IMG/VR virus record: IMGVR_UViG_3300046167_000798
Source of the DNA: a virus
Taxonomy: Duplodnaviria; Caudoviricetes
DNA: 64,000 nt
Direction: 5' to 3' (one strand)
Shown: piece after piece, positions 1 through 64,000 of the stretch
How the letters are laid out: each line of letters begins with the position of its first letter
Numbering within the stretch: position 1 is the stretch's first letter
Translations under genes and position numbers: made by a program
Notes under the pieces: generated by a model
Databases searched by the model: none
What the model was told of the DNA's origin: nothing
Seen by the model: only the letters and a program-made list of their open reading frames with translations

Positions 1-1
1 T

Positions 2-565
2 ATAGAAATCAACTAATGTTTTTAAATTCTTAGGGTCAATTGTTACTTCATGTCTACCAACTTTATCTTTTACTATAAGTGAAGGAGTATATTCAAATTG
101 ATTAACTGCACTTTTAGCTTTGGATTTCATGAAAAACTGTAATACTTCTTTTACTCTTTCTCTTGTAAAGGGAACACCTTTAACGTAAAATAAACCAGTC
201 ATAGAATCATATCCCATTGCCATTTCATTTACTTCTGAAGCTTCGTTTACCTTTTCATATCCACTACCATAAGGTGCTGATTTTCCATCATGATTCATAA
301 CAACATTCTCACCTTTGTATTCAGCGTTTTTGTACATACCACTTACTTTTAAATCAAGTTCTTTTGCTAGAGCAATTTTCTCTTTACCAAGTTTTTTAAG
401 TAATTTTATAAAAGGTTCTTTTTTATCAGTATGTTTGTTCTTTTTGTAGAATTCTAATGCCTTTTCTATGTTTTCAATATTTTTTTGTTGAAGTTTAGAA
501 ATAGCATTAATACTTCTTTCTCTAAGTACATTTTTAACTGCTTCTTTAAATTCTGATAGTTTCAT
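2..565 (-). CDS. Hypothetical phage protein, 3' end beyond window
   Basis: Manual translation from ATG at 565 (MKLSEFKEAVKNVLRERSIN...) is open to the window edge; not in the ORF track. Confidence 0.7.
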   Translation of the reverse strand, partial: MKLSEFKEAVKNVLRERSINAISKLQQKNIENIEKALEFYKKNKHTDKKEPFIKLLKKLGKEKIALAKELDLKVSGMYKNAEYKGENVVMNHDGKSAPYGSGYEKVNEASEVNEMAMGYDSMTGLFYVKGVPFTRERVKEVLQFFMKSKAKSAVNQFEYTPSLIVKDKVGRHEVTIDPKNLKTLVDFY

Positions 566-592
566 ATTAATTCCTTGTGTGTTCTATACTAA

Positions 593-601
593 TATAAGTA
601 T
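593..601 (-). promoter_or_regulatory. Class B motif ATANTTATA (candidate late promoter)
   Basis: ATACTTATA on minus strand in intergenic gap, ~28 nt upstream of ATG 565. Confidence 0.45.
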
Positions 602-623
602 AAAAATATTTGTAAATAATTAT

Positions 624-1271
624 TTAAATCTTGTGCTTTATATGGTTAAACATAACATCACCAATAATCTCACCCATTCTTGAATCAGATGGATAGTGTG
701 CTCTTCCTATATTTCTACTGTATGATATTCGTTTTCCTGCTTCTATGAAGGCATCTGTATTAATTGGTAATTTAGTTTGTAGTACCTTCCCTATCAAAAT
801 ACCTTGTGCGGAATGTCCTGATGGGTAAGATGGGGTTTTCATTGATTCCATTACCTTTGCACCTAATTTCATATTGTAATGAGATGACAATTGAAATGGT
901 CTTGGTCTGTTATGTATGTATTTTAAATCTAATATAATTCCTGCAGCTGATTTGAGTAATTTTTCTACTAATTCTTTTGGATATTCTACATTATTTTCTT
1001 TACAAAGTTGTTCAAATACTTTTTCAATATCATCATGTTCTTCAACATATTCATCATCTTCTGGTAAATCTTTTAGATATTGTAGTTCATTATAAACTAT
1101 CATGGAAGTATTTTTTGGAGGATTTTTTACTTTATATTTAGAATAATTGAAATCTTTAAACAAACCATCTTTGATTCCTTCAATTTTTTTAGCGTGTTTA
1201 TCTGGTATACCATCTGTTGTATAAACGGCATTCTTAATATCTCCTATATTTTCTTCTGTGAATATGAACAT
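624..1271 (-). CDS. PAP2 / haloperoxidase-superfamily acid phosphatase (soluble)
   Basis: All three PAP2 motifs: KYIHNRPRP, SYPSGH, SRNIGRAHYPSD. Confidence 0.85.
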   Translation of the reverse strand: MFIFTEENIGDIKNAVYTTDGIPDKHAKKIEGIKDGLFKDFNYSKYKVKNPPKNTSMIVYNELQYLKDLPEDDEYVEEHDDIEKVFEQLCKENNVEYPKELVEKLLKSAAGIILDLKYIHNRPRPFQLSSHYNMKLGAKVMESMKTPSYPSGHSAQGILIGKVLQTKLPINTDAFIEAGKRISYSRNIGRAHYPSDSRMGEIIGDVMFNHIKHKI

Positions 1272-1276
1272 ACTAC

Positions 1277-1285
1277 TATAAATAT
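1277..1285 (-). promoter_or_regulatory. Class B motif ATANTTATA
   Basis: ATATTTATA 5 nt upstream of the PAP2 ATG. Confidence 0.5.
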
Positions 1286-1295
1286 ATAGTTATGT

Positions 1296-1481
1296 TTATT
1301 TACTAAATTTATTCCACAAATCAATCGCTTTAGATGTAATTGATTCTACTCCTTTACCAACTTTTTTTGAGATTTGTTTGGCCAAAGGCTTTGGTAATAC
1401 TTTTTCTAATTGTTTTTTTGTTTTTGATTTAGCAACTAAACCACTTCCCTTTTCAATTATTTTTTCTTTAAGTTTTCCCAT
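1296..1481 (-). CDS. Small basic hypothetical protein
   Basis: 61-aa Lys-rich ORF in co-directional gene run. Confidence 0.6.
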   Translation of the reverse strand: MGKLKEKIIEKGSGLVAKSKTKKQLEKVLPKPLAKQISKKVGKGVESITSKAIDLWNKFSK

Positions 1482-1669
1482 GCTCCTCGTTTCACTAATT
1501 CTTTTCTGATTAGTTCTTTTTTTCTTTTATATGAAGGTGAATCATATAACTTTATTAATTCTTCAGTTGATGTACTTGCAACTGTATAATGTTTTATAAA
1601 GAATTTATTAGTCATCTTATTGTTGACTTTGATATATTCTTTTGTACTTGGTTTTAATTTCGCAGGCAT
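1457..1669 (-). CDS. Hypothetical protein
   Basis: 70-aa ORF tightly packed with neighbours. Confidence 0.65.
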   Translation of the reverse strand: MPAKLKPSTKEYIKVNNKMTNKFFIKHYTVASTSTEELIKLYDSPSYKRKKELIRKELVKRGAWENLKKK

Positions 1670-1670
1670 C

Positions 1671-1763
1671 TTATTTATCTAACCACTTAAAAAATCTATT
1701 CATTATGAACCAGAATGCAATAAAGATTCCGATTACTTTTAATAGAAGTATGAGGTTTTCCAT
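1671..1763 (-). CDS. 30-aa membrane peptide
   Basis: Manual: MENLILLLKVIGIFIAFWFIMNRFFKWLDK*; fills the gap exactly; AGGA upstream. Confidence 0.6.
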   Translation of the reverse strand: MENLILLLKVIGIFIAFWFIMNRFFKWLDK

Positions 1764-1767
1764 TTCC

Positions 1768-1776
1768 TATAAATAT
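1768..1776 (-). promoter_or_regulatory. Class B motif ATANTTATA
   Basis: ATATTTATA 4 nt upstream of ATG 1763. Confidence 0.5.
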
Positions 1777-2114
1777 TAATATATTTGTATAAAGGTACTT
1801 TTTATAACACCATTGGAATTAATTAGTTCCAATTGTAACAAATCAGTAGGAAGTGATTTAGTATAAATCTTTCTTGTATTTAATTCAAGTGTAGGTAAAA
1901 ATGATTCTTTTGCAATAACAGAACCATCTTTTGATATCACTAATTGATGTTCTTCTTCTGATATTATTTCAAAAGAAAATTCTTGTCCATCTGTTACTGA
2001 TGATTCAGTTTCTTCAAATATCATTTCGTATTGCGGTAGTGGTTCTACAATCATCAACTCTTCTGGTTGACAAGATAGTATAACGAACAATATTAATACT
2101 ATATACTTTCTCAT
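1776..2114 (-). CDS. Lipoprotein with T9SS C-terminal-domain-like Ig fold
   Basis: Lipobox signal MRKYIVLILFVILSC; C-terminus NTRKIYTKSLPTDLLQLELINSNGVIKSTFIQIY resembles type A CTD pattern; paralog of 8295..8672. Confidence 0.55.
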   Translation of the reverse strand: MRKYIVLILFVILSCQPEELMIVEPLPQYEMIFEETESSVTDGQEFSFEIISEEEHQLVISKDGSVIAKESFLPTLELNTRKIYTKSLPTDLLQLELINSNGVIKSTFIQIY

Positions 2115-4202
2115 TTTATTTTATGGTCTATTCCACCCCCATTTTGTTTTACTAATTCTGATTTTGTAACTGATAGTAATCCTAATATAGATTCAAAAGT
2201 TTGTTGTGGTGAAAAGTAAATCTTATATTGTACACCACCATTTAAATTTTGAGAACCATCAGTAGATATAGAACCTAACTTTATGTAGTTTGTTCTTTCA
2301 GCTGAAAATGACTGTAAGTTAGAAGTAGTTTCTATTCTATCAAACTCCACTCTAGTGTTATCATATCCTATTCTAAATTCAGAACCTACAATGTTATGAT
2401 TGTTTTGTGGTACATCTAATGTTACCACAAATTTATCTTCTTCCTTACTGATATCTAATAACACCTCAAATTCATTTGATTTTTGAGAAGATGAATTTCT
2501 AATTGACATTGATTGAGTACCAGGTGAACTTGTTGATTGTGGTGCAGAATGTGAAAGATTTACATCACCTATAAATGAAACTTTATATTCTAAGGTTTGT
2601 ATCGTATCTATAATACTAAAGGTAAAATTTGTTGATGGTGATTTATTTGTTTGTGTTTTCCAATTAGAGGTTGTAGTATTATCGTATTCTGATTTAGGAA
2701 CTATTCTCATTATCTCTTGTAGGTAACCATTGAAAGGAGTATCACCACCATTTAAGAAAGCCAATCCTATTTGACTATCTTGAAAATTAAACTCACCATC
2801 TTGATTAACATCTGAGTTTTGTAATTGAACTCCACTCAAATCTCCTTTATATCCACCGAATATTCCACCACCTGCTAATTCATTAAATCCTGCAACCACA
2901 TCTGCAACTGTAATGTAATCATCCATAAATTCTTCAGCTGTCCACCCTTCTATATTATCAGATGGATTATTAACAACTATTTTATGTCCTTTATATATTT
3001 CAACATCTTCAAATGAGAACTCTGCTCTAATACCAAAATAACTACCAGCATTTCTAATCACACCACTTCCATATGAACTATTAGATATAGCAGTTGTTAG
3101 ATTACCTGGTATGTAATATTGTTGCCAACCATCCGAACCCTCACTTACACTATGAACAGTAATTGTTCCATCATACAAATCAAGTAATTGTAATGATTTT
3201 AAATCATTTGGGTCTGTATCAGGATTAGTAGCAGTGAATTCTCTACCATCAATCAGTATTCTATGTCTATCGTTTGTAGAATCATATGGATATAAAACTA
3301 CCCACTCTACACTTCCACTTTCTGTGGTTGCTTTCAAACCATCAGTCATCTTAACCAAATTTAGATAATCAGTTATATCTTTACTTCCATCATCATCTAA
3401 ATAATATTTTGAATTCATTGTAGAAGTATTGAAATATGTTGAACCATCTTGTTCATTTGATGCATCATAATATACACCAAATCTATATTGTTCTGGTGAT
3501 AATTGAGAATGGAATTCTAAATCTAAATCAACTTCAGGTTCTGTTGTAGTAGTTCCACCACCTGGGTCTACATTTGTCCAAGTTCCAAATTGATGATTGG
3601 AACTTATCCAATTGTAATTTGGTGAACTTGAATTTGCTGGTATTGAATAACCAAAATAGTAATAATCCCCTCCACCATATTCTTGGTATCTAAATTCAAA
3701 TTCATACCATTTAGTATTATCTAAATTTGCAGTACCATATCGATTAGAACAACAACCCCATTGAAATGTAATTGTTTGCCAAGTAGTAGTTCCTACTTCT
3801 CTATATCTAGTTTCTGATGAATCATCTGCATAAGTTTTGAAATTATAAGTTCCATTTTTATTTGGTTTGAACCAACCCTGAATAAACTATTGCAAAATAC
3901 GAATTACCCCATCTCGGTGGGTGTCCTCCATTTAAACCACCTGAACTCCATGGTGTTGCTTCACCAACATGAGTTAATGTTGTACCTGGTTGGTTTGTAT
4001 CAACCATTGCATCAAACTCAGCAGTTGAACCTGCTCCACCACTATATGATACACCATTATAAGATGATGCTGCACCATTACCAGAGTGAGTTTTGTAGGA
4101 TTTATAATTTATTTTTCCTTCACCACTTGGAGTATAACCAGCACCGGTCTGACCAAATACTAAAGTTGGTAACAGTAATAATATGAAGAGAAGTTTCTTC
4201 AT
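2111..4202 (-). CDS. Secreted PA14 + dockerin-like + cohesin-like protein (~696 aa after repairing one indel)
   Basis: Signal peptide MKKLLFILLLLPTLVFGQ; removing one base at 3876-3878 gives YSGWFKPNKNGTYNFKTYADDSSE (PA14-like) and a continuous frame into ORF 2111..3418; EF-hand-like SDVNQDGEFNFQDS; cohesin-like IVGSEFRIGYDNTRVEF. Confidence 0.7.
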
Positions 4203-4732
4203 TAAAAATTATCCTTTGGCTTATCTAATCTAAAATATATTGTTCCTCCTACATAAGGTCTTAGTTTTCCAAGATTATTTTCTCTATCTACTAAATCGTT
4301 TCTAAATCCAACATCTATACTAAACATTTTATCATTTTTGAATTTATGTAGAACTTGAACATTTGCTCCACTAAAGTAATTTTCCATATCCCATTGATAT
4401 GCAAATCCAGCATACCACTTTGATTCTGGTAATTCATACTTCGGTACGATTACTTCATATGGTTTATCTATATAAACCTTTTTGATTTTAGTTTTAATTT
4501 TTTCTACAATTACTTCTTTGATTATAGTATCTCTTTTTATTTCTGTAATATACTTTGGTACAAAAACTTTCTTCTCTACTAGTTTTTCAACATAGATACT
4601 ATCAATTACAGTCTGAAGAACTTCTATTTCTTTAATCTTCTCTACTTCTTGTATTGTTGGGTTTAAATACATCCATGCTGATAATCCTATTAATACTCCT
4701 ATTACTCCTAATTTCCAATCTATTTTTTTCAT
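4202..4732 (-). CDS. N-anchored membrane protein with V/E/K-rich spacer and C-terminal amphipathic beta-strands
   Basis: TM LGVIGVLIGLSAWMYL; EKLVEKKV/IIKEVIVEK spacer; alternating aromatic strands WYAGFAYQW, PYVGGTIYFRL. Confidence 0.7.
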   Translation of the reverse strand: MKKIDWKLGVIGVLIGLSAWMYLNPTIQEVEKIKEIEVLQTVIDSIYVEKLVEKKVFVPKYITEIKRDTIIKEVIVEKIKTKIKKVYIDKPYEVIVPKYELPESKWYAGFAYQWDMENYFSGANVQVLHKFKNDKMFSIDVGFRNDLVDRENNLGKLRPYVGGTIYFRLDKPKDNF

Positions 4733-4741
4733 ATTTTCTCC

Positions 4742-6547
4742 TTAAAATGGTAACTTAGCACCTATCATAAACGAATTCATTATTGGTACAAACTCATTAC
4801 TACTATAAATTATCGTCCACCCTGCATTGAACGAAAAACTTTTTGTTAATTGTATTGTGAAGGAATTTGCAAGAATCCCTATAAAATCTTTTGATGTTGA
4901 TGAAAAGGCATCGAATCCCTCAACTTTTTCTGTATAAGATAATGGGTTTTGTGCACCAATCAATGCTGGTGTGTACATTATTCTATCGTTTATTTTTACC
5001 ATATTTGTGTAAAGAACATTATATCCCATAGTACCCATTTTTGGCATTGTATTTCCAAGTGCATCTTTACCAAACATAAACGAATAACTAATACCCAATC
5101 CAACAGTTCCATACTTACCCATAGGTTTCATTCTACTCAAAGATAATGTAGTTGAGTTCATCTGATAATTTCTCATATAAGATAGATTTGCTGCATCTAC
5201 CCAAGTTACTTGATAATTTTCATTCAAACTTACTTTACTTCTACCCAATGATAATCCAACTTGTTTCATATTATCATATATTTGTAAGTTTGCTGTATTT
5301 GTTATATCACCATAGATTGATGCTTGTGATGCTCCTATTGCAAGTACTTGGTTGTATTCTCTTGTTAGAGCTTGCATTGACATTATATCTGCTTTCAATA
5401 CTATTGGCATAAATTTCTTTTTCTTTTCTTCTTCCTCTTCCTCATCTTCTTCCTCATCTTTTTCTTCTTCCTCTTCTTCCTCTTCCTCATCTTCTTCTTC
5501 CTCTTCCTCTTCCTCATCTTCTTCCTCTTCTTCTTCTTTTTCTTCCTCTTCCTCTTCTTCATCCTTTTCTTCTTCCTCTTCCTTTTCTTCTTCCTCAGAT
5601 TCTTCTTCTTTATCTTCTTCACTATCTTCATCCGATTCATCAGAATCATCATCAGAATCATCATCACCATCAGAATCATCATCAGAGTCATCATCTCCAT
5701 CTCCATCTGAATCATCATCGGAATCTCCATCAGAGTCATCATCACCATCACCATCTCCATCTCCATCACCATCGGAATCAGAATCACTATCTCCATCGGA
5801 ATCAGAATCCCCATCCCCATCTCCATCTCCATCTCCATCACCACCATCAGAACCATCTCCATCACCATCTCCATCTCCTCCTCCATCACCATCGGAATCA
5901 CCAGAGCCACCATCTCCATCACCATCACCTCCATCAGAACCATCGCCTCCACCATCAGAGCCATCGCCACCACCATCGGAATCACCTCCTCCATCAGAAC
6001 CATCTCCTCCAGAATCACCACTTCCTCCACCATCAGAATCAGAACCTCCACCATCTCCACCGGAATCTCCTCCACCATCAGAGCCACTTCCTCCACTGTC
6101 TCCACCAGAGTCTCCACTTCCACCACCATCAGAACCTCCACCGCCAGAATCTCCACTACCACCTGATGAACCACTACCACTTGAATCAGAACCACTACCA
6201 CTTGAACCACTTGAACCTGAGTTAGTGTTATTGGTATTATTGGTTGCGTTGTTTGCGGTGTTATTAGCGTTATTGGTTGCGTTACTTGCAGATGAACAAG
6301 GTGAAAGTGCAGCCCACCATGCATATTTCTGAACTAACCATTGTTGGAGTTCACCATTAGTATATTGTGCGTATGTGAATAATTTAGCTTCGTTATAGAA
6401 TGCAACGATAGCTGAACCACTTGTGAAATCAGCGGTTACCACTTGTACTTCACCAGTACATCTGTCTACAAATGTCTGTGTGAAGGTTTGCCCATAACTA
6501 AGATTAGTGATGAACCAAAACGCAAGTATCGATAGTAGTTTTTTCAT
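4742..6547 (-). CDS. Secreted/outer-membrane protein: small Cys-pair head, ~290-aa N/S/G/D/E low-complexity stalk, C-terminal beta-barrel-like domain
   Basis: Signal peptide; low-complexity middle; ~220-aa C-terminal region of alternating hydrophobic strands ending in Phe (AKLPF). Confidence 0.75.
   Translation of the reverse strand: MKKLLSILAFWFITNLSYGQTFTQTFVDRCTGEVQVVTADFTSGSAIVAFYNEAKLFTYAQYTNGELQQWLVQKYAWWAALSPCSSASNATNNANNTANNATNNTNNTNSGSSGSSGSGSDSSGSGSSGGSGDSGGGGSDGGGSGDSGGDSGGSGSDGGGDSGGDGGGSDSDGGGSGDSGGDGSDGGGDSDGGGDGSDGGGDGSDGGDGDGDGGSGDSDGDGGGDGDGDGDGSDGGDGDGDGDGDGDSDSDGDSDSDSDGDGDGDGDGDDDSDGDSDDDSDGDGDDDSDDDSDGDDDSDDDSDESDEDSEEDKEEESEEEEKEEEEEKDEEEEEEEKEEEEEEDEEEEEEEEDEEEEEEEEEKDEEEDEEEEEEKKKKFMPIVLKADIMSMQALTREYNQVLAIGASQASIYGDITNTANLQIYDNMKQVGLSLGRSKVSLNENYQVTWVDAANLSYMRNYQMNSTTLSLSRMKPMGKYGTVGLGISYSFMFGKDALGNTMPKMGTMGYNVLYTNMVKINDRIMYTPALIGAQNPLSYTEKVEGFDAFSSTSKDFIGILANSFTIQLTKSFSFNAGWTIIYSSNEFVPIMNSFMIGAKLPF
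5410..6300 (-). repeat. Coding low-complexity repeat tract (NNAT, SG, GD, SD, poly-E, poly-K)
   Basis: Degenerate TCA/TCC/TCT/CCA trinucleotide runs on + strand; synonymous codons vary. Confidence 0.95.
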
Positions 6548-6550
6548 TCA

Positions 6551-7270
6551 TTAGTTTGGAAATATTTTTTTTCTAATCATTCTTGCTACTATTCTTGCTG
6601 AAGCCGTTTCTAATGCTTTTCTGGTAGTTACTCCAATTGCTGATTGTCTGAAGTTTATTTCCTCCAAATCTAATCCCAGCAAACCTTCTTGAGTTTTTAC
6701 CGTATTTGCCTCACCGAGGCCAGAACCTACAAAGTAAGTACCATTCTCTGCATTAGTGAAACGAACTTGTAAACCCAAACGAGTTGTTTGAGTTTGTTTT
6801 GAACCATCTTTTAAAGATAGAACTTCATCTTCTGAAACTGAGAAATCATAAATCTCTATTGTAACGAAATATTCCGCCAACATTATTTTACCCATTCCAT
6901 AAACTTCATTTTGAGAAACACCTTTTCTTGATGCAACCCATTGTGATTTCATTCTATTTTTAATCTCTGATTTTTCTTCTACGAACTCAAATCGGTTTGT
7001 CCAATCTAAGTACTCTATTACCATATTGGTAACACCTAATCCTATTCTTGCATCTTTTAAATCTGGCCACATTTCGTAAACCACATCAGATGCAGAGATA
7101 TTGATTAAAGCAATTGGAATCGTTTCACCCCAATAATCAGATACATCATCAATAGATTTCTTTTTTTCGAATTCTGCTTGATATGTTTCTGCTTTTATCT
7201 TACCAACAGTTTGTGCAATAGTATTTTGTGTGAATAATACACATAAAATTAAAATAAATATATTTTTCAT
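6551..7270 (-). CDS. CsgG/HfaB-like secreted protein
   Basis: Signal peptide; GLGVTNMVIEYLDWTNRFEFVEEK, FVTIEIYDF, RLGLQVRFTNAENG pattern of CsgG fold. Confidence 0.65.
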   Translation of the reverse strand: MKNIFILILCVLFTQNTIAQTVGKIKAETYQAEFEKKKSIDDVSDYWGETIPIALINISASDVVYEMWPDLKDARIGLGVTNMVIEYLDWTNRFEFVEEKSEIKNRMKSQWVASRKGVSQNEVYGMGKIMLAEYFVTIEIYDFSVSEDEVLSLKDGSKQTQTTRLGLQVRFTNAENGTYFVGSGLGEANTVKTQEGLLGLDLEEINFRQSAIGVTTRKALETASARIVARMIRKKIFPN

Positions 7271-7371
7271 TTTTTATCCTTCATATGATTGGTTAAGTTT
7301 GGGTACATATCTAAAAATGCCTTTGTTAACCAATCATCGATTTTGATTATTATTTCTATAAGTTTTTTCAT
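7267..7371 (-). CDS. 34-aa hypothetical peptide
   Basis: Manual: MKKLIEIIIKIDDWLTKAFLDMYPNLTNHMKDKK*; ATGA overlap with the next gene. Confidence 0.55.
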   Translation of the reverse strand: MKKLIEIIIKIDDWLTKAFLDMYPNLTNHMKDKK

Positions 7372-7373
7372 AT

Positions 7374-7571
7374 TTAACTTCCTAGTGTATCAAATATGCC
7401 GAAAGTTGCGTTATCAACTGCTGATGGGTTCATAATGATATGGGTTATAATAGTACCCAAACCAAGAACAAACATCACCAATAATACTGCCAACCATACC
7501 TTTACAATAACGTCTACTACTTTGTAGTCTGACATTCTATCTCTAAAGATTTCTGTAAGTGTTGTAATCAT
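7374..7571 (-). CDS. Small single-TM protein
   Basis: Hydrophobic VIVKVWLAVLLVMFVLGLGTIITHIIM. Confidence 0.65.
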   Translation of the reverse strand: MITTLTEIFRDRMSDYKVVDVIVKVWLAVLLVMFVLGLGTIITHIIMNPSAVDNATFGIFDTLGS

Positions 7572-7607
7572 TGTTTTTTTTAATTCTCCAATTTTTAATG
7601 TTATACG

Positions 7608-7847
7608 TTAGTGGGTATCCTTAATATGTTTAGGTAATCTCCATCCATGTACTCTCATTTGCCAAGCATACCACCCAGCAAATCCAAAGAACTGTACTAT
7701 CCATCCACCTGCCAATAAATCTGCAGTTAAATCTCCAGCTTGGATTCTATCACCTAATAATAAAAAGTAAGCATTTAAATAAACTATACCGATTATAAAT
7801 CCGATACCTTGTCCATTTAGTTTCCACCATTTTTTGAAACTACTCAT
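7608..7847 (-). CDS. Small two-TM membrane protein
   Basis: Two hydrophobic segments, basic termini. Confidence 0.65.
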   Translation of the reverse strand: MSSFKKWWKLNGQGIGFIIGIVYLNAYFLLLGDRIQAGDLTADLLAGGWIVQFFGFAGWYAWQMRVHGWRLPKHIKDTH

Positions 7848-7865
7848 TTTTCTCCTTTGTTTAAT

Positions 7866-8162
7866 TTACCAATCAATTTCTTCTTCTTTTTCTTTTTTCT
7901 TTTCAACAGGAACTTCTTTTATTATAGTTTTTGTTTCTGTCTTTTGTTCTGGTATGTTTACTACGATTGTAGGCCCTTCTACATTTACTGATTGATTGTT
8001 TTCTTGTACAACCTCAGTTTGTGGTTCTGAATCATCTTCTATTCCTACAAATGATTTAACCTCATCTATAAAAACACCACCCAATGTAGTTAGTATTATA
8101 CCAACTCCAGCTATTATTTGATTCTTTATCTGTGAAAAGAATCCTTCTTTTTTTTCACTCAT
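7866..8162 (-). CDS. Single-TM protein with charged C-terminal tail
   Basis: TM IIAGVGIILTTLGGVFI; TIIKEVPVEK tail. Confidence 0.7.
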   Translation of the reverse strand: MSEKKEGFFSQIKNQIIAGVGIILTTLGGVFIDEVKSFVGIEDDSEPQTEVVQENNQSVNVEGPTIVVNIPEQKTETKTIIKEVPVEKKKEKEEEIDW

Positions 8163-8293
8163 AATTTTGCTCTCCTTTTTTGTCTACATTCTTTACAATC
8201 ACATGGTTTGTGTTTACATACTGTTATATCTGTTGTAAGGATACACCATGTACAAAACACACCAAACCCAATTAAACATGCAGTGCTTAACAT
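8159..8293 (-). CDS. 44-aa Cys-rich membrane peptide
   Basis: Manual: MLSTACLIGFGVFCTWCILTTDITVCKHKPCDCKECRQKRRAKL*; ATGA overlap. Confidence 0.55.
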   Translation of the reverse strand: MLSTACLIGFGVFCTWCILTTDITVCKHKPCDCKECRQKRRAKL

Positions 8294-8294
8294 T

Positions 8295-8672
8295 TTAATT
8301 TACTACAAAAGACTGGTTTCCTAATATATTATGAAACTCATCTGTTAATTGAATTAGATAACCACTTTTCTCTAAAGATGCAACATATACTTTAAGAAGG
8401 TTATCACCCTCACCAGCTGTTATCATCTCTTGAGAGATTAGTTCATTGTTCATACCATGTCTAATCTTTATTCTGTATTTACCATCTAATGGTAATTTTA
8501 CATTCATTGCAACTCTATCAGTTACGATAGTGTTTTCTAATTTAATACCAATCAATTCTTTAATCTGTAAAGATTGTGGTACTTCTTGGTCTGGATAAAG
8601 TGTTACTAAATCATCATCTTGGTAACAACCCATCATTAAAACCAAACTAAGTAATGTTAATATTTTTTTCAT
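8295..8672 (-). CDS. Lipoprotein with T9SS C-terminal-domain-like Ig fold
   Basis: Lipobox MKKILTLLSLVLMMGC; GDNLLKVYVASLEKSGYLIQL...SFVVN resembles Por secretion tail. Confidence 0.6.
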   Translation of the reverse strand: MKKILTLLSLVLMMGCYQDDDLVTLYPDQEVPQSLQIKELIGIKLENTIVTDRVAMNVKLPLDGKYRIKIRHGMNNELISQEMITAGEGDNLLKVYVASLEKSGYLIQLTDEFHNILGNQSFVVN

Positions 8673-8689
8673 TTTTTGTTTCCTTTTTA

Positions 8690-10336
8690 TTATTGTATTA
8701 TAAAATTAATTTGTGTTCCATCTGCTTTCACACCTTCTTTTACTCTAAACGAAATTAAACCCGATGTATTTTCGATTGTTTCTAATGGTGTAAATACTAA
8801 TTTGTATGGTGTTCCTTGTTTAACAGTTGCACTAACGTTTTGGTCAAATGAACCAACTCTTACTAATCCATCTTGAACTATATTAGAGAAGTTTGTCATG
8901 TCATTACCAGTATCGAATATTACATTCTCTAATGAAAGTACGTTAGGGTCATATACTATATTGAACTGAGAACCAACCATTCCTTCAATATCTGAATTGA
9001 TAGAAAAGATTACTTGTCCATCTTTTATTTCAGATATTAAATCTATATTTGCTGTTTCTGTTGAACTAAATTTACTACCAGCTGCCATACTCATTCTAGC
9101 TTGTGATGATTGTGATGATGTTGCCTTTTCACCACTATTAACTGTTGGCTCCCATGAGTGAGAGAAGTTTACATCACCAACTAAACCATGTGCTAAATCA
9201 ATTGTTTTTGTTGAAACATCTGAATCAAGTGGTGTGAATGATTTAGCGAATGTTACTGTATTGTTAGTAACTGCACCATAAGTAGATTCAATACCACTAT
9301 AATCTTCTGTTTTTCCATCTTGTGTGATTCGGTTTGTATTACCACTTGTTACACCTTGTAGGTAAGCAAGTATCTCATATGAATCTTGGAAATCAACAAC
9401 ACCACCATCACCAACAACATCACCCATTATATCTTGAATGAAATAATCAAATGTAGTTGAACCACCACTTGGACCAGAACTTGCTCCAATTGCTTCAGCG
9501 AATACTAATGCTAAATCAGCTACGGTTACAACCTCATCTAAATAAGTTGCATCTTCGGCTAAGTTTGCTTCAGCAGTATAAGTTACGTTGTTTTCTAAAC
9601 CACTTACAGATGCTTGTCCACTTTCATCAAAAGTACCAGTTGCAACTGATTCACCTGCACCATTCTTAATAGTATAAGAGTAATCTGTTTTAGCTGAATT
9701 TGCTGTTTTAAGGTTAATAGTAAATGTACCAGCATTACCACCCTCGATACCACTTAGTGATTGTGTAGATGGTGATTTAATAGTTTGAATTTTTGTTCCA
9801 TCTGCTTTTTGGTAGTTTGCCCAATTCACTTTAATGATATTGTTGTAGTTATCATACCCACTACCAAACTTATCCTTTACTTTGAAGCTATACTTTACAA
9901 ATTCTCCACCATCTTCGTATGCAGCTGAGGTTTGGATTGTAGTTCTCTCTACACTCCAATCAGCAGAAGTAGAATAGGAAGCATTTCCTGCTTCATCTTT
10001 CCACCAAGTGTATTGTACATCCATATCATCTTCTGATGTATTTGCTTTTGGATTAAACTTATATCCAGTCCAATTGTTTCTGGCATAAGATGCACCTGTT
10101 GGTGCTTGTGAGGTACTTGAGATGTAAGATAACAATTTGTTGTTATATTCGAAATCAAACTGAGCCAATGTCAAATCTCCTCCATCTTGTTTGTTGTATT
10201 GGAACTTCATAATTAAAGTATCCCCTACTTTTGTTACTGTATTTACTGGACTATAATTTATCTCAGCGGGGTCATTCTGACCAGATACAGATAGTGTAAA
10301 AAATACACTAATTAATAATAATAAAATTTTTTTCAT
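8690..10336 (-). CDS. Secreted cohesin-like / Ig / dockerin-like / cohesin-like protein
   Basis: Signal peptide; KVGDTL..QFDFEYNNKLLSY (cohesin-like); VVTVADL..GDVVGDGGVVDFQDSYEIL (dockerin/EF-hand-like); GSQFNIVYDPNVLSL (cohesin-like). Confidence 0.7.
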   Translation of the reverse strand: MKKILLLLISVFFTLSVSGQNDPAEINYSPVNTVTKVGDTLIMKFQYNKQDGGDLTLAQFDFEYNNKLLSYISSTSQAPTGASYARNNWTGYKFNPKANTSEDDMDVQYTWWKDEAGNASYSTSADWSVERTTIQTSAAYEDGGEFVKYSFKVKDKFGSGYDNYNNIIKVNWANYQKADGTKIQTIKSPSTQSLSGIEGGNAGTFTINLKTANSAKTDYSYTIKNGAGESVATGTFDESGQASVSGLENNVTYTAEANLAEDATYLDEVVTVADLALVFAEAIGASSGPSGGSTTFDYFIQDIMGDVVGDGGVVDFQDSYEILAYLQGVTSGNTNRITQDGKTEDYSGIESTYGAVTNNTVTFAKSFTPLDSDVSTKTIDLAHGLVGDVNFSHSWEPTVNSGEKATSSQSSQARMSMAAGSKFSSTETANIDLISEIKDGQVIFSINSDIEGMVGSQFNIVYDPNVLSLENVIFDTGNDMTNFSNIVQDGLVRVGSFDQNVSATVKQGTPYKLVFTPLETIENTSGLISFRVKEGVKADGTQINFIIQ

Positions 10337-10844
10337 AATAAGTCCTTAATAATTTGCCTCACATACCTTTTTTAAAGCTATACTAGCAGTTTGTTGATTA
10401 AATGTTCCGTCTTGTGCAACTACAAGAGTACTAGTAGAAATCGTTTTACTCGTTCCTTTTTGAGTAGTACGTTTTTTAACCTTTTCCCTTGACTTCTAAT
10501 TCACCAATTGCTATAATCTGCGTTAGTGAAACATCTTTGTGAAACACCGCAACTGATGTTCCAATATTTTTTATATCAAAAAAGACCAATCTTACATTTA
10601 TTTGCGTAGATGCTTGGTCTGATAAATCATAATCTAAATCCATTAATAATTCTTCGAGGATATTCTTTACACCAACTGCAAGGTTTCGGTTACCTGCAAA
10701 CTTACCCATACGGATTTCGTTGGTTACTGAACCGACCTTTATGAGGTTGTTATCACTTGTGTGAATCTCGTTTGAACCAGTCGGTAATAAAACAAAGATA
10801 CACAAAATGAATATTTTAAATACATTTAATGTAGCGTACTTCAA
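10333..10844 (-). CDS. Second CsgG-fold-like exported protein (~169 aa after repairing two indels; TTG start)
   Basis: GGAG upstream of TTG; removing one base at 10480-10485 and one at 10357-10358 restores an ATGA overlap with 10336; LAVGVKNILEELL and FNQQTASIALKK match segments of 6551..7270. Confidence 0.55.
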
Positions 10845-10871
10845 AGTAATCTCCTATATTAATAGATTACT
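10845..10871 (-). promoter_or_regulatory. 8-bp hairpin overlapping the RBS of the first gene of the secreted-protein operon
   Basis: AGTAATCT-N11-AGATTACT; GGAG straddles loop and 3' arm; stem ends directly before TTG. Confidence 0.45.
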
Positions 10872-10985
10872 GTAACTAATTAAAGAAACGATTGAATGTA
10901 AACGTTTTGAATAAAACGATATTGGTATAACTGTGAGTATTTGGTTATTCGTATAACGAATTCTATTACTCTTTACACAAATAAA

Positions 10986-10994
10986 TATAAGTAT
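10986..10994 (-). promoter_or_regulatory. Class B motif ATANTTATA
   Basis: ATACTTATA in the 170-nt gap upstream of the secreted operon. Confidence 0.45.
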
Positions 10995-11013
10995 TAGATA
11001 CTAAAGGGTAGGT

Positions 11014-11907
11014 TTATTGAATTTTTTTTAATTCTGGTAGAAAATTATCGTGGGATATTTTTTTAAATTCCTCTCTTCTATCGTAAACTGAGAGAGAATT
11101 TAGGTAATGATAATGTCCTCTATATTTGTAGTTTTCACAAACTACTAGGTTTTTTATTTTGAATTGATGAATTTCTTCATTTTGTTCTCTAACGAGTTTT
11201 TCACTACCCACCATTAAAAAGGTATCTTCATAACCATAGTGAGCAAATGAATCTGGTATTCCAATTCTATTTAGAAGTTTTCCACTTATACAAGTGAACC
11301 ATCCTCCTGCAAATTTAAATCTTGATTGAGGGGAGTTTGAATTATTTACAGGTACAATACTAATATCTCCTTTGATACCACTATCTTTATAAGGGTCATT
11401 TGTTTTTTGATATTCAAGTGGTTTATCTAAGAATTGTTCATTTACAATACAATCCCAAGTATTATCCCAAACTCTAACGATTTCAGGTGTGATTACTGAT
11501 AATGGATAATCTTTATTTATACCTTGAATAGAAGATACAATATAAGATAGGGTTCTTTCTTCAAATATAATATCAGTATCTAACCAAATAAAGTAATCAG
11601 CATCATTATGCTTATTGAGTGAAAATCTTCTCTGAGATACACATCCTAATATTTCTTCAGATACTTGAAATGTTTTTACACACCAATCAGTATGATATGA
11701 TAACTTTAAAAATTTATCTACAAAGTATTTTTTATTTATAGATGATTTATTCCAATCAACCATTTCACCTGAAGTACATAATGTTACATCAAGATTCCAA
11801 TCAATTCCTTTTGGAGAATAATATTGTGCCCTACGAAGTTGATTTAGAGTATTTTCTAATTCATCAATCTCGTAAGGCAAACAAAATATGGATATTACTA
11901 TTTTCAA
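11014..11907 (-). CDS. GT-A fold glycosyltransferase (GT2-like)
   Basis: FIWLDTDIIF DxD motif; YGYED; glycan cluster context. Confidence 0.7.
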   Translation of the reverse strand: MKIVISIFCLPYEIDELENTLNQLRRAQYYSPKGIDWNLDVTLCTSGEMVDWNKSSINKKYFVDKFLKLSYHTDWCVKTFQVSEEILGCVSQRRFSLNKHNDADYFIWLDTDIIFEERTLSYIVSSIQGINKDYPLSVITPEIVRVWDNTWDCIVNEQFLDKPLEYQKTNDPYKDSGIKGDISIVPVNNSNSPQSRFKFAGGWFTCISGKLLNRIGIPDSFAHYGYEDTFLMVGSEKLVREQNEEIHQFKIKNLVVCENYKYRGHYHYLNSLSVYDRREEFKKISHDNFLPELKKIQ

Positions 11908-11908
11908 T

Positions 11909-12889
11909 TTATGATAAATCTACTTGTGATAATACTGAATCCCAATTATCAAACTTGATTCCTTTATCATCAATATATGCAACTGCTCTCGGTTTTTGTG
12001 AAGTTACTTTAGAAACGTATTGATTTAAATCATGTTCTTTTAACCATTCCCAAATTAATTGAGTACCACTTTGTCCATTTACTAAACCTCTATCTTTTCT
12101 CGCTTTTGCAGAATATACAATTACAACATATTTCTCAGATAGTTTTTGTAATGCTTCTCTTGCACCTTCTACTGGTTCATCATAAACAGTTCCATCGTGG
12201 TATCCTTTTGAGTTCTTGTGAATAACACCATCGAAATCTACACCGATGTTTACTAATTCATCAGGATAAGAATGTTCTCTTGTTGCAGATGCACCACCTT
12301 GTCTATTTAGTAATTCTAAATCTTCTGGTTTGTTTTGGAAAATAGGAGGACAAACTTTACCACTACCATGTGTAAGTTGATAAGTAAGTAATAATGTAAG
12401 TACTTCTGATGTGTGATAATACTCAGCACCTAATACAACTTCTGATAAGTTGTTAATCTTTTCTGGTATTGGAGCTGATGTAATCATTGCTATTTGCATT
12501 CCTCTTGATTCACCATCTTCTAATGCTCTCATGATATCAATTGATTTACCACTTGATGAGATACCAAGAATTAATGTTTTCTTTAATTGTTCTGGTGTTT
12601 GAGATACTGTTCTCTGTCTTACCCAATGAACCATCCAATCATCAAACGAAGAATCGTTGATTAGAGAGGTTGCTACAATGGCACTACCAGGTGCCTGTGC
12701 ATTCTTTGTTCCATTTGATAACCTTGAGATATCAGTTGCTGCATGGTCTGCAACTCCTAAGTTTCCACCATGTCCTAATACAAATATATCAACACAATCG
12801 TTGAATTTTTCTTGTATATCATTCCACTCTTTTGTATTGATGACTTCTAAGAATTTATCACCAATGTTTTCGAAATTTAATCCTGCCAT
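11909..12889 (-). CDS. SIS sugar-phosphate isomerase fused to HAD phosphatase
   Basis: IFVLGHGGNLGVADH and GISSSGKS (GmhA/SIS-like); VDFDGVIH and YIDDKG (HAD). Confidence 0.8.
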   Translation of the reverse strand: MAGLNFENIGDKFLEVINTKEWNDIQEKFNDCVDIFVLGHGGNLGVADHAATDISRLSNGTKNAQAPGSAIVATSLINDSSFDDWMVHWVRQRTVSQTPEQLKKTLILGISSSGKSIDIMRALEDGESRGMQIAMITSAPIPEKINNLSEVVLGAEYYHTSEVLTLLLTYQLTHGSGKVCPPIFQNKPEDLELLNRQGGASATREHSYPDELVNIGVDFDGVIHKNSKGYHDGTVYDEPVEGAREALQKLSEKYVVIVYSAKARKDRGLVNGQSGTQLIWEWLKEHDLNQYVSKVTSQKPRAVAYIDDKGIKFDNWDSVLSQVDLS

Positions 12890-12891
12890 AA

Positions 12892-13554
12892 TTATTTATT
12901 TTGTTTTAATTTATATATTATTTCTGCTGTTTGGAATTCAAAAGGAGTGTTGATATCTACTCCCTCGTATTCATTAAGTATAATAAAATTTGGTTTATCA
13001 CCAATAACTCGTGATTTATTTTTCATTATATTCTTATCTACAATTGTTATACCATAATTTATCATTTCAATATCAGGTAAATCCTGTGAATTTGGTACAT
13101 TATTTAAATCATAGTTAATAGGTTTACCATCTAACCACAAATGTCCTTTTACCAAAGAAGTTGAAGTTAAACTATCACATTCTGAATTCATGAATTGGTC
13201 TATAGCCTCTTCATGTTTTTCAGAACTAATGAAAGGAGAACATACAGGTGCCAGAAATATATAATCAGTATCAGTTGTTTTACCAATATGACCATGAAAC
13301 TCAGAATTAGAAGCTTCACTACTTGCAAAGTACTCTTCTCTTTTCTTTGTTTTTACACCATATGATTTTCCTATTTCAATCATTTTATCACAATCACTAT
13401 TGACTATGATTTCATCTATATTACTAACCTTTAATAAAGTTTGTAATTTTAAATCCAATAAGGTTGTATCACCAAATGGTTTAATATTTTTATTAGGTAC
13501 TCTCTGAGAACCTTTACGAACCGCAACTACTGCTGTAACTTTTCCTTGTTTCAT
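12892..13554 (-). CDS. neuA: CMP-sialic/ulosonic acid synthetase (acylneuraminate cytidylyltransferase family)
   Basis: RKGSQRVPNKNIKPF, IIVNSD, DINTPFEF. Confidence 0.85.
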   Translation of the reverse strand: MKQGKVTAVVAVRKGSQRVPNKNIKPFGDTTLLDLKLQTLLKVSNIDEIIVNSDCDKMIEIGKSYGVKTKKREEYFASSEASNSEFHGHIGKTTDTDYIFLAPVCSPFISSEKHEEAIDQFMNSECDSLTSTSLVKGHLWLDGKPINYDLNNVPNSQDLPDIEMINYGITIVDKNIMKNKSRVIGDKPNFIILNEYEGVDINTPFEFQTAEIIYKLKQNK

Positions 13555-14246
13555 AACTGTCCTCCATTTACATCAATTACAGAACCATTAAGATAGTTTG
13601 AAAGTTCTGAACATAAGAATACAATTGGCCCTACTTGGTCATCAACTGTACCTAATCTTCTCAATGGAATATTTTCACATAGTTTATCTTGTTCTTCTTT
13701 TGTCATCGATTGTTCTAACATTGGAGTAAGTGTTTGAGATGGACAAGTACAATTTACATGAATACCTCTTGGTCCTAATTCATGAGCAAGTTGTCTTGTT
13801 AATCCAATAATACCTGCCTTACTAGAAGTATAATGAACTCCACTTACAATACTTTTATTTCTACCAGCAATTGAAGAAACATTTACTACCCTACTTCCAC
13901 TTTTCATTAATGGTATGGATTTTTTAATTATGTAATAAAAGGAACGAAGATTTGTATCAATTACAGAATCCCATTCATCCATTTCTATTTCTTCTATTTT
14001 TTTACAAAAGTTTATACCAGCAACATTTATTAAGAAATCAATACCATTATGTTGAAGGCCTAAAATATCAGTTATTGCATCAAAGAATGTATCTATACTT
14101 TCCTTACTTGAAATATCTACTCCATCTTTTCTTGAAACTCTGATTACTTTTGCACCAAGTTCTTCAAACTTATTTGCTACTCCTAATCCAATTCCTTTAG
14201 ATGAACCAACAACTAAAGCTATTTTATTTTGAAAATTAATCTTCAT
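13551..14246 (-). CDS. SDR family oxidoreductase
   Basis: GSSKGIG, INVAGI, NVSS, YTSSK, PSQTLTPM. Confidence 0.9.
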   Translation of the reverse strand: MKINFQNKIALVVGSSKGIGLGVANKFEELGAKVIRVSRKDGVDISSKESIDTFFDAITDILGLQHNGIDFLINVAGINFCKKIEEIEMDEWDSVIDTNLRSFYYIIKKSIPLMKSGSRVVNVSSIAGRNKSIVSGVHYTSSKAGIIGLTRQLAHELGPRGIHVNCTCPSQTLTPMLEQSMTKEEQDKLCENIPLRRLGTVDDQVGPIVFLCSELSNYLNGSVIDVNGGQL

Positions 14247-14661
14247 ATATGTGTTCTACATCTGGTTTTGTAATTGCTAATCTTGCCGCTGGTTTATCAC
14301 CAACTGCTGTAATCTTATGCCATGTGTTAGCCTTTACAACAATTATATCTCCTTGTTTAACTCTACTAACTTCTTCTTCAATTTGCCATTCATATTCTCC
14401 TTCAAGAACAACCCAACACTCATCAGCATCAGGATGATAATGTAATCTGTTTCCTTCACCAGGATTCTGTTTGATTATAACTCCACCAAATCTATCATTA
14501 TAAACTACTCGAACTGCCCAAGAATCTTTATAACCTAATTCTTTTTCTAGTGTTGGAATGTTTATTGTTTTTGGATTTTCAAATTCATGACCAGCAACTA
14601 ATAAGGAATTAGTTACTCCATCATCTTTTAATACTCGTTTTACATTACTATCTTGTTTCAT
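14236..14661 (-). CDS. Cupin-domain protein
   Basis: HYHPDADECWVVLEG, GDIIVVKANTWH; start placed at MKQDS because the upstream ATG overlaps the promoter. Confidence 0.85.
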   Translation of the reverse strand: MKQDSNVKRVLKDDGVTNSLLVAGHEFENPKTINIPTLEKELGYKDSWAVRVVYNDRFGGVIIKQNPGEGNRLHYHPDADECWVVLEGEYEWQIEEEVSRVKQGDIIVVKANTWHKITAVGDKPAARLAITKPDVEHIYED

Positions 14662-14679
14662 ATTAAGGTATTTGTTATA

Positions 14680-14711
14680 CAAATATACGAAATTTATTTG
14701 AATTATACAAA
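14680..14711 (-). promoter_or_regulatory. Class A Bacteroidota-type promoter (-33 TTTG, N20, -7 TATATTTG)
   Basis: Matches TTTG-N19-21-TAnnTTTG consensus. Confidence 0.8.
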
Positions 14712-15431
14712 TAAATCATCAAATATTTTTCGTTCATATGCCGTTATTGCTGAGTTATATCCCGCATTATATATTTTTTTACCTGCTTCTGTAAAGTATT
14801 TTACTGCAGTTTTATGTGTTGCATTCATTCTATTAAACTCAACTTCACCATTTCCAATGGATGCATGGTAATCAGGATGGAAATGATTTATATCACCTTC
14901 TGATGTATTTGTTGTGTTAGTTGCTGTTATCCAATTAGAATCACAACCTATTACATACACTTCATCAAAGTTCATATAATATGCCAATTGTAGTGCAACA
15001 TTCATAGTAGTTCCACTTTTATCCAATCTTTCTACGGCATTAGTTGAAAACTGTCTATCATCACCACATGGATATTCTGTAATAGAATCTAAATAAATTG
15101 TTTTTTGAGGAAGTTTTCCTTCACCTCTTGTTTCAATAGCATCTTTAAATTTTCTCCAAATTATAGGAGTTGTTTTTTCTTCATTTGATGCATTCAATAT
15201 GCTCTTAGACCACTTATGACCCCACTTAGAATCTTGACAATTAGAGGAAGTGAATACATAGTGAGTAGGTCTCCATTTAGTTGTTGGATATAATAACTCA
15301 ATACGATTCATTCCAATAGAGTATTCATTTTCCAACAAATCTAAGTTCATATTATTTAAAGAGGGTCCGTTACCTACTAAAAATATTCTTTTTCCTATTC
15401 CGATATCTTTTAAATCAAATATTACATTCAT
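14703..15431 (-). CDS. DUF115/MptE-like, Cst-II-like sialyltransferase-family protein
   Basis: IFLVGNGPSL, GMNRI, SGTTMNVALQLAYYMNFDEVYVIGCD; start at 15431 from ATGA overlap. Confidence 0.7.
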   Translation of the reverse strand: MNVIFDLKDIGIGKRIFLVGNGPSLNNMNLDLLENEYSIGMNRIELLYPTTKWRPTHYVFTSSNCQDSKWGHKWSKSILNASNEEKTTPIIWRKFKDAIETRGEGKLPQKTIYLDSITEYPCGDDRQFSTNAVERLDKSGTTMNVALQLAYYMNFDEVYVIGCDSNWITATNTTNTSEGDINHFHPDYHASIGNGEVEFNRMNATHKTAVKYFTEAGKKIYNAGYNSAITAYERKIFDDLFV

Positions 15432-15886
15432 AACTTTAAAAATTCTATATAATCTGAACAAACTCCATAAACATCAGTTGGTTTCCAATTCTCAATATCA
15501 TATCGACTAAGTAAAGGTATGATACATTTTTCGTTTGCCGTTAATATATTATGAGCCCAAATATGATTATCACTTATTATTGTGTACTCCTCTTTTTGAT
15601 GATAGAATATCTTTAACTGCATAGGGTTTGAGTCAACTTGTATTAGTTCAGTTAAAGAATCAAAATCTTTACAATGAATCCATAAGTGGTTTCTTCTTTC
15701 AACTAACCACTCTAATTCAATTGGATAAATAGGTTCATCATGTCCTAAATAAAAACCATCTTCATCCTTCCATATATCAATTTCAACATCATAACCTAAT
15801 GATATAGCCTTATCTATATAATCAGGAGTATTTTCAAGTTGTGGATTTTCTCCATTTATATTTCCTCTATGTGATATTAATTTCAT
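15428..15886 (-). CDS. PLC-like/glycerophosphodiester phosphodiesterase-like protein
   Basis: ISHRGN, EN, GYDVEIDIW, LGHD, GVCSD. Confidence 0.75.
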   Translation of the reverse strand: MKLISHRGNINGENPQLENTPDYIDKAISLGYDVEIDIWKDEDGFYLGHDEPIYPIELEWLVERRNHLWIHCKDFDSLTELIQVDSNPMQLKIFYHQKEEYTIISDNHIWAHNILTANEKCIIPLLSRYDIENWKPTDVYGVCSDYIEFLKL

Positions 15887-16209
15887 AGTTCTTCTATCCT
15901 TTTTGCTCTATCATCTATTAATAAATCAAATAAAGGCTTTTCACCACAACTTAAGTGGTGGTACTTACATTCCCAAGAATCTAACTGTTCTTTTGTTAAA
16001 TCAAAATAATTAGCACCTGATAAAGAACCTCTTGCGGTATAGTAAGTAACTTCCCAACCTTCATCATATAGTTTATTTATCTTATCTATGTTTTCTTTAC
16101 TAGGAATTGCCAATTCATAGATTCTATCATTTTCATAAAAACAAATAGTTTCATCTATATCAACGAATACTTTTTGTTTTCCTGGATTATTTTTTCTGTG
16201 TACTTTCAT
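15883..16209 (-). CDS. Small HAD phosphatase (capsule-biosynthesis type)
   Basis: FVDIDETIC, YYTARG, KP, LIDDRA. Confidence 0.8.
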   Translation of the reverse strand: MKVHRKNNPGKQKVFVDIDETICFYENDRIYELAIPSKENIDKINKLYDEGWEVTYYTARGSLSGANYFDLTKEQLDSWECKYHHLSCGEKPLFDLLIDDRAKRIEEL

Positions 16210-17017
16210 GATATCGTTTCCAATAGTTATAACATTCTACTGCATCTTGTTCTGATTTTACTTGACCAGAGTTAAGTATTGTTACCCATGCTTCAAAACT
16301 TTCTAATTCACTTGGTGTTCCAAATACTGTTACAAATTCTGTATCATAATAACCTACTCTAAGTTTCTTTTCAACTAATAAATTATAAGCAAGTGTTACA
16401 TAATATTCACCAGCATAATTTATATCTCTATCTATACTTTCCTTGAAACATTCTTTCATAACTCCACCATTTTTAAAATAGTAAACACCAGTTGAAGCAT
16501 GCTCATCCATAGGATTATCAGTATAACATTCTTTTTCTTTAATCTCTTCCATTAAAATTCCATCTGTTTTTAGGAAAGCCATCTTAGTTGAGTTTAAAGT
16601 ATGTGGATGTAATCCTGAATGAGTAAGGATACAACCATCTAAGTTATTATCCTTAACATATTTTTCAAAATTAGATTTATTCCATATCAATGGGTTATCA
16701 CAATAGCACACAATAACTTCTTCATTATCATCTACTAAATCTAAGAAAGGCATTACAGTAAATATAGGGCCTTTTTTATGATTTGGTAATGAAACTACTT
16801 TAGATTTTGGTGATAACTGATTTAGAATATTTTTCATATCAGTATTTTCTATATGTTGGTCATTACATATAAAAACAATTTCATCATTTTCATCAAACAT
16901 ATCTAGGATATATTCTATGATTCTTTTACCATTTACTTTTATGAGTGGTTTTGGGTCTTCGTATCCTTTTTGTACAAATCTATTACCTGTACCTGCCATC
17001 GGAATAATTACTTTCAT
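16187..17017 (-). CDS. Sugar-phosphate nucleotidyltransferase
   Basis: IIPMAGTGNRF, PKPLI, YCD, GEYYV, FGTPSEL. Confidence 0.85.
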   Translation of the reverse strand: MKVIIPMAGTGNRFVQKGYEDPKPLIKVNGKRIIEYILDMFDENDEIVFICNDQHIENTDMKNILNQLSPKSKVVSLPNHKKGPIFTVMPFLDLVDDNEEVIVCYCDNPLIWNKSNFEKYVKDNNLDGCILTHSGLHPHTLNSTKMAFLKTDGILMEEIKEKECYTDNPMDEHASTGVYYFKNGGVMKECFKESIDRDINYAGEYYVTLAYNLLVEKKLRVGYYDTEFVTVFGTPSELESFEAWVTILNSGQVKSEQDAVECYNYWKRYHESTQKK

Positions 17018-18375
17018 TTGTTTATTTTAATTCTATATTTTTCAGATTCCATATTCTTTAATTTATTTATTTCATCTGATGTTAAACAATTAGCGGTTAA
17101 ACCCACTTCTTCTTGTATATGTAACATATAATCATTTATTTGAGAATTATCATCTGGTAATATTGCTGCATCAGGATACAATATACAATTTTTATCAGTT
17201 TTATTAATATTATCTCTAAATGTTTTAAATGTTTTTGAATTCCGTATCAACCATTCTTTACATAGTTGATTTATTTTTAAACTATTATTAAATACTTCTG
17301 TAAAGGAATTACCACAACAAATTAATCCATGATTTTGTAAGAATATAATTTTTTCATTCACATTCATCGCTTCTGCCAATTCATCTCCAGGTGTTACATA
17401 ATCCACATAATCAAAATCATAATCCTCACATATCTCACTAATAACTTCTTTAGATTCCTTTGAACATAATATAGTGTTTACATATATAGGATGAGTGTGA
17501 TATACAATTCGTTGGTTTATCTTTTTATGAAAGTTTAATTCCATCGAAGGTCTTTCGTTATTATAAACTTTATCATTACCTGTTACAGAATATCCTCCCA
17601 ATATATGTACATCTGACATTGTTTTACCCGATGAGGTTATAATTACTTTATCTTTGAATTTATAAGATAGATTTCCACCAGCACCTTGTATAAGTTCATA
17701 TTCAAAAGATGATTTTCTACAACAGAGTAAAAAGTTTCTATGAAGATTGTAAAGTTTTTTAAGGGTTACCATCACTTCACATCCATATTCAGTTTTACAT
17801 TCGTATTCTAAATCTACTGATTTATCTTTTTTCTCTGTGAAGGTTACAATCACATCTGCATTTTCTTCTTGAGGGTGAATATATTTTATCTCATCCCCTT
17901 TTCTCATATCTATTGCAGATAATACCTGTTCTTTCGTGTATCCTCTTTTTTCAATATCTCTGTTTAACTTCCATTGATATTTTAAATTTTCTTCGGTTTT
18001 GATGTAGATGTTTAAATCAGCTCTATCACATAAATAAGAGTCATAAAGAGAATGCAATCCTTCATTTATGAATACATTATAATCAGGTTTAACTTGTACA
18101 TTATTTACAAACTTACCAGTATCGTGGTCATAGTGATTTCTATATACTGTTTTGTTTTCTAATAAATTAAATATTTGTTGTTTACCTAATTCTAAATTAT
18201 TAGCATCAGGATTTAAATGAGTTATATTTTTCCAATTGGAATCATTTCTTTCCCATTTATGTAAATCATCTCCTGATAGATGACATACATCATCAAACAG
18301 AAAAGATAAGAAAGTAGTAAGTGTAGTTTTTCCAACACCAGAACTACCTCCCACATTTATTAGTTTACTTACCAT
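17014..18375 (-). CDS. Phosphoribulokinase-like kinase fused to class II aldolase
   Basis: GGSSGVGKT, GDDLHKWER, LNPDAN, YDHDTG, EGLH, WKLNRDIEKRG (PRK pattern); GAGGNLS, PSME, HTH, LQNHG (class II aldolase). Confidence 0.8.
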   Translation of the reverse strand: MVSKLINVGGSSGVGKTTLTTFLSFLFDDVCHLSGDDLHKWERNDSNWKNITHLNPDANNLELGKQQIFNLLENKTVYRNHYDHDTGKFVNNVQVKPDYNVFINEGLHSLYDSYLCDRADLNIYIKTEENLKYQWKLNRDIEKRGYTKEQVLSAIDMRKGDEIKYIHPQEENADVIVTFTEKKDKSVDLEYECKTEYGCEVMVTLKKLYNLHRNFLLCCRKSSFEYELIQGAGGNLSYKFKDKVIITSSGKTMSDVHILGGYSVTGNDKVYNNERPSMELNFHKKINQRIVYHTHPIYVNTILCSKESKEVISEICEDYDFDYVDYVTPGDELAEAMNVNEKIIFLQNHGLICCGNSFTEVFNNSLKINQLCKEWLIRNSKTFKTFRDNINKTDKNCILYPDAAILPDDNSQINDYMLHIQEEVGLTANCLTSDEINKLKNMESEKYRIKINK

Positions 18376-19229
18376 CCTATTTCGTATATTTTTTTATTAA
18401 TATCTTTTTCAAAATATGGGTATCTAACAAATTCTTTCTTTTGACCTGTTGGAATATTTTGTTTGAAATCTTCAGTCCAATTCTGTGTCCAAGTTTCTCT
18501 TGATAATCCTTTAGAATGAGTACCACCCCACTTCCATGTAAAGTAGTTCCAAGCATGTCTAGGATAGATACCAACTCTTGAAGCTTGCCAAATACCAGTT
18601 TGTTCCCCATCATCAGGTCTTCTTTTTAAATCTTCAGTAATATTTCTATTTCCTGGTACATCTAGTGTAAGGCTGGGATTATTATTGTAAGTTATTCTAT
18701 GCATAATATCATCTACATAGGTTCTTTCTTTATTGTTTTGTATTGAACGAATAAGGTAATCAGCAAAATGATACTGAATTCCACAGAATCTTTCATCATA
18801 TATTCCAACCTTCTTTATATGTTCTGGTGAAAAACTGATAATATTATCACCATATCTACCTTGAACATAATCAAATTTTTCATGTAACTTTAATAAATTA
18901 GAACACCAATTTTTATCACATATTGCATCATTTTGGAATCCCACTACATAATCACAATTTGGTTTTGATAAATCTTTAAATCCATGTATTACTGCTTGAT
19001 TCCAACTTTCACTTAAATTACCATTTGACCAATCGGGTCTTCCTTCATTTCTTATGATTGTAACTTTATCAATATGTTCTTCTTTTAATTTTGTTGAAGT
19101 GTGATTACTGATAACAAATATCTCACCATTACATACAGTCATAAAATCAGATTGTAAAATGTAATCAATAGTTTCTGCAAGAATATCGTTTCTCTTATAT
19201 GTTATAATATACAGTTTTATTTTTTTCAT
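18369..19229 (-). CDS. GT2-like glycosyltransferase
   Basis: YIITYKR, WNQA, FQNDA, GIYDERF. Confidence 0.7.
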   Translation of the reverse strand: MKKIKLYIITYKRNDILAETIDYILQSDFMTVCNGEIFVISNHTSTKLKEEHIDKVTIIRNEGRPDWSNGNLSESWNQAVIHGFKDLSKPNCDYVVGFQNDAICDKNWCSNLLKLHEKFDYVQGRYGDNIISFSPEHIKKVGIYDERFCGIQYHFADYLIRSIQNNKERTYVDDIMHRITYNNNPSLTLDVPGNRNITEDLKRRPDDGEQTGIWQASRVGIYPRHAWNYFTWKWGGTHSKGLSRETWTQNWTEDFKQNIPTGQKKEFVRYPYFEKDINKKIYEIGW

Positions 19230-20797
19230 TCTACTTCCAATATTTCTTTCATTATATTGTCAATTGATACTCTATTATCATTTAAGTAAATTTCTCTTAC
19301 TAAATCTTCTTGTGGTTTTTGTTTATGATTACCATTAAATTCACTTTTAACTTCATCACTTACTTTTTTAAATTTATCATCACTTAATTTCTTATAAGAT
19401 TTTCTCCAACCATCTCTAAACCAAGTGAAACCTGTAATATGTAATTCTTTTAAATCATAACAAAGTAAATCCATTATTGTCATTGTACCTGAATTAGGTC
19501 TTGTACCTAACATTCTTGCCACCCCAATATAATAATCAGTATCAGCACAATGAAATGATAGATTCCATTTTTTGTTTTCTTTTTCAAATGAAGTTACATC
19601 ACTATAAAACGAATTAATATATTTTGGATACGGACAAGAAACAAACACATTATCATCTTTCATTTCTTTGTAAAAAATATCACCACAACATTCTGGTGAT
19701 GTATGTAAACAATGATAATGAATATCAGTTCTTGAACCTAGGTCGGATTCTAATCCCTCTTCAATTGGAAATCCTTTATTAACCCTAACTACAATATCAT
19801 AATCATCTATTTCTTTTCCTTTACCACTTCCTACAAGTGAAGGTGATGGGCCTACAATTATAACTTTTTTATCTTTAAGTAAATCATTATATTGAGTATC
19901 ATATTTTCCCTTACTTCTTATTGATAACCAATTTTCATAAGTAAAACCCAATGGATTATCATTTGAAGGTTCTGAATAAATTTTATCTTTATACATATTA
20001 TGAATTGATTGTTTTAGTTGTGGGTTTCTATCATATTGATGAACGATTACAAATGGTTCTCCTTTTTGATTTCTAATTAAATCATCTACGATTGGAGTAG
20101 GTTCTAATAATTTATCACCAAAGTGGTCTTTCTTAATTAGAACAGTTCCAAGTTGTGTTGCAAATCCATCTTCTTGTGGTGTGAATTGTACAATATCTTT
20201 ATATTGAGTTTGGTTAATTAAAACATTATATGCTGCTTGGTCTGATAACTGGTCTGGATTCGAACTTGTTAAACTCCATCGATAAATGTTTATAAACAAA
20301 TCTCTGATGTATTCTTTATCACCAGCAATAGTTCCTGCACAATGTGATGTTTTATTTTGTAACCATTCCCATTCCATAGGGAAAGATGTTCCTGCATTTG
20401 TAACTGCCCATTCATCATCTTTAAATGTAATACATTCTGAACAAGCTATAATTGGTTTAGTTTTGTTCTTATTTAACCAATGAGATGGATTTGTTTGAAA
20501 TATAACATCTTTAACATCAGTCCAAATAATTCTATCACAATCAATATCTTTTAGAAGATGGTGTAAATCTAAAAATCTCTGTAAAATAATATGTTGATTT
20601 AACTGAGATTGATAAACATCGAAATGATTTGATTTTAAATAATTGATTACATCTTGTGATACATCATATACTAACATCATTTTACCACCAGTATAACCAC
20701 TTCTTTGAATTGATTCTACCCAAGGTTCGATATCTGATTTGGAGTATTTAGTAATACATCCTACTAGTAAATCTTTTTTAGAATATGGTTTATTCAC
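19226..20797 (-). CDS. Two-domain glycosyltransferase: GT-A domain + GT29-like sialyltransferase domain
   Basis: WTDVKDVIFQ, SDQAAYN, HQYDR; VIIVGPSPSLVGSGKGKEIDDYDIVVRVN (sialylmotif L-like); PNSGTMT..LHITGF (motif S-like). Confidence 0.7.
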   Translation of the reverse strand: MNKPYSKKDLLVGCITKYSKSDIEPWVESIQRSGYTGGKMMLVYDVSQDVINYLKSNHFDVYQSQLNQHIILQRFLDLHHLLKDIDCDRIIWTDVKDVIFQTNPSHWLNKNKTKPIIACSECITFKDDEWAVTNAGTSFPMEWEWLQNKTSHCAGTIAGDKEYIRDLFINIYRWSLTSSNPDQLSDQAAYNVLINQTQYKDIVQFTPQEDGFATQLGTVLIKKDHFGDKLLEPTPIVDDLIRNQKGEPFVIVHQYDRNPQLKQSIHNMYKDKIYSEPSNDNPLGFTYENWLSIRSKGKYDTQYNDLLKDKKVIIVGPSPSLVGSGKGKEIDDYDIVVRVNKGFPIEEGLESDLGSRTDIHYHCLHTSPECCGDIFYKEMKDDNVFVSCPYPKYINSFYSDVTSFEKENKKWNLSFHCADTDYYIGVARMLGTRPNSGTMTIMDLLCYDLKELHITGFTWFRDGWRKSYKKLSDDKFKKVSDEVKSEFNGNHKQKPQEDLVREIYLNDNRVSIDNIMKEILEVE

Positions 20798-20813
20798 TAT
20801 GTGTATGATTTTA

Positions 20814-21662
20814 TTATAAACTTTTTATATAATCTTCCAATCTATCTTTTGGTTTCCATCCCAAAATCTTTCGTGCATCTTGGCAGGTACTACGAGTTTC
20901 TCTGTAATTACCTTTTTGGTCGGGTATATGAACTGATTCTATTTTAGGATATCTTTCTTTAAAAAACTGAAACAATTCTAATATAGAATAACTCTTCCCT
21001 ACACCAAGTTCCCATCCATCATTATGAACCACATCTTGATTCCAAACTTTAATTAATGCATCTACAATATCATCAACATGAATAAAATCTCTTCTCTGAT
21101 GTCCATCTCCTACAATAGTAATTGGTTTACCTTCTTCAATCAATTTTCTCCATATACCAATTACGTTACCATTTTTTATATCTAATGATTCATTAGGCCC
21201 ATACGCATTGTAAAATCTACATATTTGATTATGACCATCGAAAGAATTTCTATATAATCTTAAAATTTCTTCACCAAGAAACTTGTACATAGCATATGGT
21301 GAATCTGTTGGGTCATTATGTTTTGATGATGAACCTGCATAAATAACTTGACAATCATTTGCTTTAGACCATTCCATAACCGCAGATGTTCCAACTACAT
21401 TTGCCCTAAGTGTTTCAGTAGGGTCATCAAATGATGGTTGTACTCTTGATTGTGCAGCTAAATGAAAACATATTTCATAATCTCCTTTGATATATTCAAT
21501 TGTCTCAATATCACCCTCAATATACTTTACACCTTCAACATGATTTCTTTTATCACCAGTTGAGTAATTATCCAAAGATACAACTTGACATCCTTCTTTT
21601 ACTAATCTTTTTATAAGATTAGAACCTATAAATCCTGCTCCACCTGTTACTAATGCTTTCAT
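20814..21662 (-). CDS. NAD-dependent nucleotide-sugar epimerase/dehydratase
   Basis: GGAGFIGS, HLAA, YAMYK, RFYNAYGP, RDFIHVDD. Confidence 0.9.
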   Translation of the reverse strand: MKALVTGGAGFIGSNLIKRLVKEGCQVVSLDNYSTGDKRNHVEGVKYIEGDIETIEYIKGDYEICFHLAAQSRVQPSFDDPTETLRANVVGTSAVMEWSKANDCQVIYAGSSSKHNDPTDSPYAMYKFLGEEILRLYRNSFDGHNQICRFYNAYGPNESLDIKNGNVIGIWRKLIEEGKPITIVGDGHQRRDFIHVDDIVDALIKVWNQDVVHNDGWELGVGKSYSILELFQFFKERYPKIESVHIPDQKGNYRETRSTCQDARKILGWKPKDRLEDYIKSL

Positions 21663-21961
21663 TATTCTACTATACCTATTAACTGATGTTCATTAAAAAT
21701 TATATACTTATTTCCATCAATCTCAATAGTATTATTTGCATGAGATTGTTCATATATAACACTATCTCCAACTTTCACAGTCATAGGTATTCTTTCTCCA
21801 CTCTGAGAAAATATTCCTGTTCCTATTTCTACAACTTCACCATAAACTTTTTTACTATTTGTAGTTGAGTTGGATAAAATAAGTCCTGATTTTGATTTTT
21901 CTTCCTTGATTTCGCTTGGTTTTACCAAAACTCTATCACCTAATGGTTTAAATTGTTTCAT
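21662..21961 (-). CDS. groES: Co-chaperonin GroES
   Basis: KPLGDRVLVK, SGLIL, GEVVEIGTG, VKVGDSV. Confidence 0.92.
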   Translation of the reverse strand: MKQFKPLGDRVLVKPSEIKEEKSKSGLILSNSTTNSKKVYGEVVEIGTGIFSQSGERIPMTVKVGDSVIYEQSHANNTIEIDGNKYIIFNEHQLIGIVE

Positions 21962-22571
21962 AAAATTCGTTTTGTTTTTCTTGTTTATCTATTTGTTTAT
22001 AATGGTACAATGACCAAACTTCTTCAGCTGGGAAGTTTGAAAAAGTATCATATCCTGTTAAGGTTTCGTGAACTTTATTTCCCCACTCTATATCATCTGT
22101 TTTTTTATATATTCTTAATTGATAATCTGGCCAATTAACCCATCCTTTATCATTAACATTCCATCTCCATTTATCAATATGTTCTTGAGTAATATCTTGA
22201 ACAATATTAACTCTTGGTACAAATATAACATCAACAGGATTTTGTTCTATCAAAGTAGGTAAGTGTTCTATTAAAGCAGCATTTGGAATCTCATCCGCAT
22301 CAATTTGGAAAATATAATCTCCACTACAATTTGATTTTAAATTATTTTTAAATGTTGCAAAATCTTTGTTAAGAGGAAATCCAATTACTTTATGATTTTT
22401 ATGCATAGAATCCATTAATGTAATATAATCTTTTACTTCATCTGTTACAGATAATTCATCATATTGAATTAGTATTTCATCATCTGGTCTTATATTTAGT
22501 TGTAAGAAATTAAGAAGATTTGTTATTTCTTCTAACTCATTACAAACTGTTATAGCGTAACTAATCTTCAT
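21948..22571 (-). CDS. GT2 glycosyltransferase
   Basis: SYAITVCNE, FQIDADE, PDYQLRIYK, VHE. Confidence 0.85.
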   Translation of the reverse strand: MKISYAITVCNELEEITNLLNFLQLNIRPDDEILIQYDELSVTDEVKDYITLMDSMHKNHKVIGFPLNKDFATFKNNLKSNCSGDYIFQIDADEIPNAALIEHLPTLIEQNPVDVIFVPRVNIVQDITQEHIDKWRWNVNDKGWVNWPDYQLRIYKKTDDIEWGNKVHETLTGYDTFSNFPAEEVWSLYHYKQIDKQEKQNEFYETI

Positions 22572-23094
22572 TTGGTGTATCTATTTCTGATTGTTCTTCT
22601 CTTAGAATTTCTCTCTTTTCAGGTGGAGTTGTTTTTTCTCCGAAAAGATTTTCTAATATATCTTGTTCAAATCTTATTTCATATACATTTGTAATTTTAT
22701 TTAAGATATAAGTTCTATAATTATTAAAATCTCTACGATATAAGTTTTGATTATTTTTTATATGTGCATCAAAAAGATTATTACCTGTTCTATCAAATTT
22801 TTTCAACATTAATTCTAATCTTAAATCAGAACTCAATGGTAATCTTTTATCTCTCAATTTACCAATCAGTTGAGTAAAGTGTAATGGATTTATTGGATTT
22901 AACTTTATACAATGTATCTTATCTCCAACAATACCAATTACAAAAACATATCTTGATTCTTCTGCCTGTTTAGTAGGTGGATTACCTCCTTTATATGTAG
23001 TAATACGATAAATATTTCTTGGTCTGATTTGAGCTCTTGGTACTCTTTTTTCTGGTTTTAAAAATTTAGTATATTGTCTTGTAAAATTTGCCAT
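22561..23094 (-). CDS. Hypothetical protein (faint resemblance to T4 gp2 DNA-end-protector family)
   Basis: 177-aa ORF; the resemblance is an unaligned impression only. Confidence 0.5.
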   Translation of the reverse strand: MANFTRQYTKFLKPEKRVPRAQIRPRNIYRITTYKGGNPPTKQAEESRYVFVIGIVGDKIHCIKLNPINPLHFTQLIGKLRDKRLPLSSDLRLELMLKKFDRTGNNLFDAHIKNNQNLYRRDFNNYRTYILNKITNVYEIRFEQDILENLFGEKTTPPEKREILREEQSEIDTPNED

Positions 23095-24362
23095 TATAAT
23101 TTATTAATAGTTGGTAATTTCATTTGAATGTGTTTAGGTTTTTGTTTAACTTTAACATACTTCTCAAGTATTTCACCTAACTTACTTGTCATTTTATCTA
23201 ATGTAAAATTGTTATTAATATTACTTTTTAGTCCTTCTGATTGTTTCAAGTATTTGTTATAGTTTTTATGTACATCATAAATCTTACCTGCTGCTTTTGA
23301 ATAATCTACATAGAACCATTTTGATTCTTTAAGTAGAAATTTATTTTGTGCCGTTTGATGTACATCTTTCAATTCTCCTTCTAAGTAAACTGTATTTTCT
23401 TCTGGTAAGAAATCTTTATATCCGCTCCAATTAGAAACTAATATTGGTTTACCTGTTGTTGCAAACTCTGCAAGTGGTCTACCATAACCTTCACCTTTAG
23501 TGAACATTAACATTGCTTTTACTTTTTTATCATTATAAAGTGAGTTTAGTTCTTCTTCAGATAAATCTCCAAATACTAAATGAATAGGAGGACATGAATC
23601 ACCATATTCTTTTGTAACATTATTTAATGTATCTGAGATTTTTTCTCTCTCACCTACCGAAAATCCAGCATGAGATGTTTTAAGAATAAGACCAGGTTGT
23701 TGTTTCTTCGGTACATCTCTAAAAACTGTACAGAATGTTTTAATCATCATTCCTACATCTTTTCTATCATGTCCTAAATCACCACTTAACCAATGTCCTA
23801 CAAATAAGAAATTAAAATCAGTATCAACTGAATCTAAAATGGATTTAGATGATTTACCATTAAATATTGTAGTATCAACACCTTCAAATAAAACAGCACA
23901 AGGTTTTTCTAACTTTAATTCTCCTGTTTTTTGTTTTGTGTTTTTATCAATCTGAGTATAAACTGTCTTTACAAGAGTGTCTTTTGTAAATTGTGATGGA
24001 GTTATAATTAAATCCATTTGATTAGAACCTTGTAAAAAGTCTTGAGGAGATACTGTTGTTTCTACACCAGCAGTAATACCTATATTGTACTCTCCTACTT
24101 TCTTAAATTCATTTGCAACAGATATCTGTATAAAAATATCTGGTGTTCTATCCAAGTTAGTTACGAGACTTGATAGAACTTTTTTACCAAACTCAGTTTG
24201 TGGATTGATTTGGTCTTGTGGAGTATTTCCCCATCGTGTTGGTACAATTTTAACATCGTACTTATCTAATTCAAATAATGATTTCAAGATATCTCTTGAA
24301 TGGTCACCATAACCACTTCTTGTAGCAATAGGTGCTTGTAATACTAATATTGGTTTATTCAT
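23094..24362 (-). CDS. GT4-like (GT-B) glycosyltransferase
   Basis: RSGYGDHSR, FLFVGHW, RKDVG, KGEGYGRPLAEFATTGKP. Confidence 0.85.
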   Translation of the reverse strand: MNKPILVLQAPIATRSGYGDHSRDILKSLFELDKYDVKIVPTRWGNTPQDQINPQTEFGKKVLSSLVTNLDRTPDIFIQISVANEFKKVGEYNIGITAGVETTVSPQDFLQGSNQMDLIITPSQFTKDTLVKTVYTQIDKNTKQKTGELKLEKPCAVLFEGVDTTIFNGKSSKSILDSVDTDFNFLFVGHWLSGDLGHDRKDVGMMIKTFCTVFRDVPKKQQPGLILKTSHAGFSVGEREKISDTLNNVTKEYGDSCPPIHLVFGDLSEEELNSLYNDKKVKAMLMFTKGEGYGRPLAEFATTGKPILVSNWSGYKDFLPEENTVYLEGELKDVHQTAQNKFLLKESKWFYVDYSKAAGKIYDVHKNYNKYLKQSEGLKSNINNNFTLDKMTSKLGEILEKYVKVKQKPKHIQMKLPTINKL

Positions 24363-24633
24363 TGTCTAATTCTCTTAATCTATTTTCTTCTTCGTTTCTC
24401 AAACATCTTTCAATTGATATTTGAGTTAGTTTTGTTACTTCTTCTAACTTTTCTGGTTCATGAGGTGAATTATAACATTCAAATCTTATAGTTTCAACTT
24501 CATTATCAGATAATACCAATACATGATAATCAATTGATAGTTCTTTTCTATCATAAATTGCTTTTCTTGATACATCAAATTGTCTAGGATTCCAATAACC
24601 TGGTAATCTAACTATAAAAATTGGTTTACCCAT
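24355..24633 (-). CDS. Hypothetical protein
   Basis: 92-aa ORF overlapping both neighbours. Confidence 0.65.
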   Translation of the reverse strand: MGKPIFIVRLPGYWNPRQFDVSRKAIYDRKELSIDYHVLVLSDNEVETIRFECYNSPHEPEKLEEVTKLTQISIERCLRNEEENRLRELDNE

Positions 24634-26021
24634 TACCTAATTTTATAAACGTTAAACTTTTTCTTTGGTTTGAAATTCTTAAATGTGGTTTCAATTCCAT
24701 CAACAAGTGTTTTACACATATTTTTAGAATTCAATCCCATTTCACCTAAAAATTCTTTTCTACCTTTCTTACCAGCTTCTTTTCTTTCTTGAGGTGTTTT
24801 ATCATACCAATATCTGATTGCACTTGTTACATCGTATATATCTACCTTATCATCTATGATATATGGAGTAGGAATAGAACCAACTAATGTTTGAACTCTT
24901 GGCCATACTGGTTTTACCCACTCACCATGAGTTACTTTATCTTCCCATTCTCTCCAATCATGAAGTGAACCAATTTGTTTATAATCATCGGCTGTAAGAT
25001 ATTTTTTAGTTGATTTCTTTTTGAATCCACATTGGTCTTGTAATCCACCTGTAACATTTACAATGATAGGAGTTTCTGTCATTACCGATTCTGCAGTTAC
25101 CAATCCAAATCCTTCGTTACCTGCAATATTAATTGTACAATCTGATAAGTTATAAATCCAATTTAATTCATTTTGGTTTACCCTATCTGTTGAAAATTTA
25201 ATTTCACAACCAGGTGCTATTCTATTAGCAACTTCTATTAGATTTGTTCCATTTTGGTCAACAGGATTTGTATGCATTATTAAACAAGTTTTATCTCTAT
25301 CTTCCTCTGGTAATCCATCTACAAAGTTTTTATATGCCCATATTACATCAGATGGTTGTTTTCTTTTAATGTTTCTATTCATCCAAAATAAAACAAACTT
25401 GTAATCTTTATCACCTAATAACTGTTTTTTAAACTCAGCTGGTACTTCTGTTGGTTTATATGTATCAGGATTAATACCATGTGGTACATAAGATACTTGC
25501 CAATCTTCTAAGGGTTTGATTGTTTCTGAATCTATATTACCAACTCTACTTACTATACCATAGGTTTGTCTTGAGATACATCCCAACCAATCACATGATT
25601 CATAATAGTTTCTATTGTAATGAGGGTCTGGTAAATCATCCCATATATGATAAAATAGAATTGGAATATTTTGTCTTAGTTCCGCTTCCATCTCATATAA
25701 CCATCTCCAATATCTTGGGTCTGTAAAGTGTAGAATTGCATCAGGTTGGTGTCTCATGATTAATTCTCTAAGAATATTAGCATCACCATAACCAGTCCAA
25801 GGAATGATTTTTAGTGAAGCATCTTCTACTCCACTAATTTTTCGTGCATCTGCACCTAAATCAATTTCTTTACCTTGGTCAGGATGTTTAACCGCTGCTC
25901 CTAATTGAACCCAATCATATTTATCAAAAGTACCAAAAACTAATTCTTTAGATACAGTTGCAATACCAGATGACATTCGTAAATCATCAGATAGTAATAA
26001 AATTTTCTTCTTTTTACTCAT
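24633..26021 (-). CDS. GT4 (GT-B) glycosyltransferase
   Basis: SSGIAT, PHGI, NRNIKRKQ, NEGFGLVTAES. Confidence 0.88.
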   Translation of the reverse strand: MSKKKKILLLSDDLRMSSGIATVSKELVFGTFDKYDWVQLGAAVKHPDQGKEIDLGADARKISGVEDASLKIIPWTGYGDANILRELIMRHQPDAILHFTDPRYWRWLYEMEAELRQNIPILFYHIWDDLPDPHYNRNYYESCDWLGCISRQTYGIVSRVGNIDSETIKPLEDWQVSYVPHGINPDTYKPTEVPAEFKKQLLGDKDYKFVLFWMNRNIKRKQPSDVIWAYKNFVDGLPEEDRDKTCLIMHTNPVDQNGTNLIEVANRIAPGCEIKFSTDRVNQNELNWIYNLSDCTINIAGNEGFGLVTAESVMTETPIIVNVTGGLQDQCGFKKKSTKKYLTADDYKQIGSLHDWREWEDKVTHGEWVKPVWPRVQTLVGSIPTPYIIDDKVDIYDVTSAIRYWYDKTPQERKEAGKKGRKEFLGEMGLNSKNMCKTLVDGIETTFKNFKPKKKFNVYKIR

Positions 26022-26043
26022 ATAACCTTAATTAATAATTTTT

Positions 26044-26181
26044 TTAAATGTTTCCGAATCTTCTCTTAGATTTCCAAATCACTCTTTTCGTACTACCTAC
26101 CATTCTTTTCTTAGAAACTAATTCATTAAAATTATCTCTAAGTTGATTTAACTGAGGTCCACTTGCTTTTTCTGTACTCAT
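26044..26181 (-). CDS. 45-aa basic hypothetical peptide
   Basis: Manual: MSTEKASGPQLNQLRDNFNELVSKKRMVGSTKRVIWKSKRRFGNI*. Confidence 0.5.
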   Translation of the reverse strand: MSTEKASGPQLNQLRDNFNELVSKKRMVGSTKRVIWKSKRRFGNI

Positions 26182-26199
26182 TTGTTTTTTTACTTTTTT

Positions 26200-26394
26200 T
26201 TAAAATTGAGAACCACTTTCATGTAGGTTCTGGTAACTATTTATTTCACTTCTAAATGTTTCATCTTCAATATACTTATCAACTGAACGATTTACTAGTT
26301 TTTGTAATGTGATGTTTGAATCAAATGAAATCCTTTTGAATGATGAGTAAATATCTTTTATGATTTTTACTGTTGTTAATTTTGTTTCTGCCAT
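26200..26394 (-). CDS. Ribbon-helix-helix-like DNA-binding protein
   Basis: LTTVKI strand followed by two helices (DIYSSFKRIS, LQKLVNRSVDKY); start at MAETK. Confidence 0.5.
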   Translation of the reverse strand: MAETKLTTVKIIKDIYSSFKRISFDSNITLQKLVNRSVDKYIEDETFRSEINSYQNLHESGSQF

Positions 26395-26421
26395 AACTCT
26401 CCGTTTTTTAATGTTATTATG

Positions 26422-26430
26422 TATAAATAT
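26422..26430 (-). promoter_or_regulatory. Class B motif ATANTTATA
   Basis: ATATTTATA in intergenic gap. Confidence 0.45.
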
Positions 26431-26448
26431 ATACAAATATATAAAACA

Positions 26449-27012
26449 TTAAATTAAATCGTGTTTTTTTAAAGCATCTTTTTCTAAAAATATAGTACAA
26501 CTCCATCTTTCACCTGATTCTATTGGAGTAACCCAATGTACTTGAGCATTTCCAAAGATACATACATTACCAATTTCTTGATTTATAAGTATATCTTTAT
26601 TATCATTAACCCACAATTCTCCACCACTATATTCATCAAGTGAACCAAGTTGCATCAAAATTGTGTAATATCGTTTTCTACCAAGTTTAGTCTTTCCTTC
26701 TGAAACATCATCTATGTGTGGTTTAAATTCAAATCCTTTTGGATATTTTTGAACAATCATTTCCCATCCTAAATTTACAATTGGTAGATTTAACTCACCA
26801 ACCCAATTTAGTATTCTTTCATTTATCCAATTATATTTATTCGAAGAGCTCCAAGGTAGATGTTCTGCTAAATTATGGCCTCCTTTAGGGTCATGTTTTC
26901 CATCATTCATATCAGGATGATATGTACCAATAACTCTATCTTCTAGTTTAGTAACATATCCACGAATTTTGTGAATCTCTTCTTTAGTAAATAAAACCTT
27001 TTGATGTAACAT
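26449..27012 (-). CDS. 2OG-Fe(II) oxygenase
   Basis: HID, GGEL, HWVTPIESGERWS (HxD...H...R). Confidence 0.88.
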   Translation of the reverse strand: MLHQKVLFTKEEIHKIRGYVTKLEDRVIGTYHPDMNDGKHDPKGGHNLAEHLPWSSSNKYNWINERILNWVGELNLPIVNLGWEMIVQKYPKGFEFKPHIDDVSEGKTKLGRKRYYTILMQLGSLDEYSGGELWVNDNKDILINQEIGNVCIFGNAQVHWVTPIESGERWSCTIFLEKDALKKHDLI

Positions 27013-27022
27013 CTATTTTATT

Positions 27023-27880
27023 TTAAGTCCATGCAGAACACAAACCTCTTTCTTTAAACTCACACCAATCACAAGGTTTACCTTTGTTGGTAGGAAATTC
27101 TGTTTGTATTATCTCACCATTCTCACCGAATACCGAATCAACAAATCCCATAAAGTTTTTCCAAGCCATATTCATTGAAGGTTTACCATTTGCTGGAACG
27201 AACTTAGATATTCTTGGTATAGGGAAATCTGCTCCTTCCCATAACTTTCTTTTGAGTATTTGATATTCTACTTTTATTTTATCCAAAGGTATATCATACT
27301 TTTCAGAATAGAATTTTTTGTATAATAACATCTGAGAGGTTTTTACTTTATCATTCTTTTGGTATTTGTTCCAACCTCTTGTTGAAGTTTTTAAGTCAAT
27401 GATAATATAATCTTGTGTAGTTTTATCTTTTAGAAGTACATCAATAAAACCAATGAAATGAACACCTGGTTTAATCTCAGCGTTCAATCTTTGTTCTATT
27501 GCTACGAGTTCAAATCCACTCTTAGTGTATAACTTATCTAATTTACTTGTAAAGTACTTAAGTATTTTCTTTCCATCATCAAAGAATTCTACTAATTCTT
27601 CTTGGGTACATGGGTCATCTTCACCCATCTTATCTTTGTACTTCATGAAATGTTCTACAAGTTTAGAATGTAACATCTCTTCTAGGTTTAGTTGTAATGC
27701 CTGTTTTTTAGTTACATTATACATCACATCTAAGAAATGTTGAATCACTTCGTGCATAGCAGAACCAAAGATAAGATGAATATTAGCGTTACTAATACCT
27801 AACTTATCAATATAATTTAATTTGTATTGTTGTTGGCATGAACTATACATACCATACTGAGAATAACTTACTCTTGCCAT
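27023..27880 (-). CDS. PD-(D/E)XK exonuclease, Cas4/RecB-like
   Basis: SYSQ..C, FGSAMH, GFIDV, IIDLKT, QMLLY, CDWC..C. Confidence 0.85.
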   Translation of the reverse strand: MARVSYSQYGMYSSCQQQYKLNYIDKLGISNANIHLIFGSAMHEVIQHFLDVMYNVTKKQALQLNLEEMLHSKLVEHFMKYKDKMGEDDPCTQEELVEFFDDGKKILKYFTSKLDKLYTKSGFELVAIEQRLNAEIKPGVHFIGFIDVLLKDKTTQDYIIIDLKTSTRGWNKYQKNDKVKTSQMLLYKKFYSEKYDIPLDKIKVEYQILKRKLWEGADFPIPRISKFVPANGKPSMNMAWKNFMGFVDSVFGENGEIIQTEFPTNKGKPCDWCEFKERGLCSAWT

Positions 27881-27885
27881 ACTTT

Positions 27886-28089
27886 TTATTTATGTGATTC
27901 AGTTGATACTCCATACTTCACTATATTGAAGTCTTCTAAACTTAGAGATTCCCACCAATCTAGTGATACCTCTTCATCATCTATGGATATAGAGAATTCT
28001 TTATCATAACCACCATCTTCTGTTTGAGGGTAAATTATTCCTTCTTTTGTGTCAAATACACTTCCTACTGATTCTAATACTATTAACAT
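27886..28089 (-). CDS. Acidic hypothetical protein
   Basis: 67-aa ORF directly downstream of a class A promoter. Confidence 0.65.
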   Translation of the reverse strand: MLIVLESVGSVFDTKEGIIYPQTEDGGYDKEFSISIDDEEVSLDWWESLSLEDFNIVKYGVSTESHK

Positions 28090-28123
28090 ACTTTTATATT
28101 TTAATTATCACTCATTTACTATG

Positions 28124-28155
28124 TAAATATACGAAAAAAAATCGAGACTGCCAAA
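28124..28155 (-). promoter_or_regulatory. Class A promoter (TTTG-N20-TATATTTA)
   Basis: Consensus match with exact 20-nt spacer. Confidence 0.75.
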
Positions 28156-28158
28156 TAT

Positions 28159-28608
28159 TTAAACCTTTAATTTTAACTTAGTTATTTGTTTTTTATCAAT
28201 ACCATATTTCTCACAAATGTACTTTATATTTTCCCTACCTTCTTTCGTTGAGTAAAGTATTTCACAATAATCTTCTGCCTCTCTAATTGAAGAATTAAAA
28301 TCTTCTTTTAATAAATCAATTAACCAAGATTCATATTTATTAGATTTTTTTCCTTTTGTATATTTTAAAAAATATCTACCTTTTGGAATTAATCCTATTA
28401 AAGCAAGATAAAGTTGTTTGGGTTCTAATACTTGTGTATAGGGTTGTATCTCTGAAAGAACCTCAATCCAATCAGGATTCATAGAAAGAAAACGATGAAC
28501 CATATAGTTACTCCATGTTTTCTTATCATCATCTTCAAGTTTATCCCAATACTTAGGGTCTTGAAATTGTGTTACTGCTTTTATATGGTCAAATAAAGAT
28601 TTAGCCAT
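28159..28608 (-). CDS. Clamp loader small subunit (T4 gp62-like)
   Basis: LFDHIKAV, NYMVHRFLSM, IPKGRYFLKY; near gp44-like gene. Confidence 0.75.
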   Translation of the reverse strand: MAKSLFDHIKAVTQFQDPKYWDKLEDDDKKTWSNYMVHRFLSMNPDWIEVLSEIQPYTQVLEPKQLYLALIGLIPKGRYFLKYTKGKKSNKYESWLIDLLKEDFNSSIREAEDYCEILYSTKEGRENIKYICEKYGIDKKQITKLKLKV

Positions 28609-28861
28609 TTTGTTTTAGTTCGTTTGGTAATAATTCTTGATTGATTTCACCACAATCACCACAAAGATATAATTCTACTGGTATGATTGCATCATTTTTT
28701 GTACCTGTAACTATCTTAGAAATCTTTAAGAACTTAGTACCTGGTATAAACACAGTACCACCACATTCTTGACATTTCATTTCTGTTGCCTTGGATAAAT
28801 CTATCTTTGGTTGTTGTGGAGGAAGTCCACCACCATCATTCATTCCTATAATTTTTGCCAT
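28601..28861 (-). CDS. Zinc-ribbon hypothetical protein
   Basis: CQEC...CGDC. Confidence 0.7.
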   Translation of the reverse strand: MAKIIGMNDGGGLPPQQPKIDLSKATEMKCQECGGTVFIPGTKFLKISKIVTGTKNDAIIPVELYLCGDCGEINQELLPNELKQNG

Positions 28862-28864
28862 AGT

Positions 28865-29146
28865 TTATTTATTTTTAATTTTATTAATAACTTTCTTTTC
28901 ATTATCCTTACCAATCTTTTCTGCTTTTTTTAATTCATCATCTGTAATTTCTTTACCTTGTTGTTTTAATGATAAAGAAGCAAATCTTTTAGTATGATAT
29001 GAACTGAGAGGTTTAGTGAATTGTTTTAAATACTCTGTTTTAGAATCTAAGTACTCTAAGAATCCTTCGAAATCTACTTTACCTAATTCATCTAATTCCT
29101 CATCACTAAGAGGATTATTTGGGTCGTATTTATAAGGTTGATACAT
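28865..29146 (-). CDS. Hypothetical protein
   Basis: 93-aa ORF after a class A promoter. Confidence 0.65.
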   Translation of the reverse strand: MYQPYKYDPNNPLSDEELDELGKVDFEGFLEYLDSKTEYLKQFTKPLSSYHTKRFASLSLKQQGKEITDDELKKAEKIGKDNEKKVINKIKNK

Positions 29147-29166
29147 AATATATTTTATTTACTATG

Positions 29167-29198
29167 TAAATATACGAAAAAAATACCAATTATACAAG
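29167..29198 (-). promoter_or_regulatory. Class A promoter (CTTG-N20-TATATTTA)
   Basis: Consensus match. Confidence 0.7.
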
Positions 29199-29498
29199 CA
29201 ATTTTGATAAAACTTTTGTTACTATTTCTTTGGTATTTCCAAATTCATATGCAATTGATTTACCATTTTTGAAAGCAACTAACATTGGTATATCTGTTAA
29301 ATCAACCAACTTTCTACTTTTTGGTGCATTATCAGGATTAATATACACAAATGGTATTTCTTTATGTTCATTCGAAACTCTTTCAAACTCTGGTTTAAGA
29401 ACATCACAATATCCACACCAATCAGTACCAAACATTACCATAAGTTTAGGCTGTGTTCTTAATAGTACATCAAGTGAATCTGTTTCTACTTTTATCAT
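29190..29498 (-). CDS. Thioredoxin
   Basis: WCGYC. Confidence 0.88.
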   Translation of the reverse strand: MIKVETDSLDVLLRTQPKLMVMFGTDWCGYCDVLKPEFERVSNEHKEIPFVYINPDNAPKSRKLVDLTDIPMLVAFKNGKSIAYEFGNTKEIVTKVLSKLLV

Positions 29499-29596
29499 AA
29501 TAAAGGGCCTGCACTACCACATTTGATTGCGGCTTTCATTCGTTGTTCTTCTAACCAAGTTAGATAGTTCCAAAGTTTCTTTAATTTCTTTATCAT
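29495..29596 (-). CDS. 33-aa hypothetical peptide
   Basis: Manual: MIKKLKKLWNYLTWLEEQRMKAAIKCGSAGPLL*; 4-nt overlaps at both ends. Confidence 0.55.
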   Translation of the reverse strand: MIKKLKKLWNYLTWLEEQRMKAAIKCGSAGPLL

Positions 29597-30543
29597 AATA
29601 TACCAACTATTTGAATTATACAACTCATAAAGGTAATTTCTTTATCTACTACCAATGCATCTTTGTGTTGTGATTCAGAAAGAATGAGTATAATATTTGA
29701 TGTATTTCCACTACCATAATCATCTACCTTTTCATATAAGAATGTGTAAAGTTCTGTAAAATCTTGTGTACGAGAATCAGCAACTGCTTGTCTAATGTTT
29801 TTCCACTTGTTAGGTTTTGAATCTTTACCCTTAAGAATCTCAACTACCTTTGATTTTAAATCAGAATCAATTACAGAGGTTGTATCGAGTTTTAATTGTC
29901 CTTTAGATGAATTTAACTGACAAGTATTAATAATCTTTCTAATATCAGGATATGAACTATCAATGATAGGTACAAGGTCTTTTGGTTGAAAACCTACACC
30001 TTCTTTACCTAAAATCTGTGAGATTTGTACTGCAACATCTTTTTTAGTTGGAGGTACAATCTGAAACTCTTGTGTTCTACTTCTAATTGGTGAGATTACT
30101 TTCTCAACATAATTACAAGTTAGGATAAATCTACAATGTCTTGAAAACGTTTCCATCAAGTTTCTTAAGATTGCCTGTGCATTTGGTGTCATATAATCAA
30201 ACTCATCAAGTATGATTATTTTCATATCTTTGAAACCAACAGTTGAAGCAAATCCTTTTACTTTATTACGAACTGTATCTACATTGTTTTCATCAGATGC
30301 ATTTATAATGATATGGTCACAATCAATTGAATTTACAATTAACTTTGCCAAGGTTGTTTTACCTGTACCTGCTTTACCGAAGAATAAAAGATGAGGGATT
30401 TCTCCACTTTCAAGATAATCCTTTACCTTATCCTTTAAATGTTCATTACCAACATATTCTGTTAGTTTGGAAGGTCTGTACTTCTCTACCCATAGAGAGT
30501 TGTTTACCTTCTTAGTTGTGTTATTATCCTCGAAAAATGCCAT
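29593..30543 (-). CDS. Clamp loader large subunit (T4 gp44/RFC-like AAA+)
   Basis: LWVEKYRP, GKAGTGKT, INASDE, ILDEFD, FILTCN, SR. Confidence 0.95.
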   Translation of the reverse strand: MAFFEDNNTTKKVNNSLWVEKYRPSKLTEYVGNEHLKDKVKDYLESGEIPHLLFFGKAGTGKTTLAKLIVNSIDCDHIIINASDENNVDTVRNKVKGFASTVGFKDMKIIILDEFDYMTPNAQAILRNLMETFSRHCRFILTCNYVEKVISPIRSRTQEFQIVPPTKKDVAVQISQILGKEGVGFQPKDLVPIIDSSYPDIRKIINTCQLNSSKGQLKLDTTSVIDSDLKSKVVEILKGKDSKPNKWKNIRQAVADSRTQDFTELYTFLYEKVDDYGSGNTSNIILILSESQHKDALVVDKEITFMSCIIQIVGIL

Positions 30544-30546
30544 TTA

Positions 30547-30771
30547 TTAAAATGTAGAGTTTTTTACTTCTTTACAAAAAGAACTTAATTTTTCTAATTT
30601 AGTAATGATAGATTGTTTTCTGTTTTCATCAATACCTCTTTTTGATTCTTCATTTAATTCATTAATGATATCACCTAATGATGAAGCCACCACATTCAAT
30701 CCATCCTCTTTTGAGTTAAGATAATGTTCAGCTATTCTGAACTTATTTGCTATTTCTTGTAAGTTTGCCAT
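30547..30771 (-). CDS. Hypothetical protein
   Basis: 74-aa ORF after a class A promoter. Confidence 0.65.
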   Translation of the reverse strand: MANLQEIANKFRIAEHYLNSKEDGLNVVASSLGDIINELNEESKRGIDENRKQSIITKLEKLSSFCKEVKNSTF

Positions 30772-30792
30772 TATAATTTATTTTTGTTTATA

Positions 30793-30824
30793 CAAATATA
30801 CGAAATTTATTTGGACTTTCCTAA
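30793..30824 (-). promoter_or_regulatory. Class A promoter (TTAG-N20-TATATTTG)
   Basis: Perfect -7 box, degenerate -33 box. Confidence 0.7.
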
Positions 30825-31352
30825 TAATTTCATAATTTTTTTTACTGTTTTCGGCCCAACCTCTATTTCATGATAGGGAACGTTGTTTTCTTCTAATACT
30901 TTTTTACACAATTTATCTATTTCAATTGATTGTTCTAACTTCTGAAATCTTTCATCATCATTGTGTATTGTTTCACCTCGTTTTAATAAGATATTGATAC
31001 TATCATATTTTTTATGTAAATCAATAACTAAATTATGGAAAGGTTCTCCATAAAATTCAGCAGGATATCCTTCTGTGTAATATCTGTGGTAAATGGTAGA
31101 AAATAAAATTGGTGAATCAATTATTATATAATCTACTTTACCATAACATTCTGCTATTCCTCTATGTTGGTTTGCAAATACATAAAGTTGGTCTGATATC
31201 GCTGGTATATTGTGGTCCCAAGCTAATCTTTTTGGGAACTCATAAGGATTATTACAACTTATGTGTTTCTTTTTGAGTTTGTAAGTGATACCATTTGCTA
31301 TTGAAGATTTACCAATACCTGGTCCACCGAATAAATTAATTAGTTTGCTCAT
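30807..31352 (-). CDS. NadR-type / AAA_28 P-loop kinase
   Basis: GGPGIGKS, EF, IIIDSP, RFQ. Confidence 0.75.
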   Translation of the reverse strand: MSKLINLFGGPGIGKSSIANGITYKLKKKHISCNNPYEFPKRLAWDHNIPAISDQLYVFANQHRGIAECYGKVDYIIIDSPILFSTIYHRYYTEGYPAEFYGEPFHNLVIDLHKKYDSINILLKRGETIHNDDERFQKLEQSIEIDKLCKKVLEENNVPYHEIEVGPKTVKKIMKLLGKSK

Positions 31353-32085
31353 TTTTAAATATAGGGATTTCTACCATTTTGTGTTTGTTCTGATGGTGAA
31401 ACTTTTGGTAAATATTTATTACTTCTTTTTGTCTTTCTGTTATAGGCCCTCCTTTATATTCCATAGCCCATTCTAATTCATCATATGTTGCACCAATTTG
31501 ATTTTCATCTGTTCTTCCATCATCCCATAAACCATCTGTTGGTGGTGCATCAATTATTTCTTGGATTATGTTTAAAGATTTTGCAAGTTCTCTAACTTCT
31601 GATTTCATTAAATCAGCTATTGGTGAAATATCTACTCCACCATCTCCATACTTTGTATAAAATCCGATTCCGAAGTCTTCTACTTTATTACCAGTACCAA
31701 CAACTAATCCTTTGTTCATAGTTGCTACATGATATAAGGTTGTCATTCTCAATCTTGAACGAGTATTTGCAAGTGCTAAATTATCATCTTCGTTTAACCA
31801 CATCAATTTAAATGTTTCATATGTTTGAGTTAAATCGAATTCTAAGTTAATAACATTATCAAGTTGCCCTAACCACCACATATGACTGTTAGCTCTTTTT
31901 AGTTCTTTTTCATTTTGGTGAATTGGCATTGAAACAAGAATAGTGGGTTTCCCTGTCATCGCACATAGTGTTGAAGTTACTGCCGAATCTATTCCACCAC
32001 TAACTCCTATAACAAAATGATTTAGATTTGAAGATTCTAAATAATCTTTTAACCAATCTTTTATTTTATTTCCAGTATCCAACAT
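31336..32085 (-). CDS. nadE: NH3-dependent NAD+ synthetase
   Basis: SGGIDS, NTRSRLRM, GTGNKVE, FYTKYGDGGVD, PTDGLW, DE.QIGATYDELE. Confidence 0.95.
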   Translation of the reverse strand: MLDTGNKIKDWLKDYLESSNLNHFVIGVSGGIDSAVTSTLCAMTGKPTILVSMPIHQNEKELKRANSHMWWLGQLDNVINLEFDLTQTYETFKLMWLNEDDNLALANTRSRLRMTTLYHVATMNKGLVVGTGNKVEDFGIGFYTKYGDGGVDISPIADLMKSEVRELAKSLNIIQEIIDAPPTDGLWDDGRTDENQIGATYDELEWAMEYKGGPITERQKEVINIYQKFHHQNKHKMVEIPIFKNEQTN

Positions 32086-32779
32086 CTTTTTTAAACCATT
32101 TTATGTTCCAAAAATATAAATAATTTAACAAGTTTAGTTTAATAAAATTCCAATAACCGAATTTAAGAAACCTTCTATTATCTTGTCCAATATATTCATT
32201 TACTATTTTAAATTTTGATTTTGATATCTGTTTAGATAACCAAAAATCTTCTGAGTTTTGTAAGGTTTCATCAAATCCTCCTAATTCATTAAATTTCTTT
32301 TTTGAAATTAAGAAGAAACATCCTGTACAAAATGTGATTGGCATTATTTTTCTAATCCAATCTAATATTTTATAAGTCCAAACTGATTTTTTATCATCAG
32401 ATGTAATTGATTTTTGTTTACATGAGATAATTTCATAATCGTTTAGATATTTTTTGACTTCTGTAATAACTTCTGAACCTTGTAATACAGAATCAGCATC
32501 CATAAAAAGGATGTAAGGGGTATTTACTAACTTAGCACCATTATTTCTACCTTTTGGTGTATGACCACCTTCTGTTAGTTCTATTTTTAATTTTGGAAAA
32601 TCATTTGATGCTTTATTAATATATTCTATTGTTTTATCTGTTGAATTTGCATCAGAAATAATAACTCTAGTTCCATTTATTTCCTTTTGTCTTGAAATTT
32701 GCCAAAGTGTATTGTAAATATATCTCTCCTCATTATAAGAAGGTATTACGATAGTTAATAAGTTATTGGTATTTTTCAT
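32066..32779 (-). CDS. GT2 glycosyltransferase
   Basis: IVIPSYNEE, LFMDAD, GGFDE, SED. Confidence 0.88.
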   Translation of the reverse strand: MKNTNNLLTIVIPSYNEERYIYNTLWQISRQKEINGTRVIISDANSTDKTIEYINKASNDFPKLKIELTEGGHTPKGRNNGAKLVNTPYILFMDADSVLQGSEVITEVKKYLNDYEIISCKQKSITSDDKKSVWTYKILDWIRKIMPITFCTGCFFLISKKKFNELGGFDETLQNSEDFWLSKQISKSKFKIVNEYIGQDNRRFLKFGYWNFIKLNLLNYLYFWNIKWFKKDVGYWK

Positions 32780-32786
32780 ATGATAA

Positions 32787-32816
32787 TAAAAAAGGGGGAA
32801 AATTAATCCCCCCTTA
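32787..32816 (-). terminator. Rho-independent terminator after the TonB-dependent receptor
   Basis: Minus strand GGGGGGA-TTAATTT-TCCCCC then TTTTTT. Confidence 0.8.
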
Positions 32817-32827
32817 TTTTATAAGTT

Positions 32828-35540
32828 TTAGAATCTTACTTTTAGAGAAGTATTGAACGTACGTCCAAATCCAAACCATACTGAGTTTCTAGTATCTACA
32901 CCATTCCATGTTTCTGAAGCATCTCCAGCATGAATATTAGTGTTTGATTCTGCAATATAGTAAGTATCAAACAAGTTGTTTACATTAACTCTAAATGAAG
33001 CATCAGAACCGAATAACTCAAATCTGTAAGTTGCTCCTAAATCAGCCAATCCATAAGATGGTAATTTTAAAGCTCCTTTGTTACCAGGTTGAGTAAATTC
33101 TGAATCTGTGATTGAATAATCAGCATATAATCCATCAACGAATCTATATCCCAAATCAACTCTTAATCCTTGAATTACTTCGTAATCTGCTTCAACATAA
33201 GATGTGAACTGAGCCGCATCTCCTACTTTAGCATCTTTCAAGTACAATGTACCTGTTCCGATTGATTGTTGATTATCATCAAATAATTCTGCTGAGAAGT
33301 CATTAGTATATCTCCAATCTCCGATTGATAACATACCTTTTAATCTCAACTTATCTGTTGGGTTATAAGAAGATTCAACTTCGATACCATTGTGTACAAC
33401 ATCGATATCTTTAAATTGAGCTGAACCATCTACACCTTGTTGGTTAGATAAACTTCTTTGAACGAATCTATTACCCCATACAGTAGAATATGCATTAACA
33501 TTAACTCTAAAGTTATTACCAATGAAACCATATCCTAATTCGAATGATTTAATTTCTTCATTTTGTAAATCTTCAGAAATTGTATTTCCATAGTTAGGGA
33601 ATACTGCTCCGAAGTTTGGTTGTCTTGAAATTACACCAGCATTAAAGAATACGTTTTGTTTATCATCAATGTTGTAGTTTGCACCACCTTTAAGATAACC
33701 TCCACCTTGATTCTTAGTATCTGATTCTGGATTACCTGGTTGGTCAAAGTAATCAATTCTTTGGAATGATTGATTAGAAGTACCTGCTTGTAATACAGCT
33801 GATACTTTTTCATTGTTATATTCAACTAAACCATTGAATCCTTGCCATCCAACTTTACCAACATTGTAATAATCTATCTTCGGTCCTCTGATACCTGTAT
33901 CATTGAACGGAGAAGCTTCGATTGTAGTGTTGATAATCTGACCAGCAGAATTCTTATTACCTGTTGAGTAATACCCATCTAATCCCATAAGATTATTTAT
34001 AGTTCTATAATGGTAACCTGTGTAGTTTCTTAAATCGATACCAACAGAGTATTTCCAATTTCCACTTTCATATTCTAAGTTAGAGATTGCTCCAACCCAG
34101 TCATGAGAGTTCATAGATGCTCTTCTTACAAGTGCACTTCTATTAACACCATCATCTTGGAATCCATTAGAACCAATTAACTGACCAGCGAATGGTAAAT
34201 CACCACTATAAGGGTCTGTATTTGCTTGATTGTATGCAACAACTGCATCAAAATCAATAAACCCTTCAGGAGTTCTTGAACCTCTACCGTTTTCTAAGTA
34301 GTGTTCAGTTAAAGTCTTTTCTGAAAGGTAAGATATCAGTTTCCGAGTTGTAGTAACTTCTACCTCTTGGACCTGTTCCACCACCTCTACCAGCTGAACC
34401 ATATAATGATGTAGCTAGTTTAAGGTTATCAGAAATATCCCAATCCCAATTCAATGTTGCTAATGGTTTGTTATAGAAGTTTCTTCTCATTGAGAATTCT
34501 TCACCATTTAAAACACCACCATTGGAATTCCATCTTCTATCAATTCCTTCTTCACCGAAGTTTTGGTAATCTCTAATAGAAACCCAAACATCTCTTTGGT
34601 GGTGCCATTGTCCAGCACCTAAGAAAGAAAAGTTAACAGAATGGTCTGAATCTTCAGGTGCATATCCTAACGCAAAGAAGTAAGTGTAACCTTCTCCTTT
34701 TGTGTTATAGATATAACCATCACCTTGCCACTTAGAAAGTAACACAGATGTAGCCCATCCATTATCAGATAATCCTGTTGATACAGAAGCAGTAGTTTTA
34801 AAGTACCCATCATTACCAAATGATTGTTGTACCGATGAACCTTTTTTAGCCTCTGCAGCTTTTGTAAAGATTGATACAGTTCCACCTACTGATGGTACTG
34901 CTAATCTCGAAGCCCCAAGACCTCTTTGTAATTGGATACCACTTGCAACATCAGTTAAACCTTGCCAGTTAGACCAATAAACCCATCCGTTTTCCATATC
35001 ATTAACTGGTTGCCCATTAATAAGGAAAGAAGTGTTTCTTTGGTCAAATCCTCTTAAAGAGATTCTTGAATCACCATAACCACCACCTTGTTTGGTAGCG
35101 TAAACTCCAGGAGTTTTATTCATGATTTCAGGAAACTCTTGGTTACCTACTTTTAAAGCAATTTCTGCAGGTGAAATAGTTGATACAGCAACAGGTGTTT
35201 CTCTCACCTTCGCAATATCAATTACACCAGAAGTTACTACAACCTCACCTAATTGATTTAGGTCTGGTTCTAAGTAGATTTCCATAAAATCATCCACAGT
35301 AGAAACAACAAATGCAGTTTCATACCCTAGATAGGAGATAATCAATTCTTCTCCGTTTTTAACATCGAGTTCAAATGTACCATCAAAACCAGTTACAACT
35401 CCATCCGCCGTTCCTTGAACGATGATGGTTGCTCCTGGTAGAGGGTCATTAGTTTCGATGTCTAATACTTTCCCACTAACTTGTGCAAAAGTAGTGATAC
35501 TCGTTAAGAGCATCAATCCAACTAATAATAGTTTTCTCAT
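32828..35540 (-). CDS. TonB-dependent receptor, Bacteroidota type (~903 aa after repairing one indel)
   Basis: Signal peptide; carboxypeptidase-regulatory-like N-domain (PLPGATII, DGTFEL); LGEVVVT; plug (PGVY, ISLRGF, LINGQP); C-terminal NVNNLFD..GRTFNTSLKVRF; extra T at 34311-34313. Confidence 0.9.
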
Positions 35541-35583
35541 AATAATTAATTTTTGTTAATTTAATTTAATTGTAACCTAATCT

Positions 35584-36654
35584 TTATAATAAATGTGGTT
35601 TAGCTTCGTTAATACCTGAATTAGTAACTTTGACATATGGTGGATTAAAATCTTCCAAATCTTTAGCGCCACCATAAGATAGTGCAGATTTCACTCCATC
35701 AATTAACCCATTCACTATGAACTTAACTCCGCCCTTGTAGGGAATGGTTGTAGATTCACCTTCTACGTTTCTGGTCTGTTGACCATGTGTTACTTTCGTT
35801 TCTAACGATGCAGAACCTCTATATCTCTTATAAAGACCTTTTTGAGTTTCAACAATCTGACCTGGTGCTTCATCAGTACCAGCGATTAATGAACCCAACA
35901 TAACAGAACTCGCTCCAATTGCTAGAGCTTTTGATATATCACCACTTGAACGAATACCTCCATCAGCCATAACGGGTGTTTTCGCAACAGATATTATATC
36001 TTCCAAACAACTTACATTCGGTACACCGAATCCTGTCTTAACTCTCGTAGTACAAAGTGAACCTCCACCGATACCGACTCTTAATCCATCAGCACCCCAA
36101 GATTCTAATTCTTGAGCCGCCTCTTTTGTAGCGATATTTCCAGCGATTATATCCACCTTATCATCAAGGTTATTTTTACACCACATCAACATTTTTTCAA
36201 CGTTTTTGTGATGGCCATGAGCTACATCAATAACGATAATGTTACAACCACTATCTACTAAAGATTTAGCTCTATCTTTATCACTTTCACTTACTCCGAT
36301 AGATGCCATAATTGGTATATGAGGAATTTCTGAATGCCAATTATCAACCATGACTCCCCATGATTCAAATTGGTTTCCCCATTCTTCGGAATAAATTCTG
36401 TGATATAGTTCTTTGATTATTTTTGATTGTTCTTGTATTGTATTAAATCGATGGATACAACCAACTCCACCGAGTAAAAATATTTTATATGCCATTTCTA
36501 ATTCACAAACTGTATCCATCGGAGATGCTACAATTGGATTTAGAATACCGTATCTTCGTGATACGAGTGTTTTTAAATTTATTTGAGTACGAGAGGGAAT
36601 TTCTGAGTATTGTGGTACTAACTGAATATCATCGTATGTTAGATAGTTTTTCAT
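35584..36654 (-). CDS. guaB: IMP dehydrogenase / GMP reductase family, no CBS domains
   Basis: LTYDDIQLVP, SPMDTV, DVAHGH, GIGGGSLCTTR, ADGGIR, MLGS, VEG; IMPDH vs GMPR not resolved. Confidence 0.85.
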   Translation of the reverse strand: MKNYLTYDDIQLVPQYSEIPSRTQINLKTLVSRRYGILNPIVASPMDTVCELEMAYKIFLLGGVGCIHRFNTIQEQSKIIKELYHRIYSEEWGNQFESWGVMVDNWHSEIPHIPIMASIGVSESDKDRAKSLVDSGCNIIVIDVAHGHHKNVEKMLMWCKNNLDDKVDIIAGNIATKEAAQELESWGADGLRVGIGGGSLCTTRVKTGFGVPNVSCLEDIISVAKTPVMADGGIRSSGDISKALAIGASSVMLGSLIAGTDEAPGQIVETQKGLYKRYRGSASLETKVTHGQQTRNVEGESTTIPYKGGVKFIVNGLIDGVKSALSYGGAKDLEDFNPPYVKVTNSGINEAKPHLL

Positions 36655-36776
36655 TAACTATTACTTTGATTCGTATTTGTTGAATAGAAGGTTATACTAT
36701 CTGTGGTTACAGTAGTATTTAAAAAGTATGGATTATCTTCGTAATTCGTAAAATTTATATTATAAGTTTCACTCAT
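36654..36776 (-). CDS. 40-aa N/T-rich hypothetical peptide
   Basis: Manual: MSETYNINFTNYEDNPYFLNTTVTTDSITFYSTNTNQSNS*; TAATG overlap with the guaB start. Confidence 0.5.
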   Translation of the reverse strand: MSETYNINFTNYEDNPYFLNTTVTTDSITFYSTNTNQSNS

Positions 36777-36781
36777 CTTTG

Positions 36782-36790
36782 TATAAGTAT
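36782..36790 (-). promoter_or_regulatory. Class B motif ATANTTATA
   Basis: ATACTTATA 5 nt upstream of ATG 36776. Confidence 0.45.
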
Positions 36791-38428
36791 TTAAGGTTTG
36801 TAAAAAACGAATATTGGTTCAAATTTATATGCCTTTCCATCGTACTGAACTGCATTCTTAATTCCACTCTTAGAAGGGTCTAATCCAACCATTCGTGTCA
36901 TTAACATTTTAAGTTTTCCTTTATATTCACATCCTAATTCATTTAAGATATCAATTGAATCTTGTTCCAATGGATAGTAAGTACTTTCACCAATCTTAAT
37001 ATCTGCAATATTCCATAGGATATACCTATCGTTTTTAAGATATTCATAGATTGTTGTTAGAGTAGGTCTTAGAAAGTTATCTCTCCAATCTTCATACTCA
37101 CCATAAGCTTTGAAGGATTGGTTCTCATCTTGTGAATATTGTTCTCTATTAAAGTAAGGAGGTGAAGTAAATGAAATATCTAATTTACCTTTATACTTTT
37201 GGAACTCAGGATTGTTTTTAATTAACTCTGAACCATCTTGGAATAACTCATAAGTGTTACCTTGCTTTTCTACATCAAAGAATGATGTAAGTTTATCTGA
37301 ATAATTATCTACACAATTATCATTATAAAACTTAGCCATGTACTCATAACGAGAAATACCTTCTTCATCTAAGAAGTTATCAGGATTAGGGTCTGTACCA
37401 ACATAATGGATTTTCTTACGAGAACTCATTGCTCCTAAGATTCTACCACCCCAACCACTCGATGAATCATAAATATGTAATGGTTCATCTGTATCGATGT
37501 GATTAGTATAGTTTTCATAAATCCACTTTGCAGTTAGTGCAGGGAAGTTTACAGCTGGTTGTCCACAACTTAATCTAAATACTTGTAATATCTTTGGAAA
37601 GATACCTGAATCTTTTTCATACCAACGTATTTGATATGCATAGTTTTGTGTTGTACCTGCTTCAGATGTCCATGAAGATTCAATTCTATCTATATTAGAT
37701 AATTGAGTATCTGATAAGAAACCATCATCTTTTAGTTGTTGAACTTGTTCGGCTTTTAGATAAAGATTTTTAGTACCAATATACTCTTCGTTAAAAGTAC
37801 CATAATTTTCAAGAGTTCTTGTATTTACTTTTGAAATCCAAATAGCTAAATCTTTATATTTTCCTTTGAATACTTTACCATTGTAAACATCTTTTATAAA
37901 ATCAATAGCACCTTGTCCATTCCAAAAAGGATTCTCATCTTTTTTATCTACAACAGAACGAGACCAAGAATACATAGAATCCCTCTTTACTGCTCGTTTC
38001 ATTATATGAACAAACTTATCTTCCATCGTTGGGTCTGAGAAATGGTCATAAATAGATAAACCATTATCAGCAGATTTACCAATTGAAATCTTAGTTTTTA
38101 ACATTGTAGGAAAAAACTGATTTACAACTGATGCATCTTTATTAAAGTTTTTAATGATACCCAATGATTCATCATCACCACTTAAATCCTTTTCCCAATA
38201 ATCTGCTGGGTTAGATTTAAGTTTCTTGAACTTTTCAATAATACCATCTTCATCTCTACCAATTACTGGTGGAGTACCTCGTTCATCCCATTGTTCAGTA
38301 ACTTCTTTACGAAGTAAACGAGCCCATACCACAAACTCATCATCAGTCATTTCTAACAACTGATGATAAGTAGTATTGGAACTAAACTCGGAAAACTTAC
38401 TTCTTTCGTAAAAGTGTTTGTTACTCAT
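36791..38428 (-). CDS. Amino-type (N4C/N6A) DNA methyltransferase, long form
   Basis: YDSSSGWGGR (SAM motif I), YVGTDPN, FTSPPYF (motif IV), EPIFVF. Confidence 0.82.
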   Translation of the reverse strand: MSNKHFYERSKFSEFSSNTTYHQLLEMTDDEFVVWARLLRKEVTEQWDERGTPPVIGRDEDGIIEKFKKLKSNPADYWEKDLSGDDESLGIIKNFNKDASVVNQFFPTMLKTKISIGKSADNGLSIYDHFSDPTMEDKFVHIMKRAVKRDSMYSWSRSVVDKKDENPFWNGQGAIDFIKDVYNGKVFKGKYKDLAIWISKVNTRTLENYGTFNEEYIGTKNLYLKAEQVQQLKDDGFLSDTQLSNIDRIESSWTSEAGTTQNYAYQIRWYEKDSGIFPKILQVFRLSCGQPAVNFPALTAKWIYENYTNHIDTDEPLHIYDSSSGWGGRILGAMSSRKKIHYVGTDPNPDNFLDEEGISRYEYMAKFYNDNCVDNYSDKLTSFFDVEKQGNTYELFQDGSELIKNNPEFQKYKGKLDISFTSPPYFNREQYSQDENQSFKAYGEYEDWRDNFLRPTLTTIYEYLKNDRYILWNIADIKIGESTYYPLEQDSIDILNELGCEYKGKLKMLMTRMVGLDPSKSGIKNAVQYDGKAYKFEPIFVFYKP

Positions 38429-39144
38429 TAAGATTGAATTTCTACAAGATAATAATTTGATTCGTAGTTATCGATTGAAAAAGAAATATGTGCCAATCCT
38501 TGTGATGAAATCTTTAAGGTAGCATCTGTTGCTTCTTTGTTTGCAACTAGTATCTCTTTTAAGTATGTAGCTGAGAAAGAAATTGGGTCTACTTTATCAG
38601 TTGTACAAGTACATTCAACATCGATGTTAATTCTATTTGTATTGATATTAGAATATCCTAAGATAATCTGACCAGAACCTTCTTTACAAGTAAATGTAAA
38701 GTTATTCTCATCTTGTAAAGCACCTTTTGCTTTGATAAACTTGTTTATAAAGTTTGAATCTAATTTAATTTCTACATTGAAATCAGGTAATTGTTTCAAA
38801 TCTGGTACATTAGGGATAACAGATAAATCTGCTAACATATAATTTACATTTGTTGAACCATCTTTGAATTTTAAAGATACTGGTTTCCCATCAATATCAT
38901 TGATTGAGAAATCTACATCGTTACCAAGAACTGATAACATTTTTGTAAGTTTAGTTGTATCATATACACCAAACTCAGAATTTGAACCTTCGAATTCACT
39001 CATTGATACTGTTCCTAGAACCGATTTATCATCTGAAATGAAATTAGTAGATAGTGAACCATCTTTTGATTCCCATTTTACAGATTCTACTAAACCTGCA
39101 AGGTTGTATTTTGATACAAACCTATTTAATGACTGTTTTTCCAT
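38428..39144 (-). CDS. Sliding clamp (T4 gp45-like)
   Basis: 238 aa; FGVYDTTKLTKMLSV, F..TYLKEIL, LKISSQGL, YYLVEIQ; replisome context. Confidence 0.75.
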   Translation of the reverse strand: MEKQSLNRFVSKYNLAGLVESVKWESKDGSLSTNFISDDKSVLGTVSMSEFEGSNSEFGVYDTTKLTKMLSVLGNDVDFSINDIDGKPVSLKFKDGSTNVNYMLADLSVIPNVPDLKQLPDFNVEIKLDSNFINKFIKAKGALQDENNFTFTCKEGSGQIILGYSNINTNRINIDVECTCTTDKVDPISFSATYLKEILVANKEATDATLKISSQGLAHISFSIDNYESNYYLVEIQS

Positions 39145-39177
39145 TGTTTATTTACTTAATTATAATTTATATTTGTA

Positions 39178-39209
39178 CAAATATACGAAATTTATTTGAA
39201 ACCACCAAG
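39178..39209 (-). promoter_or_regulatory. Class A promoter (CTTG-N20-TATATTTG)
   Basis: Consensus match. Confidence 0.8.
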
Positions 39210-39225
39210 CTTTTTCGTATTTATT

Positions 39226-40854
<1,629 letters not shown>

Positions 40855-40857
40855 TTA

Positions 40858-41223
40858 TTATACATTTGTTGCTTTTACTTCAAATCCACCATACTTAGTG
40901 TATTCTTCGTTTGGTACTCCAACATCTATCCAATCTTCACATCCTTTATTTCTTGAATCTGAATATACTTCCATTTCATATGCTTCTTCCATAGATAAAT
41001 CATATACTTCATCTTCACCATAAACTTCCATATTAGTTTCATTAGAATAGAATTCTTCGTTACACCAAACATTATCTCCAAGATAATCTAAAAGTTCTTC
41101 TGGTGTGTTACCTTCATATGGTGGTTCACACTTTCTTAATTTTTCAACATCAACCTCAATTGGTTTTGTTGCTTCCCATAGTGTGTATCTTTCACACTTT
41201 CTTACATAAATTTTTTCACTCAT
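40858..41223 (-). CDS. Acidic hypothetical protein
   Basis: 121-aa ORF between polB and groEL. Confidence 0.65.
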   Translation of the reverse strand: MSEKIYVRKCERYTLWEATKPIEVDVEKLRKCEPPYEGNTPEELLDYLGDNVWCNEEFYSNETNMEVYGEDEVYDLSMEEAYEMEVYSDSRNKGCEDWIDVGVPNEEYTKYGGFEVKATNV

Positions 41224-41274
41224 TTGTTTTATATTTAATTTATTAATTTCAATTTTTGTACCATTTGGTATTAT

Positions 41275-41291
41275 ACTGACATATTGTCAGT
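41275..41291. promoter_or_regulatory. Perfect palindrome ACTGACA-N3-TGTCAGT (candidate operator)
   Basis: Intergenic, directly after the polB stop and upstream of the ORF-groEL unit. Confidence 0.35.
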
Positions 41292-43809
41292 TTAAAAGTT
41301 AAAGAACTTTTCAGCAGTTCTTTGTTCACTAATTACTTCACCCCAACCAATCGCATCATAGAAAACTTGAAGTTTATGTCCTAATTCTCTTTCAAAGATT
41401 TTATTGTGGTCAATGTAAGTAGCTAAAAAATCTTCTATCTCTGGTGGGTCATTATAACCTGTAAATGCTAATCCATCAATTCCTAATGGATTATCTTTAA
41501 GATATACCCATTTTACCTTATCACCATTTTTTAGTGGTTCATATTTGAAAGGAGCTTTGAAATGTTTTAAACAATCATTATATAAAATAGATGCCTTAAC
41601 ATGAGCAGGTGTTCCTTTCATCATTGAGAATCTTTCTCTCTTACCTTTCGGCATATACTTCTTAAGATTCTTTACTGCTGAGTTCTTTGCAATCTCAGAT
41701 GTTGGTCTGTTTACCATATTCTTTTTGAAATCTAAAACATAATCTGAAATTTCTTCTTCTGTTTTACCCTTTAGAATATCAATAAGAACAGTACCCATAC
41801 ATTCTTGGAATGCTTTTGGAAATGATGAACGTTTAACATCTAATCCTTTTACATCTAATTTATCGCAAGGTACACCATTATCTGATATAATCCATTGTGC
41901 ATATCGTTTCTTTGCTACCCACAATCCTGCTTTTGCAACATACTCTTTCTTAATCTCTAATCTATGTTTATCAACATCTACATTAAAAATCTTCTTAGAT
42001 AAGATATCATAGAAATCATTGAGGTAATCTTGCATCTCTTCTGCAATATCATTTACATAACCAGCAATTGTATCTTGGTCTTGTTCCTTCCAATTAGGAA
42101 TTCGTTTATCCATCAAAGGAACTGCTGAGAAGAATACAGAATCAGTATCAATGTATATGTTAGAATCCAAATCAGGATTACCAAGTTCCTTATTGTACTT
42201 GATGTTAGCCATATCAGCAGTTGATTTAATAACTGTTTGTCCTGTTGTGGTAACAGCGGTAGCATTATCAACATCATAGAACCTAAAGGCAGGAAGACCA
42301 AGAACACCATATAAAGAGTTAAGTAAAATCTTCTGAACCAACTGACGTTTGTGATAGAAGGCATATTTTTCTTTGTTTCCTGCTTTTCCATATTTTTTCA
42401 TCTCATCTTTATATTCAACTCGTTTTTGAAACCACAAGTCAAGGATACCAGGTATACAACCAACTGTATCTGTTCTATAAAGTACACCATTAGATGCAAT
42501 TGCGAATTTAGATTGTTCTAAATATTCTTTTAAGTTTTCTTTTGATATCGAATCTTCTCCGATATAATAAGTATCAACTTCTCCCTTTACAAACTTATTT
42601 GCATCCCAATCTTGAATCTTACCAATCTTAGTTTCAGGTGAAATGTTTACAGTCATAATGAATAGAAGGATATAGTGAAGTTAAATCCAAATCATAAATC
42701 CATTCATACTTACCAACGATTGGTGCTTTTACATAAGCTCCGATAAACTTCTCTTGGTTATTATCTCTAATAGCCTGCATTCTTTCTTGTCTATCCGCTG
42801 GTTTGTTTGGTGCAACTAAGTTTCTTCTTCTTAGATAAGTTAACATTGCTCCTTCAAGATACTTTGATGAGTAAACAAAATCTTCATATGGTACATGACC
42901 AGCATGACAAATACCTCTACATAAATCAATGAACTGAAGTTTCTTATCGAAATCCACAACTAACTCAACATCCACTAAGTTATACTCAATGAACTTATCA
43001 ATATCATCTCTGAATAATTGGTCTAAGTTTCCTTGATATTCAATCTTACCTCTACCCAATTCTATTTTAGCAACAGTATCTAATCGATAGTTTGGAAGTT
43101 CACCATAGTTATAAATCTTGTAAAGTGAAATGTAATCTAAATAAGATACACCTGCCATAAAATATCTTTTACGATAAGGTGACCAAAAACATTGTCCGAT
43201 TGGTGATAATCTGTTTGCTTGTTTCTCACCTAATAATCTTTTGATTCTATTATATAACATTGGTGTATCGAAATAATCAATATTCCAACCTGTAACGATT
43301 GATGGATTAATCATTTCATATAATTCCAAATACTTCATTAACATATCTCGTTCATCTTGAAATGGAAGAACAATACATTTATCAGTAGTTTTTTCTTTCA
43401 TACCACCTTCCTTATCAACAACTAATACCCAATATTGGTTTGTTGCTGAATCATGAAGTGCAATTGAAGTTAACTCGTTTTTAGCTTCTTCGGGATTTGG
43501 TAATCCACTTAACATCTCACACTCAATATCATATGTAAGAATAACATGACCTGTTGATGCATCATCTGAATCTGAATATAAATCAACTAAAGCTCTAGTA
43601 GTTTCAGGTACATCTGATTCAAATAAATCAGGGTCATCCTTCTTAAACTTATAAACTTTAGTTAAGGTATCTCCATAAATAGATTTATACTCACCTCTCT
43701 GAACTTTCTCATATGCATATCTTGTATATGGAAATGCAGAATATCCTCTTTGGTCATCCCAAAGATGGATTAAATTTCTTTCTCGTTGATAATAAATGTT
43801 TTGATACAA
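41292..43809 (-). CDS. polB: Family B DNA polymerase (T4 gp43-like; ~838 aa after repairing one indel)
   Basis: YDIEC, GWNIDYFD, YNLVD (exonuclease); DLTSLYPSI, KILLNSLYG, YIDTDS; extra T at 42661-42662. Confidence 0.96.
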
Positions 43810-43833
43810 ATTCTACTGTTTTATTTTATTATA

Positions 43834-43865
43834 CAAATATACGAATTATTTTTCAAATATCCAAA
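43834..43865 (-). promoter_or_regulatory. Class A promoter (TTTG-N20-TATATTTG) upstream of polB
   Basis: Perfect consensus. Confidence 0.82.
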
Positions 43866-45096
43866 TCGGCTCACCAAAAGTTTTATCTTTATTTTCTTCT
43901 GAGTTCTTTAAAGTTTCTTCTGAGTACTGATTTTGGTTATGTTCTGTGTTCTTTACTGTTCCTGCTCCACCACTATTAGGTCTTTTTGCCATTTCCATAC
44001 CAATACAACCTTTGTAGGTTAATCCTTTTGATATTAAGAAATCTCCCATAGGGTTTGTAATTTCTTTCCAATCTTTACCACCTTTACCACTTGTGAATAC
44101 ATCAGCGATATTAATTGCCATTAAACCACCTTTTTTAATTGTTGGTATAATCTTTTCTAATGATTTATGTAGGAAATGTTTATTCCAAGCATCTATTTCT
44201 TTATATCTTATCCAACTTTGAGTATCATCATCACCATACCTTTCTACATTAAAGTAAGGAGGTGAAGTAAATACCAAATCAAAGTAATCTTGATAATCTG
44301 AATAATCAAAATCTTCTGCTGGTGATTGGTAAAAGTTTGTTTTAGTTGGGTTCTCAAAGAACGAAGTATGTTTTCTATAAAAATCAGCTTGTTCTATATA
44401 AATTGGATGATTTTCTTTACGAGGGTCTAACCCTACATAGTGTTCTATTGTTTCACTTGCAAATGCTCCACTTAATCTATCACCCCAACCCATTGAGAAA
44501 TCTAACATAGTTTTACTACCTAGATATTCTGTAAGAGCCTTAGTAACATTTGGTTTGTGTTGAGAAGCAATATACTTTCTTAATCCAATCATTATTCTTA
44601 ATTCCTTTTTACCAACTTGTGTTAGTTTTAAAGAATATGCCGCTCCCATTAAAGATATCATAAAAGGTCTTGTTCTCCAAGTTCTGGCCGGACCAGGATA
44701 ACCTGATGAACATATACTCCATCTGTTTCTCTCTTGAAAGAAATTAGATGAAAGGTTACCTAAGTTATATCTTTTGAATAAAATCTGTTTACCCTCATAT
44801 GTAAGTGGATATTTAGATTCTCTTGATTTTCTTGGAAACCATTCTTCTTCTTTTAATAACTCATTGTACCGAATACCTTTGAGTTTCATATAATCATCTC
44901 TGGCATCTTCGATGGTGTACTTATCAGTTGCATAAGGAAGTGGATACTTCATAAACAAATCAGCCAACATTTCCTTTACTTGGTCTTTTGGATATGATTC
45001 TTTTAAAGTTTCCCAATCCTCAGGTGATATGGTAGGGTATTCTCCATCATAAGTACCCTTTTCATATTTAGATAATATATCTTCTGCGTTTGTCAT
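43846..45096 (-). CDS. Amino-type (N4C/N6A) DNA methyltransferase, paralog of 36791..38428
   Basis: LDFSMGWGDR, YVGLDP, FTSPPYF, EPIWIF. Confidence 0.85.
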   Translation of the reverse strand: MTNAEDILSKYEKGTYDGEYPTISPEDWETLKESYPKDQVKEMLADLFMKYPLPYATDKYTIEDARDDYMKLKGIRYNELLKEEEWFPRKSRESKYPLTYEGKQILFKRYNLGNLSSNFFQERNRWSICSSGYPGPARTWRTRPFMISLMGAAYSLKLTQVGKKELRIMIGLRKYIASQHKPNVTKALTEYLGSKTMLDFSMGWGDRLSGAFASETIEHYVGLDPRKENHPIYIEQADFYRKHTSFFENPTKTNFYQSPAEDFDYSDYQDYFDLVFTSPPYFNVERYGDDDTQSWIRYKEIDAWNKHFLHKSLEKIIPTIKKGGLMAINIADVFTSGKGGKDWKEITNPMGDFLISKGLTYKGCIGMEMAKRPNSGGAGTVKNTEHNQNQYSEETLKNSEENKDKTFGEPIWIFEK

Positions 45097-45144
45097 AAGT
45101 TGTTGATACTCAGTTAGTTATAAGTCATTGATACTCAGTTAGTT
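45095..45144. repeat. Tandem 25-bp direct repeat (23/25 identical), each unit an imperfect palindrome
   Basis: ATAAGTTGTTGATACTCAGTTAGTT / ATAAGTCATTGATACTCAGTTAGTT. Confidence 0.9.
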
Positions 45145-45579
45145 ACTATATGTTTTTACTGCATTTCTATGAATTTCTAAAACTTCTTCTCTTAATAGAT
45201 TTTCAGATTCCCATCCTTCTTCTTTTTCTTTTCTAAATTTATAAACTAAAGATAAAGTTTTACAAATCCATTCATACAATTCTCCTTTACTTAATTCTTC
45301 CCAAATTAACTTTTTTCTGGCTTGTGTTATTATATCTTTTACAGGTATAATATGCTCTCGTAAAAGTTCTTCTTGAATATAATTTGGCCTGAAATAATTT
45401 TCTCTATATTTTTGATACACCATAGTAGATACTGGAAATCTTAGATTAAATTTAGTTTCCATTTTACTATGAAGTTTTCTAAGAGAATCATTCAAATCAT
45501 CATTATCAATTATATCCCCATCAATTTGAGCTTTTAAATTAATATAAAAAGAAGATGATAATTCTGAATAGTTATACAT
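45139..45579 (-). CDS. Hypothetical protein with an HNH-like EHIIP motif
   Basis: LLREHIIPVKDII; rest of an HNH fold not evident. Confidence 0.5.
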   Translation of the reverse strand: MYNYSELSSSFYINLKAQIDGDIIDNDDLNDSLRKLHSKMETKFNLRFPVSTMVYQKYRENYFRPNYIQEELLREHIIPVKDIITQARKKLIWEELSKGELYEWICKTLSLVYKFRKEKEEGWESENLLREEVLEIHRNAVKTYSN

Positions 45580-46733
45580 TTGGTTTTAATATTTGTCCTT
45601 CTTCAGTATTCTTTTGTCCAATAAATCCAGCAACCTTAATTCTTTCTTTTGAACTTGGATGAATAGCCGATAAACATTCATTTAAATTTTCCATCATAGT
45701 CTTTCTATTCTTATCAATATTCTTTTCAGTTGGTGTATGTCCTGAATGTATTCCTAAAAACAATATCCATTTGATAGTATCACCATTTAATATCTCTTGT
45801 TGAATTTGTTTCGATATGTGCATTACAAAACGGTCAATAGATGAACTATATATGTAAAATGGTTTATATAACTCAGTATCATCTTCAAAAACTTCTTGAG
45901 GAATTACTTTGTTTGAATCAGCAAATTTAAGTCCTCCATTAATAGTTTGTCCTTTCCATACTCCCTCACCATCATATATCGAATCAAACCACTCTGTGGC
46001 TTCTTCTGTTGTAGTTACAACACTACAAAATTTAGATGGTGTATTCTTACCGAGTAAAGAATTAATCAGTTTAGACCACTTTCTTACATCAGGTCTTTTC
46101 CCATATTCTTTTAAAATTGTTTGTAAATGTACTTCAAGAGTTACTCCCATCTGATTTTCACTAAGTTTGGAAGTGATTTCAGATTCTTTAAATCCTTCTT
46201 CTTCATACTCAGAATACAAATCATTCCAAGAATCTTTTGCTCTTCTTAGATTTAGTTCTATATCAGAATCTTTTATTGGGTTTTCAGTAGTTCTATCCGC
46301 TATCCTATTCTCAAGTCCTTTTAATCTCAGTTTAATAGCTTGAACTTCTTTATCTGATAAATGTTTATCAAATTTAACTTCAGCAAAAGGAGGATTATAT
46401 CCTATTTCTGTTGATGAAAAAGCCTTAGTATGAAACCCTAAAAACTCTTGATACTTATTACCTTGAGAATCATAAGAAGTACAGTATAATCCTGCTGGAT
46501 ATTGAGGATTCCATCCTCCATCTAACTTAAAATCATTTTGGAATCTTTTTACACGCTTCCTTATAATCTTCGTTATTTGAAGTTTTTTTAGCTCTTACTG
46601 CATTTTTTAATCGTTTTACATCAGTAATGGAGATAAATTCAATATCTCCTATTGTAATCCTACCAGAATCTACAAATGCATCAGCAAACTTTGGTAAGAA
46701 ATACTCTTCTTTTTTAAATTTTTGTACTATCAT
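45572..46733 (-). CDS. Hypothetical ~386-aa protein (possible ParB-like N-domain), after repairing one indel
   Basis: Removing one G at 46559-46560 joins 46533..46733 to 45572..46219 through an open frame (KRVKRFQNDFKLDGGWNPQYP..GFHT). Confidence 0.55.
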
Positions 46734-46784
46734 TATTTTTAGTGTGTTTTACGTTTAATTTTCGAGTGTATTATCACTCATTTA

Positions 46785-46817
46785 CAAATATACGAAAATT
46801 ATTTCAATTAGGCCAAG
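46785..46817 (-). promoter_or_regulatory. Class A promoter (CTTG-N21-TATATTTG)
   Basis: Consensus match; spacer is 21 nt. Confidence 0.7.
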
Positions 46818-46828
46818 CCTTTTATCAA

Positions 46829-47605
46829 TTATTTTCCTACATTCCAAAACTAATGCTCCTTCTGAAGCATGTTCCTTTTATAAATTCCCAAGCCTTACTA
46901 TCATATGTAAGTGAAGATGGGAATGGAGGTCTTTCTGCGTTCTTTACATTCTTGATTGAATTTGTATTTTGATAAGAATGTTTCAGCTCTACCCCTTTCT
47001 CTTTCTGTTGTGTTGTGACCAATTCTAACCCCATATACTTTGGCATCAGGCCACGCAAGTTGTAAACCTCTCGATAATACTCCACTACTCATTACAGTCC
47101 AAACCTCTTTAGGAGGTTCTATATCAAGTGAGAGGGCAGTATTTTTCATTGCCTCTATTATTATCGGGTGGTCACCACCAAATGGAATCAATTGAGAACC
47201 TTCATTCTCTTCAACATAATATCTTGCCTTCGCTTGAATATTAGTAAGATATCCCATTGGTACTTCAATGATATTACAACCTAAACGAATTGCCTCTGTT
47301 GTTAACCAATTATGTTTTCCTTTTGGAACAGTTACAGTTGCCTTCTTACCCAAATCATGACAAGCATATGCCAATGATAATTGAGCATAACCTTCTCTTG
47401 GTGAGGCATAAACCCATTCTTGAACACTAGGAAAAGATTCAACGAATACATTGAATGCTCTTCTCTTAGTTCCACCATCTAATAAATCATCTCTAACTAC
47501 TTTAATACCATCGTGTTCTATAATGATGGGTTTAGGTAATTTAATAGATGATTCTCCAACTGATTTGAAATCAAAAAATTCTAACTCTTTCAAATGTGTG
47601 TCCAA
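46829..47605 (-). CDS. Fold-type II PLP-dependent enzyme, phage type (~257 aa after repairing three indels)
   Basis: VVRDDLLDGGTKRR (PLP Lys), GYAQLSLA, SSGVLSRGL; repaired C-terminus PPFPSSLTYDSKAWEFIKEHASEGAL(V/F)WNVGK. Confidence 0.75.
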
Positions 47606-47793
47606 GTTTTACGTTTCACAATCTCTTCAATATTCCATGTACTAACTTTGAAGTTTCTAGCAATAACATTTGTAGAGAATCCTTGTTTTGCTAATTCTCT
47701 TATCTGTTTAACTTGCTCTGAAGTTAATTTAGAACGAGGGTGTGATTCACCTCTCAGTCTATTACTGAAAAACCAAAGTTCATCTATATTCAT
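47590..47793 (-). CDS. Stand-alone HTH protein resembling the C-terminal DNA-binding domain of phage HNH endonucleases
   Basis: RGESHPRSKLTSEQVKQIR..IARNFKVS..IVKRKTWTHI. Confidence 0.7.
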   Translation of the reverse strand: MNIDELWFFSNRLRGESHPRSKLTSEQVKQIRELAKQGFSTNVIARNFKVSTWNIEEIVKRKTWTHI

Positions 47794-47798
47794 TAAAT

Positions 47799-48446
47799 TT
47801 ATTTTCTTTGTTCATCTCTTTCAATCAAAGTACTCATATGGTCTGCAAAATGTAGAACATGACCTATATTACTTCGTTGAGCCTTTTTGATATCAAAGGT
47901 CTTTAGATATTTCATATTATCTTCATCGTAAATACCATCAGTAAGTTTAATTCCAAAGAATTCTTTTTCTGAGTATTTTAAATCATATTGAGATAATAGA
48001 TAAAATGTTCTATCAGTATGAGTCATATAACTGATATCATCATTCCAAGTATAAACATCACCTCTATTTTTTCGGTGCCATTCTGATTCTTGAATTTTGT
48101 AAGCCATATTTCCTCGTTCACCTAACTTTCCTAAATCGTGGTGAAATGCTGAAAATAATAACTCTTCTTGTGTGAAATCCACAATACCACCAGCTTCTTT
48201 ATAAAGTTTTAACATACGAAGTGAGTTTCTAGCCACATTCATAACATGGTCGATATACCCACCTTCATAAGCATTGTGGTAGTTTACATTTCCACTCGCT
48301 GGTGATAACATTAGGTTTGGTCCTAATTCTTCCATCGAGTACATATGGAGTAATTTTTCTAATCGTTCTCCATCAAACGATTTTTTAAGTGCCTCGATAA
48401 ACTTATTATAGTTCTCTTCGAGTTGAACTTCATTGTAACGATTCAT
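47799..48446 (-). CDS. HD-domain phosphohydrolase
   Basis: HNAYEGGYIDH, FHHDLGK, HFADH. Confidence 0.85.
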   Translation of the reverse strand: MNRYNEVQLEENYNKFIEALKKSFDGERLEKLLHMYSMEELGPNLMLSPASGNVNYHNAYEGGYIDHVMNVARNSLRMLKLYKEAGGIVDFTQEELLFSAFHHDLGKLGERGNMAYKIQESEWHRKNRGDVYTWNDDISYMTHTDRTFYLLSQYDLKYSEKEFFGIKLTDGIYDEDNMKYLKTFDIKKAQRSNIGHVLHFADHMSTLIERDEQRK

Positions 48447-48464
48447 TTTAATTAATTTTATGTT

Positions 48465-48704
48465 TTATTCTACTCTCTCAATTGGTACTGTGATTAACAC
48501 ATAACTATCGGTTTGAGGATGTTTTTGTGTAAAATCACAAAATGTTTCTAACTTCATCTTAAATGCAGTTTCAACATCTATATAGTATAGAACTTGAGAG
48601 CCATCCATACTACTTAACTTTTTACTTTTGTTAAATGGAATCTTTGGAGTTCCTTTTAACTTTACTTCTTTGTCATCTTTGTGTACAAATTTAATTCCTG
48701 CCAT
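48465..48704 (-). CDS. Hypothetical protein
   Basis: 79-aa ORF after a class A promoter. Confidence 0.65.
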   Translation of the reverse strand: MAGIKFVHKDDKEVKLKGTPKIPFNKSKKLSSMDGSQVLYYIDVETAFKMKLETFCDFTQKHPQTDSYVLITVPIERVE

Positions 48705-48725
48705 ATAATTTATTTATTTGTTATA

Positions 48726-48757
48726 CAAATATACGAAAAAAAATCGATATATCCAAA
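48726..48757 (-). promoter_or_regulatory. Class A promoter (TTTG-N20-TATATTTG)
   Basis: Perfect consensus. Confidence 0.82.
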
Positions 48758-48761
48758 TTAT

Positions 48762-49025
48762 TTACGATAAATTTTCATTTAAAGCATTTGTATAAGCCAA
48801 TTCTGATTGAACTCCTACCATTCTTTGTACTTCAACACCATCTTTTTCGATGATTACTGTTGGTACAGAACGTACATGATACTTTTGAGCCACTTCGAAT
48901 TGTGAATCAATATCCACATTTTGAAAGTTAACACTTGAAAATTTATTTTTAACGTTTTCCATTAGAGGTGTTAGAACCTTACAAGGTCCACACCATTCTG
49001 CATAAAACTTCTTTACTTCTACCAT
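48762..49025 (-). CDS. trxA: Thioredoxin
   Basis: WCGPC, VRSVPT; directly downstream of nrdA. Confidence 0.92.
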   Translation of the reverse strand: MVEVKKFYAEWCGPCKVLTPLMENVKNKFSSVNFQNVDIDSQFEVAQKYHVRSVPTVIIEKDGVEVQRMVGVQSELAYTNALNENLS

Positions 49026-49053
49026 TTTAATTTCTCCTATTATTAATTAATTG

Positions 49054-50838
49054 TTATCCATCACACGCAACACAATCAGGGTCAACTGCTCTTGTTGCGA
49101 TATCACCTCTAAGAACAGATTCAGTTCTCATATAATACAACGTTTTAATTCCTTGTTTCCAAGCTTCCATAGTTACTTGGTTAATCCATTTCGGTGATGC
49201 AATGGAAGGGAATGCTAAATTTAATGAAACTCCTTGGTCAATGTATTGTTGTCTTACACCAGCTTGTTTAACTAAATCCATTTGATTGATTTCTTTGAAA
49301 GTTCTGAAAACATCTTTAACAGGATAAATCTTATCTCTATCTCCATTTTCGATTTCATTACAAAGTAACATTTTACCATCTAAGTAACACCACTTATCAA
49401 GTTCTTTAATACCTTGAACAGAACCACCATCGGACATTATCTGGTCCCATGTTTCTTTATTATTGATACCTGCTTTTCTTAAAACCTTTACTAACTCATT
49501 GTTCTTTCTAATGAAAGTTCCTTTTGCAGTTTGTTCGGTGAATACATTCGCCGCCCAAGGTTCAATACCAGCAGATACGTTTCCAGCTAATTTAGAGTTA
49601 CTAACTGTTGGAGCAACTGCTCTTAAGTGAGTGTTTCTAAATCCACTTTCTCTACACCAAAGAGGTTCACCCATTTCAGATGCCATATCTCTTGATGCTC
49701 TTTCTGATTCTATCTTTAACTGAGAAAAAATCTTACGAGTTTCAAATTGAGCCTCCATACCTTCAAATGGAACACCATTTTGTTGTAGGTAAGTGTGCCA
49801 TCCTAAAACTCCCAATCCTAATGCTCTACCCTTTTCAGCAGATGCAACAGAGTTTTCGAATCCTCTCATATTTTTAGCCTTTTGAATAAACTCAGAAAGT
49901 ACTCCATCTAAGAACCAAGTTGCTGTATAAACTAAATCAGTATCTCTCCACTCGTTGTATTTAGCAAGATTTACTGATGATAAACAACAAACAAATGAAT
50001 GGTTCTCATCTGTATGTAAAGTAATTTCAGAACATATGTTTGTCATATGAACTTTTAATCCATTTTTTTTGTACATTTCAGGATTAGCTTTATTGATATT
50101 CCCTTTGTACATGATGTATGGTTCACCAGTTGCTTTTCTTTTTTGTAGTAATTTTCCCCACTTTCTTCTCGCATCAGGTTCTCCTTGTTCGAGTTTTCTC
50201 ATAAACTTATCACCTACAACTGCACATTGATGTAAGTTAAGTGATTGTCTATTTACATCTCCTTTAGGTTCTCTGATTTCTAACCACTCTTCGAAATCTT
50301 GGTGGTCAATATTAAGGTTAACTGAAGCAGCTCCCCTTCTTACTGAACCTTGGTTAGTTGCAAGTATTGTAGAATCGTATATCTTAGCAAATGGTACTAC
50401 ACCATCAGATGTTCCATTTCCACTAATTACAGAACCGGCTGGTCTGATTTGGTTTATTCCAATACCAACACCACCACCATGTTTTGCAAGTAACATCAAT
50501 TCTAAGTTCTTATTTCCAATATCATATATAGAATCAGCAACATCAATACCAAAACAAGATATAGGTAATCCTCTATCAGTACCAGTATTTGAAAGTACAG
50601 GAGTTGCAAGATTTAACCAACCTTTCCAAATATAATCGAAGAATTTAGTTGCCATCTGAGGTTTGTTTAACCTTTGAGCTACTCTTGTTGCAACTCTCCA
50701 ATACGCATCTTTTGGTTTTTCACCTGGTAACAAATATCCTTTTGATATTGTTTTAACATATATTTCTGTATTTGCCCATGAAGGGAAATCTACATCAAGT
50801 TCCCAACCTAAATCTGCTCCGTAGTTTGTTTTTGCCAT
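49054..50838 (-). CDS. nrdA: Class Ia ribonucleotide reductase alpha subunit (no ATP cone)
   Basis: ISCF, GGGVG, TNICSEI, CCLSS, APTVSNS, KTLYY, C-terminal CVACDG. Confidence 0.95.
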   Translation of the reverse strand: MAKTNYGADLGWELDVDFPSWANTEIYVKTISKGYLLPGEKPKDAYWRVATRVAQRLNKPQMATKFFDYIWKGWLNLATPVLSNTGTDRGLPISCFGIDVADSIYDIGNKNLELMLLAKHGGGVGIGINQIRPAGSVISGNGTSDGVVPFAKIYDSTILATNQGSVRRGAASVNLNIDHQDFEEWLEIREPKGDVNRQSLNLHQCAVVGDKFMRKLEQGEPDARRKWGKLLQKRKATGEPYIMYKGNINKANPEMYKKNGLKVHMTNICSEITLHTDENHSFVCCLSSVNLAKYNEWRDTDLVYTATWFLDGVLSEFIQKAKNMRGFENSVASAEKGRALGLGVLGWHTYLQQNGVPFEGMEAQFETRKIFSQLKIESERASRDMASEMGEPLWCRESGFRNTHLRAVAPTVSNSKLAGNVSAGIEPWAANVFTEQTAKGTFIRKNNELVKVLRKAGINNKETWDQIMSDGGSVQGIKELDKWCYLDGKMLLCNEIENGDRDKIYPVKDVFRTFKEINQMDLVKQAGVRQQYIDQGVSLNLAFPSIASPKWINQVTMEAWKQGIKTLYYMRTESVLRGDIATRAVDPDCVACDG

Positions 50839-50839
50839 T

Positions 50840-51283
50840 TTATATTAAATCTTTTTTTATTTTTTCTTTGTAGGTGTTTTCATCTATAAAACTATAAGTT
50901 CCTAAAATTTCTTCACCCTTTTTAATTTTCCTAATTGCAAGACCAGTTAAACTATCAATATTACCTAAAAGGCCTTTAGTATTAATTAAAGACCTTGGGT
51001 TTGTAAACAAAAAATTAGAATTTTTTGTTAATATAAATCTAACATCAGAATCATCATCTATAATATCACTCCCAAAGGAACGAAGTATATAAAGTAATAC
51101 ATCTTCAGGAAGTTTTTTTGCCAGTTTTAGTTTTACACTATACCAACCTGTTTTACCTTCCCATTTTGGGAAAACTTCGTCTCCCTTTTCTATATCAGTT
51201 AAAGCAAATAACCCAATTCCATGAATTTTACTAGGTTTTGCACAACTTTTTATAGAGTTAGAAATATACTCAAGTACATTCAT
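50840..51283 (-). CDS. SET-domain protein (divergent)
   Basis: PSKIHGIGLFALTDIEKGDEV and AIRKIKKGEEILGTY; canonical NHS replaced by INTK. Confidence 0.7.
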   Translation of the reverse strand: MNVLEYISNSIKSCAKPSKIHGIGLFALTDIEKGDEVFPKWEGKTGWYSVKLKLAKKLPEDVLLYILRSFGSDIIDDDSDVRFILTKNSNFLFTNPRSLINTKGLLGNIDSLTGLAIRKIKKGEEILGTYSFIDENTYKEKIKKDLI

Positions 51284-51292
51284 ACTCTTAGT

Positions 51293-52289
51293 TTAAAATA
51301 AATCTCCCCAATCTTCTCCTTCATTAGCCTTGCTATAATCAGTAGGTCTAACTGCAAAGAAATCAGTATGGGTTAATCCACCAGTTAAGTGATAGAACCA
51401 TTCTAATTTTTCTGCTTTGTTTTTATCGAATTCAAAAATAGATTCATACCCTAATTCTTGTAGTTTAGTATTTGTTCTTGCCTTTAATGAATTCTTTTAA
51501 ATCTTCTTTTTCAAGATTTTCCAAATCTCCTTGTTCAAAAATCATATCAATAAAGTTTGTTTCTAATTGTACAATTAGTTTTGATGCTTCAATAATTGAT
51601 TCTTTACATTCATCTAATAACTCAGGATATTCATCACACATATGTCTGAATAATTGACAACCCATTTTAGAATGTAGAGATTCATCTCTTACACTCCATT
51701 TCATTTGTTGTCCAATACCTTTTAATAGATTTCTCATTTGGAATGAGTAGAGTACTGCAAAGGAAGAGTAGAGCGATACTCCTTCAGCAAATGCTGAAAA
51801 TATCGCTAAGCTCCTACCTACTTCCTGTCTTGCTTTTGGATTTGTTGCCAAATCTTCATGTTTCCATTCTGCAGTAGTTGAAGTAAGGAGTTCAAACTTC
51901 TCAGCAACTGCAGGTTCGTGCAGAAATGCTGAAAAGTCATCTAATCCTAATGTTTCATTTAAGTATGAATATGCAGTAGCATGAATAGTTTCTTGAGAAC
52001 CGAACATCATAGCCATTTGTTTGATTTCGTGTTTCGGAAACCAATCAGTAACCATGTTAGTCCAATAATCAGAAACTGCACATTCAGTTTGAGCAAAACC
52101 AAGTAAGATATTCCCCACTAGATTTTTCTCAGCTGGGGTTAAACGTTCATTCCAATCCTTTACATCACCCTGCATCGGTATTTCTGTATGTAACCAAAAT
52201 GCTTGTGCCTGTTTTAACCAACCTTCTGTATAGTAGATTGGGTATTCGAATGGTTTAAATGGAATTCTTTCTTGAAATAGTTTGCTCAT
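51293..52289 (-). CDS. nrdB: Ribonucleotide reductase beta subunit (~331 aa after repairing one indel)
   Basis: FWLHTE, QETIHATAY, EGVSLYSSF, RDESLH, DFFAVRPTDY; extra G at 51481-51482. Confidence 0.95.
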
Positions 52290-52298
52290 AGTAACTTA

Positions 52299-52469
52299 TT
52301 ATTTTGATTCTTCTACTGAAGCTTTTCTGTAATCTGTTACTAGTTTCTTAACTTCACCAATTGCTTTTCTTGCTCTTGATTTAGCTGCTTTTGAACCACC
52401 ATTGTGTTCTGTTTCAAATTGAACGAATAAATCTTTAATCTGTTCAAATAGTTCTTGTGAATTTGCCAT
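52299..52469 (-). CDS. Histone H1-like nucleoid protein (Hc1 family, Bacteroidota type)
   Basis: GGSKAAKSRARKAIGEVKKLVTDYRKASV matches the Hc1-family pattern GNKAA..RARK....YRK.S. Confidence 0.75.
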   Translation of the reverse strand: MANSQELFEQIKDLFVQFETEHNGGSKAAKSRARKAIGEVKKLVTDYRKASVEESK

Positions 52470-52520
52470 AAAATATTTAATTATTAATTGTTTTGAAGTG
52501 ACCAATCATTTGGTCGTGTT

Positions 52521-52529
52521 TATAATTAT
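52521..52529 (-). promoter_or_regulatory. Class B motif variant ATAATTATA upstream of the Hc1-like gene
   Basis: Intergenic; followed by a GACCAA-N4-TTGGTC hairpin at 52500-52515. Confidence 0.35.
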
Positions 52530-52617
52530 AGTATATATTGAAAAACGAAATGATTTTTTTCATAATTTTTTTATCTTTTTCATTTTGTTATACTAAGTTA
52601 TTCTTTTTTAATGTGTG

Positions 52618-53589
52618 TTATAATTTTTTGATACACTTATCTAGTATATTTTTATTAGGTGTAGAATTAATATCAATCCCAAATTTGCCTGTATAATCAC
52701 AAGCTAATTCACTCCATGTAGATAATGATGTTTTAAATAATTCTCTAGTATTAGATAAACAATACAGGTCTAAAAAGTTCTTTGTATGTAATTCTAATGG
52801 AATTTCCCAACTAGATAATAAATCATAAAATTGATTTTTAAAAATCAAATTATCAGGATATCTATCAATCCATCTTTGAAAATCATTATCGTGTAAATCA
52901 TGAGAAATATAAAATTTTTGATTTGGACTTTTTTCTAATATCAAATCTATCTTTTCAAAATAAACTTCATCTTTAATAAAATCAAATTGATAAAATTTCC
53001 AAGCTGGCATATCTTTTACTTTTAATCTAATATACTCAGAAAGTATATCATGATTCCAACCTTCAAATAAATTTAAATCAATTGAATTTCCATTATTTAT
53101 TTTTACACCTCTACCTCTTCTAATATGAATACCAATACTGTTCTTAACAATATCTCTTATATCTTTATTTATATCCTTATGCTTAAACTGTAAGTTATTA
53201 ATAAATCTTTTTGTATAGTTTGATGAGAAATCAGAAATTTGTCTTTGTGTAAAATCTGTATAATAATTCTTATCTTCTAATTTTAACTTACCATTTACAA
53301 TATCTTGAACCATTTCATCAGTAATTGGTAAGTATTCATCAAAGTTAATTGTATCTGTTCTTAATACTGTTGTATTTTCTAATTCAAAACAGTTATTGGT
53401 TTCAGGATTTTGTTGAATATCAATAATAACTTCAAATTTATCATCATGTATATGATTTATAATTTTTAGTAATTCCCAACACAATAAACGATTACATAAT
53501 CCTGTATCATTTAATTGGTCTTCTCCATAGATTTCATCCAATGGTCTATAAATTCCTCTATTATTTAAATCTGCTACAACTAATTTCAT
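52618..53589 (-). CDS. GT11/GT23-like (fucosyltransferase-type) glycosyltransferase
   Basis: GLCNRL, SIGIHIRRG, FYISHD, DLYCLS, STWS. Confidence 0.65.
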   Translation of the reverse strand: MKLVVADLNNRGIYRPLDEIYGEDQLNDTGLCNRLLCWELLKIINHIHDDKFEVIIDIQQNPETNNCFELENTTVLRTDTINFDEYLPITDEMVQDIVNGKLKLEDKNYYTDFTQRQISDFSSNYTKRFINNLQFKHKDINKDIRDIVKNSIGIHIRRGRGVKINNGNSIDLNLFEGWNHDILSEYIRLKVKDMPAWKFYQFDFIKDEVYFEKIDLILEKSPNQKFYISHDLHDNDFQRWIDRYPDNLIFKNQFYDLLSSWEIPLELHTKNFLDLYCLSNTRELFKTSLSTWSELACDYTGKFGIDINSTPNKNILDKCIKKL

Positions 53590-54954
53590 CTATCCCATAT
53601 TCTCTACATACTTTTTATGTAGAAGTTTTTTTGTTTCTAATTGTCCACTAGCCGATTGTTTTGTTGCAATCACACCATCTGGTGATGTTCCTTCATATAC
53701 TTCAATGTAACCTGTATTGGTATTCATCTTACAAGGAAATGTTATTCCATCTGGTCCGAATCTGTTTTTCATAATGTGAGCTCTTGCAGTATCATTAAGT
53801 TTATCTTTTGATTTTCTACTCCAACTCATAATGAAATCGGCGTTCATTACTTTTGCATAAGAATCTGCAATCTTATCTGCCTCAATAACTTCGGAATCAA
53901 TTGCTGAACGGTTGGTCTGAGATGCAGTCCAAATTGGTATTTCCAATTCACCACTCATTCCACGAAGGTCAATATAAACCCCTCCTTGTTCCGCATAAGT
54001 AGAGTCTGACTTATTCGAATGGGAGAGTAGAAGGTCGGCATAATCTACAATGATAACATCGGGTTTGTTATCTAACGTAACCATTTTCTCAATATGTTGC
54101 TGTAACTTTTTTACTGTAACACCCTTTGGAGGAAAATATTTTATCAATAATTTCCCATTAAGATTTGTAATTTTTGCTTTAACTTCTTCTTTCTTTTCCT
54201 TCAATTCTGTGGAAGGTATTTGTGTAAACACAGTATCATATCTAGCACCAACGTAGTGCTCTGATAATTCCATTGTGTAATGTACTACACTCAAACCTTT
54301 CCGAACAGCTTCTGCACCGATTGCGGTGAGAATCCATGTTTTTCCTACACCCGAAGGTGCTACAACTACTCCAAGTTCACCAGGTCCTAATCCACCATCC
54401 ATCAGTGCATTAATTGGCTCCCATTTAGTTGGAACTGTTGTTCTATTTAGTTCTTCGGCTCTTAAATCAAAGTCCTCTATATAATCCATACCTAAGTTGG
54501 TTTCATTACCAACCTTCATAGCCGAATCTACTAAATCTTTTATTCTATCATACGAACCAGCTTGTAATAAATCTACTGATTGTAAGATTACTCCTTTTAA
54601 ATTTTGATTAATACAGAAATTCTTAAACTCATCCTTTATATAATCTAAATCTACATTACCAATATTAGTAAAAACGTGTCTTAGTTGTTCAACAACAGTT
54701 TTCTTTAAAACTTCGTTATCTACTTTTGATAATTGTGATTTGAATACATCGAGTGTAGGAGGTTTTTTATATTCTGAATGATACTGAAGTATTTCTGAAA
54801 CAATCCACTTGTTTGCATCGTTCTCAAAGAACTTTTGAGTGGTTATTTCTGAAATAGTATCTAAGAACTTGCCATCAACCAAAAGTGATGATACAACCTT
54901 CGATTGAAATGATTGTCCATATTTTGATAATGTATCTACTTTTTGTTCTTGCAT
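53590..54954 (-). CDS. Replicative DNA helicase (DnaB / T4 gp41-like)
   Basis: APSGVGKT, YTMELS, IVDYAD, TASQTNR, KNRFG. Confidence 0.93.
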   Translation of the reverse strand: MQEQKVDTLSKYGQSFQSKVVSSLLVDGKFLDTISEITTQKFFENDANKWIVSEILQYHSEYKKPPTLDVFKSQLSKVDNEVLKKTVVEQLRHVFTNIGNVDLDYIKDEFKNFCINQNLKGVILQSVDLLQAGSYDRIKDLVDSAMKVGNETNLGMDYIEDFDLRAEELNRTTVPTKWEPINALMDGGLGPGELGVVVAPSGVGKTWILTAIGAEAVRKGLSVVHYTMELSEHYVGARYDTVFTQIPSTELKEKKEEVKAKITNLNGKLLIKYFPPKGVTVKKLQQHIEKMVTLDNKPDVIIVDYADLLLSHSNKSDSTYAEQGGVYIDLRGMSGELEIPIWTASQTNRSAIDSEVIEADKIADSYAKVMNADFIMSWSRKSKDKLNDTARAHIMKNRFGPDGITFPCKMNTNTGYIEVYEGTSPDGVIATKQSASGQLETKKLLHKKYVENMG

Positions 54955-54976
54955 TGACTCTTTTTTAAAACTTATA

Positions 54977-55008
54977 CAAATATACGAAATTTATTTTTAA
55001 TATCCAAA
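54977..55008 (-). promoter_or_regulatory. Class A promoter (TTTG-N20-TATATTTG)
   Basis: Perfect consensus upstream of the helicase. Confidence 0.82.
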
Positions 55009-56064
55009 TTAATCAGTAATTAAATTTCCAAATGTTATTTTTAACCAATCATTTATATCACCAAAACTACCCAATGATTTATATTTTAGTAATATTTTCA
55101 TAAAATCCATTTTATTTAATGGTTTAATTGGTTCGTTAAACCTATCTAAAGTTTTCATTTTAATTTGGCCCGAAATATCAACATCATCTAACTGCATTAA
55201 ATCTTCATTAAGTAAGATTTGTCTTTTAGATTTAAGTATATCTTTGTATATTTTTATTTTTCCTTTTGTTTCCTCTACTTTTACCTCAGCTAATTCTAAT
55301 AAATCATCTACTGATAATTTCTTTTCTTCGGTAATTTCAGGAAATCTTTTTACTAGGGTTTTAATTCCACACCCATATACACCAGGTATGTTATCTGATT
55401 TATCCCCATCTAATACTCTGTATAATAAAAGATTTTTAGATTCTATTCCATATTCTTCTTTTACCATTTTTGTATTATACATTTTCTTTTTAGTAGGTGA
55501 CCAAACAATTGTAGTATCATTAACTAATTGAAGGAAATCCTTATCAGTTGACATTATCACCGCTTGTTCATCTTCTTTTAAAATATTTGTGGTTATATAA
55601 GCCATGATATCATCGGCTTCAACACCATCGTATATCATAGTTGTAAGAGGTAATCCATCTAACATTTCGTTTAACCAAACGAATTGTCTTTTCATAGATT
55701 CTCTTTCATCCTCATCGTTCATCAAATCAGCGTACTGTCTGTTAACTCTGAGTTTGTTTTTATCTCTTTGTGCTTTATAACCACTAAATACTTTTTTTCT
55801 TCTTTTAGAACCACCCTGTCCATCAAAAACTACAACAACACGAGATGGTTGAGTTTGCCTAATTGCATATCCAATAGATTTTAGGGCTCCTGTTACACCA
55901 CCAATATGGTCTCCATCCTCATTCATAGTGGGGATAGATGACCAACATCTGATAAATGTATTTAACCCATCAATAATTAATACACGAGAATTCTTGTGTC
56001 TATTGATATTATTTTCTCTATCGGTCTCAACCGAATCTAATATGTTCTTGTAAAGTTCTTTCAT
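55009..56064 (-). CDS. 5'-3' exonuclease / flap endonuclease (T4 RNase H-like)
   Basis: IIDGLN, VFDG, YKAQR, EADDI, STDKDFLQL, GDKSDNIPGV. Confidence 0.92.
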   Translation of the reverse strand: MKELYKNILDSVETDRENNINRHKNSRVLIIDGLNTFIRCWSSIPTMNEDGDHIGGVTGALKSIGYAIRQTQPSRVVVVFDGQGGSKRRKKVFSGYKAQRDKNKLRVNRQYADLMNDEDERESMKRQFVWLNEMLDGLPLTTMIYDGVEADDIMAYITTNILKEDEQAVIMSTDKDFLQLVNDTTIVWSPTKKKMYNTKMVKEEYGIESKNLLLYRVLDGDKSDNIPGVYGCGIKTLVKRFPEITEEKKLSVDDLLELAEVKVEETKGKIKIYKDILKSKRQILLNEDLMQLDDVDISGQIKMKTLDRFNEPIKPLNKMDFMKILLKYKSLGSFGDINDWLKITFGNLITD

Positions 56065-56285
56065 TATAATACAGTTTTTCCGTCAAAGTAAGTTTGTAAT
56101 GTTCCTATTCTATCATCTGCATCTACTAACTTAATCAGAGCTTCCTCTGCATTTTTGTAGAAATCTTCAGTAGAATGGTCACCAATACCAACTGCTTTTG
56201 AACCCAATAGTTCTAATGAAAGTAGAGCCTTTGCTTTATCAGCTTTGGCACTACTCATTAACATTTCATATAATTTTGCATCCAT
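56064..56285 (-). CDS. Hypothetical protein
   Basis: 73-aa ORF; GIGDHS. Confidence 0.65.
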   Translation of the reverse strand: MDAKLYEMLMSSAKADKAKALLSLELLGSKAVGIGDHSTEDFYKNAEEALIKLVDADDRIGTLQTYFDGKTVL

Positions 56286-56289
56286 AGTT

Positions 56290-57417
56290 TTACTCGTTTA
56301 TACCAGCACCTTTGGTATCTATTTCCATATTATCAATATCGAGAGTATCTCCTTTATATTGTAAGATTGTTTCTTCACATATCTTTTTATAAATTTGTTC
56401 TCTAAGTTCTTCATTCTCACCCATCAAAGGAATAAAATCTTTTGATTGAAATTTGAATTCTTCACCTGTTTCAGTATCAACATATGCATACCATGCACCA
56501 GCTTGTTTTACTAGTTTATTTTCTTTCATTACAGATAACCATGAACCATAGTTATCAATACCTCTATCGAAGAAAATTTCAAAATCAGCTGCCCTTAGAG
56601 GTGGGCCCATTCTGTTTTTTACAACTTGACAACGTACTTTCATACCAACTGTCTTATCCTTACCATTTACCTTCATCTTGATTTGTCCCATATTCTTTAA
56701 CCTTAATCTTACAGATGCATGGAAAGCCAAAGCTTTTCCACCACTTGTAGTCCAAGGGTCACCGAACATAGCATTCATCTTCTGTCTTAATTGGTTAGTA
56801 AATACCAATGAGATTTTCTGTCTACCAATCATATTGGTAATCTTTCTCATTGCCTTCGAGATAATAATAGCTTTATCAGTAGCATATCCATCTTTCTTGT
56901 AATCTGCCGCTAATTCATTAGTTGTAGAAGCAGCCGCAACTGAATCTACTACTATTGTTACTATCTTATCTTTGGAAGTTTCTCTAACTTTCTCAATGAT
57001 AGTTTCTGTGAAATCAAAGATTTGTTCAACCGAATCAGCTGTAACATAAAGAAGTTTAGAAACGTCAACACCGATTGCTTCTAAAAATTCTCTACTTACT
57101 GCAGTTTCTGTATCAATAAGAACAGCAACACCACCTTGTTTCTGTGTTTCCGCAAGGAGGTGTGCTGATACTAATGATTTTCCTGATTGTTCTAATCCTG
57201 TGATTTCAGTTATTCTACCAACAGGTAAACCACCATAAGGACGATTGGAGACAGCTACATCCAACATTGCACATCCTGTCGATATCCACCCATCTACATT
57301 TGTAGGAGCTTCATCATCATTAAGAAAAAATGCTACTTTGGAATCTTTCGATTGTTTGTTAAGTTCACCCGCCAGAATATCTGCCAAGTCAAGCTCTTTT
57401 GCTTTCTTTTTCGCCAT
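56290..57417 (-). CDS. recA: RecA/UvsX recombinase
   Basis: GLEQSGKS, LIDTE, VVDSVAA, FTNQLR, TTSGGKALAFHAS, VVKNRMGPP. Confidence 0.96.
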   Translation of the reverse strand: MAKKKAKELDLADILAGELNKQSKDSKVAFFLNDDEAPTNVDGWISTGCAMLDVAVSNRPYGGLPVGRITEITGLEQSGKSLVSAHLLAETQKQGGVAVLIDTETAVSREFLEAIGVDVSKLLYVTADSVEQIFDFTETIIEKVRETSKDKIVTIVVDSVAAASTTNELAADYKKDGYATDKAIIISKAMRKITNMIGRQKISLVFTNQLRQKMNAMFGDPWTTSGGKALAFHASVRLRLKNMGQIKMKVNGKDKTVGMKVRCQVVKNRMGPPLRAADFEIFFDRGIDNYGSWLSVMKENKLVKQAGAWYAYVDTETGEEFKFQSKDFIPLMGENEELREQIYKKICEETILQYKGDTLDIDNMEIDTKGAGINE

Positions 57418-57428
57418 TAAATTGGTTT

Positions 57429-58232
57429 TTAGTTGTTAAATAAATCATCAAATGCAGCCGCTACATCATCAGTTTTCTTTGCAGATTCTGTTGTAGTTGG
57501 TGCAACTTTTGTTGGTTGAGTTGTAGGTGTACTTTGAGATAAAGTAGACTGAGATACAGTTTCTTCTTTTCCTTCACCACTTGGGTTCAACCATCCCTCT
57601 AATACTGATTTTAATTCATCATAAGATAATTCAGAATATAAATCTGTAATTTCAGTTTGTGATTCAATCCATTTAGTTACCTTTTCAGCATCTTCGCTTA
57701 CTGGTGTAGCTTTTGGTTTAACTCTAATAGTAGTAGTTGGATAAGTAGTTCCAGCTTCTTCTGCTGATTTATACTCTATCGTTAAATCTCTACCACCACT
57801 TGGGTCTGTGATATCTCCATAATCAGGGTCAGCAATGTAACCAAGAATTTCTTGATATACTGTTTTACCGAATCCCCAAAAACGAACTCCTTCACCTTCT
57901 TCGCCTCTTACAACAACAGGTACGAAAGTTCTCAACTTAGGCTCCATAGCCTTTGCTGCTTTCCAATCTTCTTTATCTCCCATTCTTTTTAGTTTATCCG
58001 CAAACTCTACAATAGGGTCTGGTCTACCAAATGATTGTGGTGATAAATAAGTTTTGTTGTTAATGTTATAGTGAAAGTACAATTCGATGAATGGATTATC
58101 TTTTTCGAATTGGTAAGGAACGATTCTCACTTGGTGCTTACCAGGTGTTGGTTTCCATAATGAGTCTGATTTCCTTTGTGTGTTTTGTAGTTTGTTCAGT
58201 CTACCTCTGATTGCGTTAATGTCTAAAGCCAT
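57429..58232 (-). CDS. Single-stranded DNA-binding protein (gp32-like)
   Basis: LWKP, VRIVP, WGFGKTVY, DITDP..GRD; acidic tail AAFDDLFNN. Confidence 0.82.
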   Translation of the reverse strand: MALDINAIRGRLNKLQNTQRKSDSLWKPTPGKHQVRIVPYQFEKDNPFIELYFHYNINNKTYLSPQSFGRPDPIVEFADKLKRMGDKEDWKAAKAMEPKLRTFVPVVVRGEEGEGVRFWGFGKTVYQEILGYIADPDYGDITDPSGGRDLTIEYKSAEEAGTTYPTTTIRVKPKATPVSEDAEKVTKWIESQTEITDLYSELSYDELKSVLEGWLNPSGEGKEETVSQSTLSQSTPTTQPTKVAPTTTESAKKTDDVAAAFDDLFNN

Positions 58233-58281
58233 GATTTTTACCTTTTAGTTTTAATTAATTTATTTTTTAAGTTTAAGTTTT

Positions 58282-58304
58282 GAGTGCTAAACTTATTAAC
58301 ACTC
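58282..58304 (-). promoter_or_regulatory. RNA hairpin in the SSB 5' leader
   Basis: GAGUGUUAA-UAAGU-UUAGCACUC: 9-bp stem whose one mismatch is a G.U pair only on the minus strand. Confidence 0.5.
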
Positions 58305-58312
58305 GGTGTATA

Positions 58313-58321
58313 TATAAATAT
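58313..58321 (-). promoter_or_regulatory. Class B motif ATANTTATA
   Basis: ATATTTATA upstream of SSB. Confidence 0.45.
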
Positions 58322-58369
58322 AAAGAAATCATAAAAAACACCGAATTTTTATAATTACTTATTAACAAT

Positions 58370-58804
58370 TTACTTAGCCCATTTCCCACTTGAAACCAAC
58401 TGAGCAATGATACCATATACTGATAAATCTTGGAAGGTATCTTCACATGATTCACCTATATTATCTTGTTTACCTAATACAACTAATTGTTTTAATCTTT
58501 GAATCTTATCATTCATTCTAAACCAAAGACCTGTAAGAGATACTTTCTTTTCATCTTCAGTTTCTAAATTACTACCAACAGAAATATTATCTGGTCCATA
58601 GTTAGATTGTTTTAAACAAAATAATTCATATTGTGTAAACATAATTCTTTTAAACTCTGCCGTCATTTCAGGCCATTGTTTTTCCATTTCTTCTACAACC
58701 TTTGGGTTATCATATTGTAAAACCTCATCATATTGGGGTTCTACCTTAATTGGATTAAAACTGTGTTTTTTACTTTTAGTACTTAATACTTTTTTTCCTG
58801 CCAT
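58370..58804 (-). CDS. DUF1599 / nucleotide-modification-associated domain 1 (Nmad1) protein
   Basis: KQSNYG, RMNDKIQRL, ESCEDTFQDLSVYGIIA. Confidence 0.78.
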   Translation of the reverse strand: MAGKKVLSTKSKKHSFNPIKVEPQYDEVLQYDNPKVVEEMEKQWPEMTAEFKRIMFTQYELFCLKQSNYGPDNISVGSNLETEDEKKVSLTGLWFRMNDKIQRLKQLVVLGKQDNIGESCEDTFQDLSVYGIIAQLVSSGKWAK

Positions 58805-58829
58805 TTATTTAAATTTTAATTTTGTTATA

Positions 58830-58861
58830 CAAATATACGAAAGTTTTTTCAAACTTCCAAG
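58830..58861 (-). promoter_or_regulatory. Class A promoter (CTTG-N20-TATATTTG)
   Basis: Consensus match. Confidence 0.8.
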
Positions 58862-58882
58862 TCTTTTTTAATTTTTTTTTTA

Positions 58883-59269
58883 TTATATGAATAATTTATA
58901 ATCTTTTTCGTAACTAATAGCTTCAATCTCATATGGGTGAGTTACATAATCATATCCCATATTGTAATATCTTTTAAACCAAGATGGTGATTGTAAGTAG
59001 TGAATGTATTCGTGGATAAGAGTTTGAATAACCATTTTCTTAGATTTCATCTGTGGATAGTAAACTGTGATTTCGTTCATCATTGAACAATACTCAGCGT
59101 GACATTTATCTTCCTCACCTTGAGCACCTTCTTCACCACTATATTTTTCGTAGATGTTTTTGTGAAGTTCAACATATGGAGTACATTCTTGGAATTTAGA
59201 GAATCCATAGTGTTTCTCTATCTTTGGAAACACTTCATCGATTATTTTTAATACTTTATCTTTCAACAT
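58883..59269 (-). CDS. HExxH zincin-like metallopeptidase
   Basis: LIHEYIHYLQ, HPYEIEA. Confidence 0.7.
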   Translation of the reverse strand: MLKDKVLKIIDEVFPKIEKHYGFSKFQECTPYVELHKNIYEKYSGEEGAQGEEDKCHAEYCSMMNEITVYYPQMKSKKMVIQTLIHEYIHYLQSPSWFKRYYNMGYDYVTHPYEIEAISYEKDYKLFI

Positions 59270-59288
59270 ATCTTTCTTATTTACTATG

Positions 59289-59320
59289 TAAATATACGAA
59301 AAATATTTGAACTATCCAAG
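59289..59320 (-). promoter_or_regulatory. Class A promoter (CTTG-N20-TATATTTA)
   Basis: Consensus match. Confidence 0.72.
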
Positions 59321-59331
59321 CAAAAAGTGAA

Positions 59332-59733
59332 TTATTTTTTGTTAAATTCGATTACCTCGAAGATTCGTGTAGAAATTTTCTTAGTTCCTTCTACATTGGT
59401 AACGATGATTGAATTTTTGAATTTATTCCAATCTATTGCAAACTTTTTATCCAATACACCACCATTTTCTTCCTTAACTAATTCGTTAAGTGCATTAATT
59501 GTATAAAGAGTATTAGATTGTTTTTTACGATGTACTAAAATAGTATCATCTAAAGGTCTATCTGGTTTAAATGATGTATCTATATTATATGTAATAAATA
59601 ATTCATCTAAGTTTCCTTTATTTTGAAGAACGTAAATATAGTTATAGACAATATGATATGTCTCCCTAATTAGTTGTAAAGATTCTTGGAGTTTTTCCTT
59701 TGTTGTGAAAGTACATAATAACTGTGTTTGCAT
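59332..59733 (-). CDS. Hypothetical protein
   Basis: 133-aa ORF. Confidence 0.7.
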   Translation of the reverse strand: MQTQLLCTFTTKEKLQESLQLIRETYHIVYNYIYVLQNKGNLDELFITYNIDTSFKPDRPLDDTILVHRKKQSNTLYTINALNELVKEENGGVLDKKFAIDWNKFKNSIIVTNVEGTKKISTRIFEVIEFNKK

Positions 59734-59769
59734 AACTACCTGTTTAAATCGATTAGTTGATTTAACACA

Positions 59770-59778
59770 TATAAATAT
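59770..59778 (-). promoter_or_regulatory. Class B motif ATANTTATA
   Basis: ATATTTATA in intergenic gap. Confidence 0.45.
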
Positions 59779-59859
59779 TAAAAATTAAATGGAAAATGTT
59801 AAAATATTAACAAAAGGTAATGTACATCTGATTAGAGTTATATAAGAGGGGTTATAATA

Positions 59860-61912
59860 TTAATTTTCCCCATAAATAGCTACTAAGTTATTCAACTCTT
59901 TTTGTCTATTTTCTCTTTTCTTACCTTGTATATTTGGGTCTGCTAGTTGAACCTTTAATATTTCAATTCTTTTAGTATCTAATTGTTTGTTCATTTCTTT
60001 TCTTGCTTCATCAATCACTTCTTCTTGATTTTTATCATCTTCCAATGAACTACCAAAGTAACCAAATTTCTTAAACTCTTCAATGAGATATTCGTGGTCT
60101 TGTCCTTTACTTCTTCTTTTTGCACCACCCCTACTTCTACCAGCTTGTACATATACAGTTAAAGTTTTATTGAAAGGTTCTTGTTTGAAATCAATATCTT
60201 CCTTATTCTCAGGTAACTCTACTCCCTTTTCTTTCCAAAATGCCTTTACTTTATCATAATACTGTGGGTCTGCTGGAATTCCCTTTGATGGGTCTCCTCC
60301 TTCTAATTCAGTAATTGTTTTGGCATCAGGATGATAAAAATTATGAGCTTTCATCATTGCATTAGTTTCAGTACTATCCGCATTTCTGATACCATATTCG
60401 TTATATGGTGGATTATCTCCTCTACTAACTTTATCAGCATGATGTTCTCTAATTAATTTTTTTCTTAAGGTTTTATACTCATTCTGTAATTTCTTTTCCT
60501 CAGGATTCTCTGCTAACTTTCTTCTAATTGAATTTAATAAATCATTATCTATCAAATCACTCTTGAATTGATTTACAGGACCTGCCATTAAATCCATATT
60601 AGTATCAGGGTCATCATACTTAGCTTGTAATGGTTCTAAATCCTTTACAATATTTTGTTCTCTTTCACTTAGTTCATCTTTTCTCTTCTTCATTATCTCT
60701 TGTAATGAATTTCCATCAGCTGGTTTTTTAGCCTTAAGAGATAATCCTTCGTACTTACCCTGATTCTACAATATCAGATTCTGCAGTTGTAAATGGTAAT
60801 CTATGGTCTGGTTCCATATGACTTAGAGGTAATGGTTTACCTGTTACAGGACTTTTACAATCATTTTTCAAATATAATTTTAGAATCTTTTTTGCTCTTA
60901 TATATCCTGGTGAGTTTTTATCAATACCTGGATACCCATCCTCACCTTTTTTAAGTTTAGTAACTTTCGTTAAGTGTCTTGGTACTGCTCCTCCTGCAGA
61001 GAATTTTTTTAACAATTTACCAAAATCAGATGGTTCTAACTTTTCTTCGAAATAATCCATTGCAGTATCAACTTCATCATCAGTAACATTTCTCTGAATG
61101 ATAGATGGATGTACATATGGTTCTTCATTGAATTCCTCACCTTTTTCAAGTGCCTCTTTTCTTCTTCTATCTTGAACCATTCGTTTTTCAGTAAATTCTT
61201 TCAAATCCTTAACATCTTGTACTGATGGTGAGTTTGAACCTCCACCAGTTTTCAATCTAACTTTATCGTAATTTTCTTCAATAAATTTTAAGTTATCAGA
61301 TAACTTTTCATTTACTTTTATTATCTTTTCAGTACTTCTTTTACTACCAACTTCAAAAGTAGATGTATCTGGTTTTTCTTCAGAATCACTACTTGATTTA
61401 TCTTCTTTAGATTTCTTTACCCTATCTTCAAGTTCTTTAGATTTCTTTGCATAATCACTACCAGGTTTCAATGCACTACCTTGTGTGGGTTGAGTATCAT
61501 CGGTAGTATCATCTGAATTTCCTTTTGGGGAATCAATTTTTTTCTCAGTTCCTTGAGAACCAACTTCTTTATTTATTGCATCTCTTTCAGGTGTACCATC
61601 TTTTGGTAACATTTTTTCTGCAGCTATTCTACCTGGTGAATCTTTTGGTGAAGTTAATAGATTTCCAACAATACCTTCTTTCTCATTACCATTTTTATCT
61701 TTATACTTAACGGTTCTATTAAGAATTGGATTTTTAAATTTTCTTGGGTCTTCAGTAAGAAATTCAAAGATAGTTTGTTTTATATCATACTCACCCCACT
61801 CTGAAAGGATTTCAGACATGATTGATTGATGTTCTTTATTTTCTACATTAGGGATACCTACCCTATATGAGAGTTCTCTTACTAACTTATCTATTACTTT
61901 TTTATAATCCAT
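59860..61912 (-). CDS. ~683-aa protein with an internal HNH-like nuclease motif, after repairing one indel
   Basis: Extra G at 60758-60760; SPVTGKPL..MEPDHRLP...NMDLMAGPVNQFKSD. Confidence 0.6.
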
Positions 61913-61919
61913 ACTATAC

Positions 61920-61928
61920 TATAAATAT
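61920..61928 (-). promoter_or_regulatory. Class B motif ATANTTATA
   Basis: ATATTTATA 7 nt upstream of ATG 61912. Confidence 0.5.
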
Positions 61929-62825
61929 TAAGGTGCTGATGTTTTGTAAGGATGTGAACTTGGTAGAGAACTTGTTAATCCCCATTTGTGTGCAAGATAT
62001 CCTTCTGCTTTTATTAAATGTGTTAAATCAGTACCACTTGTACCAGGTATATTTGCTACTGCAAAGAATTCACCTAATTTACCATCCAATTCTTGAGATG
62101 ACCTGTTTCTCATCAACCTTAATTGTTGGTTTGTTTGTAATGAGTTATCATAATCATTTACAGGTGTGAATGCGTTTGTACCATCTACTCTAACACCGAT
62201 TTGGTTTCCACTCTTATTAAACCAACAAGCAACTACATGATATTGGTTTCTTGTTAAACTTTTATCATCCCATAATTCTACATTACCAATTGTAGAACTA
62301 ATTCTGTTAGAAAATAAACCATCCAAATCTAATTCACCTGGCCAAGAGTTTGAGTTGTTACCACTACTCAATGCATAATCTCTTTTTGGTGATTGATTTG
62401 TTTCATAACTCCAAAGTGTATCTTGGGTACTATTTGTTCCTTCAAATCTAAACACACCGATTGCCCAATGGTTACCATTTGATACTTGTGCTTCATTTGT
62501 ACTACTTTGTAGATAATCTCCATTACCATCAAAATCGAATACATTCAATCCGTTCTGAGTTGATGAGTTAGTTACTACATTACTACCAATATCTATTGTA
62601 TAAGTTCCTGATTTATCAGTTACAGAATCTAGGCCTGTTCCACTTCTTGTGTAAGTTGAAGAATCTGATGCATCAATCCAAGCAACAGTTGTGATATCAG
62701 TACTTGGTGACCAAGGATTTGAAAGCACTACCTGTCGGCCAGATGTGTTCGTTATTATAATAAACATCATCTACCGAAACATTATTAAAAGTAATGCCTT
62801 GTGCAGTATTAATCCTTCTGTCCAT
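61928..62825 (-). CDS. LamG/concanavalin-like virion (tail-associated) protein, ~298 aa after repairing one indel
   Basis: Extra T at 62722-62724 (start MDRRINTAQG..); WIDASD, DKSG, FDFDGNGDYL, EGYLAHKWGL, HPYK. Confidence 0.7.
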
Positions 62826-62827
62826 TT

Positions 62828-63233
62828 TTATCCTTGTATAATATATAAAGTACCACTAACTGGTGTAATTGCATCATAAGATGCAGATGTCATTACTTCT
62901 ATAATATTTGTTGAAGATGAACTTACAAATCCATCTAACTGAGATGAACCACTAACTAATCCACTTGGTAAAGTTGTATGTGATAAATCTGAAATTTGTG
63001 ATTCAGTAATTGTAATTTGAGAACTTCCACTAATTACTCCACTTGGAAGTTGGTCAGTCACAGAACCACTTAAAATTCCATCACCATTTGTATTTAAATA
63101 TTTTGTATCGAAGTTTGTTGTAGTGGTTGTTGAATCAACTAACCATGTTGTTCCATTGTAAATATAAACTGTACCATTACTTGCTGTATGTGTATCTCCG
63201 TTTGATTGCTCCATCAGGAAAATTGAAAGCCAT
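62828..63233 (-). CDS. Tail-fibre-like protein, ~134 aa after repairing one indel
   Basis: Extra A at 63206-63207; MAFNFPDGASNGDTHTASNGTVYIYNGTTW; LPSG(V/L)(I/V)SGSSQ repeats; SGTLYII. Confidence 0.65.
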
Positions 63234-63252
63234 AATTAAATCTCCTCTTTAG

Positions 63253-63261
63253 TATAAATAT
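63253..63261 (-). promoter_or_regulatory. Class B motif ATANTTATA
   Basis: ATATTTATA upstream of GAGGAG RBS and tail-fibre-like gene. Confidence 0.5.
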
Positions 63262-63873
63262 TAATGAGAATGTGTTACCTCATGTTCTTCCCACCCTTCG
63301 ATTGGCTTAACATTTGGAAATCTAAAACATCTATAACTACCATCGTTATCAAATCTAATGTGTTTTATCATATGAGTTGGAACGTGTCCACCTGTTGGTA
63401 AAACTTCATGTCCATCTATAAATTCTAAATTAACTGTAATAGTTAAGTTTGAATCATCATCCCATCTTCTTTCTTGTTCTTCTAATAATCTCCACTCACC
63501 TCTATTAAGATATTGGTTTTGTAGAGCACAATTTAAAAACGAGAATGTTTGTCGTAGATTTTCTTTAGAATCGGAAAAAGTTGCTGGCTGGAGCAAGATG
63601 ACCTTTATCCCATACGTTTGCATAATAGTCAGCATTATCAGATGTATGATAATCTGCTTCATTATAAAAATTCATTGAACCTCTATCTACATTTTTTGGT
63701 CTATTAGTTGATGTGTAAATTAATTGAACAGGTTGTTCTAATACTTCGTTGTACCAAACTTTAAATACCGCATTTTCAACAATTACATTTTCTCTTAAGT
63801 CTTGTGCAACAATTCCGTCTGGTTCACATCCCCACAAGATGAATGATAACAGTAATATTTTAAATAATTTCAT
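63261..63873 (-). CDS. Lipoprotein DNA/RNA non-specific endonuclease (NucA/EndoG family), ~203 aa after repairing one indel
   Basis: Lipobox MKLFKILLLSFILWGC; WDKGHLAPAATF; NCALQNQYLNRGEWRLLE; extra C at 63586-63587. Confidence 0.85.
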
Positions 63874-63899
63874 AATTTTCCTTATTTTTTTAATGTATA

Positions 63900-63908
63900 T
63901 ATAAATAT
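63900..63908 (-). promoter_or_regulatory. Class B motif ATANTTATA
   Basis: ATATTTATA in the gap upstream of the nuclease. Confidence 0.45.
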
Positions 63909-64000
63909 GGTTTTATATTAAATTTGTATTTTTTGAATCTAATTTAGTATTTGTTACTACATAATCTAAATAAGAATTATTTTCATGGATTATTTCAATA

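What the first reader, a model, noticed from the sequence alone, without database searches (positions are those of the whole stretch)
1776..10844. Phage operon that looks like a surface-scaffold system: cohesin/dockerin-like proteins, CsgG-fold proteins, a beta-barrel stalk protein and lipoproteins
Seen: about 13 consecutive co-directional genes, nearly all with Sec signal peptides, lipoboxes or TM helices, bounded by class B motifs at 10986 and 1768. They include two CsgG-fold proteins, two cohesin+dockerin-like proteins (one with PA14), two CTD-like lipoproteins and an OM barrel-like protein. Known: cohesin-dockerin pairs assemble cellulosome-type complexes; CsgG forms an OM secretion pore; csgG/csgF genes have been reported in some marine myophages. 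I do not know of a phage system combining these with cohesin/dockerin. Inference: the phage builds its own extracellular complex on the infected cell (receptor masking/superinfection exclusion, adhesion/aggregation, glycan capture or grazer defence). This is the best candidate for an undescribed system in the window.
Basis: partly seen in the sequence, partly recalled or inferred. Interest (0 to 1): 0.85.

Follow-up and report, generated by a model that had tools for sequence, protein, structure and literature searches.

The report
Phage module remodelling host cell surface
A large marine phage of Flavobacteria-like bacteria carries a conserved 9-kb block of about twelve exported and membrane proteins that most likely installs an outer-membrane complex and sugar-binding "plug-and-socket" proteins on the infected cell; I found no description of the block in the papers I could search, and a cultured phage-host pair exists to test it.

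Summary
Window 1776-10844 (- strand) holds 12-13 co-directional genes, and nearly all carry export or membrane signals.

- **Sequence errors:** three 1-nt homopolymer insertions, absent from independent seawater assemblies, break two genes. The ORFs at 3858-4202 and 2111-3418 are one gene (697 aa in a 97%-identical relative). The first gene is really 169 aa.
- **CsgG-like proteins:** the 239-aa protein has a CsgG-type fold (Z 12.1), and its profile reaches Pfam-CsgG proteins. The 169-aa protein is a shorter paralogue (hhalign 95.6%).
- **Barrel protein:** the 601-aa protein has a small Cys-bracketed head, a ~270-aa acidic disordered tract and a 12-strand barrel (FapF, NanC and autotransporter class).
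- **Cohesin/dockerin proteins:** two large paralogues carry cohesin, dockerin-like and PA14 modules. Each is followed by a small lipoprotein with the Bacteroidota surface-export signal.
- **Conservation:** five families recur in 55-60 of 60 phage loci, including cultured Flavobacterium phage immuto. In other clades the cohesin protein ends in a real T9SS sorting domain, never followed by the lipoprotein.

The host-insertion reading is refuted. The function (surface display and envelope remodelling) is inferred, and a CsgG-type pore is not shown. This scan had already noted the same module in at least 17 other genomes. I found no paper on it.

The parts
10986..10994 (-). ATACTTATA motif about 140 nt upstream of g01; probable promoter element that opens the block
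   Evidence: All 12 matches in the window are on the - strand, against 7.0 expected on both strands. The exact motif lies 85-158 nt upstream of the g01 orthologue in six close relatives. Promoter function is inferred.
10333..10844 (-). g01: signal peptide plus a short CsgG/LptE-like domain. The intact form is 169 aa; here two 1-nt insertions (near 10482 and 10357) break it.
   Evidence: both insertions are absent from X2 and X5. hhalign of the family against Pfam-CsgG-positive proteins gives probability 95.6%, E 1.2e-8, and against the g09 family 93.8%. Present in 59 of 60 loci.
8690..10336 (-). g02: 548-aa secreted protein with the layout cohesin-like, Ig-like, dockerin-like, cohesin. It has no T9SS sorting domain.
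   Evidence: Pfam Cohesin scores 23.2 bits (cut-off 24.1) in two stretches. Orthologues score 27.6 to 49.2 bits. The dockerin-like segment profile hits solved dockerins. It is colinear with the CTD-bearing 640-aa protein of L019.
8295..8672 (-). g03: small lipoprotein (lipobox MMGC, then YQDDD) with a beta-rich domain, possibly like a T9SS CTD
   Evidence: Of 23 family members, 22 have at least two acidic residues within a few positions of the lipid Cys, which fits the C-x-K-(D/E)2 export signal of PMC5080379. hhalign against module CTDs gives E 1e-3, probability 21-25%. It always follows a COH protein that lacks a CTD.
8159..8293 (-). g04: 44-aa single-TM protein with a basic, Cys-rich tail
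   Evidence: Read from the sequence. Detected in only 2 relatives.
7866..8162 (-). g05: 98-aa N-in single-TM protein with a K/E/P-rich periplasmic tail ending in ...EEIDW
   Evidence: The family is present in 55 of 60 loci. All 46 distinct members end in acidic-x-Trp.
7608..7847 (-). g06: 79-aa protein with two TM segments and a basic C-terminus
   Evidence: Sequence. Matches in 12 loci.
7374..7571 (-). g07: 65-aa single-TM protein
   Evidence: Sequence. Matches in 13 loci.
7267..7371 (-). g08: 34-aa ORF, doubtful gene
   Evidence: Only 4 loci have a match, and it has no TM segment.
6551..7270 (-). g09: 239-aa CsgG-superfamily protein. It has a signal peptide then Gln here and is a lipoprotein in other clades. 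It is the most conserved gene of the module.
   Evidence: AF2 model pLDDT 70. Foldseek top hit is CsgG, E 5.6e-7. VIA Z is 12.1 for CsgG, against 10.3-8.6 for Cj1090c, PelC, CT253, XCC0632, the LPHT ring and LptE. The family profile finds proteins that pass Pfam CsgG PF03783. Present in 60 of 60 loci. 2625 protein clusters with E <= 1e-3.
4742..6547 (-). g10: 601-aa protein with a signal peptide, a small head domain bracketed by two invariant Cys, a ~270-aa acidic disordered tract and a C-terminal 12-strand beta-barrel ending in Phe
   Evidence: In the AF2 model, the barrel at 382-600 has block pLDDT mostly 75-88 and residues 107-378 are mostly below 50. Foldseek hits are FapF 4e-7, NanC, KdgM and NalP. 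AFDB hits are autotransporter barrels, DUF481 and YaiO. The gene lies directly downstream of g09 in all 60 loci listed.
4202..4732 (-). g11: 176-aa protein with an N-terminal TM or signal segment, a K/E/V/I-rich repeat region and a beta-rich C-terminus ending in Phe
   Evidence: Sequence. Present in the close clade only, 11-12 loci. No Pfam or PHROG family.
2111..4202 (-). g12/13: one gene (697 aa in the 97%-identical relative L002) with the layout signal peptide, PA14-like, dockerin-like, cohesin-like. A 1-nt insertion near 3876-3879 splits it here.
   Evidence: PA14 scores 43.7 and 65.8 bits in orthologues L006 and L012. Dockerin_1 scores 14.2 bits here, and the loop DVNQDGEFNFQD is canonical. 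The C-terminal ~290 aa are homologous to g02.
1776..2114 (-). g14: small lipoprotein (ILSC, then QPEE), a paralogue of g03
   Evidence: Alignments A6 and A12. Export-signal tally.
1768..1776 (-). ATATTTATA motif at the end of the block, upstream of the next small gene
   Evidence: The motif lies at or within 20 nt of the module end in L002, L004, L007, L013 and L014.

Best explanation
The block is a phage-encoded envelope module of a large myophage-like virus that infects marine Bacteroidota (Flavobacteriia-like hosts). It is probably transcribed as one unit. All its products leave the cytoplasm through the host Sec and lipoprotein pathways.

**(1) Outer-membrane complex, the conserved core.**
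- It comprises two CsgG-superfamily proteins (g09 and its shorter paralogue g01), which sit at the periplasmic face of the outer membrane.
- It also has a 12-strand barrel protein (g10), whose small disulfide-bracketed head is joined to the barrel by a long acidic disordered tract.
- The inner-membrane protein g05 reaches across the periplasm and ends in an invariant acidic-x-Trp.
- By analogy with PelC-PelB, LptE-LptD and CsgG-CsgF, I expect the CsgG-like proteins to ring or plug the barrel.

**(2) Surface-displayed proteins, the variable part.**
- g02 and g12/13 combine glycan-binding-type modules (PA14 here, C-type lectin in other clades) with dockerin-like and cohesin modules.
- In other clades the cohesin protein is a T9SS cargo.
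- In this clade the sorting domain is missing, and each large protein is followed by a small lipoprotein carrying the Bacteroidota surface-export signal. I take that lipoprotein to be the anchor.

**Most likely role (inferred).** The module coats the infected cell with glycan-binding proteins that mask or cross-link surface glycans. That would give receptor masking and superinfection exclusion, and would protect progeny from adsorbing to debris. Adhesion or aggregation is the close second.

**Shown:** the folds, the homologies, the export signals and the co-conservation.
**Inferred:** the localisation, the contacts between the parts, and the role.
For: **Phage context**
- The window encodes GroEL, RNR and DnaB-type helicase.
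- The nearest cultured relative is Flavobacterium phage immuto, whose gp013-gp019 form the same module.

**Co-conservation in 60 loci**
- g09 family: 60.
- g10 family: 60.
- g01 family: 59.
- COH family: 58, about two per locus.
- g05 family: 55.

**Folds and homologies:**

**Host and localisation signals**
- The four signal-peptidase-I substrates expose Gln, the Bacteroidetes Q-rule (PMC5837995; sequences).
- 22 of 23 small lipoproteins carry acidic residues right after the lipid Cys, fitting C-x-K-(D/E)2 (PMC5080379).
- The orthologous 640-aa proteins score Cohesin 48-49 bits and Por_Secre_tail 41 bits.
- Immuto gp015 has Cohesin plus Por_Secre_tail.
- The partner protein in the distant clade has Lectin_C at 63.5 bits plus a dockerin-like segment at 19.3 bits.

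**CTD and trailing lipoprotein are mutually exclusive**
- 39 COH proteins have a CTD and none is followed by a small lipoprotein.
- 24 lack a CTD and are followed by one.

**Other support**
- The dockerin-like profile hits solved dockerins.
- Near-identical DNA stands in seawater and viral metagenomes of many studies (14 studies across all holders, DNA and RNA). Error-free contigs of 6969-8771 stand in a metatranscriptome library, which is only weak evidence of transcription.
Against: - No experiment bears on any part.
- g09 gets no direct Pfam CsgG hit and no PDB sequence hit.
- In an alignment with E. coli CsgG, the two hairpins that form the CsgG barrel are about 5 and 7-9 residues shorter. 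The Y-N-F constriction is replaced by a different conserved loop. A pore is therefore not supported.
- Dockerin hits are below Pfam's cut-off in every member.
- The CTD-like fold of g03 and g14 is weak.
- g02 and g12/13 have no recognised route across the outer membrane.
- The CTD-versus-lipoprotein exclusivity is confounded by phylogeny, since the lipoprotein form is confined to one clade.
- In 10 of 60 loci an endolysin-like gene adjoins the module, which fits a lysis role as well.
Confidence: 0.55

Rival explanations
1. Self-contained export apparatus. The CsgG-like proteins and the 12-strand barrel, tethered to the inner membrane by g05, form a phage-encoded outer-membrane channel. It exports the dockerin-bearing lectin or PA14 proteins that lack a T9SS tag. 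These then dock on cohesins anchored by T9SS (other clades) or by surface lipoproteins (this clade).
For: - The lectin-dockerin proteins of the distant clade, and g02 and g12/13 here, have signal peptides but no CTD.
- The best structural matches of g09 and g10 are both polypeptide export channels, CsgG and FapF or autotransporter barrels.
- g09 and g10 are adjacent in all 60 loci.
- g05 has an invariant C-terminal Trp, as expected of a docking motif.
- The mature N-terminus of g10 resembles that of CsgF.
Against: - The hairpins of g09 are shorter than CsgG's and the constriction residues are not kept.
- 12-strand barrels of this size are too narrow for folded domains, and NanC and KdgM porins match as well as FapF.
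- The resemblance to CsgF is a 9-residue motif, and the model places it inside a folded beta domain.
Confidence: 0.2
2. Lysis or egress device. The module is a trans-envelope complex (inner-membrane g05, g06, g07 and g11 plus outer-membrane g09, g01 and g10) that times or executes disruption of the outer membrane. It would act like a spanin, or like the role proposed for CsgGF in phage Melnitz.
For: - The small TM proteins have basic tails, as holins do.
- An endolysin-like gene (phrog_33083, E 1e-12) adjoins the module in 10 of 60 loci.
- A lysis-linked role was proposed for phage CsgGF (PMC9004378).
- The motif that opens the block also precedes other gene starts in the window.
Against: - No lysis gene lies next to the block in this window.
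- The hypothesis does not explain the large, fast-evolving cohesin, dockerin, PA14 and lectin proteins, their T9SS tags, or the surface lipoproteins.
- None of the proteins matches a PHROG lysis family.
Confidence: 0.12
3. Nutrient or glycan capture. The lectin and PA14 proteins plus a porin-like barrel act as a Sus-like uptake aid. They would feed the infected cell, as an auxiliary metabolic function.
For: - NanC and KdgM sugar-acid porins are among the best matches of the barrel.
- Glycan-binding modules are present.
- Some relatives encode a secreted nuclease within the module.
Against: - There is no SusC, SusD or TonB-dependent transporter, and no glycoside hydrolase in the block.
- The hypothesis does not explain the acidic stalk and head on the barrel protein, or the CsgG-like pair.
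Confidence: 0.08
4. Artefact or non-envelope reading. The block is a chimeric host insertion in the assembly, or its proteins are virion (fibre or decoration) proteins.
For: - GC content is slightly higher at 4-8 kb.
- Ig-like, PA14 and lectin domains also occur in phage fibres.
Against: - The flanking genes are conserved together with the block in close relatives.
- A cultured phage genome carries the module.
- Independent assemblies bridge both edges (records 17, 20 and 30).
- In 185,579 species genomes, only 5 MAG contigs have the g09 family, and two of them are 248-254 kb phage-sized contigs.
- The GC rise is due to the Gly/Asp/Glu tract of g10.
- Signal peptides, lipoboxes and T9SS tags do not fit cytoplasmic virion assembly.
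Confidence: 0.03

Closest known systems
CsgG/CsgF 'curli-like' cluster of pelagimyophages (HTVC008M group) and Methylophilales phage Melnitz (PMC7029224, PMC9004378)
   Same: It is a phage-encoded CsgG-family protein set in a small cluster of exported proteins within a variable region. There are no recognisable amyloid subunits, and the function is unknown.
   Different: - tblastn with g09 finds only immuto phages, so no detectable sequence similarity to those phage genes.
- The host phylum differs.
- Here there is no CsgF gene. Instead there are two CsgG-like paralogues, a 12-strand barrel protein, cohesin, dockerin and lectin proteins, and T9SS or lipoprotein anchoring.
Curli (type VIII) secretion channel CsgG of E. 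coli (PDB 4UV3, 6L7A)
   Same: It is the best structural match of g09 (Z 12.1, 168 residues, rmsd 4.0). Homology is reachable through intermediate sequences that pass PF03783.
   Different: - Identity is 14%.
- The hairpins are shorter, and the constriction loop is not conserved.
- There is no lipid anchor in this window's copy.
- There is no csgA, B, E or F.
Ring- or plug-lipoprotein plus barrel pairs: PelC-PelB (PDB 9H80) and LptE-LptD
   Same: Proteins of the same fold superfamily (PelC Z 9.9, LptE Z 8.7) work with an outer-membrane barrel encoded beside them. This is the arrangement I propose for g09, g01 and g10.
   Different: Those barrels have 16 or 26 strands and export polysaccharide or LPS. 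Here the barrel has 12 strands and carries a head and an acidic tract. No contact is shown.
FapF amyloid exporter and type Va autotransporter translocators (PDB 5O65, 1UYN)
   Same: Each has a 12-strand barrel at the C-terminus, preceded by a helix and an N-terminal extension.
   Different: - There is no Pfam Autotransporter or Fap family hit.
- The 'passenger' is about 65 folded residues plus a ~270-aa acidic disordered tract.
- NanC and KdgM porins match equally well.
Cellulosome-type cohesin-dockerin assemblies and non-cellulosomal cohesin/dockerin proteins
   Same: Cohesin domains are above the Pfam cut-off in orthologues. The dockerin-like segment has a canonical Ca-loop, and the anchoring protein carries a cell-surface sorting signal.
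   Different: - It is encoded by a phage.
- The first dockerin repeat is degenerate.
- Cohesin and dockerin-like modules sit in the same polypeptide.
- The cargo is lectin or PA14, not an enzyme.
- Anchoring is by T9SS or lipoprotein.
- Binding is untested.
Phage-encoded T9SS cargo in 'Cryophage' (Bellas et al. 2020, PMC7468147)
   Same: A Bacteroidota phage encodes variable proteins with T9SS type A sorting domains, including a PA14 protein. They are presumed to be secreted by the host system.
   Different: Those are single flexible genes. The paper makes no mention of cohesin, lectin or CsgG. In this window's clade the sorting domain is absent.
Surface-exclusion lipoproteins (plasmid TraT, PDB 9FSM; phage T5 Llp)
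   Same: These are outer-membrane proteins made by a mobile element to block entry of competitors. TraT shares the fold class with g09 (Z 7.2).
   Different: The structural match is weak, those are single proteins, and there is no evidence of exclusion here. The T5 Llp comparison rests on my own knowledge.

Membership tests
CsgG/HfaB superfamily (PF03783), for g09 | CsgG-type alpha/beta fold | tested here: met
   VIA Z 12.1 to 6L7A, 168 aligned residues, rmsd 4.0. CsgG entries fill ranks 1-8. Foldseek E 5.6e-7. Model pLDDT is 70.
CsgG/HfaB superfamily (PF03783), for g09 | Sequence homology to the family | tested here: met
   There is no direct Pfam hit. The g09 profile finds P0179, P0189, P0245, P0224 and P0265 at E 1e-13 to 1e-24. 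These score 24.8-43.9 bits on PF03783, whose cut-off is 20.8.
CsgG curli pore (type VIII secretion) | Two amphipathic hairpins per subunit that build the 36-strand barrel | tested here: inconclusive
   In alignment A13 the two regions are about 5 and 7-9 residues shorter than in E. coli CsgG and are rich in charged residues. Identity is 14%, so the alignment is uncertain.
CsgG curli pore (type VIII secretion) | Constriction loop (Tyr, Asn, Phe) and N-terminal lipid anchor | tested here: not met
   The aligned loop reads Y-E-M-W-P-D-L-K-D and is conserved as such in the family. This window's copy has a signal-peptidase-I site (…IAQ) and no lipobox, while other clades have LIGC.
CsgG curli pore (type VIII secretion) | Partner genes csgF, csgE, csgA and csgB | tested here: not met
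   No Pfam or PHROG hit to any of them in the block. The only trace is a short motif at the mature N-terminus of g10 that resembles CsgF.
CsgG/LptE-like domain, for g01 | Homology to the CsgG superfamily | tested here: met
   hhalign of the family (A8) against Pfam-CsgG-positive proteins (A9) gives probability 95.6%, E 1.2e-8 over 120 columns. Against the g09 family it gives 93.8%. No structure was predicted.
Cohesin (PF00963), for g02 and g12/13 | Score above Pfam's gathering cut-off | tested here: inconclusive
   Window g02 scores 23.2 bits against a cut-off of 24.1. Orthologues score 27.6 (L015), 36.7 (immuto gp015), and 49.2 and 48.4 (L019, L061). g12/13 qualifies only through homology to g02.
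Dockerin type I (PF00404) | Two tandem Ca-binding loop-helix segments | tested here: inconclusive
   Scores are 14.2, 19.3 and 22.5 bits against a cut-off of 22.9. The second segment is canonical (DVNQDGEFNFQD in g12/13) and the first loop is degenerate. About 15 of the top 20 PDB hits of the profile are dockerins, with E from 0.001.
Cohesin-dockerin complex | The two modules bind each other | not tested
PA14 (PF07691), for g12/13 | Score above Pfam's cut-off | tested here: inconclusive
   The 97%-identical intact orthologue gives only GLEYA at 16.8 bits. Orthologues L006 and L012 give PA14 at 43.7 and 65.8 bits at the homologous place.
T9SS cargo (type A CTD, PF18962) | C-terminal sorting domain on the secreted protein | tested here: not met
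   There is none on g02 or g12/13. It is present on 39 orthologous COH proteins of other clades, at 41 bits.
T9SS CTD-like fold, for g03 and g14 | Homology to the sorting domain | tested here: inconclusive
   hhalign E 7.5e-4 and 1e-3, probability 25% and 21%, colinear over 58-66 columns. One member gives a Pfam Por_Secre_tail hit at E 0.008.
Bacteroidota surface-exposed lipoproteins | Lipobox Cys followed by the export signal C-x-K-(D/E)2-x | tested here: met
   Of 23 family members, 22 have at least two acidic residues within a few positions of the Cys, and most read C-x-K-D-D/E. In the window they read CYQDDD and CQPEEL. The signal is as defined in PMC5080379. Actual exposure is not testable here.
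12-strand outer-membrane barrels (autotransporter, FapF, KdgM/NanC class), for g10 | 12 antiparallel strands and a C-terminal aromatic residue | tested here: met
   The model has 12 long strands across 382-600, with block pLDDT mostly 75-88, and the protein ends in Phe. Foldseek E is 4e-7 to 1e-6 for FapF, NanC, KdgM and NalP.
Type Va autotransporter | Pfam Autotransporter barrel and a helix threaded through the pore | tested here: inconclusive
   There is no Pfam hit. A predicted helix at 360-374 precedes the barrel, but it is a poly-Glu/Lys stretch of low confidence.
Spanin/holin lysis module | Match to known lysis families, or adjacency to an endolysin | tested here: not met
   No PHROG lysis hit for any module protein, and no endolysin beside the block in the window. 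An endolysin-like neighbour occurs in 10 of 60 related loci.

The most novel reading that the evidence does not exclude
The module is a self-contained, phage-encoded secretion-and-display apparatus of a kind not described before. In this reading a CsgG-like ring (g09, g01) and a stalked 12-strand barrel (g10), tethered to the inner membrane by a protein with an invariant C-terminal Trp (g05), export dockerin-tagged lectins. These lectins then plug into cohesins held on the cell surface. In this clade the T9SS sorting domain has been split off and turned into a lipid-anchored holder.
Probability: 0.2. Interest if true: 0.88.

Novelty: new variant of a known kind. Interest (0 to 1): 0.68.

Why it matters
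**Why the module deserves study**
- Phages of marine Flavobacteriia help turn over algal-bloom carbon.
- The module is widespread. Its most conserved gene has 2,625 protein clusters with E <= 1e-3. Synteny holds in 60 phage loci. This very sequence stands in seawater and viral metagenomes of many independent studies.
- None of its proteins matched a PHROG family, apart from weak low-complexity hits for g10.
- I found no paper describing it.

**What it would show if the reading is right**
- Phages would be using the Bacteroidota-specific surface routes (T9SS, lipoprotein flipping) and cohesin-dockerin plugs to redecorate the infected cell with swappable glycan binders.
- That bears on superinfection exclusion, particle attachment and aggregation of infected cells.
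- The pairing of a CsgG-like protein with a 12-strand barrel could be a new outer-membrane assembly.

**Testability:** Flavobacterium phage immuto and its host LMO8 carry the module, so the questions can be tested directly.

Tried and rejected
- **Complex prediction.** I tested g09 (residues 21-239) against the g10 head (21-110) and barrel (375-601). The result was no verdict, score 0.00 with low fold confidence. It is neither for nor against binding.
- **Direct family searches.** Pfam and PHROGs on the window's ten main proteins gave only sub-threshold or low-complexity hits. PDB sequence-profile searches with the g09 and g01 families found no CsgG.
- **First g01 comparison.** The first hhalign of a shallow g01 alignment against g09 gave only probability 5%. 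It became significant only with a deeper alignment.
- **Phage and genome searches.** Megablast of the block against the phage collection found nothing. No whole genome is held for the window.
- **Pairwise BLAST.** BLASTP of g02 and g12/13 against the distant-clade proteins was not significant. The shared architecture rests on domain order and clustering.
- **Promoters and terminators.** The sigma-70-type promoter scan found fewer sites than in shuffles, and terminators were at chance level. Neither is informative for a Bacteroidota phage.
- **Pfam on neighbours.** Pfam did not recognise the endolysin-like neighbour, families F5, F6 and F9, or g11.
- **RNA libraries.** Parts of the block without RNA contigs in the two RNA runs say nothing about expression.
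- **Host-insertion and virion readings.** I rejected both (see the rival explanations).

Full report
**What is in the window.** All sizeable ORFs of the 64-kb window lie on the - strand. The window encodes GroEL, ribonucleotide reductase, a DnaB-type helicase and several glycosyltransferases. No cellular genome is held for it. From 10844 down to 1776 there is an uninterrupted run of ORFs. I call them g01 (10476-10844), g02 (8690-10336), g03 (8295-8672), g04 to g08 (five small ORFs, 8293-7267), g09 (6551-7270), g10 (4742-6547), g11 (4202-4732), g12 (3858-4202), g13 (2111-3418) and g14 (1776-2114).

**Export signals, read from the sequence.**
- g02, g09, g10 and g12 have signal peptides whose predicted cleavage exposes Gln.
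- g01 has a signal peptide.
- g03 and g14 have lipoboxes.
- g04, g05, g06, g07 and g11 have TM segments.
- g08 (34 aa) has none and is matched in only four relatives, so I doubt it is a gene.

**Three sequence errors change the gene list.**
- The 440-nt 'gap' between g12 and g13 is open in g13's frame.
- In four relatives, g12 and g13 are one continuous frame of 683-697 aa. The window differs by one extra G, reading CAGGGTTGG where the relatives read CAGGTTGG.
- g01 stops early because of two further 1-nt homopolymer insertions. Relatives encode 169 aa, and the stop overlaps the g02 start.
- Contigs of two independent seawater and viral metagenomes that are about 99% identical to the window lack all three extra bases. 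An RNA-library contig lacks the one it covers (table 4).
- These are therefore errors or rare variants of this record, not biology. The block has 12 real genes, or 13 with g08.

**The block is phage DNA and is co-conserved.**
- tblastn of g09 against 50,697 phage records finds only Flavobacterium phage immuto, at 52% identity.
- In immuto the homologue (gp017) sits among a C-type-lectin protein, a 'cohesin domain-containing protein' and hypothetical proteins.
- g09 has 2,625 protein clusters with E <= 1e-3, and the 120 listed are 81-98% identical to it.
- A scan of viral contigs gave 66 loci.
- In the close clade (77-94% identity for g09) nearly every gene of the block and the flanking genes are found in order.

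**Core families.** I clustered the neighbours in 60 loci and found five families that are almost always present.
- g09: 60 loci.
- g10: 60 loci, always directly downstream of g09.
- g01: 59 loci.
- The large cohesin-type family that holds g02 and g12/13 (COH below): 58 loci, about two per locus.
- g05: 55 loci.

Among 185,579 species genomes only five MAG contigs carry the g09 family. Two of them are 248-254 kb contigs binned with Bacteroidetes and Flavobacteriaceae. Independent assemblies bridge both edges of the block. The 'chimeric host insertion' reading is refuted.

**The CsgG-like pair.**
- g09 has no direct Pfam hit and no PDB sequence hit.
- Its AF2 model (pLDDT 70) matches CsgG best: Foldseek E 5.6e-7 and VIA Z 12.1 over 168 residues, with CsgG entries filling ranks 1-8.
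- Other members of the fold class score lower: Cj1090c 10.3, PelC 9.9, LptE 8.7 and TraT 7.2.
- A profile of the family, run against 1.8 billion representatives, retrieves proteins that pass Pfam's CsgG threshold. Homology to the superfamily is therefore established.
- A diverse alignment of the g01 family matches those Pfam-positive proteins at probability 95.6% (E 1.2e-8) and the g09 family at 93.8%. g01 is a compact paralogue.

Membership of the curli pore family is a different matter.
- Aligned with E. coli CsgG, the two hairpins that build the CsgG barrel are about 5 and 7-9 residues shorter.
- The constriction residues are replaced by another conserved loop.
- This copy is not lipidated.
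- No csgA, B, E or F is present.

I therefore file g09 and g01 as CsgG-superfamily proteins without claiming a pore. The recurrent pairing of this fold with a barrel (PelC-PelB, LptE-LptD, CsgG-CsgF) is the analogy I use.

**The barrel protein.** The AF2 model of g10 shows four regions.
- A small beta/alpha head (21-~105), bracketed by two invariant Cys.
- A disordered acidic tract from about 107 to 378.
- A short helix.
- Twelve long strands across 382-600, with block pLDDT mostly 75-88. The protein ends in Phe.

Foldseek places the barrel with FapF, NanC, KdgM and the NalP translocator at indistinguishable E-values. AFDB adds autotransporter barrels, DUF481 and YaiO, and the Atlas features agree. 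The tract varies from protein to protein, giving totals of 402-737 aa, and also within natural populations. The mature N-terminus is the most conserved stretch and resembles the N-terminus of CsgF. I treat that only as a lead.

**The cohesin, dockerin and lectin proteins and their anchors.**
- g02 scores just under Pfam's cohesin cut-off, while orthologues pass it.
- A conserved 65-residue segment in g02 and g12/13 has a degenerate first repeat and a canonical second Ca-loop-helix repeat. As a profile it preferentially finds solved dockerins, at E 0.001-0.03. It never reaches Pfam's cut-off.
- The N-terminal part of g12/13 is PA14-like, and orthologues pass at 43.7 and 65.8 bits.
- In the distant clade the upstream COH protein is cohesin, Ig, dockerin-like, cohesin and then a genuine T9SS sorting domain (Cohesin 49 bits, Por_Secre_tail 41 bits). 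The downstream one is a C-type lectin with a dockerin-like segment.
- Immuto gp015 is cohesin plus sorting domain.
- g02 is colinear with the tagged protein but stops before the tag.

In this clade every untagged COH protein is followed by a small lipoprotein.
- Across 106 COH proteins, 39 have the tag and none of those is followed by the lipoprotein. 24 lack the tag and are followed by one. This exclusivity is confounded by phylogeny.
- The lipoproteins g03 and g14 are paralogues.
- 22 of 23 family members carry acidic residues right after the lipid Cys. This matches the Bacteroidota surface-export signal C-x-K-(D/E)2 (PMC5080379).
- Their beta domain aligns colinearly with the sorting domain, but only weakly (E 1e-3, probability 21-25%).

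**Host.** Four kinds of evidence point to Bacteroidota.
- The Gln-after-signal-peptide rule (PMC5837995).
- The lipoprotein export signal.
- The T9SS tags in orthologous modules.
- The cultured relative and the MAG bins.

**Other conserved details.**
- g05 is an N-in single-TM protein with a charged periplasmic tail. All 46 distinct family members end in acidic-x-Trp, as expected of a docking motif that links the inner membrane to the outer-membrane parts.
- The motif ATAYTTATA occurs 12 times in the window, always on the coding strand. It brackets the block here and in close relatives, with none inside the block here and in most close relatives. This fits one transcription unit, but promoter function and timing are not shown.
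- Error-free contigs covering 6969-8771 stand in a random-primed marine metatranscriptome library. That is weak evidence of transcription, because DNA carry-over is not excluded.

**How it most likely works.** My best reading, at confidence 0.55, is an envelope module with two parts.
- The conserved core is g09, g01, g10 and g05, forming an outer-membrane complex tethered to the inner membrane.
- The variable part is g02 with g03 and g12/13 with g14. These are glycan-binding, cohesin/dockerin-type proteins held at the cell surface by export-signal lipoproteins, where other clades use T9SS.
- I think the most likely consequence is masking or cross-linking of surface glycans, giving superinfection exclusion and protection of progeny. 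Adhesion or aggregation is next.
- The variable proteins diverge much faster than the core (g02 27-90% identity against 77-94% for g09). This fits interaction with variable targets.

The rivals are given with their evidence in the Rival explanations section.
- A self-contained export channel for the untagged lectins: 0.20.
- A lysis or egress device: 0.12. An endolysin-like gene adjoins the module in 10 of 60 loci.
- Glycan capture: 0.08.
- Artefact or virion proteins: 0.03.

**Comparison with what is known.**
- Phage csgG/csgF clusters are described for pelagimyophages and for Melnitz. They share no detectable sequence similarity with g09, and they lack the barrel, the cohesin/dockerin proteins and the Bacteroidota routes.
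- Phage-encoded T9SS cargo, including a PA14 protein, was reported for 'Cryophage', but without this module.
- Papers on Baltic Flavobacterium phages that I could search do not mention the module. Searches for phage cohesin/dockerin or phage T9SS display also found nothing.
- None of the proteins matched a PHROG family, apart from weak low-complexity hits for g10.
- This scan has noted the same module in at least 17 other genomes, and follow-up agents reached similar readings. I reached mine before reading them and re-tested their main points here.

**Verdict.** The module is real, phage-borne, widespread and undescribed in the searchable literature. It is built from known families in a new combination. 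I rate it a new variant of a known kind, with interest 0.68.

Noticed in passing
window about 3876-3879, 10357 and 10482: The record has three single-base homopolymer insertions that break g12/13 and g01. Relatives and independent Illumina-based assemblies lack them. This suggests the record has homopolymer errors, so other apparent frameshifts in this genome should be treated with caution.
   Followed up: yes
window, 12 sites including 593, 1277, 1768, 10986, 26422, 36782, 58313, 59770, 61920, 63253: ATAYTTATA occurs only on the coding (-) strand and mostly just upstream of gene starts. It is strand-biased in related loci as well (101 against 36). It is probably a phage promoter element, but its class and timing are unknown.
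   Followed up: partly
window 7866-8162 (g05) and 46 distinct homologues: Every member of this small inner-membrane protein family ends in acidic-x-Trp (EEIDW, EDAPW or EEESW). This is a strikingly invariant C-terminal motif with no known partner.
   Followed up: partly
window 5400-6300 (g10 acidic tract): The Ser/Gly/Asp/Glu tract differs in length between homologues (proteins of 402-737 aa) and within natural populations. One seawater contig replaces 253 nt at 5707-5961. Opposite-frame ORFs of 307 and 326 aa over the tract are artefacts of its composition.
   Followed up: partly
window 6400-6490 (mature N-terminus of g10): The conserved motif Q-x-[FY]-x-[YQ]-[ST]-[FY]-x-[DE]-[PR]-C-[ST]-G, right after the signal peptide, resembles the N-terminus of E. 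coli CsgF (…TFQFRNPNFGG), the part that sits inside CsgG. The motif is short, and the model places it in a folded domain.
   Followed up: partly
L033:9677-10261 and 18 other loci; L015:12992-13600 and 9 other loci: In the distant clade the module also contains a secreted DNA/RNA non-specific endonuclease (Pfam, 69.7 bits). In ten loci an endolysin-like gene (phrog_33083) lies beside it.
   Followed up: partly
L030:16036-18231: One related phage adds a 731-aa protein with PKD and SprB repeats and a type B (CHU_C) T9SS signal next to the module. It is a gliding-adhesin-like cargo encoded by a phage.
   Followed up: no
window 11014-26021: Directly upstream of the block lies a long run of sugar-modifying genes. 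They include glycosyltransferases and a SIS isomerase-HAD fusion matching a phage phosphoheptose-isomerase family. A functional link between phage-made glycans and the lectin-type proteins is conceivable but untested.
   Followed up: no
window 624-1271: A PAP2-superfamily phosphatase (33.9 bits) lies downstream of the block, behind its own ATATTTATA motif. It is conserved with the block in close relatives.
   Followed up: no
window 6969-8771: Contigs identical to the window stand in a random-primed marine metatranscriptome. Smaller pieces stand in oligo-dT libraries. The phage sequence itself is held at about 90% of words by seawater and viral metagenomes of many studies from 2017 to 2025.
   Followed up: partly

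What the first reader, a model, noticed from the sequence alone, without database searches (positions are those of the whole stretch)
11909..18375. Phosphoribulokinase-aldolase fusion with isomerase, phosphatases and nucleotidyltransferase: candidate novel NDP-ketose pathway
Seen: the kinase carries PRK-type motifs (DDLHKWER, LNPDAN, YDHDTG, EGLH, WKLNRD..RG) and is fused to a class II aldolase; nearby are a SIS-HAD fusion, a small HAD, a GDPD-like enzyme and an NTP-transferase. Known: the heptose pathway runs isomerase, kinase, phosphatase, nucleotidyltransferase, but with a GHMP/PfkB kinase; PRK adds a C1 phosphate to ribulose-5-P; class II aldolases act on ketose-1-phosphates. Inference: a Calvin-cycle-type kinase repurposed for glycan donor synthesis (e.g. 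NDP-ribulose/xylulose or a longer ketose), not carbon fixation.
Basis: partly seen in the sequence, partly recalled or inferred. Interest (0 to 1): 0.68.

Follow-up and report, generated by a model that had tools for sequence, protein, structure and literature searches.

The report
Phage phosphoribulokinase sugar-activation cassette
A large marine phage carries a swappable set of enzymes, led by a Calvin-cycle-type kinase fused to an aldolase, that most likely turns ribulose phosphate into an activated five-carbon sugar for glycan building, by a route I found no paper describing.

Summary
Gene 17014-18375 (-) is a conserved fusion of a phosphoribulokinase (PRK)-type kinase and a class II aldolase, in a T4-like large phage. 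The kinase keeps all PRK Ru5P-binding and catalytic residues, three of which uridine kinases lack; the tree alone is inconclusive. The conserved core is PRK~aldolase, nucleotidyltransferase, small HAD and mini-GDPD (22/22, 14/22, 21/22 independent viral clusters). The SIS-HAD is not part of it (1/22): a sister phage with a 99%-identical SIS-HAD lacks exactly 14711-19220, and SIS-HAD has its own promoter-like site. The heptose-like reading with an isomerase is therefore wrong. Two near-complete PRK-bearing viral genomes lack RuBisCO. Cyanophages carry the module without PRK, consistent with RuBP as substrate. Bacterial copies sit with GtrA, GT2 and GT-C, which ties the set to glycan donors. Best reading: Ru5P to RuBP, then C4 epimerisation and 5-dephosphorylation, giving a nucleotide-activated pentulose (possibly L-xylulose). 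Product, order of steps and acceptor are inferred, not shown. The scan noted this cassette before on other bacterial, phage and giant-virus DNA. Added here: the soluble fusion form, its exact indel boundaries and a candidate transferase (18369-19229).

The parts
17014..18375 (-). PRK-type kinase (res 1-190) fused to a class II aldolase-fold domain (res ~215-453); core of the cassette
16187..17017 (-). Sugar-phosphate nucleotidyltransferase ('NTP-A'), orthologue of the N-terminal domain of the double nucleotidyltransferase of S-SM2 and of the bacterial cassette; core
   Evidence: only PDB hit 4EVW
15883..16209 (-). Small HAD phosphatase (DxD motif; PHROG 1238, likely BcbF/AfhF-like); core in 14 of 22 clusters
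15428..15886 (-). Miniature GDPD-fold phosphodiesterase with intact catalytic residues; core
18369..19229 (-). Soluble GT2-like protein, candidate transferase for the donor; inside the indel and travels with GDPD modules
   Evidence: weak GT2 hit E 4e-4; among 54 SIS-HAD loci 15 have it with GDPD, 0 without GDPD, 1 has GDPD alone (loci not independent)
14703..15431 (-). MAF_flag10/MptE-like, sialyltransferase-like protein; inside the indel but not conserved with the core (ATG at 15431 overlaps the GDPD stop)
14711..19220 (.). Extent of the 4.5-kb cassette absent from a closely related phage contig (L154)
   Evidence: blastn blocks end at window 19221 and resume at 14710; no PRK-aldolase on that 68.5-kb contig
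14670..14712 (-). Repeated promoter-like motif (TTG-N~21-CGTATATTTG, Bacteroidota-type by my recall) upstream of the separate cupin-SDR-CMP-synthetase-SIS~HAD unit
   Evidence: 11 copies of the motif on the - strand, none upstream of the PRK gene between 28133 and 14689
11909..14682 (-). NOT part of the PRK cassette: cupin, SDR, CMP-sugar synthetase-like and SIS~HAD, a separate CMP-sugar module
   Evidence: of 53 SIS loci, 42 have a CMP-synthetase, 25 a GT29 and 1 PRK; 1 of 22 PRK clusters has SIS

Best explanation
The 4.5-kb block is a mobile, all-soluble cassette that makes a nucleotide-activated five-carbon sugar, most likely a pentulose, for phage-directed glycosylation. Step 1 (well supported): the PRK domain phosphorylates ribulose 5-phosphate at C1 to give RuBP. 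Step 2 (inferred): the metal-dependent aldolase-fold domain cleaves and re-forms the C3-C4 bond of the ketose 1-phosphate, most plausibly inverting C4 (D-ribulose to L-xylulose). Step 3 (inferred by analogy): the HAD removes the 5-phosphate so the sugar can close to a furanose 1-phosphate; steps 2 and 3 may run in either order. Step 4 (speculative): the nucleotidyltransferase and the mini-GDPD together activate it, for example NDP on C1, then GDPD-catalysed release of NMP through a 1,2-cyclic phosphate, then the 2-phosphate, then NDP-2-ketofuranose. A soluble GT (here probably 18369-19229) uses the donor on a virion or host-surface glycan; the acceptor is not shown.
For: PRK identity: best NCBIfam model PRK07429 E 4e-50 versus udk 2e-21. 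The ten best PDB sequence hits and 19 best Foldseek hits are PRKs. Ru5P residues named for M. hungatei PRK (His55, Arg59, Tyr98, His100, Lys151, Arg154; PMC5241800) correspond, by spacing and by alignment to cyanobacterial and CBB-operon PRKs, to H39, R43, Y82, H84, K136, R139; four uridine kinases have Y, Y/F and R/V at H39, H84 and K136. No RuBisCO in two near-complete T4-like genomes that carry the fusion. The complete cyanophages S-SM2 and Bellamy have aldolase, NTase, HAD and GDPD but no PRK, as do psbA-bearing contig fragments, while a 98%-complete PRK-bearing genome lacks psbA. The aldolase keeps GGN, S249-G250, E279, H293, H295, H349, the FucA-type Glu plus three metal His; bacterial orthologues score best against RhaD-type models. 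Bacterial copies sit with GtrA, GT2 and GT-C, and their PRK is fused to a GT-C domain. Precedents: HAD 5-dephosphorylation of RuBP to cyclised Ru1P (PMC9700705) and of Araf-1,5-P2 (PMC13326640). NTase plus GDPD recur together with other upstream enzymes.
Against: No enzyme has been assayed. The tree does not reject kinase plus uridine kinases as sisters (AU p 0.28), and no cyanobacterial or plant PRK could be included. The subfamily has its own invariant W41, W48 and H53 and lacks the second Arg, so the substrate may not be Ru5P. All aldolase models score far below cut-off and the S-SM2 orthologue prefers a different model, so the stereochemistry is open. The HAD is missing next to 8 of 22 clusters. 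Most phage copies have a single NTase, so it would have to act twice in the cyclic-phosphate route. No organism with this cassette has a glycan structure that I could link to it; the plasmid cassette is in only 2 of 5,426 E. coli genomes. The GT2-like gene sits beside only 1 of 22 PRK clusters.
Confidence: 0.55

Rival explanations
1. The donor is an NDP-1-pentulose (or other NDP-linked phosphoester) that transfers sugar-1-phosphate units into a phosphodiester-linked, teichoic-acid-like glycan, with the GDPD trimming or recycling rather than moving phosphate.
For: PRK puts phosphate on C1, the non-anomeric carbon, which a nucleotidyltransferase could use directly, as CDP-polyol synthetases do (established knowledge). 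One NTase is enough in most phage copies. Weak IspD similarity.
Against: Bacterial copies use a GT2/GtrA/GT-C lipid-phosphate-sugar route, which transfers glycosides. The GDPD is almost obligatory (21/22), more than expected for a trimming enzyme.
Confidence: 0.17
2. The aldolase truly cleaves (Ru1P to DHAP plus glycolaldehyde, as in haloarchaea) or dehydrates (MtnB-like), and a C2/C3 fragment or deoxy-diulose is what gets activated.
For: The FucA-type active site is intact. Weak hits to the haloarchaeal Ru1P aldolase (E 2e-7) and MtnB (E 9e-6) models. The HAD plus aldolase pair is known to do this to RuBP (PMC9700705).
Against: No reductase or dehydrogenase travels with the core. DHAP is freely available from glycolysis, so spending ATP to make it is hard to justify.
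Confidence: 0.13
3. The end product is an aldopentose or branched pentose (for example L-xylose, L-lyxose or an apiose/hamamelose-type sugar), with the aldolase fold or the GDPD doing an unrecognised isomerisation.
For: The HAD and NTase resemble, distantly, the AfhF/AfhE enzymes that make UDP-arabinofuranose. The same chassis also pairs with a RuBisCO-like protein and a cupin.
Against: No anomeric kinase or isomerase is in the core. The NTase does not find RB69-type genes among 50,697 phage records at E 1e-5.
Confidence: 0.1
4. The kinase is a uridine/nucleoside kinase for nucleotide salvage, as JGI annotates it, or a metabolic gene feeding host carbon fixation.
For: Automated names 'uridine kinase'. 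The AU test does not reject sisterhood with uridine kinases.
Against: PRK-specific residues are invariant and uridine kinases form their own 100/100 clade on a long branch. Fixed linkage to NTase and GDPD. No RuBisCO, and PRK is absent precisely from the cyanophage copies.
Confidence: 0.05

Closest known systems
Class II (cyanobacterial/plant/archaeal) phosphoribulokinase, including the 'cyanobacteria-specific PRK' of PDB 9QKO and M. hungatei PRK 5B3F
   Same: Fold, P-loop, Asp-His dyad and Ru5P-binding residues.
   Different: Only ~190 residues, with the C-terminal PRK domain replaced by an aldolase. Its own W41/W48/H53 signature, no RuBisCO partner, and a score below the PRK07429 cut-off (171 vs 236 bits).
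Phage NDP-D-arabinofuranose pathway (A5P isomerase, AfhE kinase/pyrophosphorylase, AfhF HAD; RB69, DLP3, HY126; PMC13326640)
   Same: Starts from Ru5P in a T4-like phage, passes through a 1,5-bisphosphate, and uses a small 1XPJ-like HAD and an NTase.
   Different: There the kinase is an anomeric APH-like kinase acting on an aldose. Here it is PRK acting on a ketose, an aldolase fold replaces the isomerase, and a GDPD is added. No sign of DNA modification was tested or seen.
ADP/GDP-glycero-manno-heptose pathway (GmhA, HldE/HddA, GmhB, HldC/HddC)
   Same: Kinase-phosphatase-nucleotidyltransferase logic.
   Different: The SIS gene is not part of the cassette, the kinase family differs, and an aldolase fold and a GDPD are present.
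Haloarchaeal non-carboxylating pentose bisphosphate pathway (RuBP phosphatase, Ru1P aldolase; PMC9700705)
   Same: A HAD and a class II aldolase act on RuBP without RuBisCO.
   Different: That route is catabolic, has no PRK, NTase or GDPD, and ends in DHAP and ethylene glycol.
Gtr-type three-component glycosylation (GtrA/GtrB/GtrC)
   Same: Bacterial orthologues of this cassette include GtrA, a GT2 and GT-C proteins.
   Different: The phage form here has no membrane component, and Gtr uses UDP-glucose.

Membership tests
Phosphoribulokinase | Ru5P-binding His/Arg/Tyr/His/Lys/Arg set and Asp-His catalytic dyad | tested here: met
   H39, R43, Y82, H84, K136, R139, D36 invariant
Phosphoribulokinase | Full-length score above the curated NCBIfam cut-off | tested here: not met
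   170.9 vs 236 bits; the protein lacks the PRK C-terminal domain
Phosphoribulokinase | Groups with PRKs, not uridine kinases, in a tree | tested here: inconclusive
   Not nested in the UDK clade, but AU p 0.28 for UDK sisterhood; no cyanobacterial sequence in the tree
Phosphoribulokinase | ATP + Ru5P to RuBP activity | not testable with these tools
   needs an assay
Uridine kinase | Uridine-kinase residues at the positions of H39, H84 and K136 | tested here: not met
   four UDKs have Y, Y/F and R/V there; udk model 77 vs 220 bits
Class II aldolase/adducin superfamily | Three metal-binding His, catalytic Glu and phosphate pocket | tested here: met
   H293, H295, H349, E279, N235, S249
FucA, RhaD, AraD, MtnB or Ru1P aldolase specifically | Score above the family cut-off | tested here: not met
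   all far below cut-off
NDP-heptose pathway | GmhA isomerase genetically coupled to the kinase | tested here: not met
   1/22 and 1/53 co-occurrence; separate indel and promoter-like site
NDP-heptose pathway | GHMP or PfkB kinase | tested here: not met
   the kinase is P-loop PRK/UK family
AfhE/AfhF NDP-arabinofuranose pathway | NTase fused to an APH-like anomeric kinase, plus A5P isomerase | tested here: not met
   stand-alone 276-aa NTase; no RB69-type hit
GDPD superfamily | TIM-barrel GDPD fold with His/Arg, ExD, His and Lys | tested here: met
   about 70-100 residues shorter than solved GDPDs, no Pfam hit
Gtr three-component system | GtrA flippase, polyprenyl GT2 and GT-C | tested here: not met
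   no membrane segments in the cassette genes of the window; met by the bacterial orthologues
Calvin cycle | RuBisCO in the same genome | tested here: inconclusive
   absent from two near-complete relatives; this window's own genome is not held

The most novel reading that the evidence does not exclude
The NTase + mini-GDPD + HAD trio is an undescribed general chassis that activates ketoses by moving phosphate from C1 to the anomeric C2 through a cyclic phosphate. Interchangeable front ends (PRK plus aldolase fold, aldolase alone in cyanophages, RuBisCO-like protein plus cupin, or none) set which ketose bisphosphate is used. This phage's version would make NDP-L-xylulofuranose and be the first identified source of a pentulose donor.
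Probability: 0.2. Interest if true: 0.82.

Novelty: new variant of a known kind. Interest (0 to 1): 0.57.

Why it matters
Xylulose occurs in bacterial O-antigens and capsules and in chlorovirus capsid glycans (PMC8707391, PMC11380512, PMC9614988). The E. coli O-antigen review reports no genes for an NDP-xylulose precursor in the relevant clusters (PMC7685785), so the donor route is open. This cassette is four or five small soluble enzymes, ideal for reconstitution, and would test that question directly. It would also show PRK and RuBP used for glycan biosynthesis rather than CO2 fixation, so viral or bacterial 'PRK/uridine kinase' calls should not be read as autotrophy or nucleotide-salvage markers. 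It also adds to the evidence that large marine phages swap sugar-donor cassettes at one hypervariable site.

Tried and rejected
SIS-HAD as entry enzyme: rejected by co-occurrence, the natural deletion and the separate promoter-like site. CMP-synthetase as the activating enzyme: rejected (1/22). No cultured phage carries the fusion (no match in 50,697 records). Linking the cassette to xylulose-containing serotypes failed: the blastn of the plasmid cassette found only 2 plasmids among 5,426 E. coli genomes, the Y. enterocolitica O:10 cluster as described has no such genes, and no Yersinia, Devosia or chlorovirus genome was reachable. Ten literature searches found no paper on this gene set (searches returned nothing); the library lacks most subscription journals, so absence is weak. 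A V. cholerae wav-cluster paper was not held. The tree could not settle the root or sister group. The aldolase-only cyanophage S-SCSM2R gene lies in another context and was not counted.
Full report
Setting. Nearly all long ORFs in the 64-kb window lie on the - strand at about 30% GC. The translations include what I recognise as a T4-like replication set (family B polymerase, clamp and clamp loader, helicase, RecA-like, NrdA/B, GroEL/ES); the single-strand binding protein is confirmed by PHROGs. Near-complete relatives that carry the same fusion encode T4-type gp23 capsid protein. An 11-copy promoter-like motif ending TATATTTG/A matches the Bacteroidota consensus as I recall it. So this is a large T4-like phage, probably of a Bacteroidota host, and the finding lies in its glycan island.

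Observation. The 453-aa gene at 17014-18375 has a PRK/UK domain and an Aldolase_II domain. The best kinase model is PRK07429 (E 4e-50) against udk (2e-21). The best solved relatives by sequence and by fold are cyanobacterial, plant and archaeal PRKs (model pLDDT 93.8). The search found 298 relatives, and the 120 listed all have both domains.

Is it PRK? The Ru5P and ATP residues listed for M. hungatei PRK (PMC5241800) and the Asp-His dyad (PMC9978339) correspond to D36, H39, R43, Y82, H84, K136 and R139. These are invariant in the fusion family and in bacterial GT-C-fused relatives, and they are shared with CBB-operon PRKs. Four uridine kinases differ at H39, H84 and K136. In the tree, uridine kinases form their own 100/100 clade and the window sits among aldolase-fused sequences near the GT-C-fused ones, but an AU test cannot reject sisterhood with uridine kinases (p 0.28). 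The case therefore rests on residues, profiles and structure. A private W41/W48/H53 signature marks the subfamily and leaves the exact substrate open.

What belongs together. In 22 independent viral clusters with enough flank, a nucleotidyltransferase is present in 22 (one has only the paralogue), the mini-GDPD in 21, the small HAD in 14, and SIS-HAD, CMP-synthetase and SDR in 1 each. From the other side, 53 SIS-bearing loci carry a CMP-synthetase in 42 cases, GT29 in 25 and PRK in 1. A close relative, L154, has a 99%-identical SIS-HAD and cupin and joins window 19221 directly to 14710. It lacks the GT2-like gene, PRK~aldolase, NTase, HAD, GDPD and the MAF-like gene. A promoter-like motif sits at that junction, in front of the cupin-SDR-CMP-SIS~HAD unit. 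Other relatives with the same flanks hold a HAD~NTase fusion plus GDPD in this region, without PRK or aldolase.

What it is for. In SAR86, an E. coli plasmid, Azospirillum brasilense and Hirschia baltica, the same enzymes lie with a GT2 and a further membrane protein, in the last three also with an annotated GtrA, and the kinase is fused to a membrane domain. That domain has GT87/Alg6/ALG3 hits in many of 465 relatives. This is lipid-linked sugar machinery, so the soluble enzymes most likely supply a glycosyl donor. The phage form has no membrane segment. Two near-complete PRK-bearing viral genomes and the SAR86 genome have no RuBisCO. S-SM2, Bellamy and psbA-bearing contigs carry aldolase, double NTase, HAD and GDPD without PRK. 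That fits RuBP as the true input, supplied by the host in cyanobacteria and by the phage elsewhere. The sample is small and related, so this is supportive and not proof.

Mechanism. Shown: the domain identities and intact active sites, namely FucA-type E279 with H293, H295 and H349, the GDPD fold and residues, and the HAD DxD motif. Inferred: PRK makes RuBP. FucA/RhaD-fold enzymes bind ketose 1-phosphates and break C3-C4; FucA is specific for the D-ribulose configuration and RhaD for the L-xylulose one (own knowledge). The bacterial orthologues and the window domain score best against RhaD-type models, though far below cut-off, so C4 epimerisation is my first guess. A HAD that removes the 5-phosphate has precedent for RuBP (PMC9700705) and for Araf-1,5-P2 (PMC13326640). 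Speculative: PRK puts phosphate on C1 while a ketoside donor needs it on C2. GDPD chemistry passes through cyclic phosphates (own knowledge), so NTase plus GDPD could move it. This would explain why the GDPD is near-obligatory and why many copies have two NTase paralogues, but most phage copies have one.

Wider chassis. The mini-GDPD has at least 584 viral relatives. Of 78 examined, 45 have only a different NTase among the enzymes I tested, mostly as a HAD~NTase fusion, and a few have a RuBisCO-like protein and cupin. The GT2-like gene next to the kinase travels with GDPD modules among SIS-HAD loci (15 together, 1 GDPD alone, 38 neither). In 23 other PRK loci a different GT-A-like family lies next to the kinase, usually just upstream. 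The transferase therefore varies between phages.

Novelty and verdict. I found no paper on this gene set, within a library that lacks most subscription journals. The scan's own notes describe the bacterial, phage and giant-virus forms repeatedly; these are unchecked and I used them as leads only. It works like known kinase-phosphatase-nucleotidyltransferase donor pathways but is a member of none. Observation confirmed, interpretation partly supported, new variant of a known kind, interest 0.57.

Noticed in passing
window 11909-14682 with 19226-20797: A separate, widespread phage module: SIS~HAD with a CMP-sugar synthetase and GT29, often a cupin and an SDR (in L007 also a DHQ-synthase-like gene). 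The SIS matches GmhA only weakly, and no ulosonate synthase was seen among the ORFs I annotated.
   Followed up: partly
L070:12653-14924; L084/L085 ~7000-9050: A RuBisCO-like protein next to a nucleotidyltransferase (and a cupin in L070) near the same mini-GDPD, in a psbA-bearing phage contig and in large virus contigs.
   Followed up: partly
L091:4634-6453 and about 40 similar loci; S-CAM9 (L151:3341-4726): A very common HAD~nucleotidyltransferase fusion, usually with the mini-GDPD and DUF7796-like proteins, and with no PRK or aldolase nearby.
   Followed up: partly
L004:7097-8011: An unnamed ~300-aa GT-A-like family next to the PRK fusion in 23 of 34 loci, absent from this window.
   Followed up: partly
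window 59298, 58839, 54986, 48735, 46794, 43843, 39187, 30802, 29176, 28133, 14689 (- strand): Eleven copies of a strongly conserved promoter-like motif (TTG-N~21-TTTCGTATATTTG/A) upstream of replication and metabolism genes.
   Followed up: partly
window 32828-35540: A TonB-dependent receptor-like gene split into two overlapping ORFs; other long genes also look split (polymerase 41292-43809), suggesting sequence errors or frameshifts.
   Followed up: no
window 4742-10844: A Gly/Asp/Ser/Glu low-complexity exported protein, a CsgG-like gene and neighbours with signal peptides.
   Followed up: no
L038:6022-14984: The full membrane-type cassette on a small E. coli IncR plasmid beside IS26, 100% identical over the tested stretch in a human-stool and a bullfrog isolate; a convenient laboratory model.
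   Followed up: partly
window 36791-38428 and 43846-45096: Two paralogous methyltransferase-like genes flanking the clamp, GroEL and polymerase genes.
   Followed up: no
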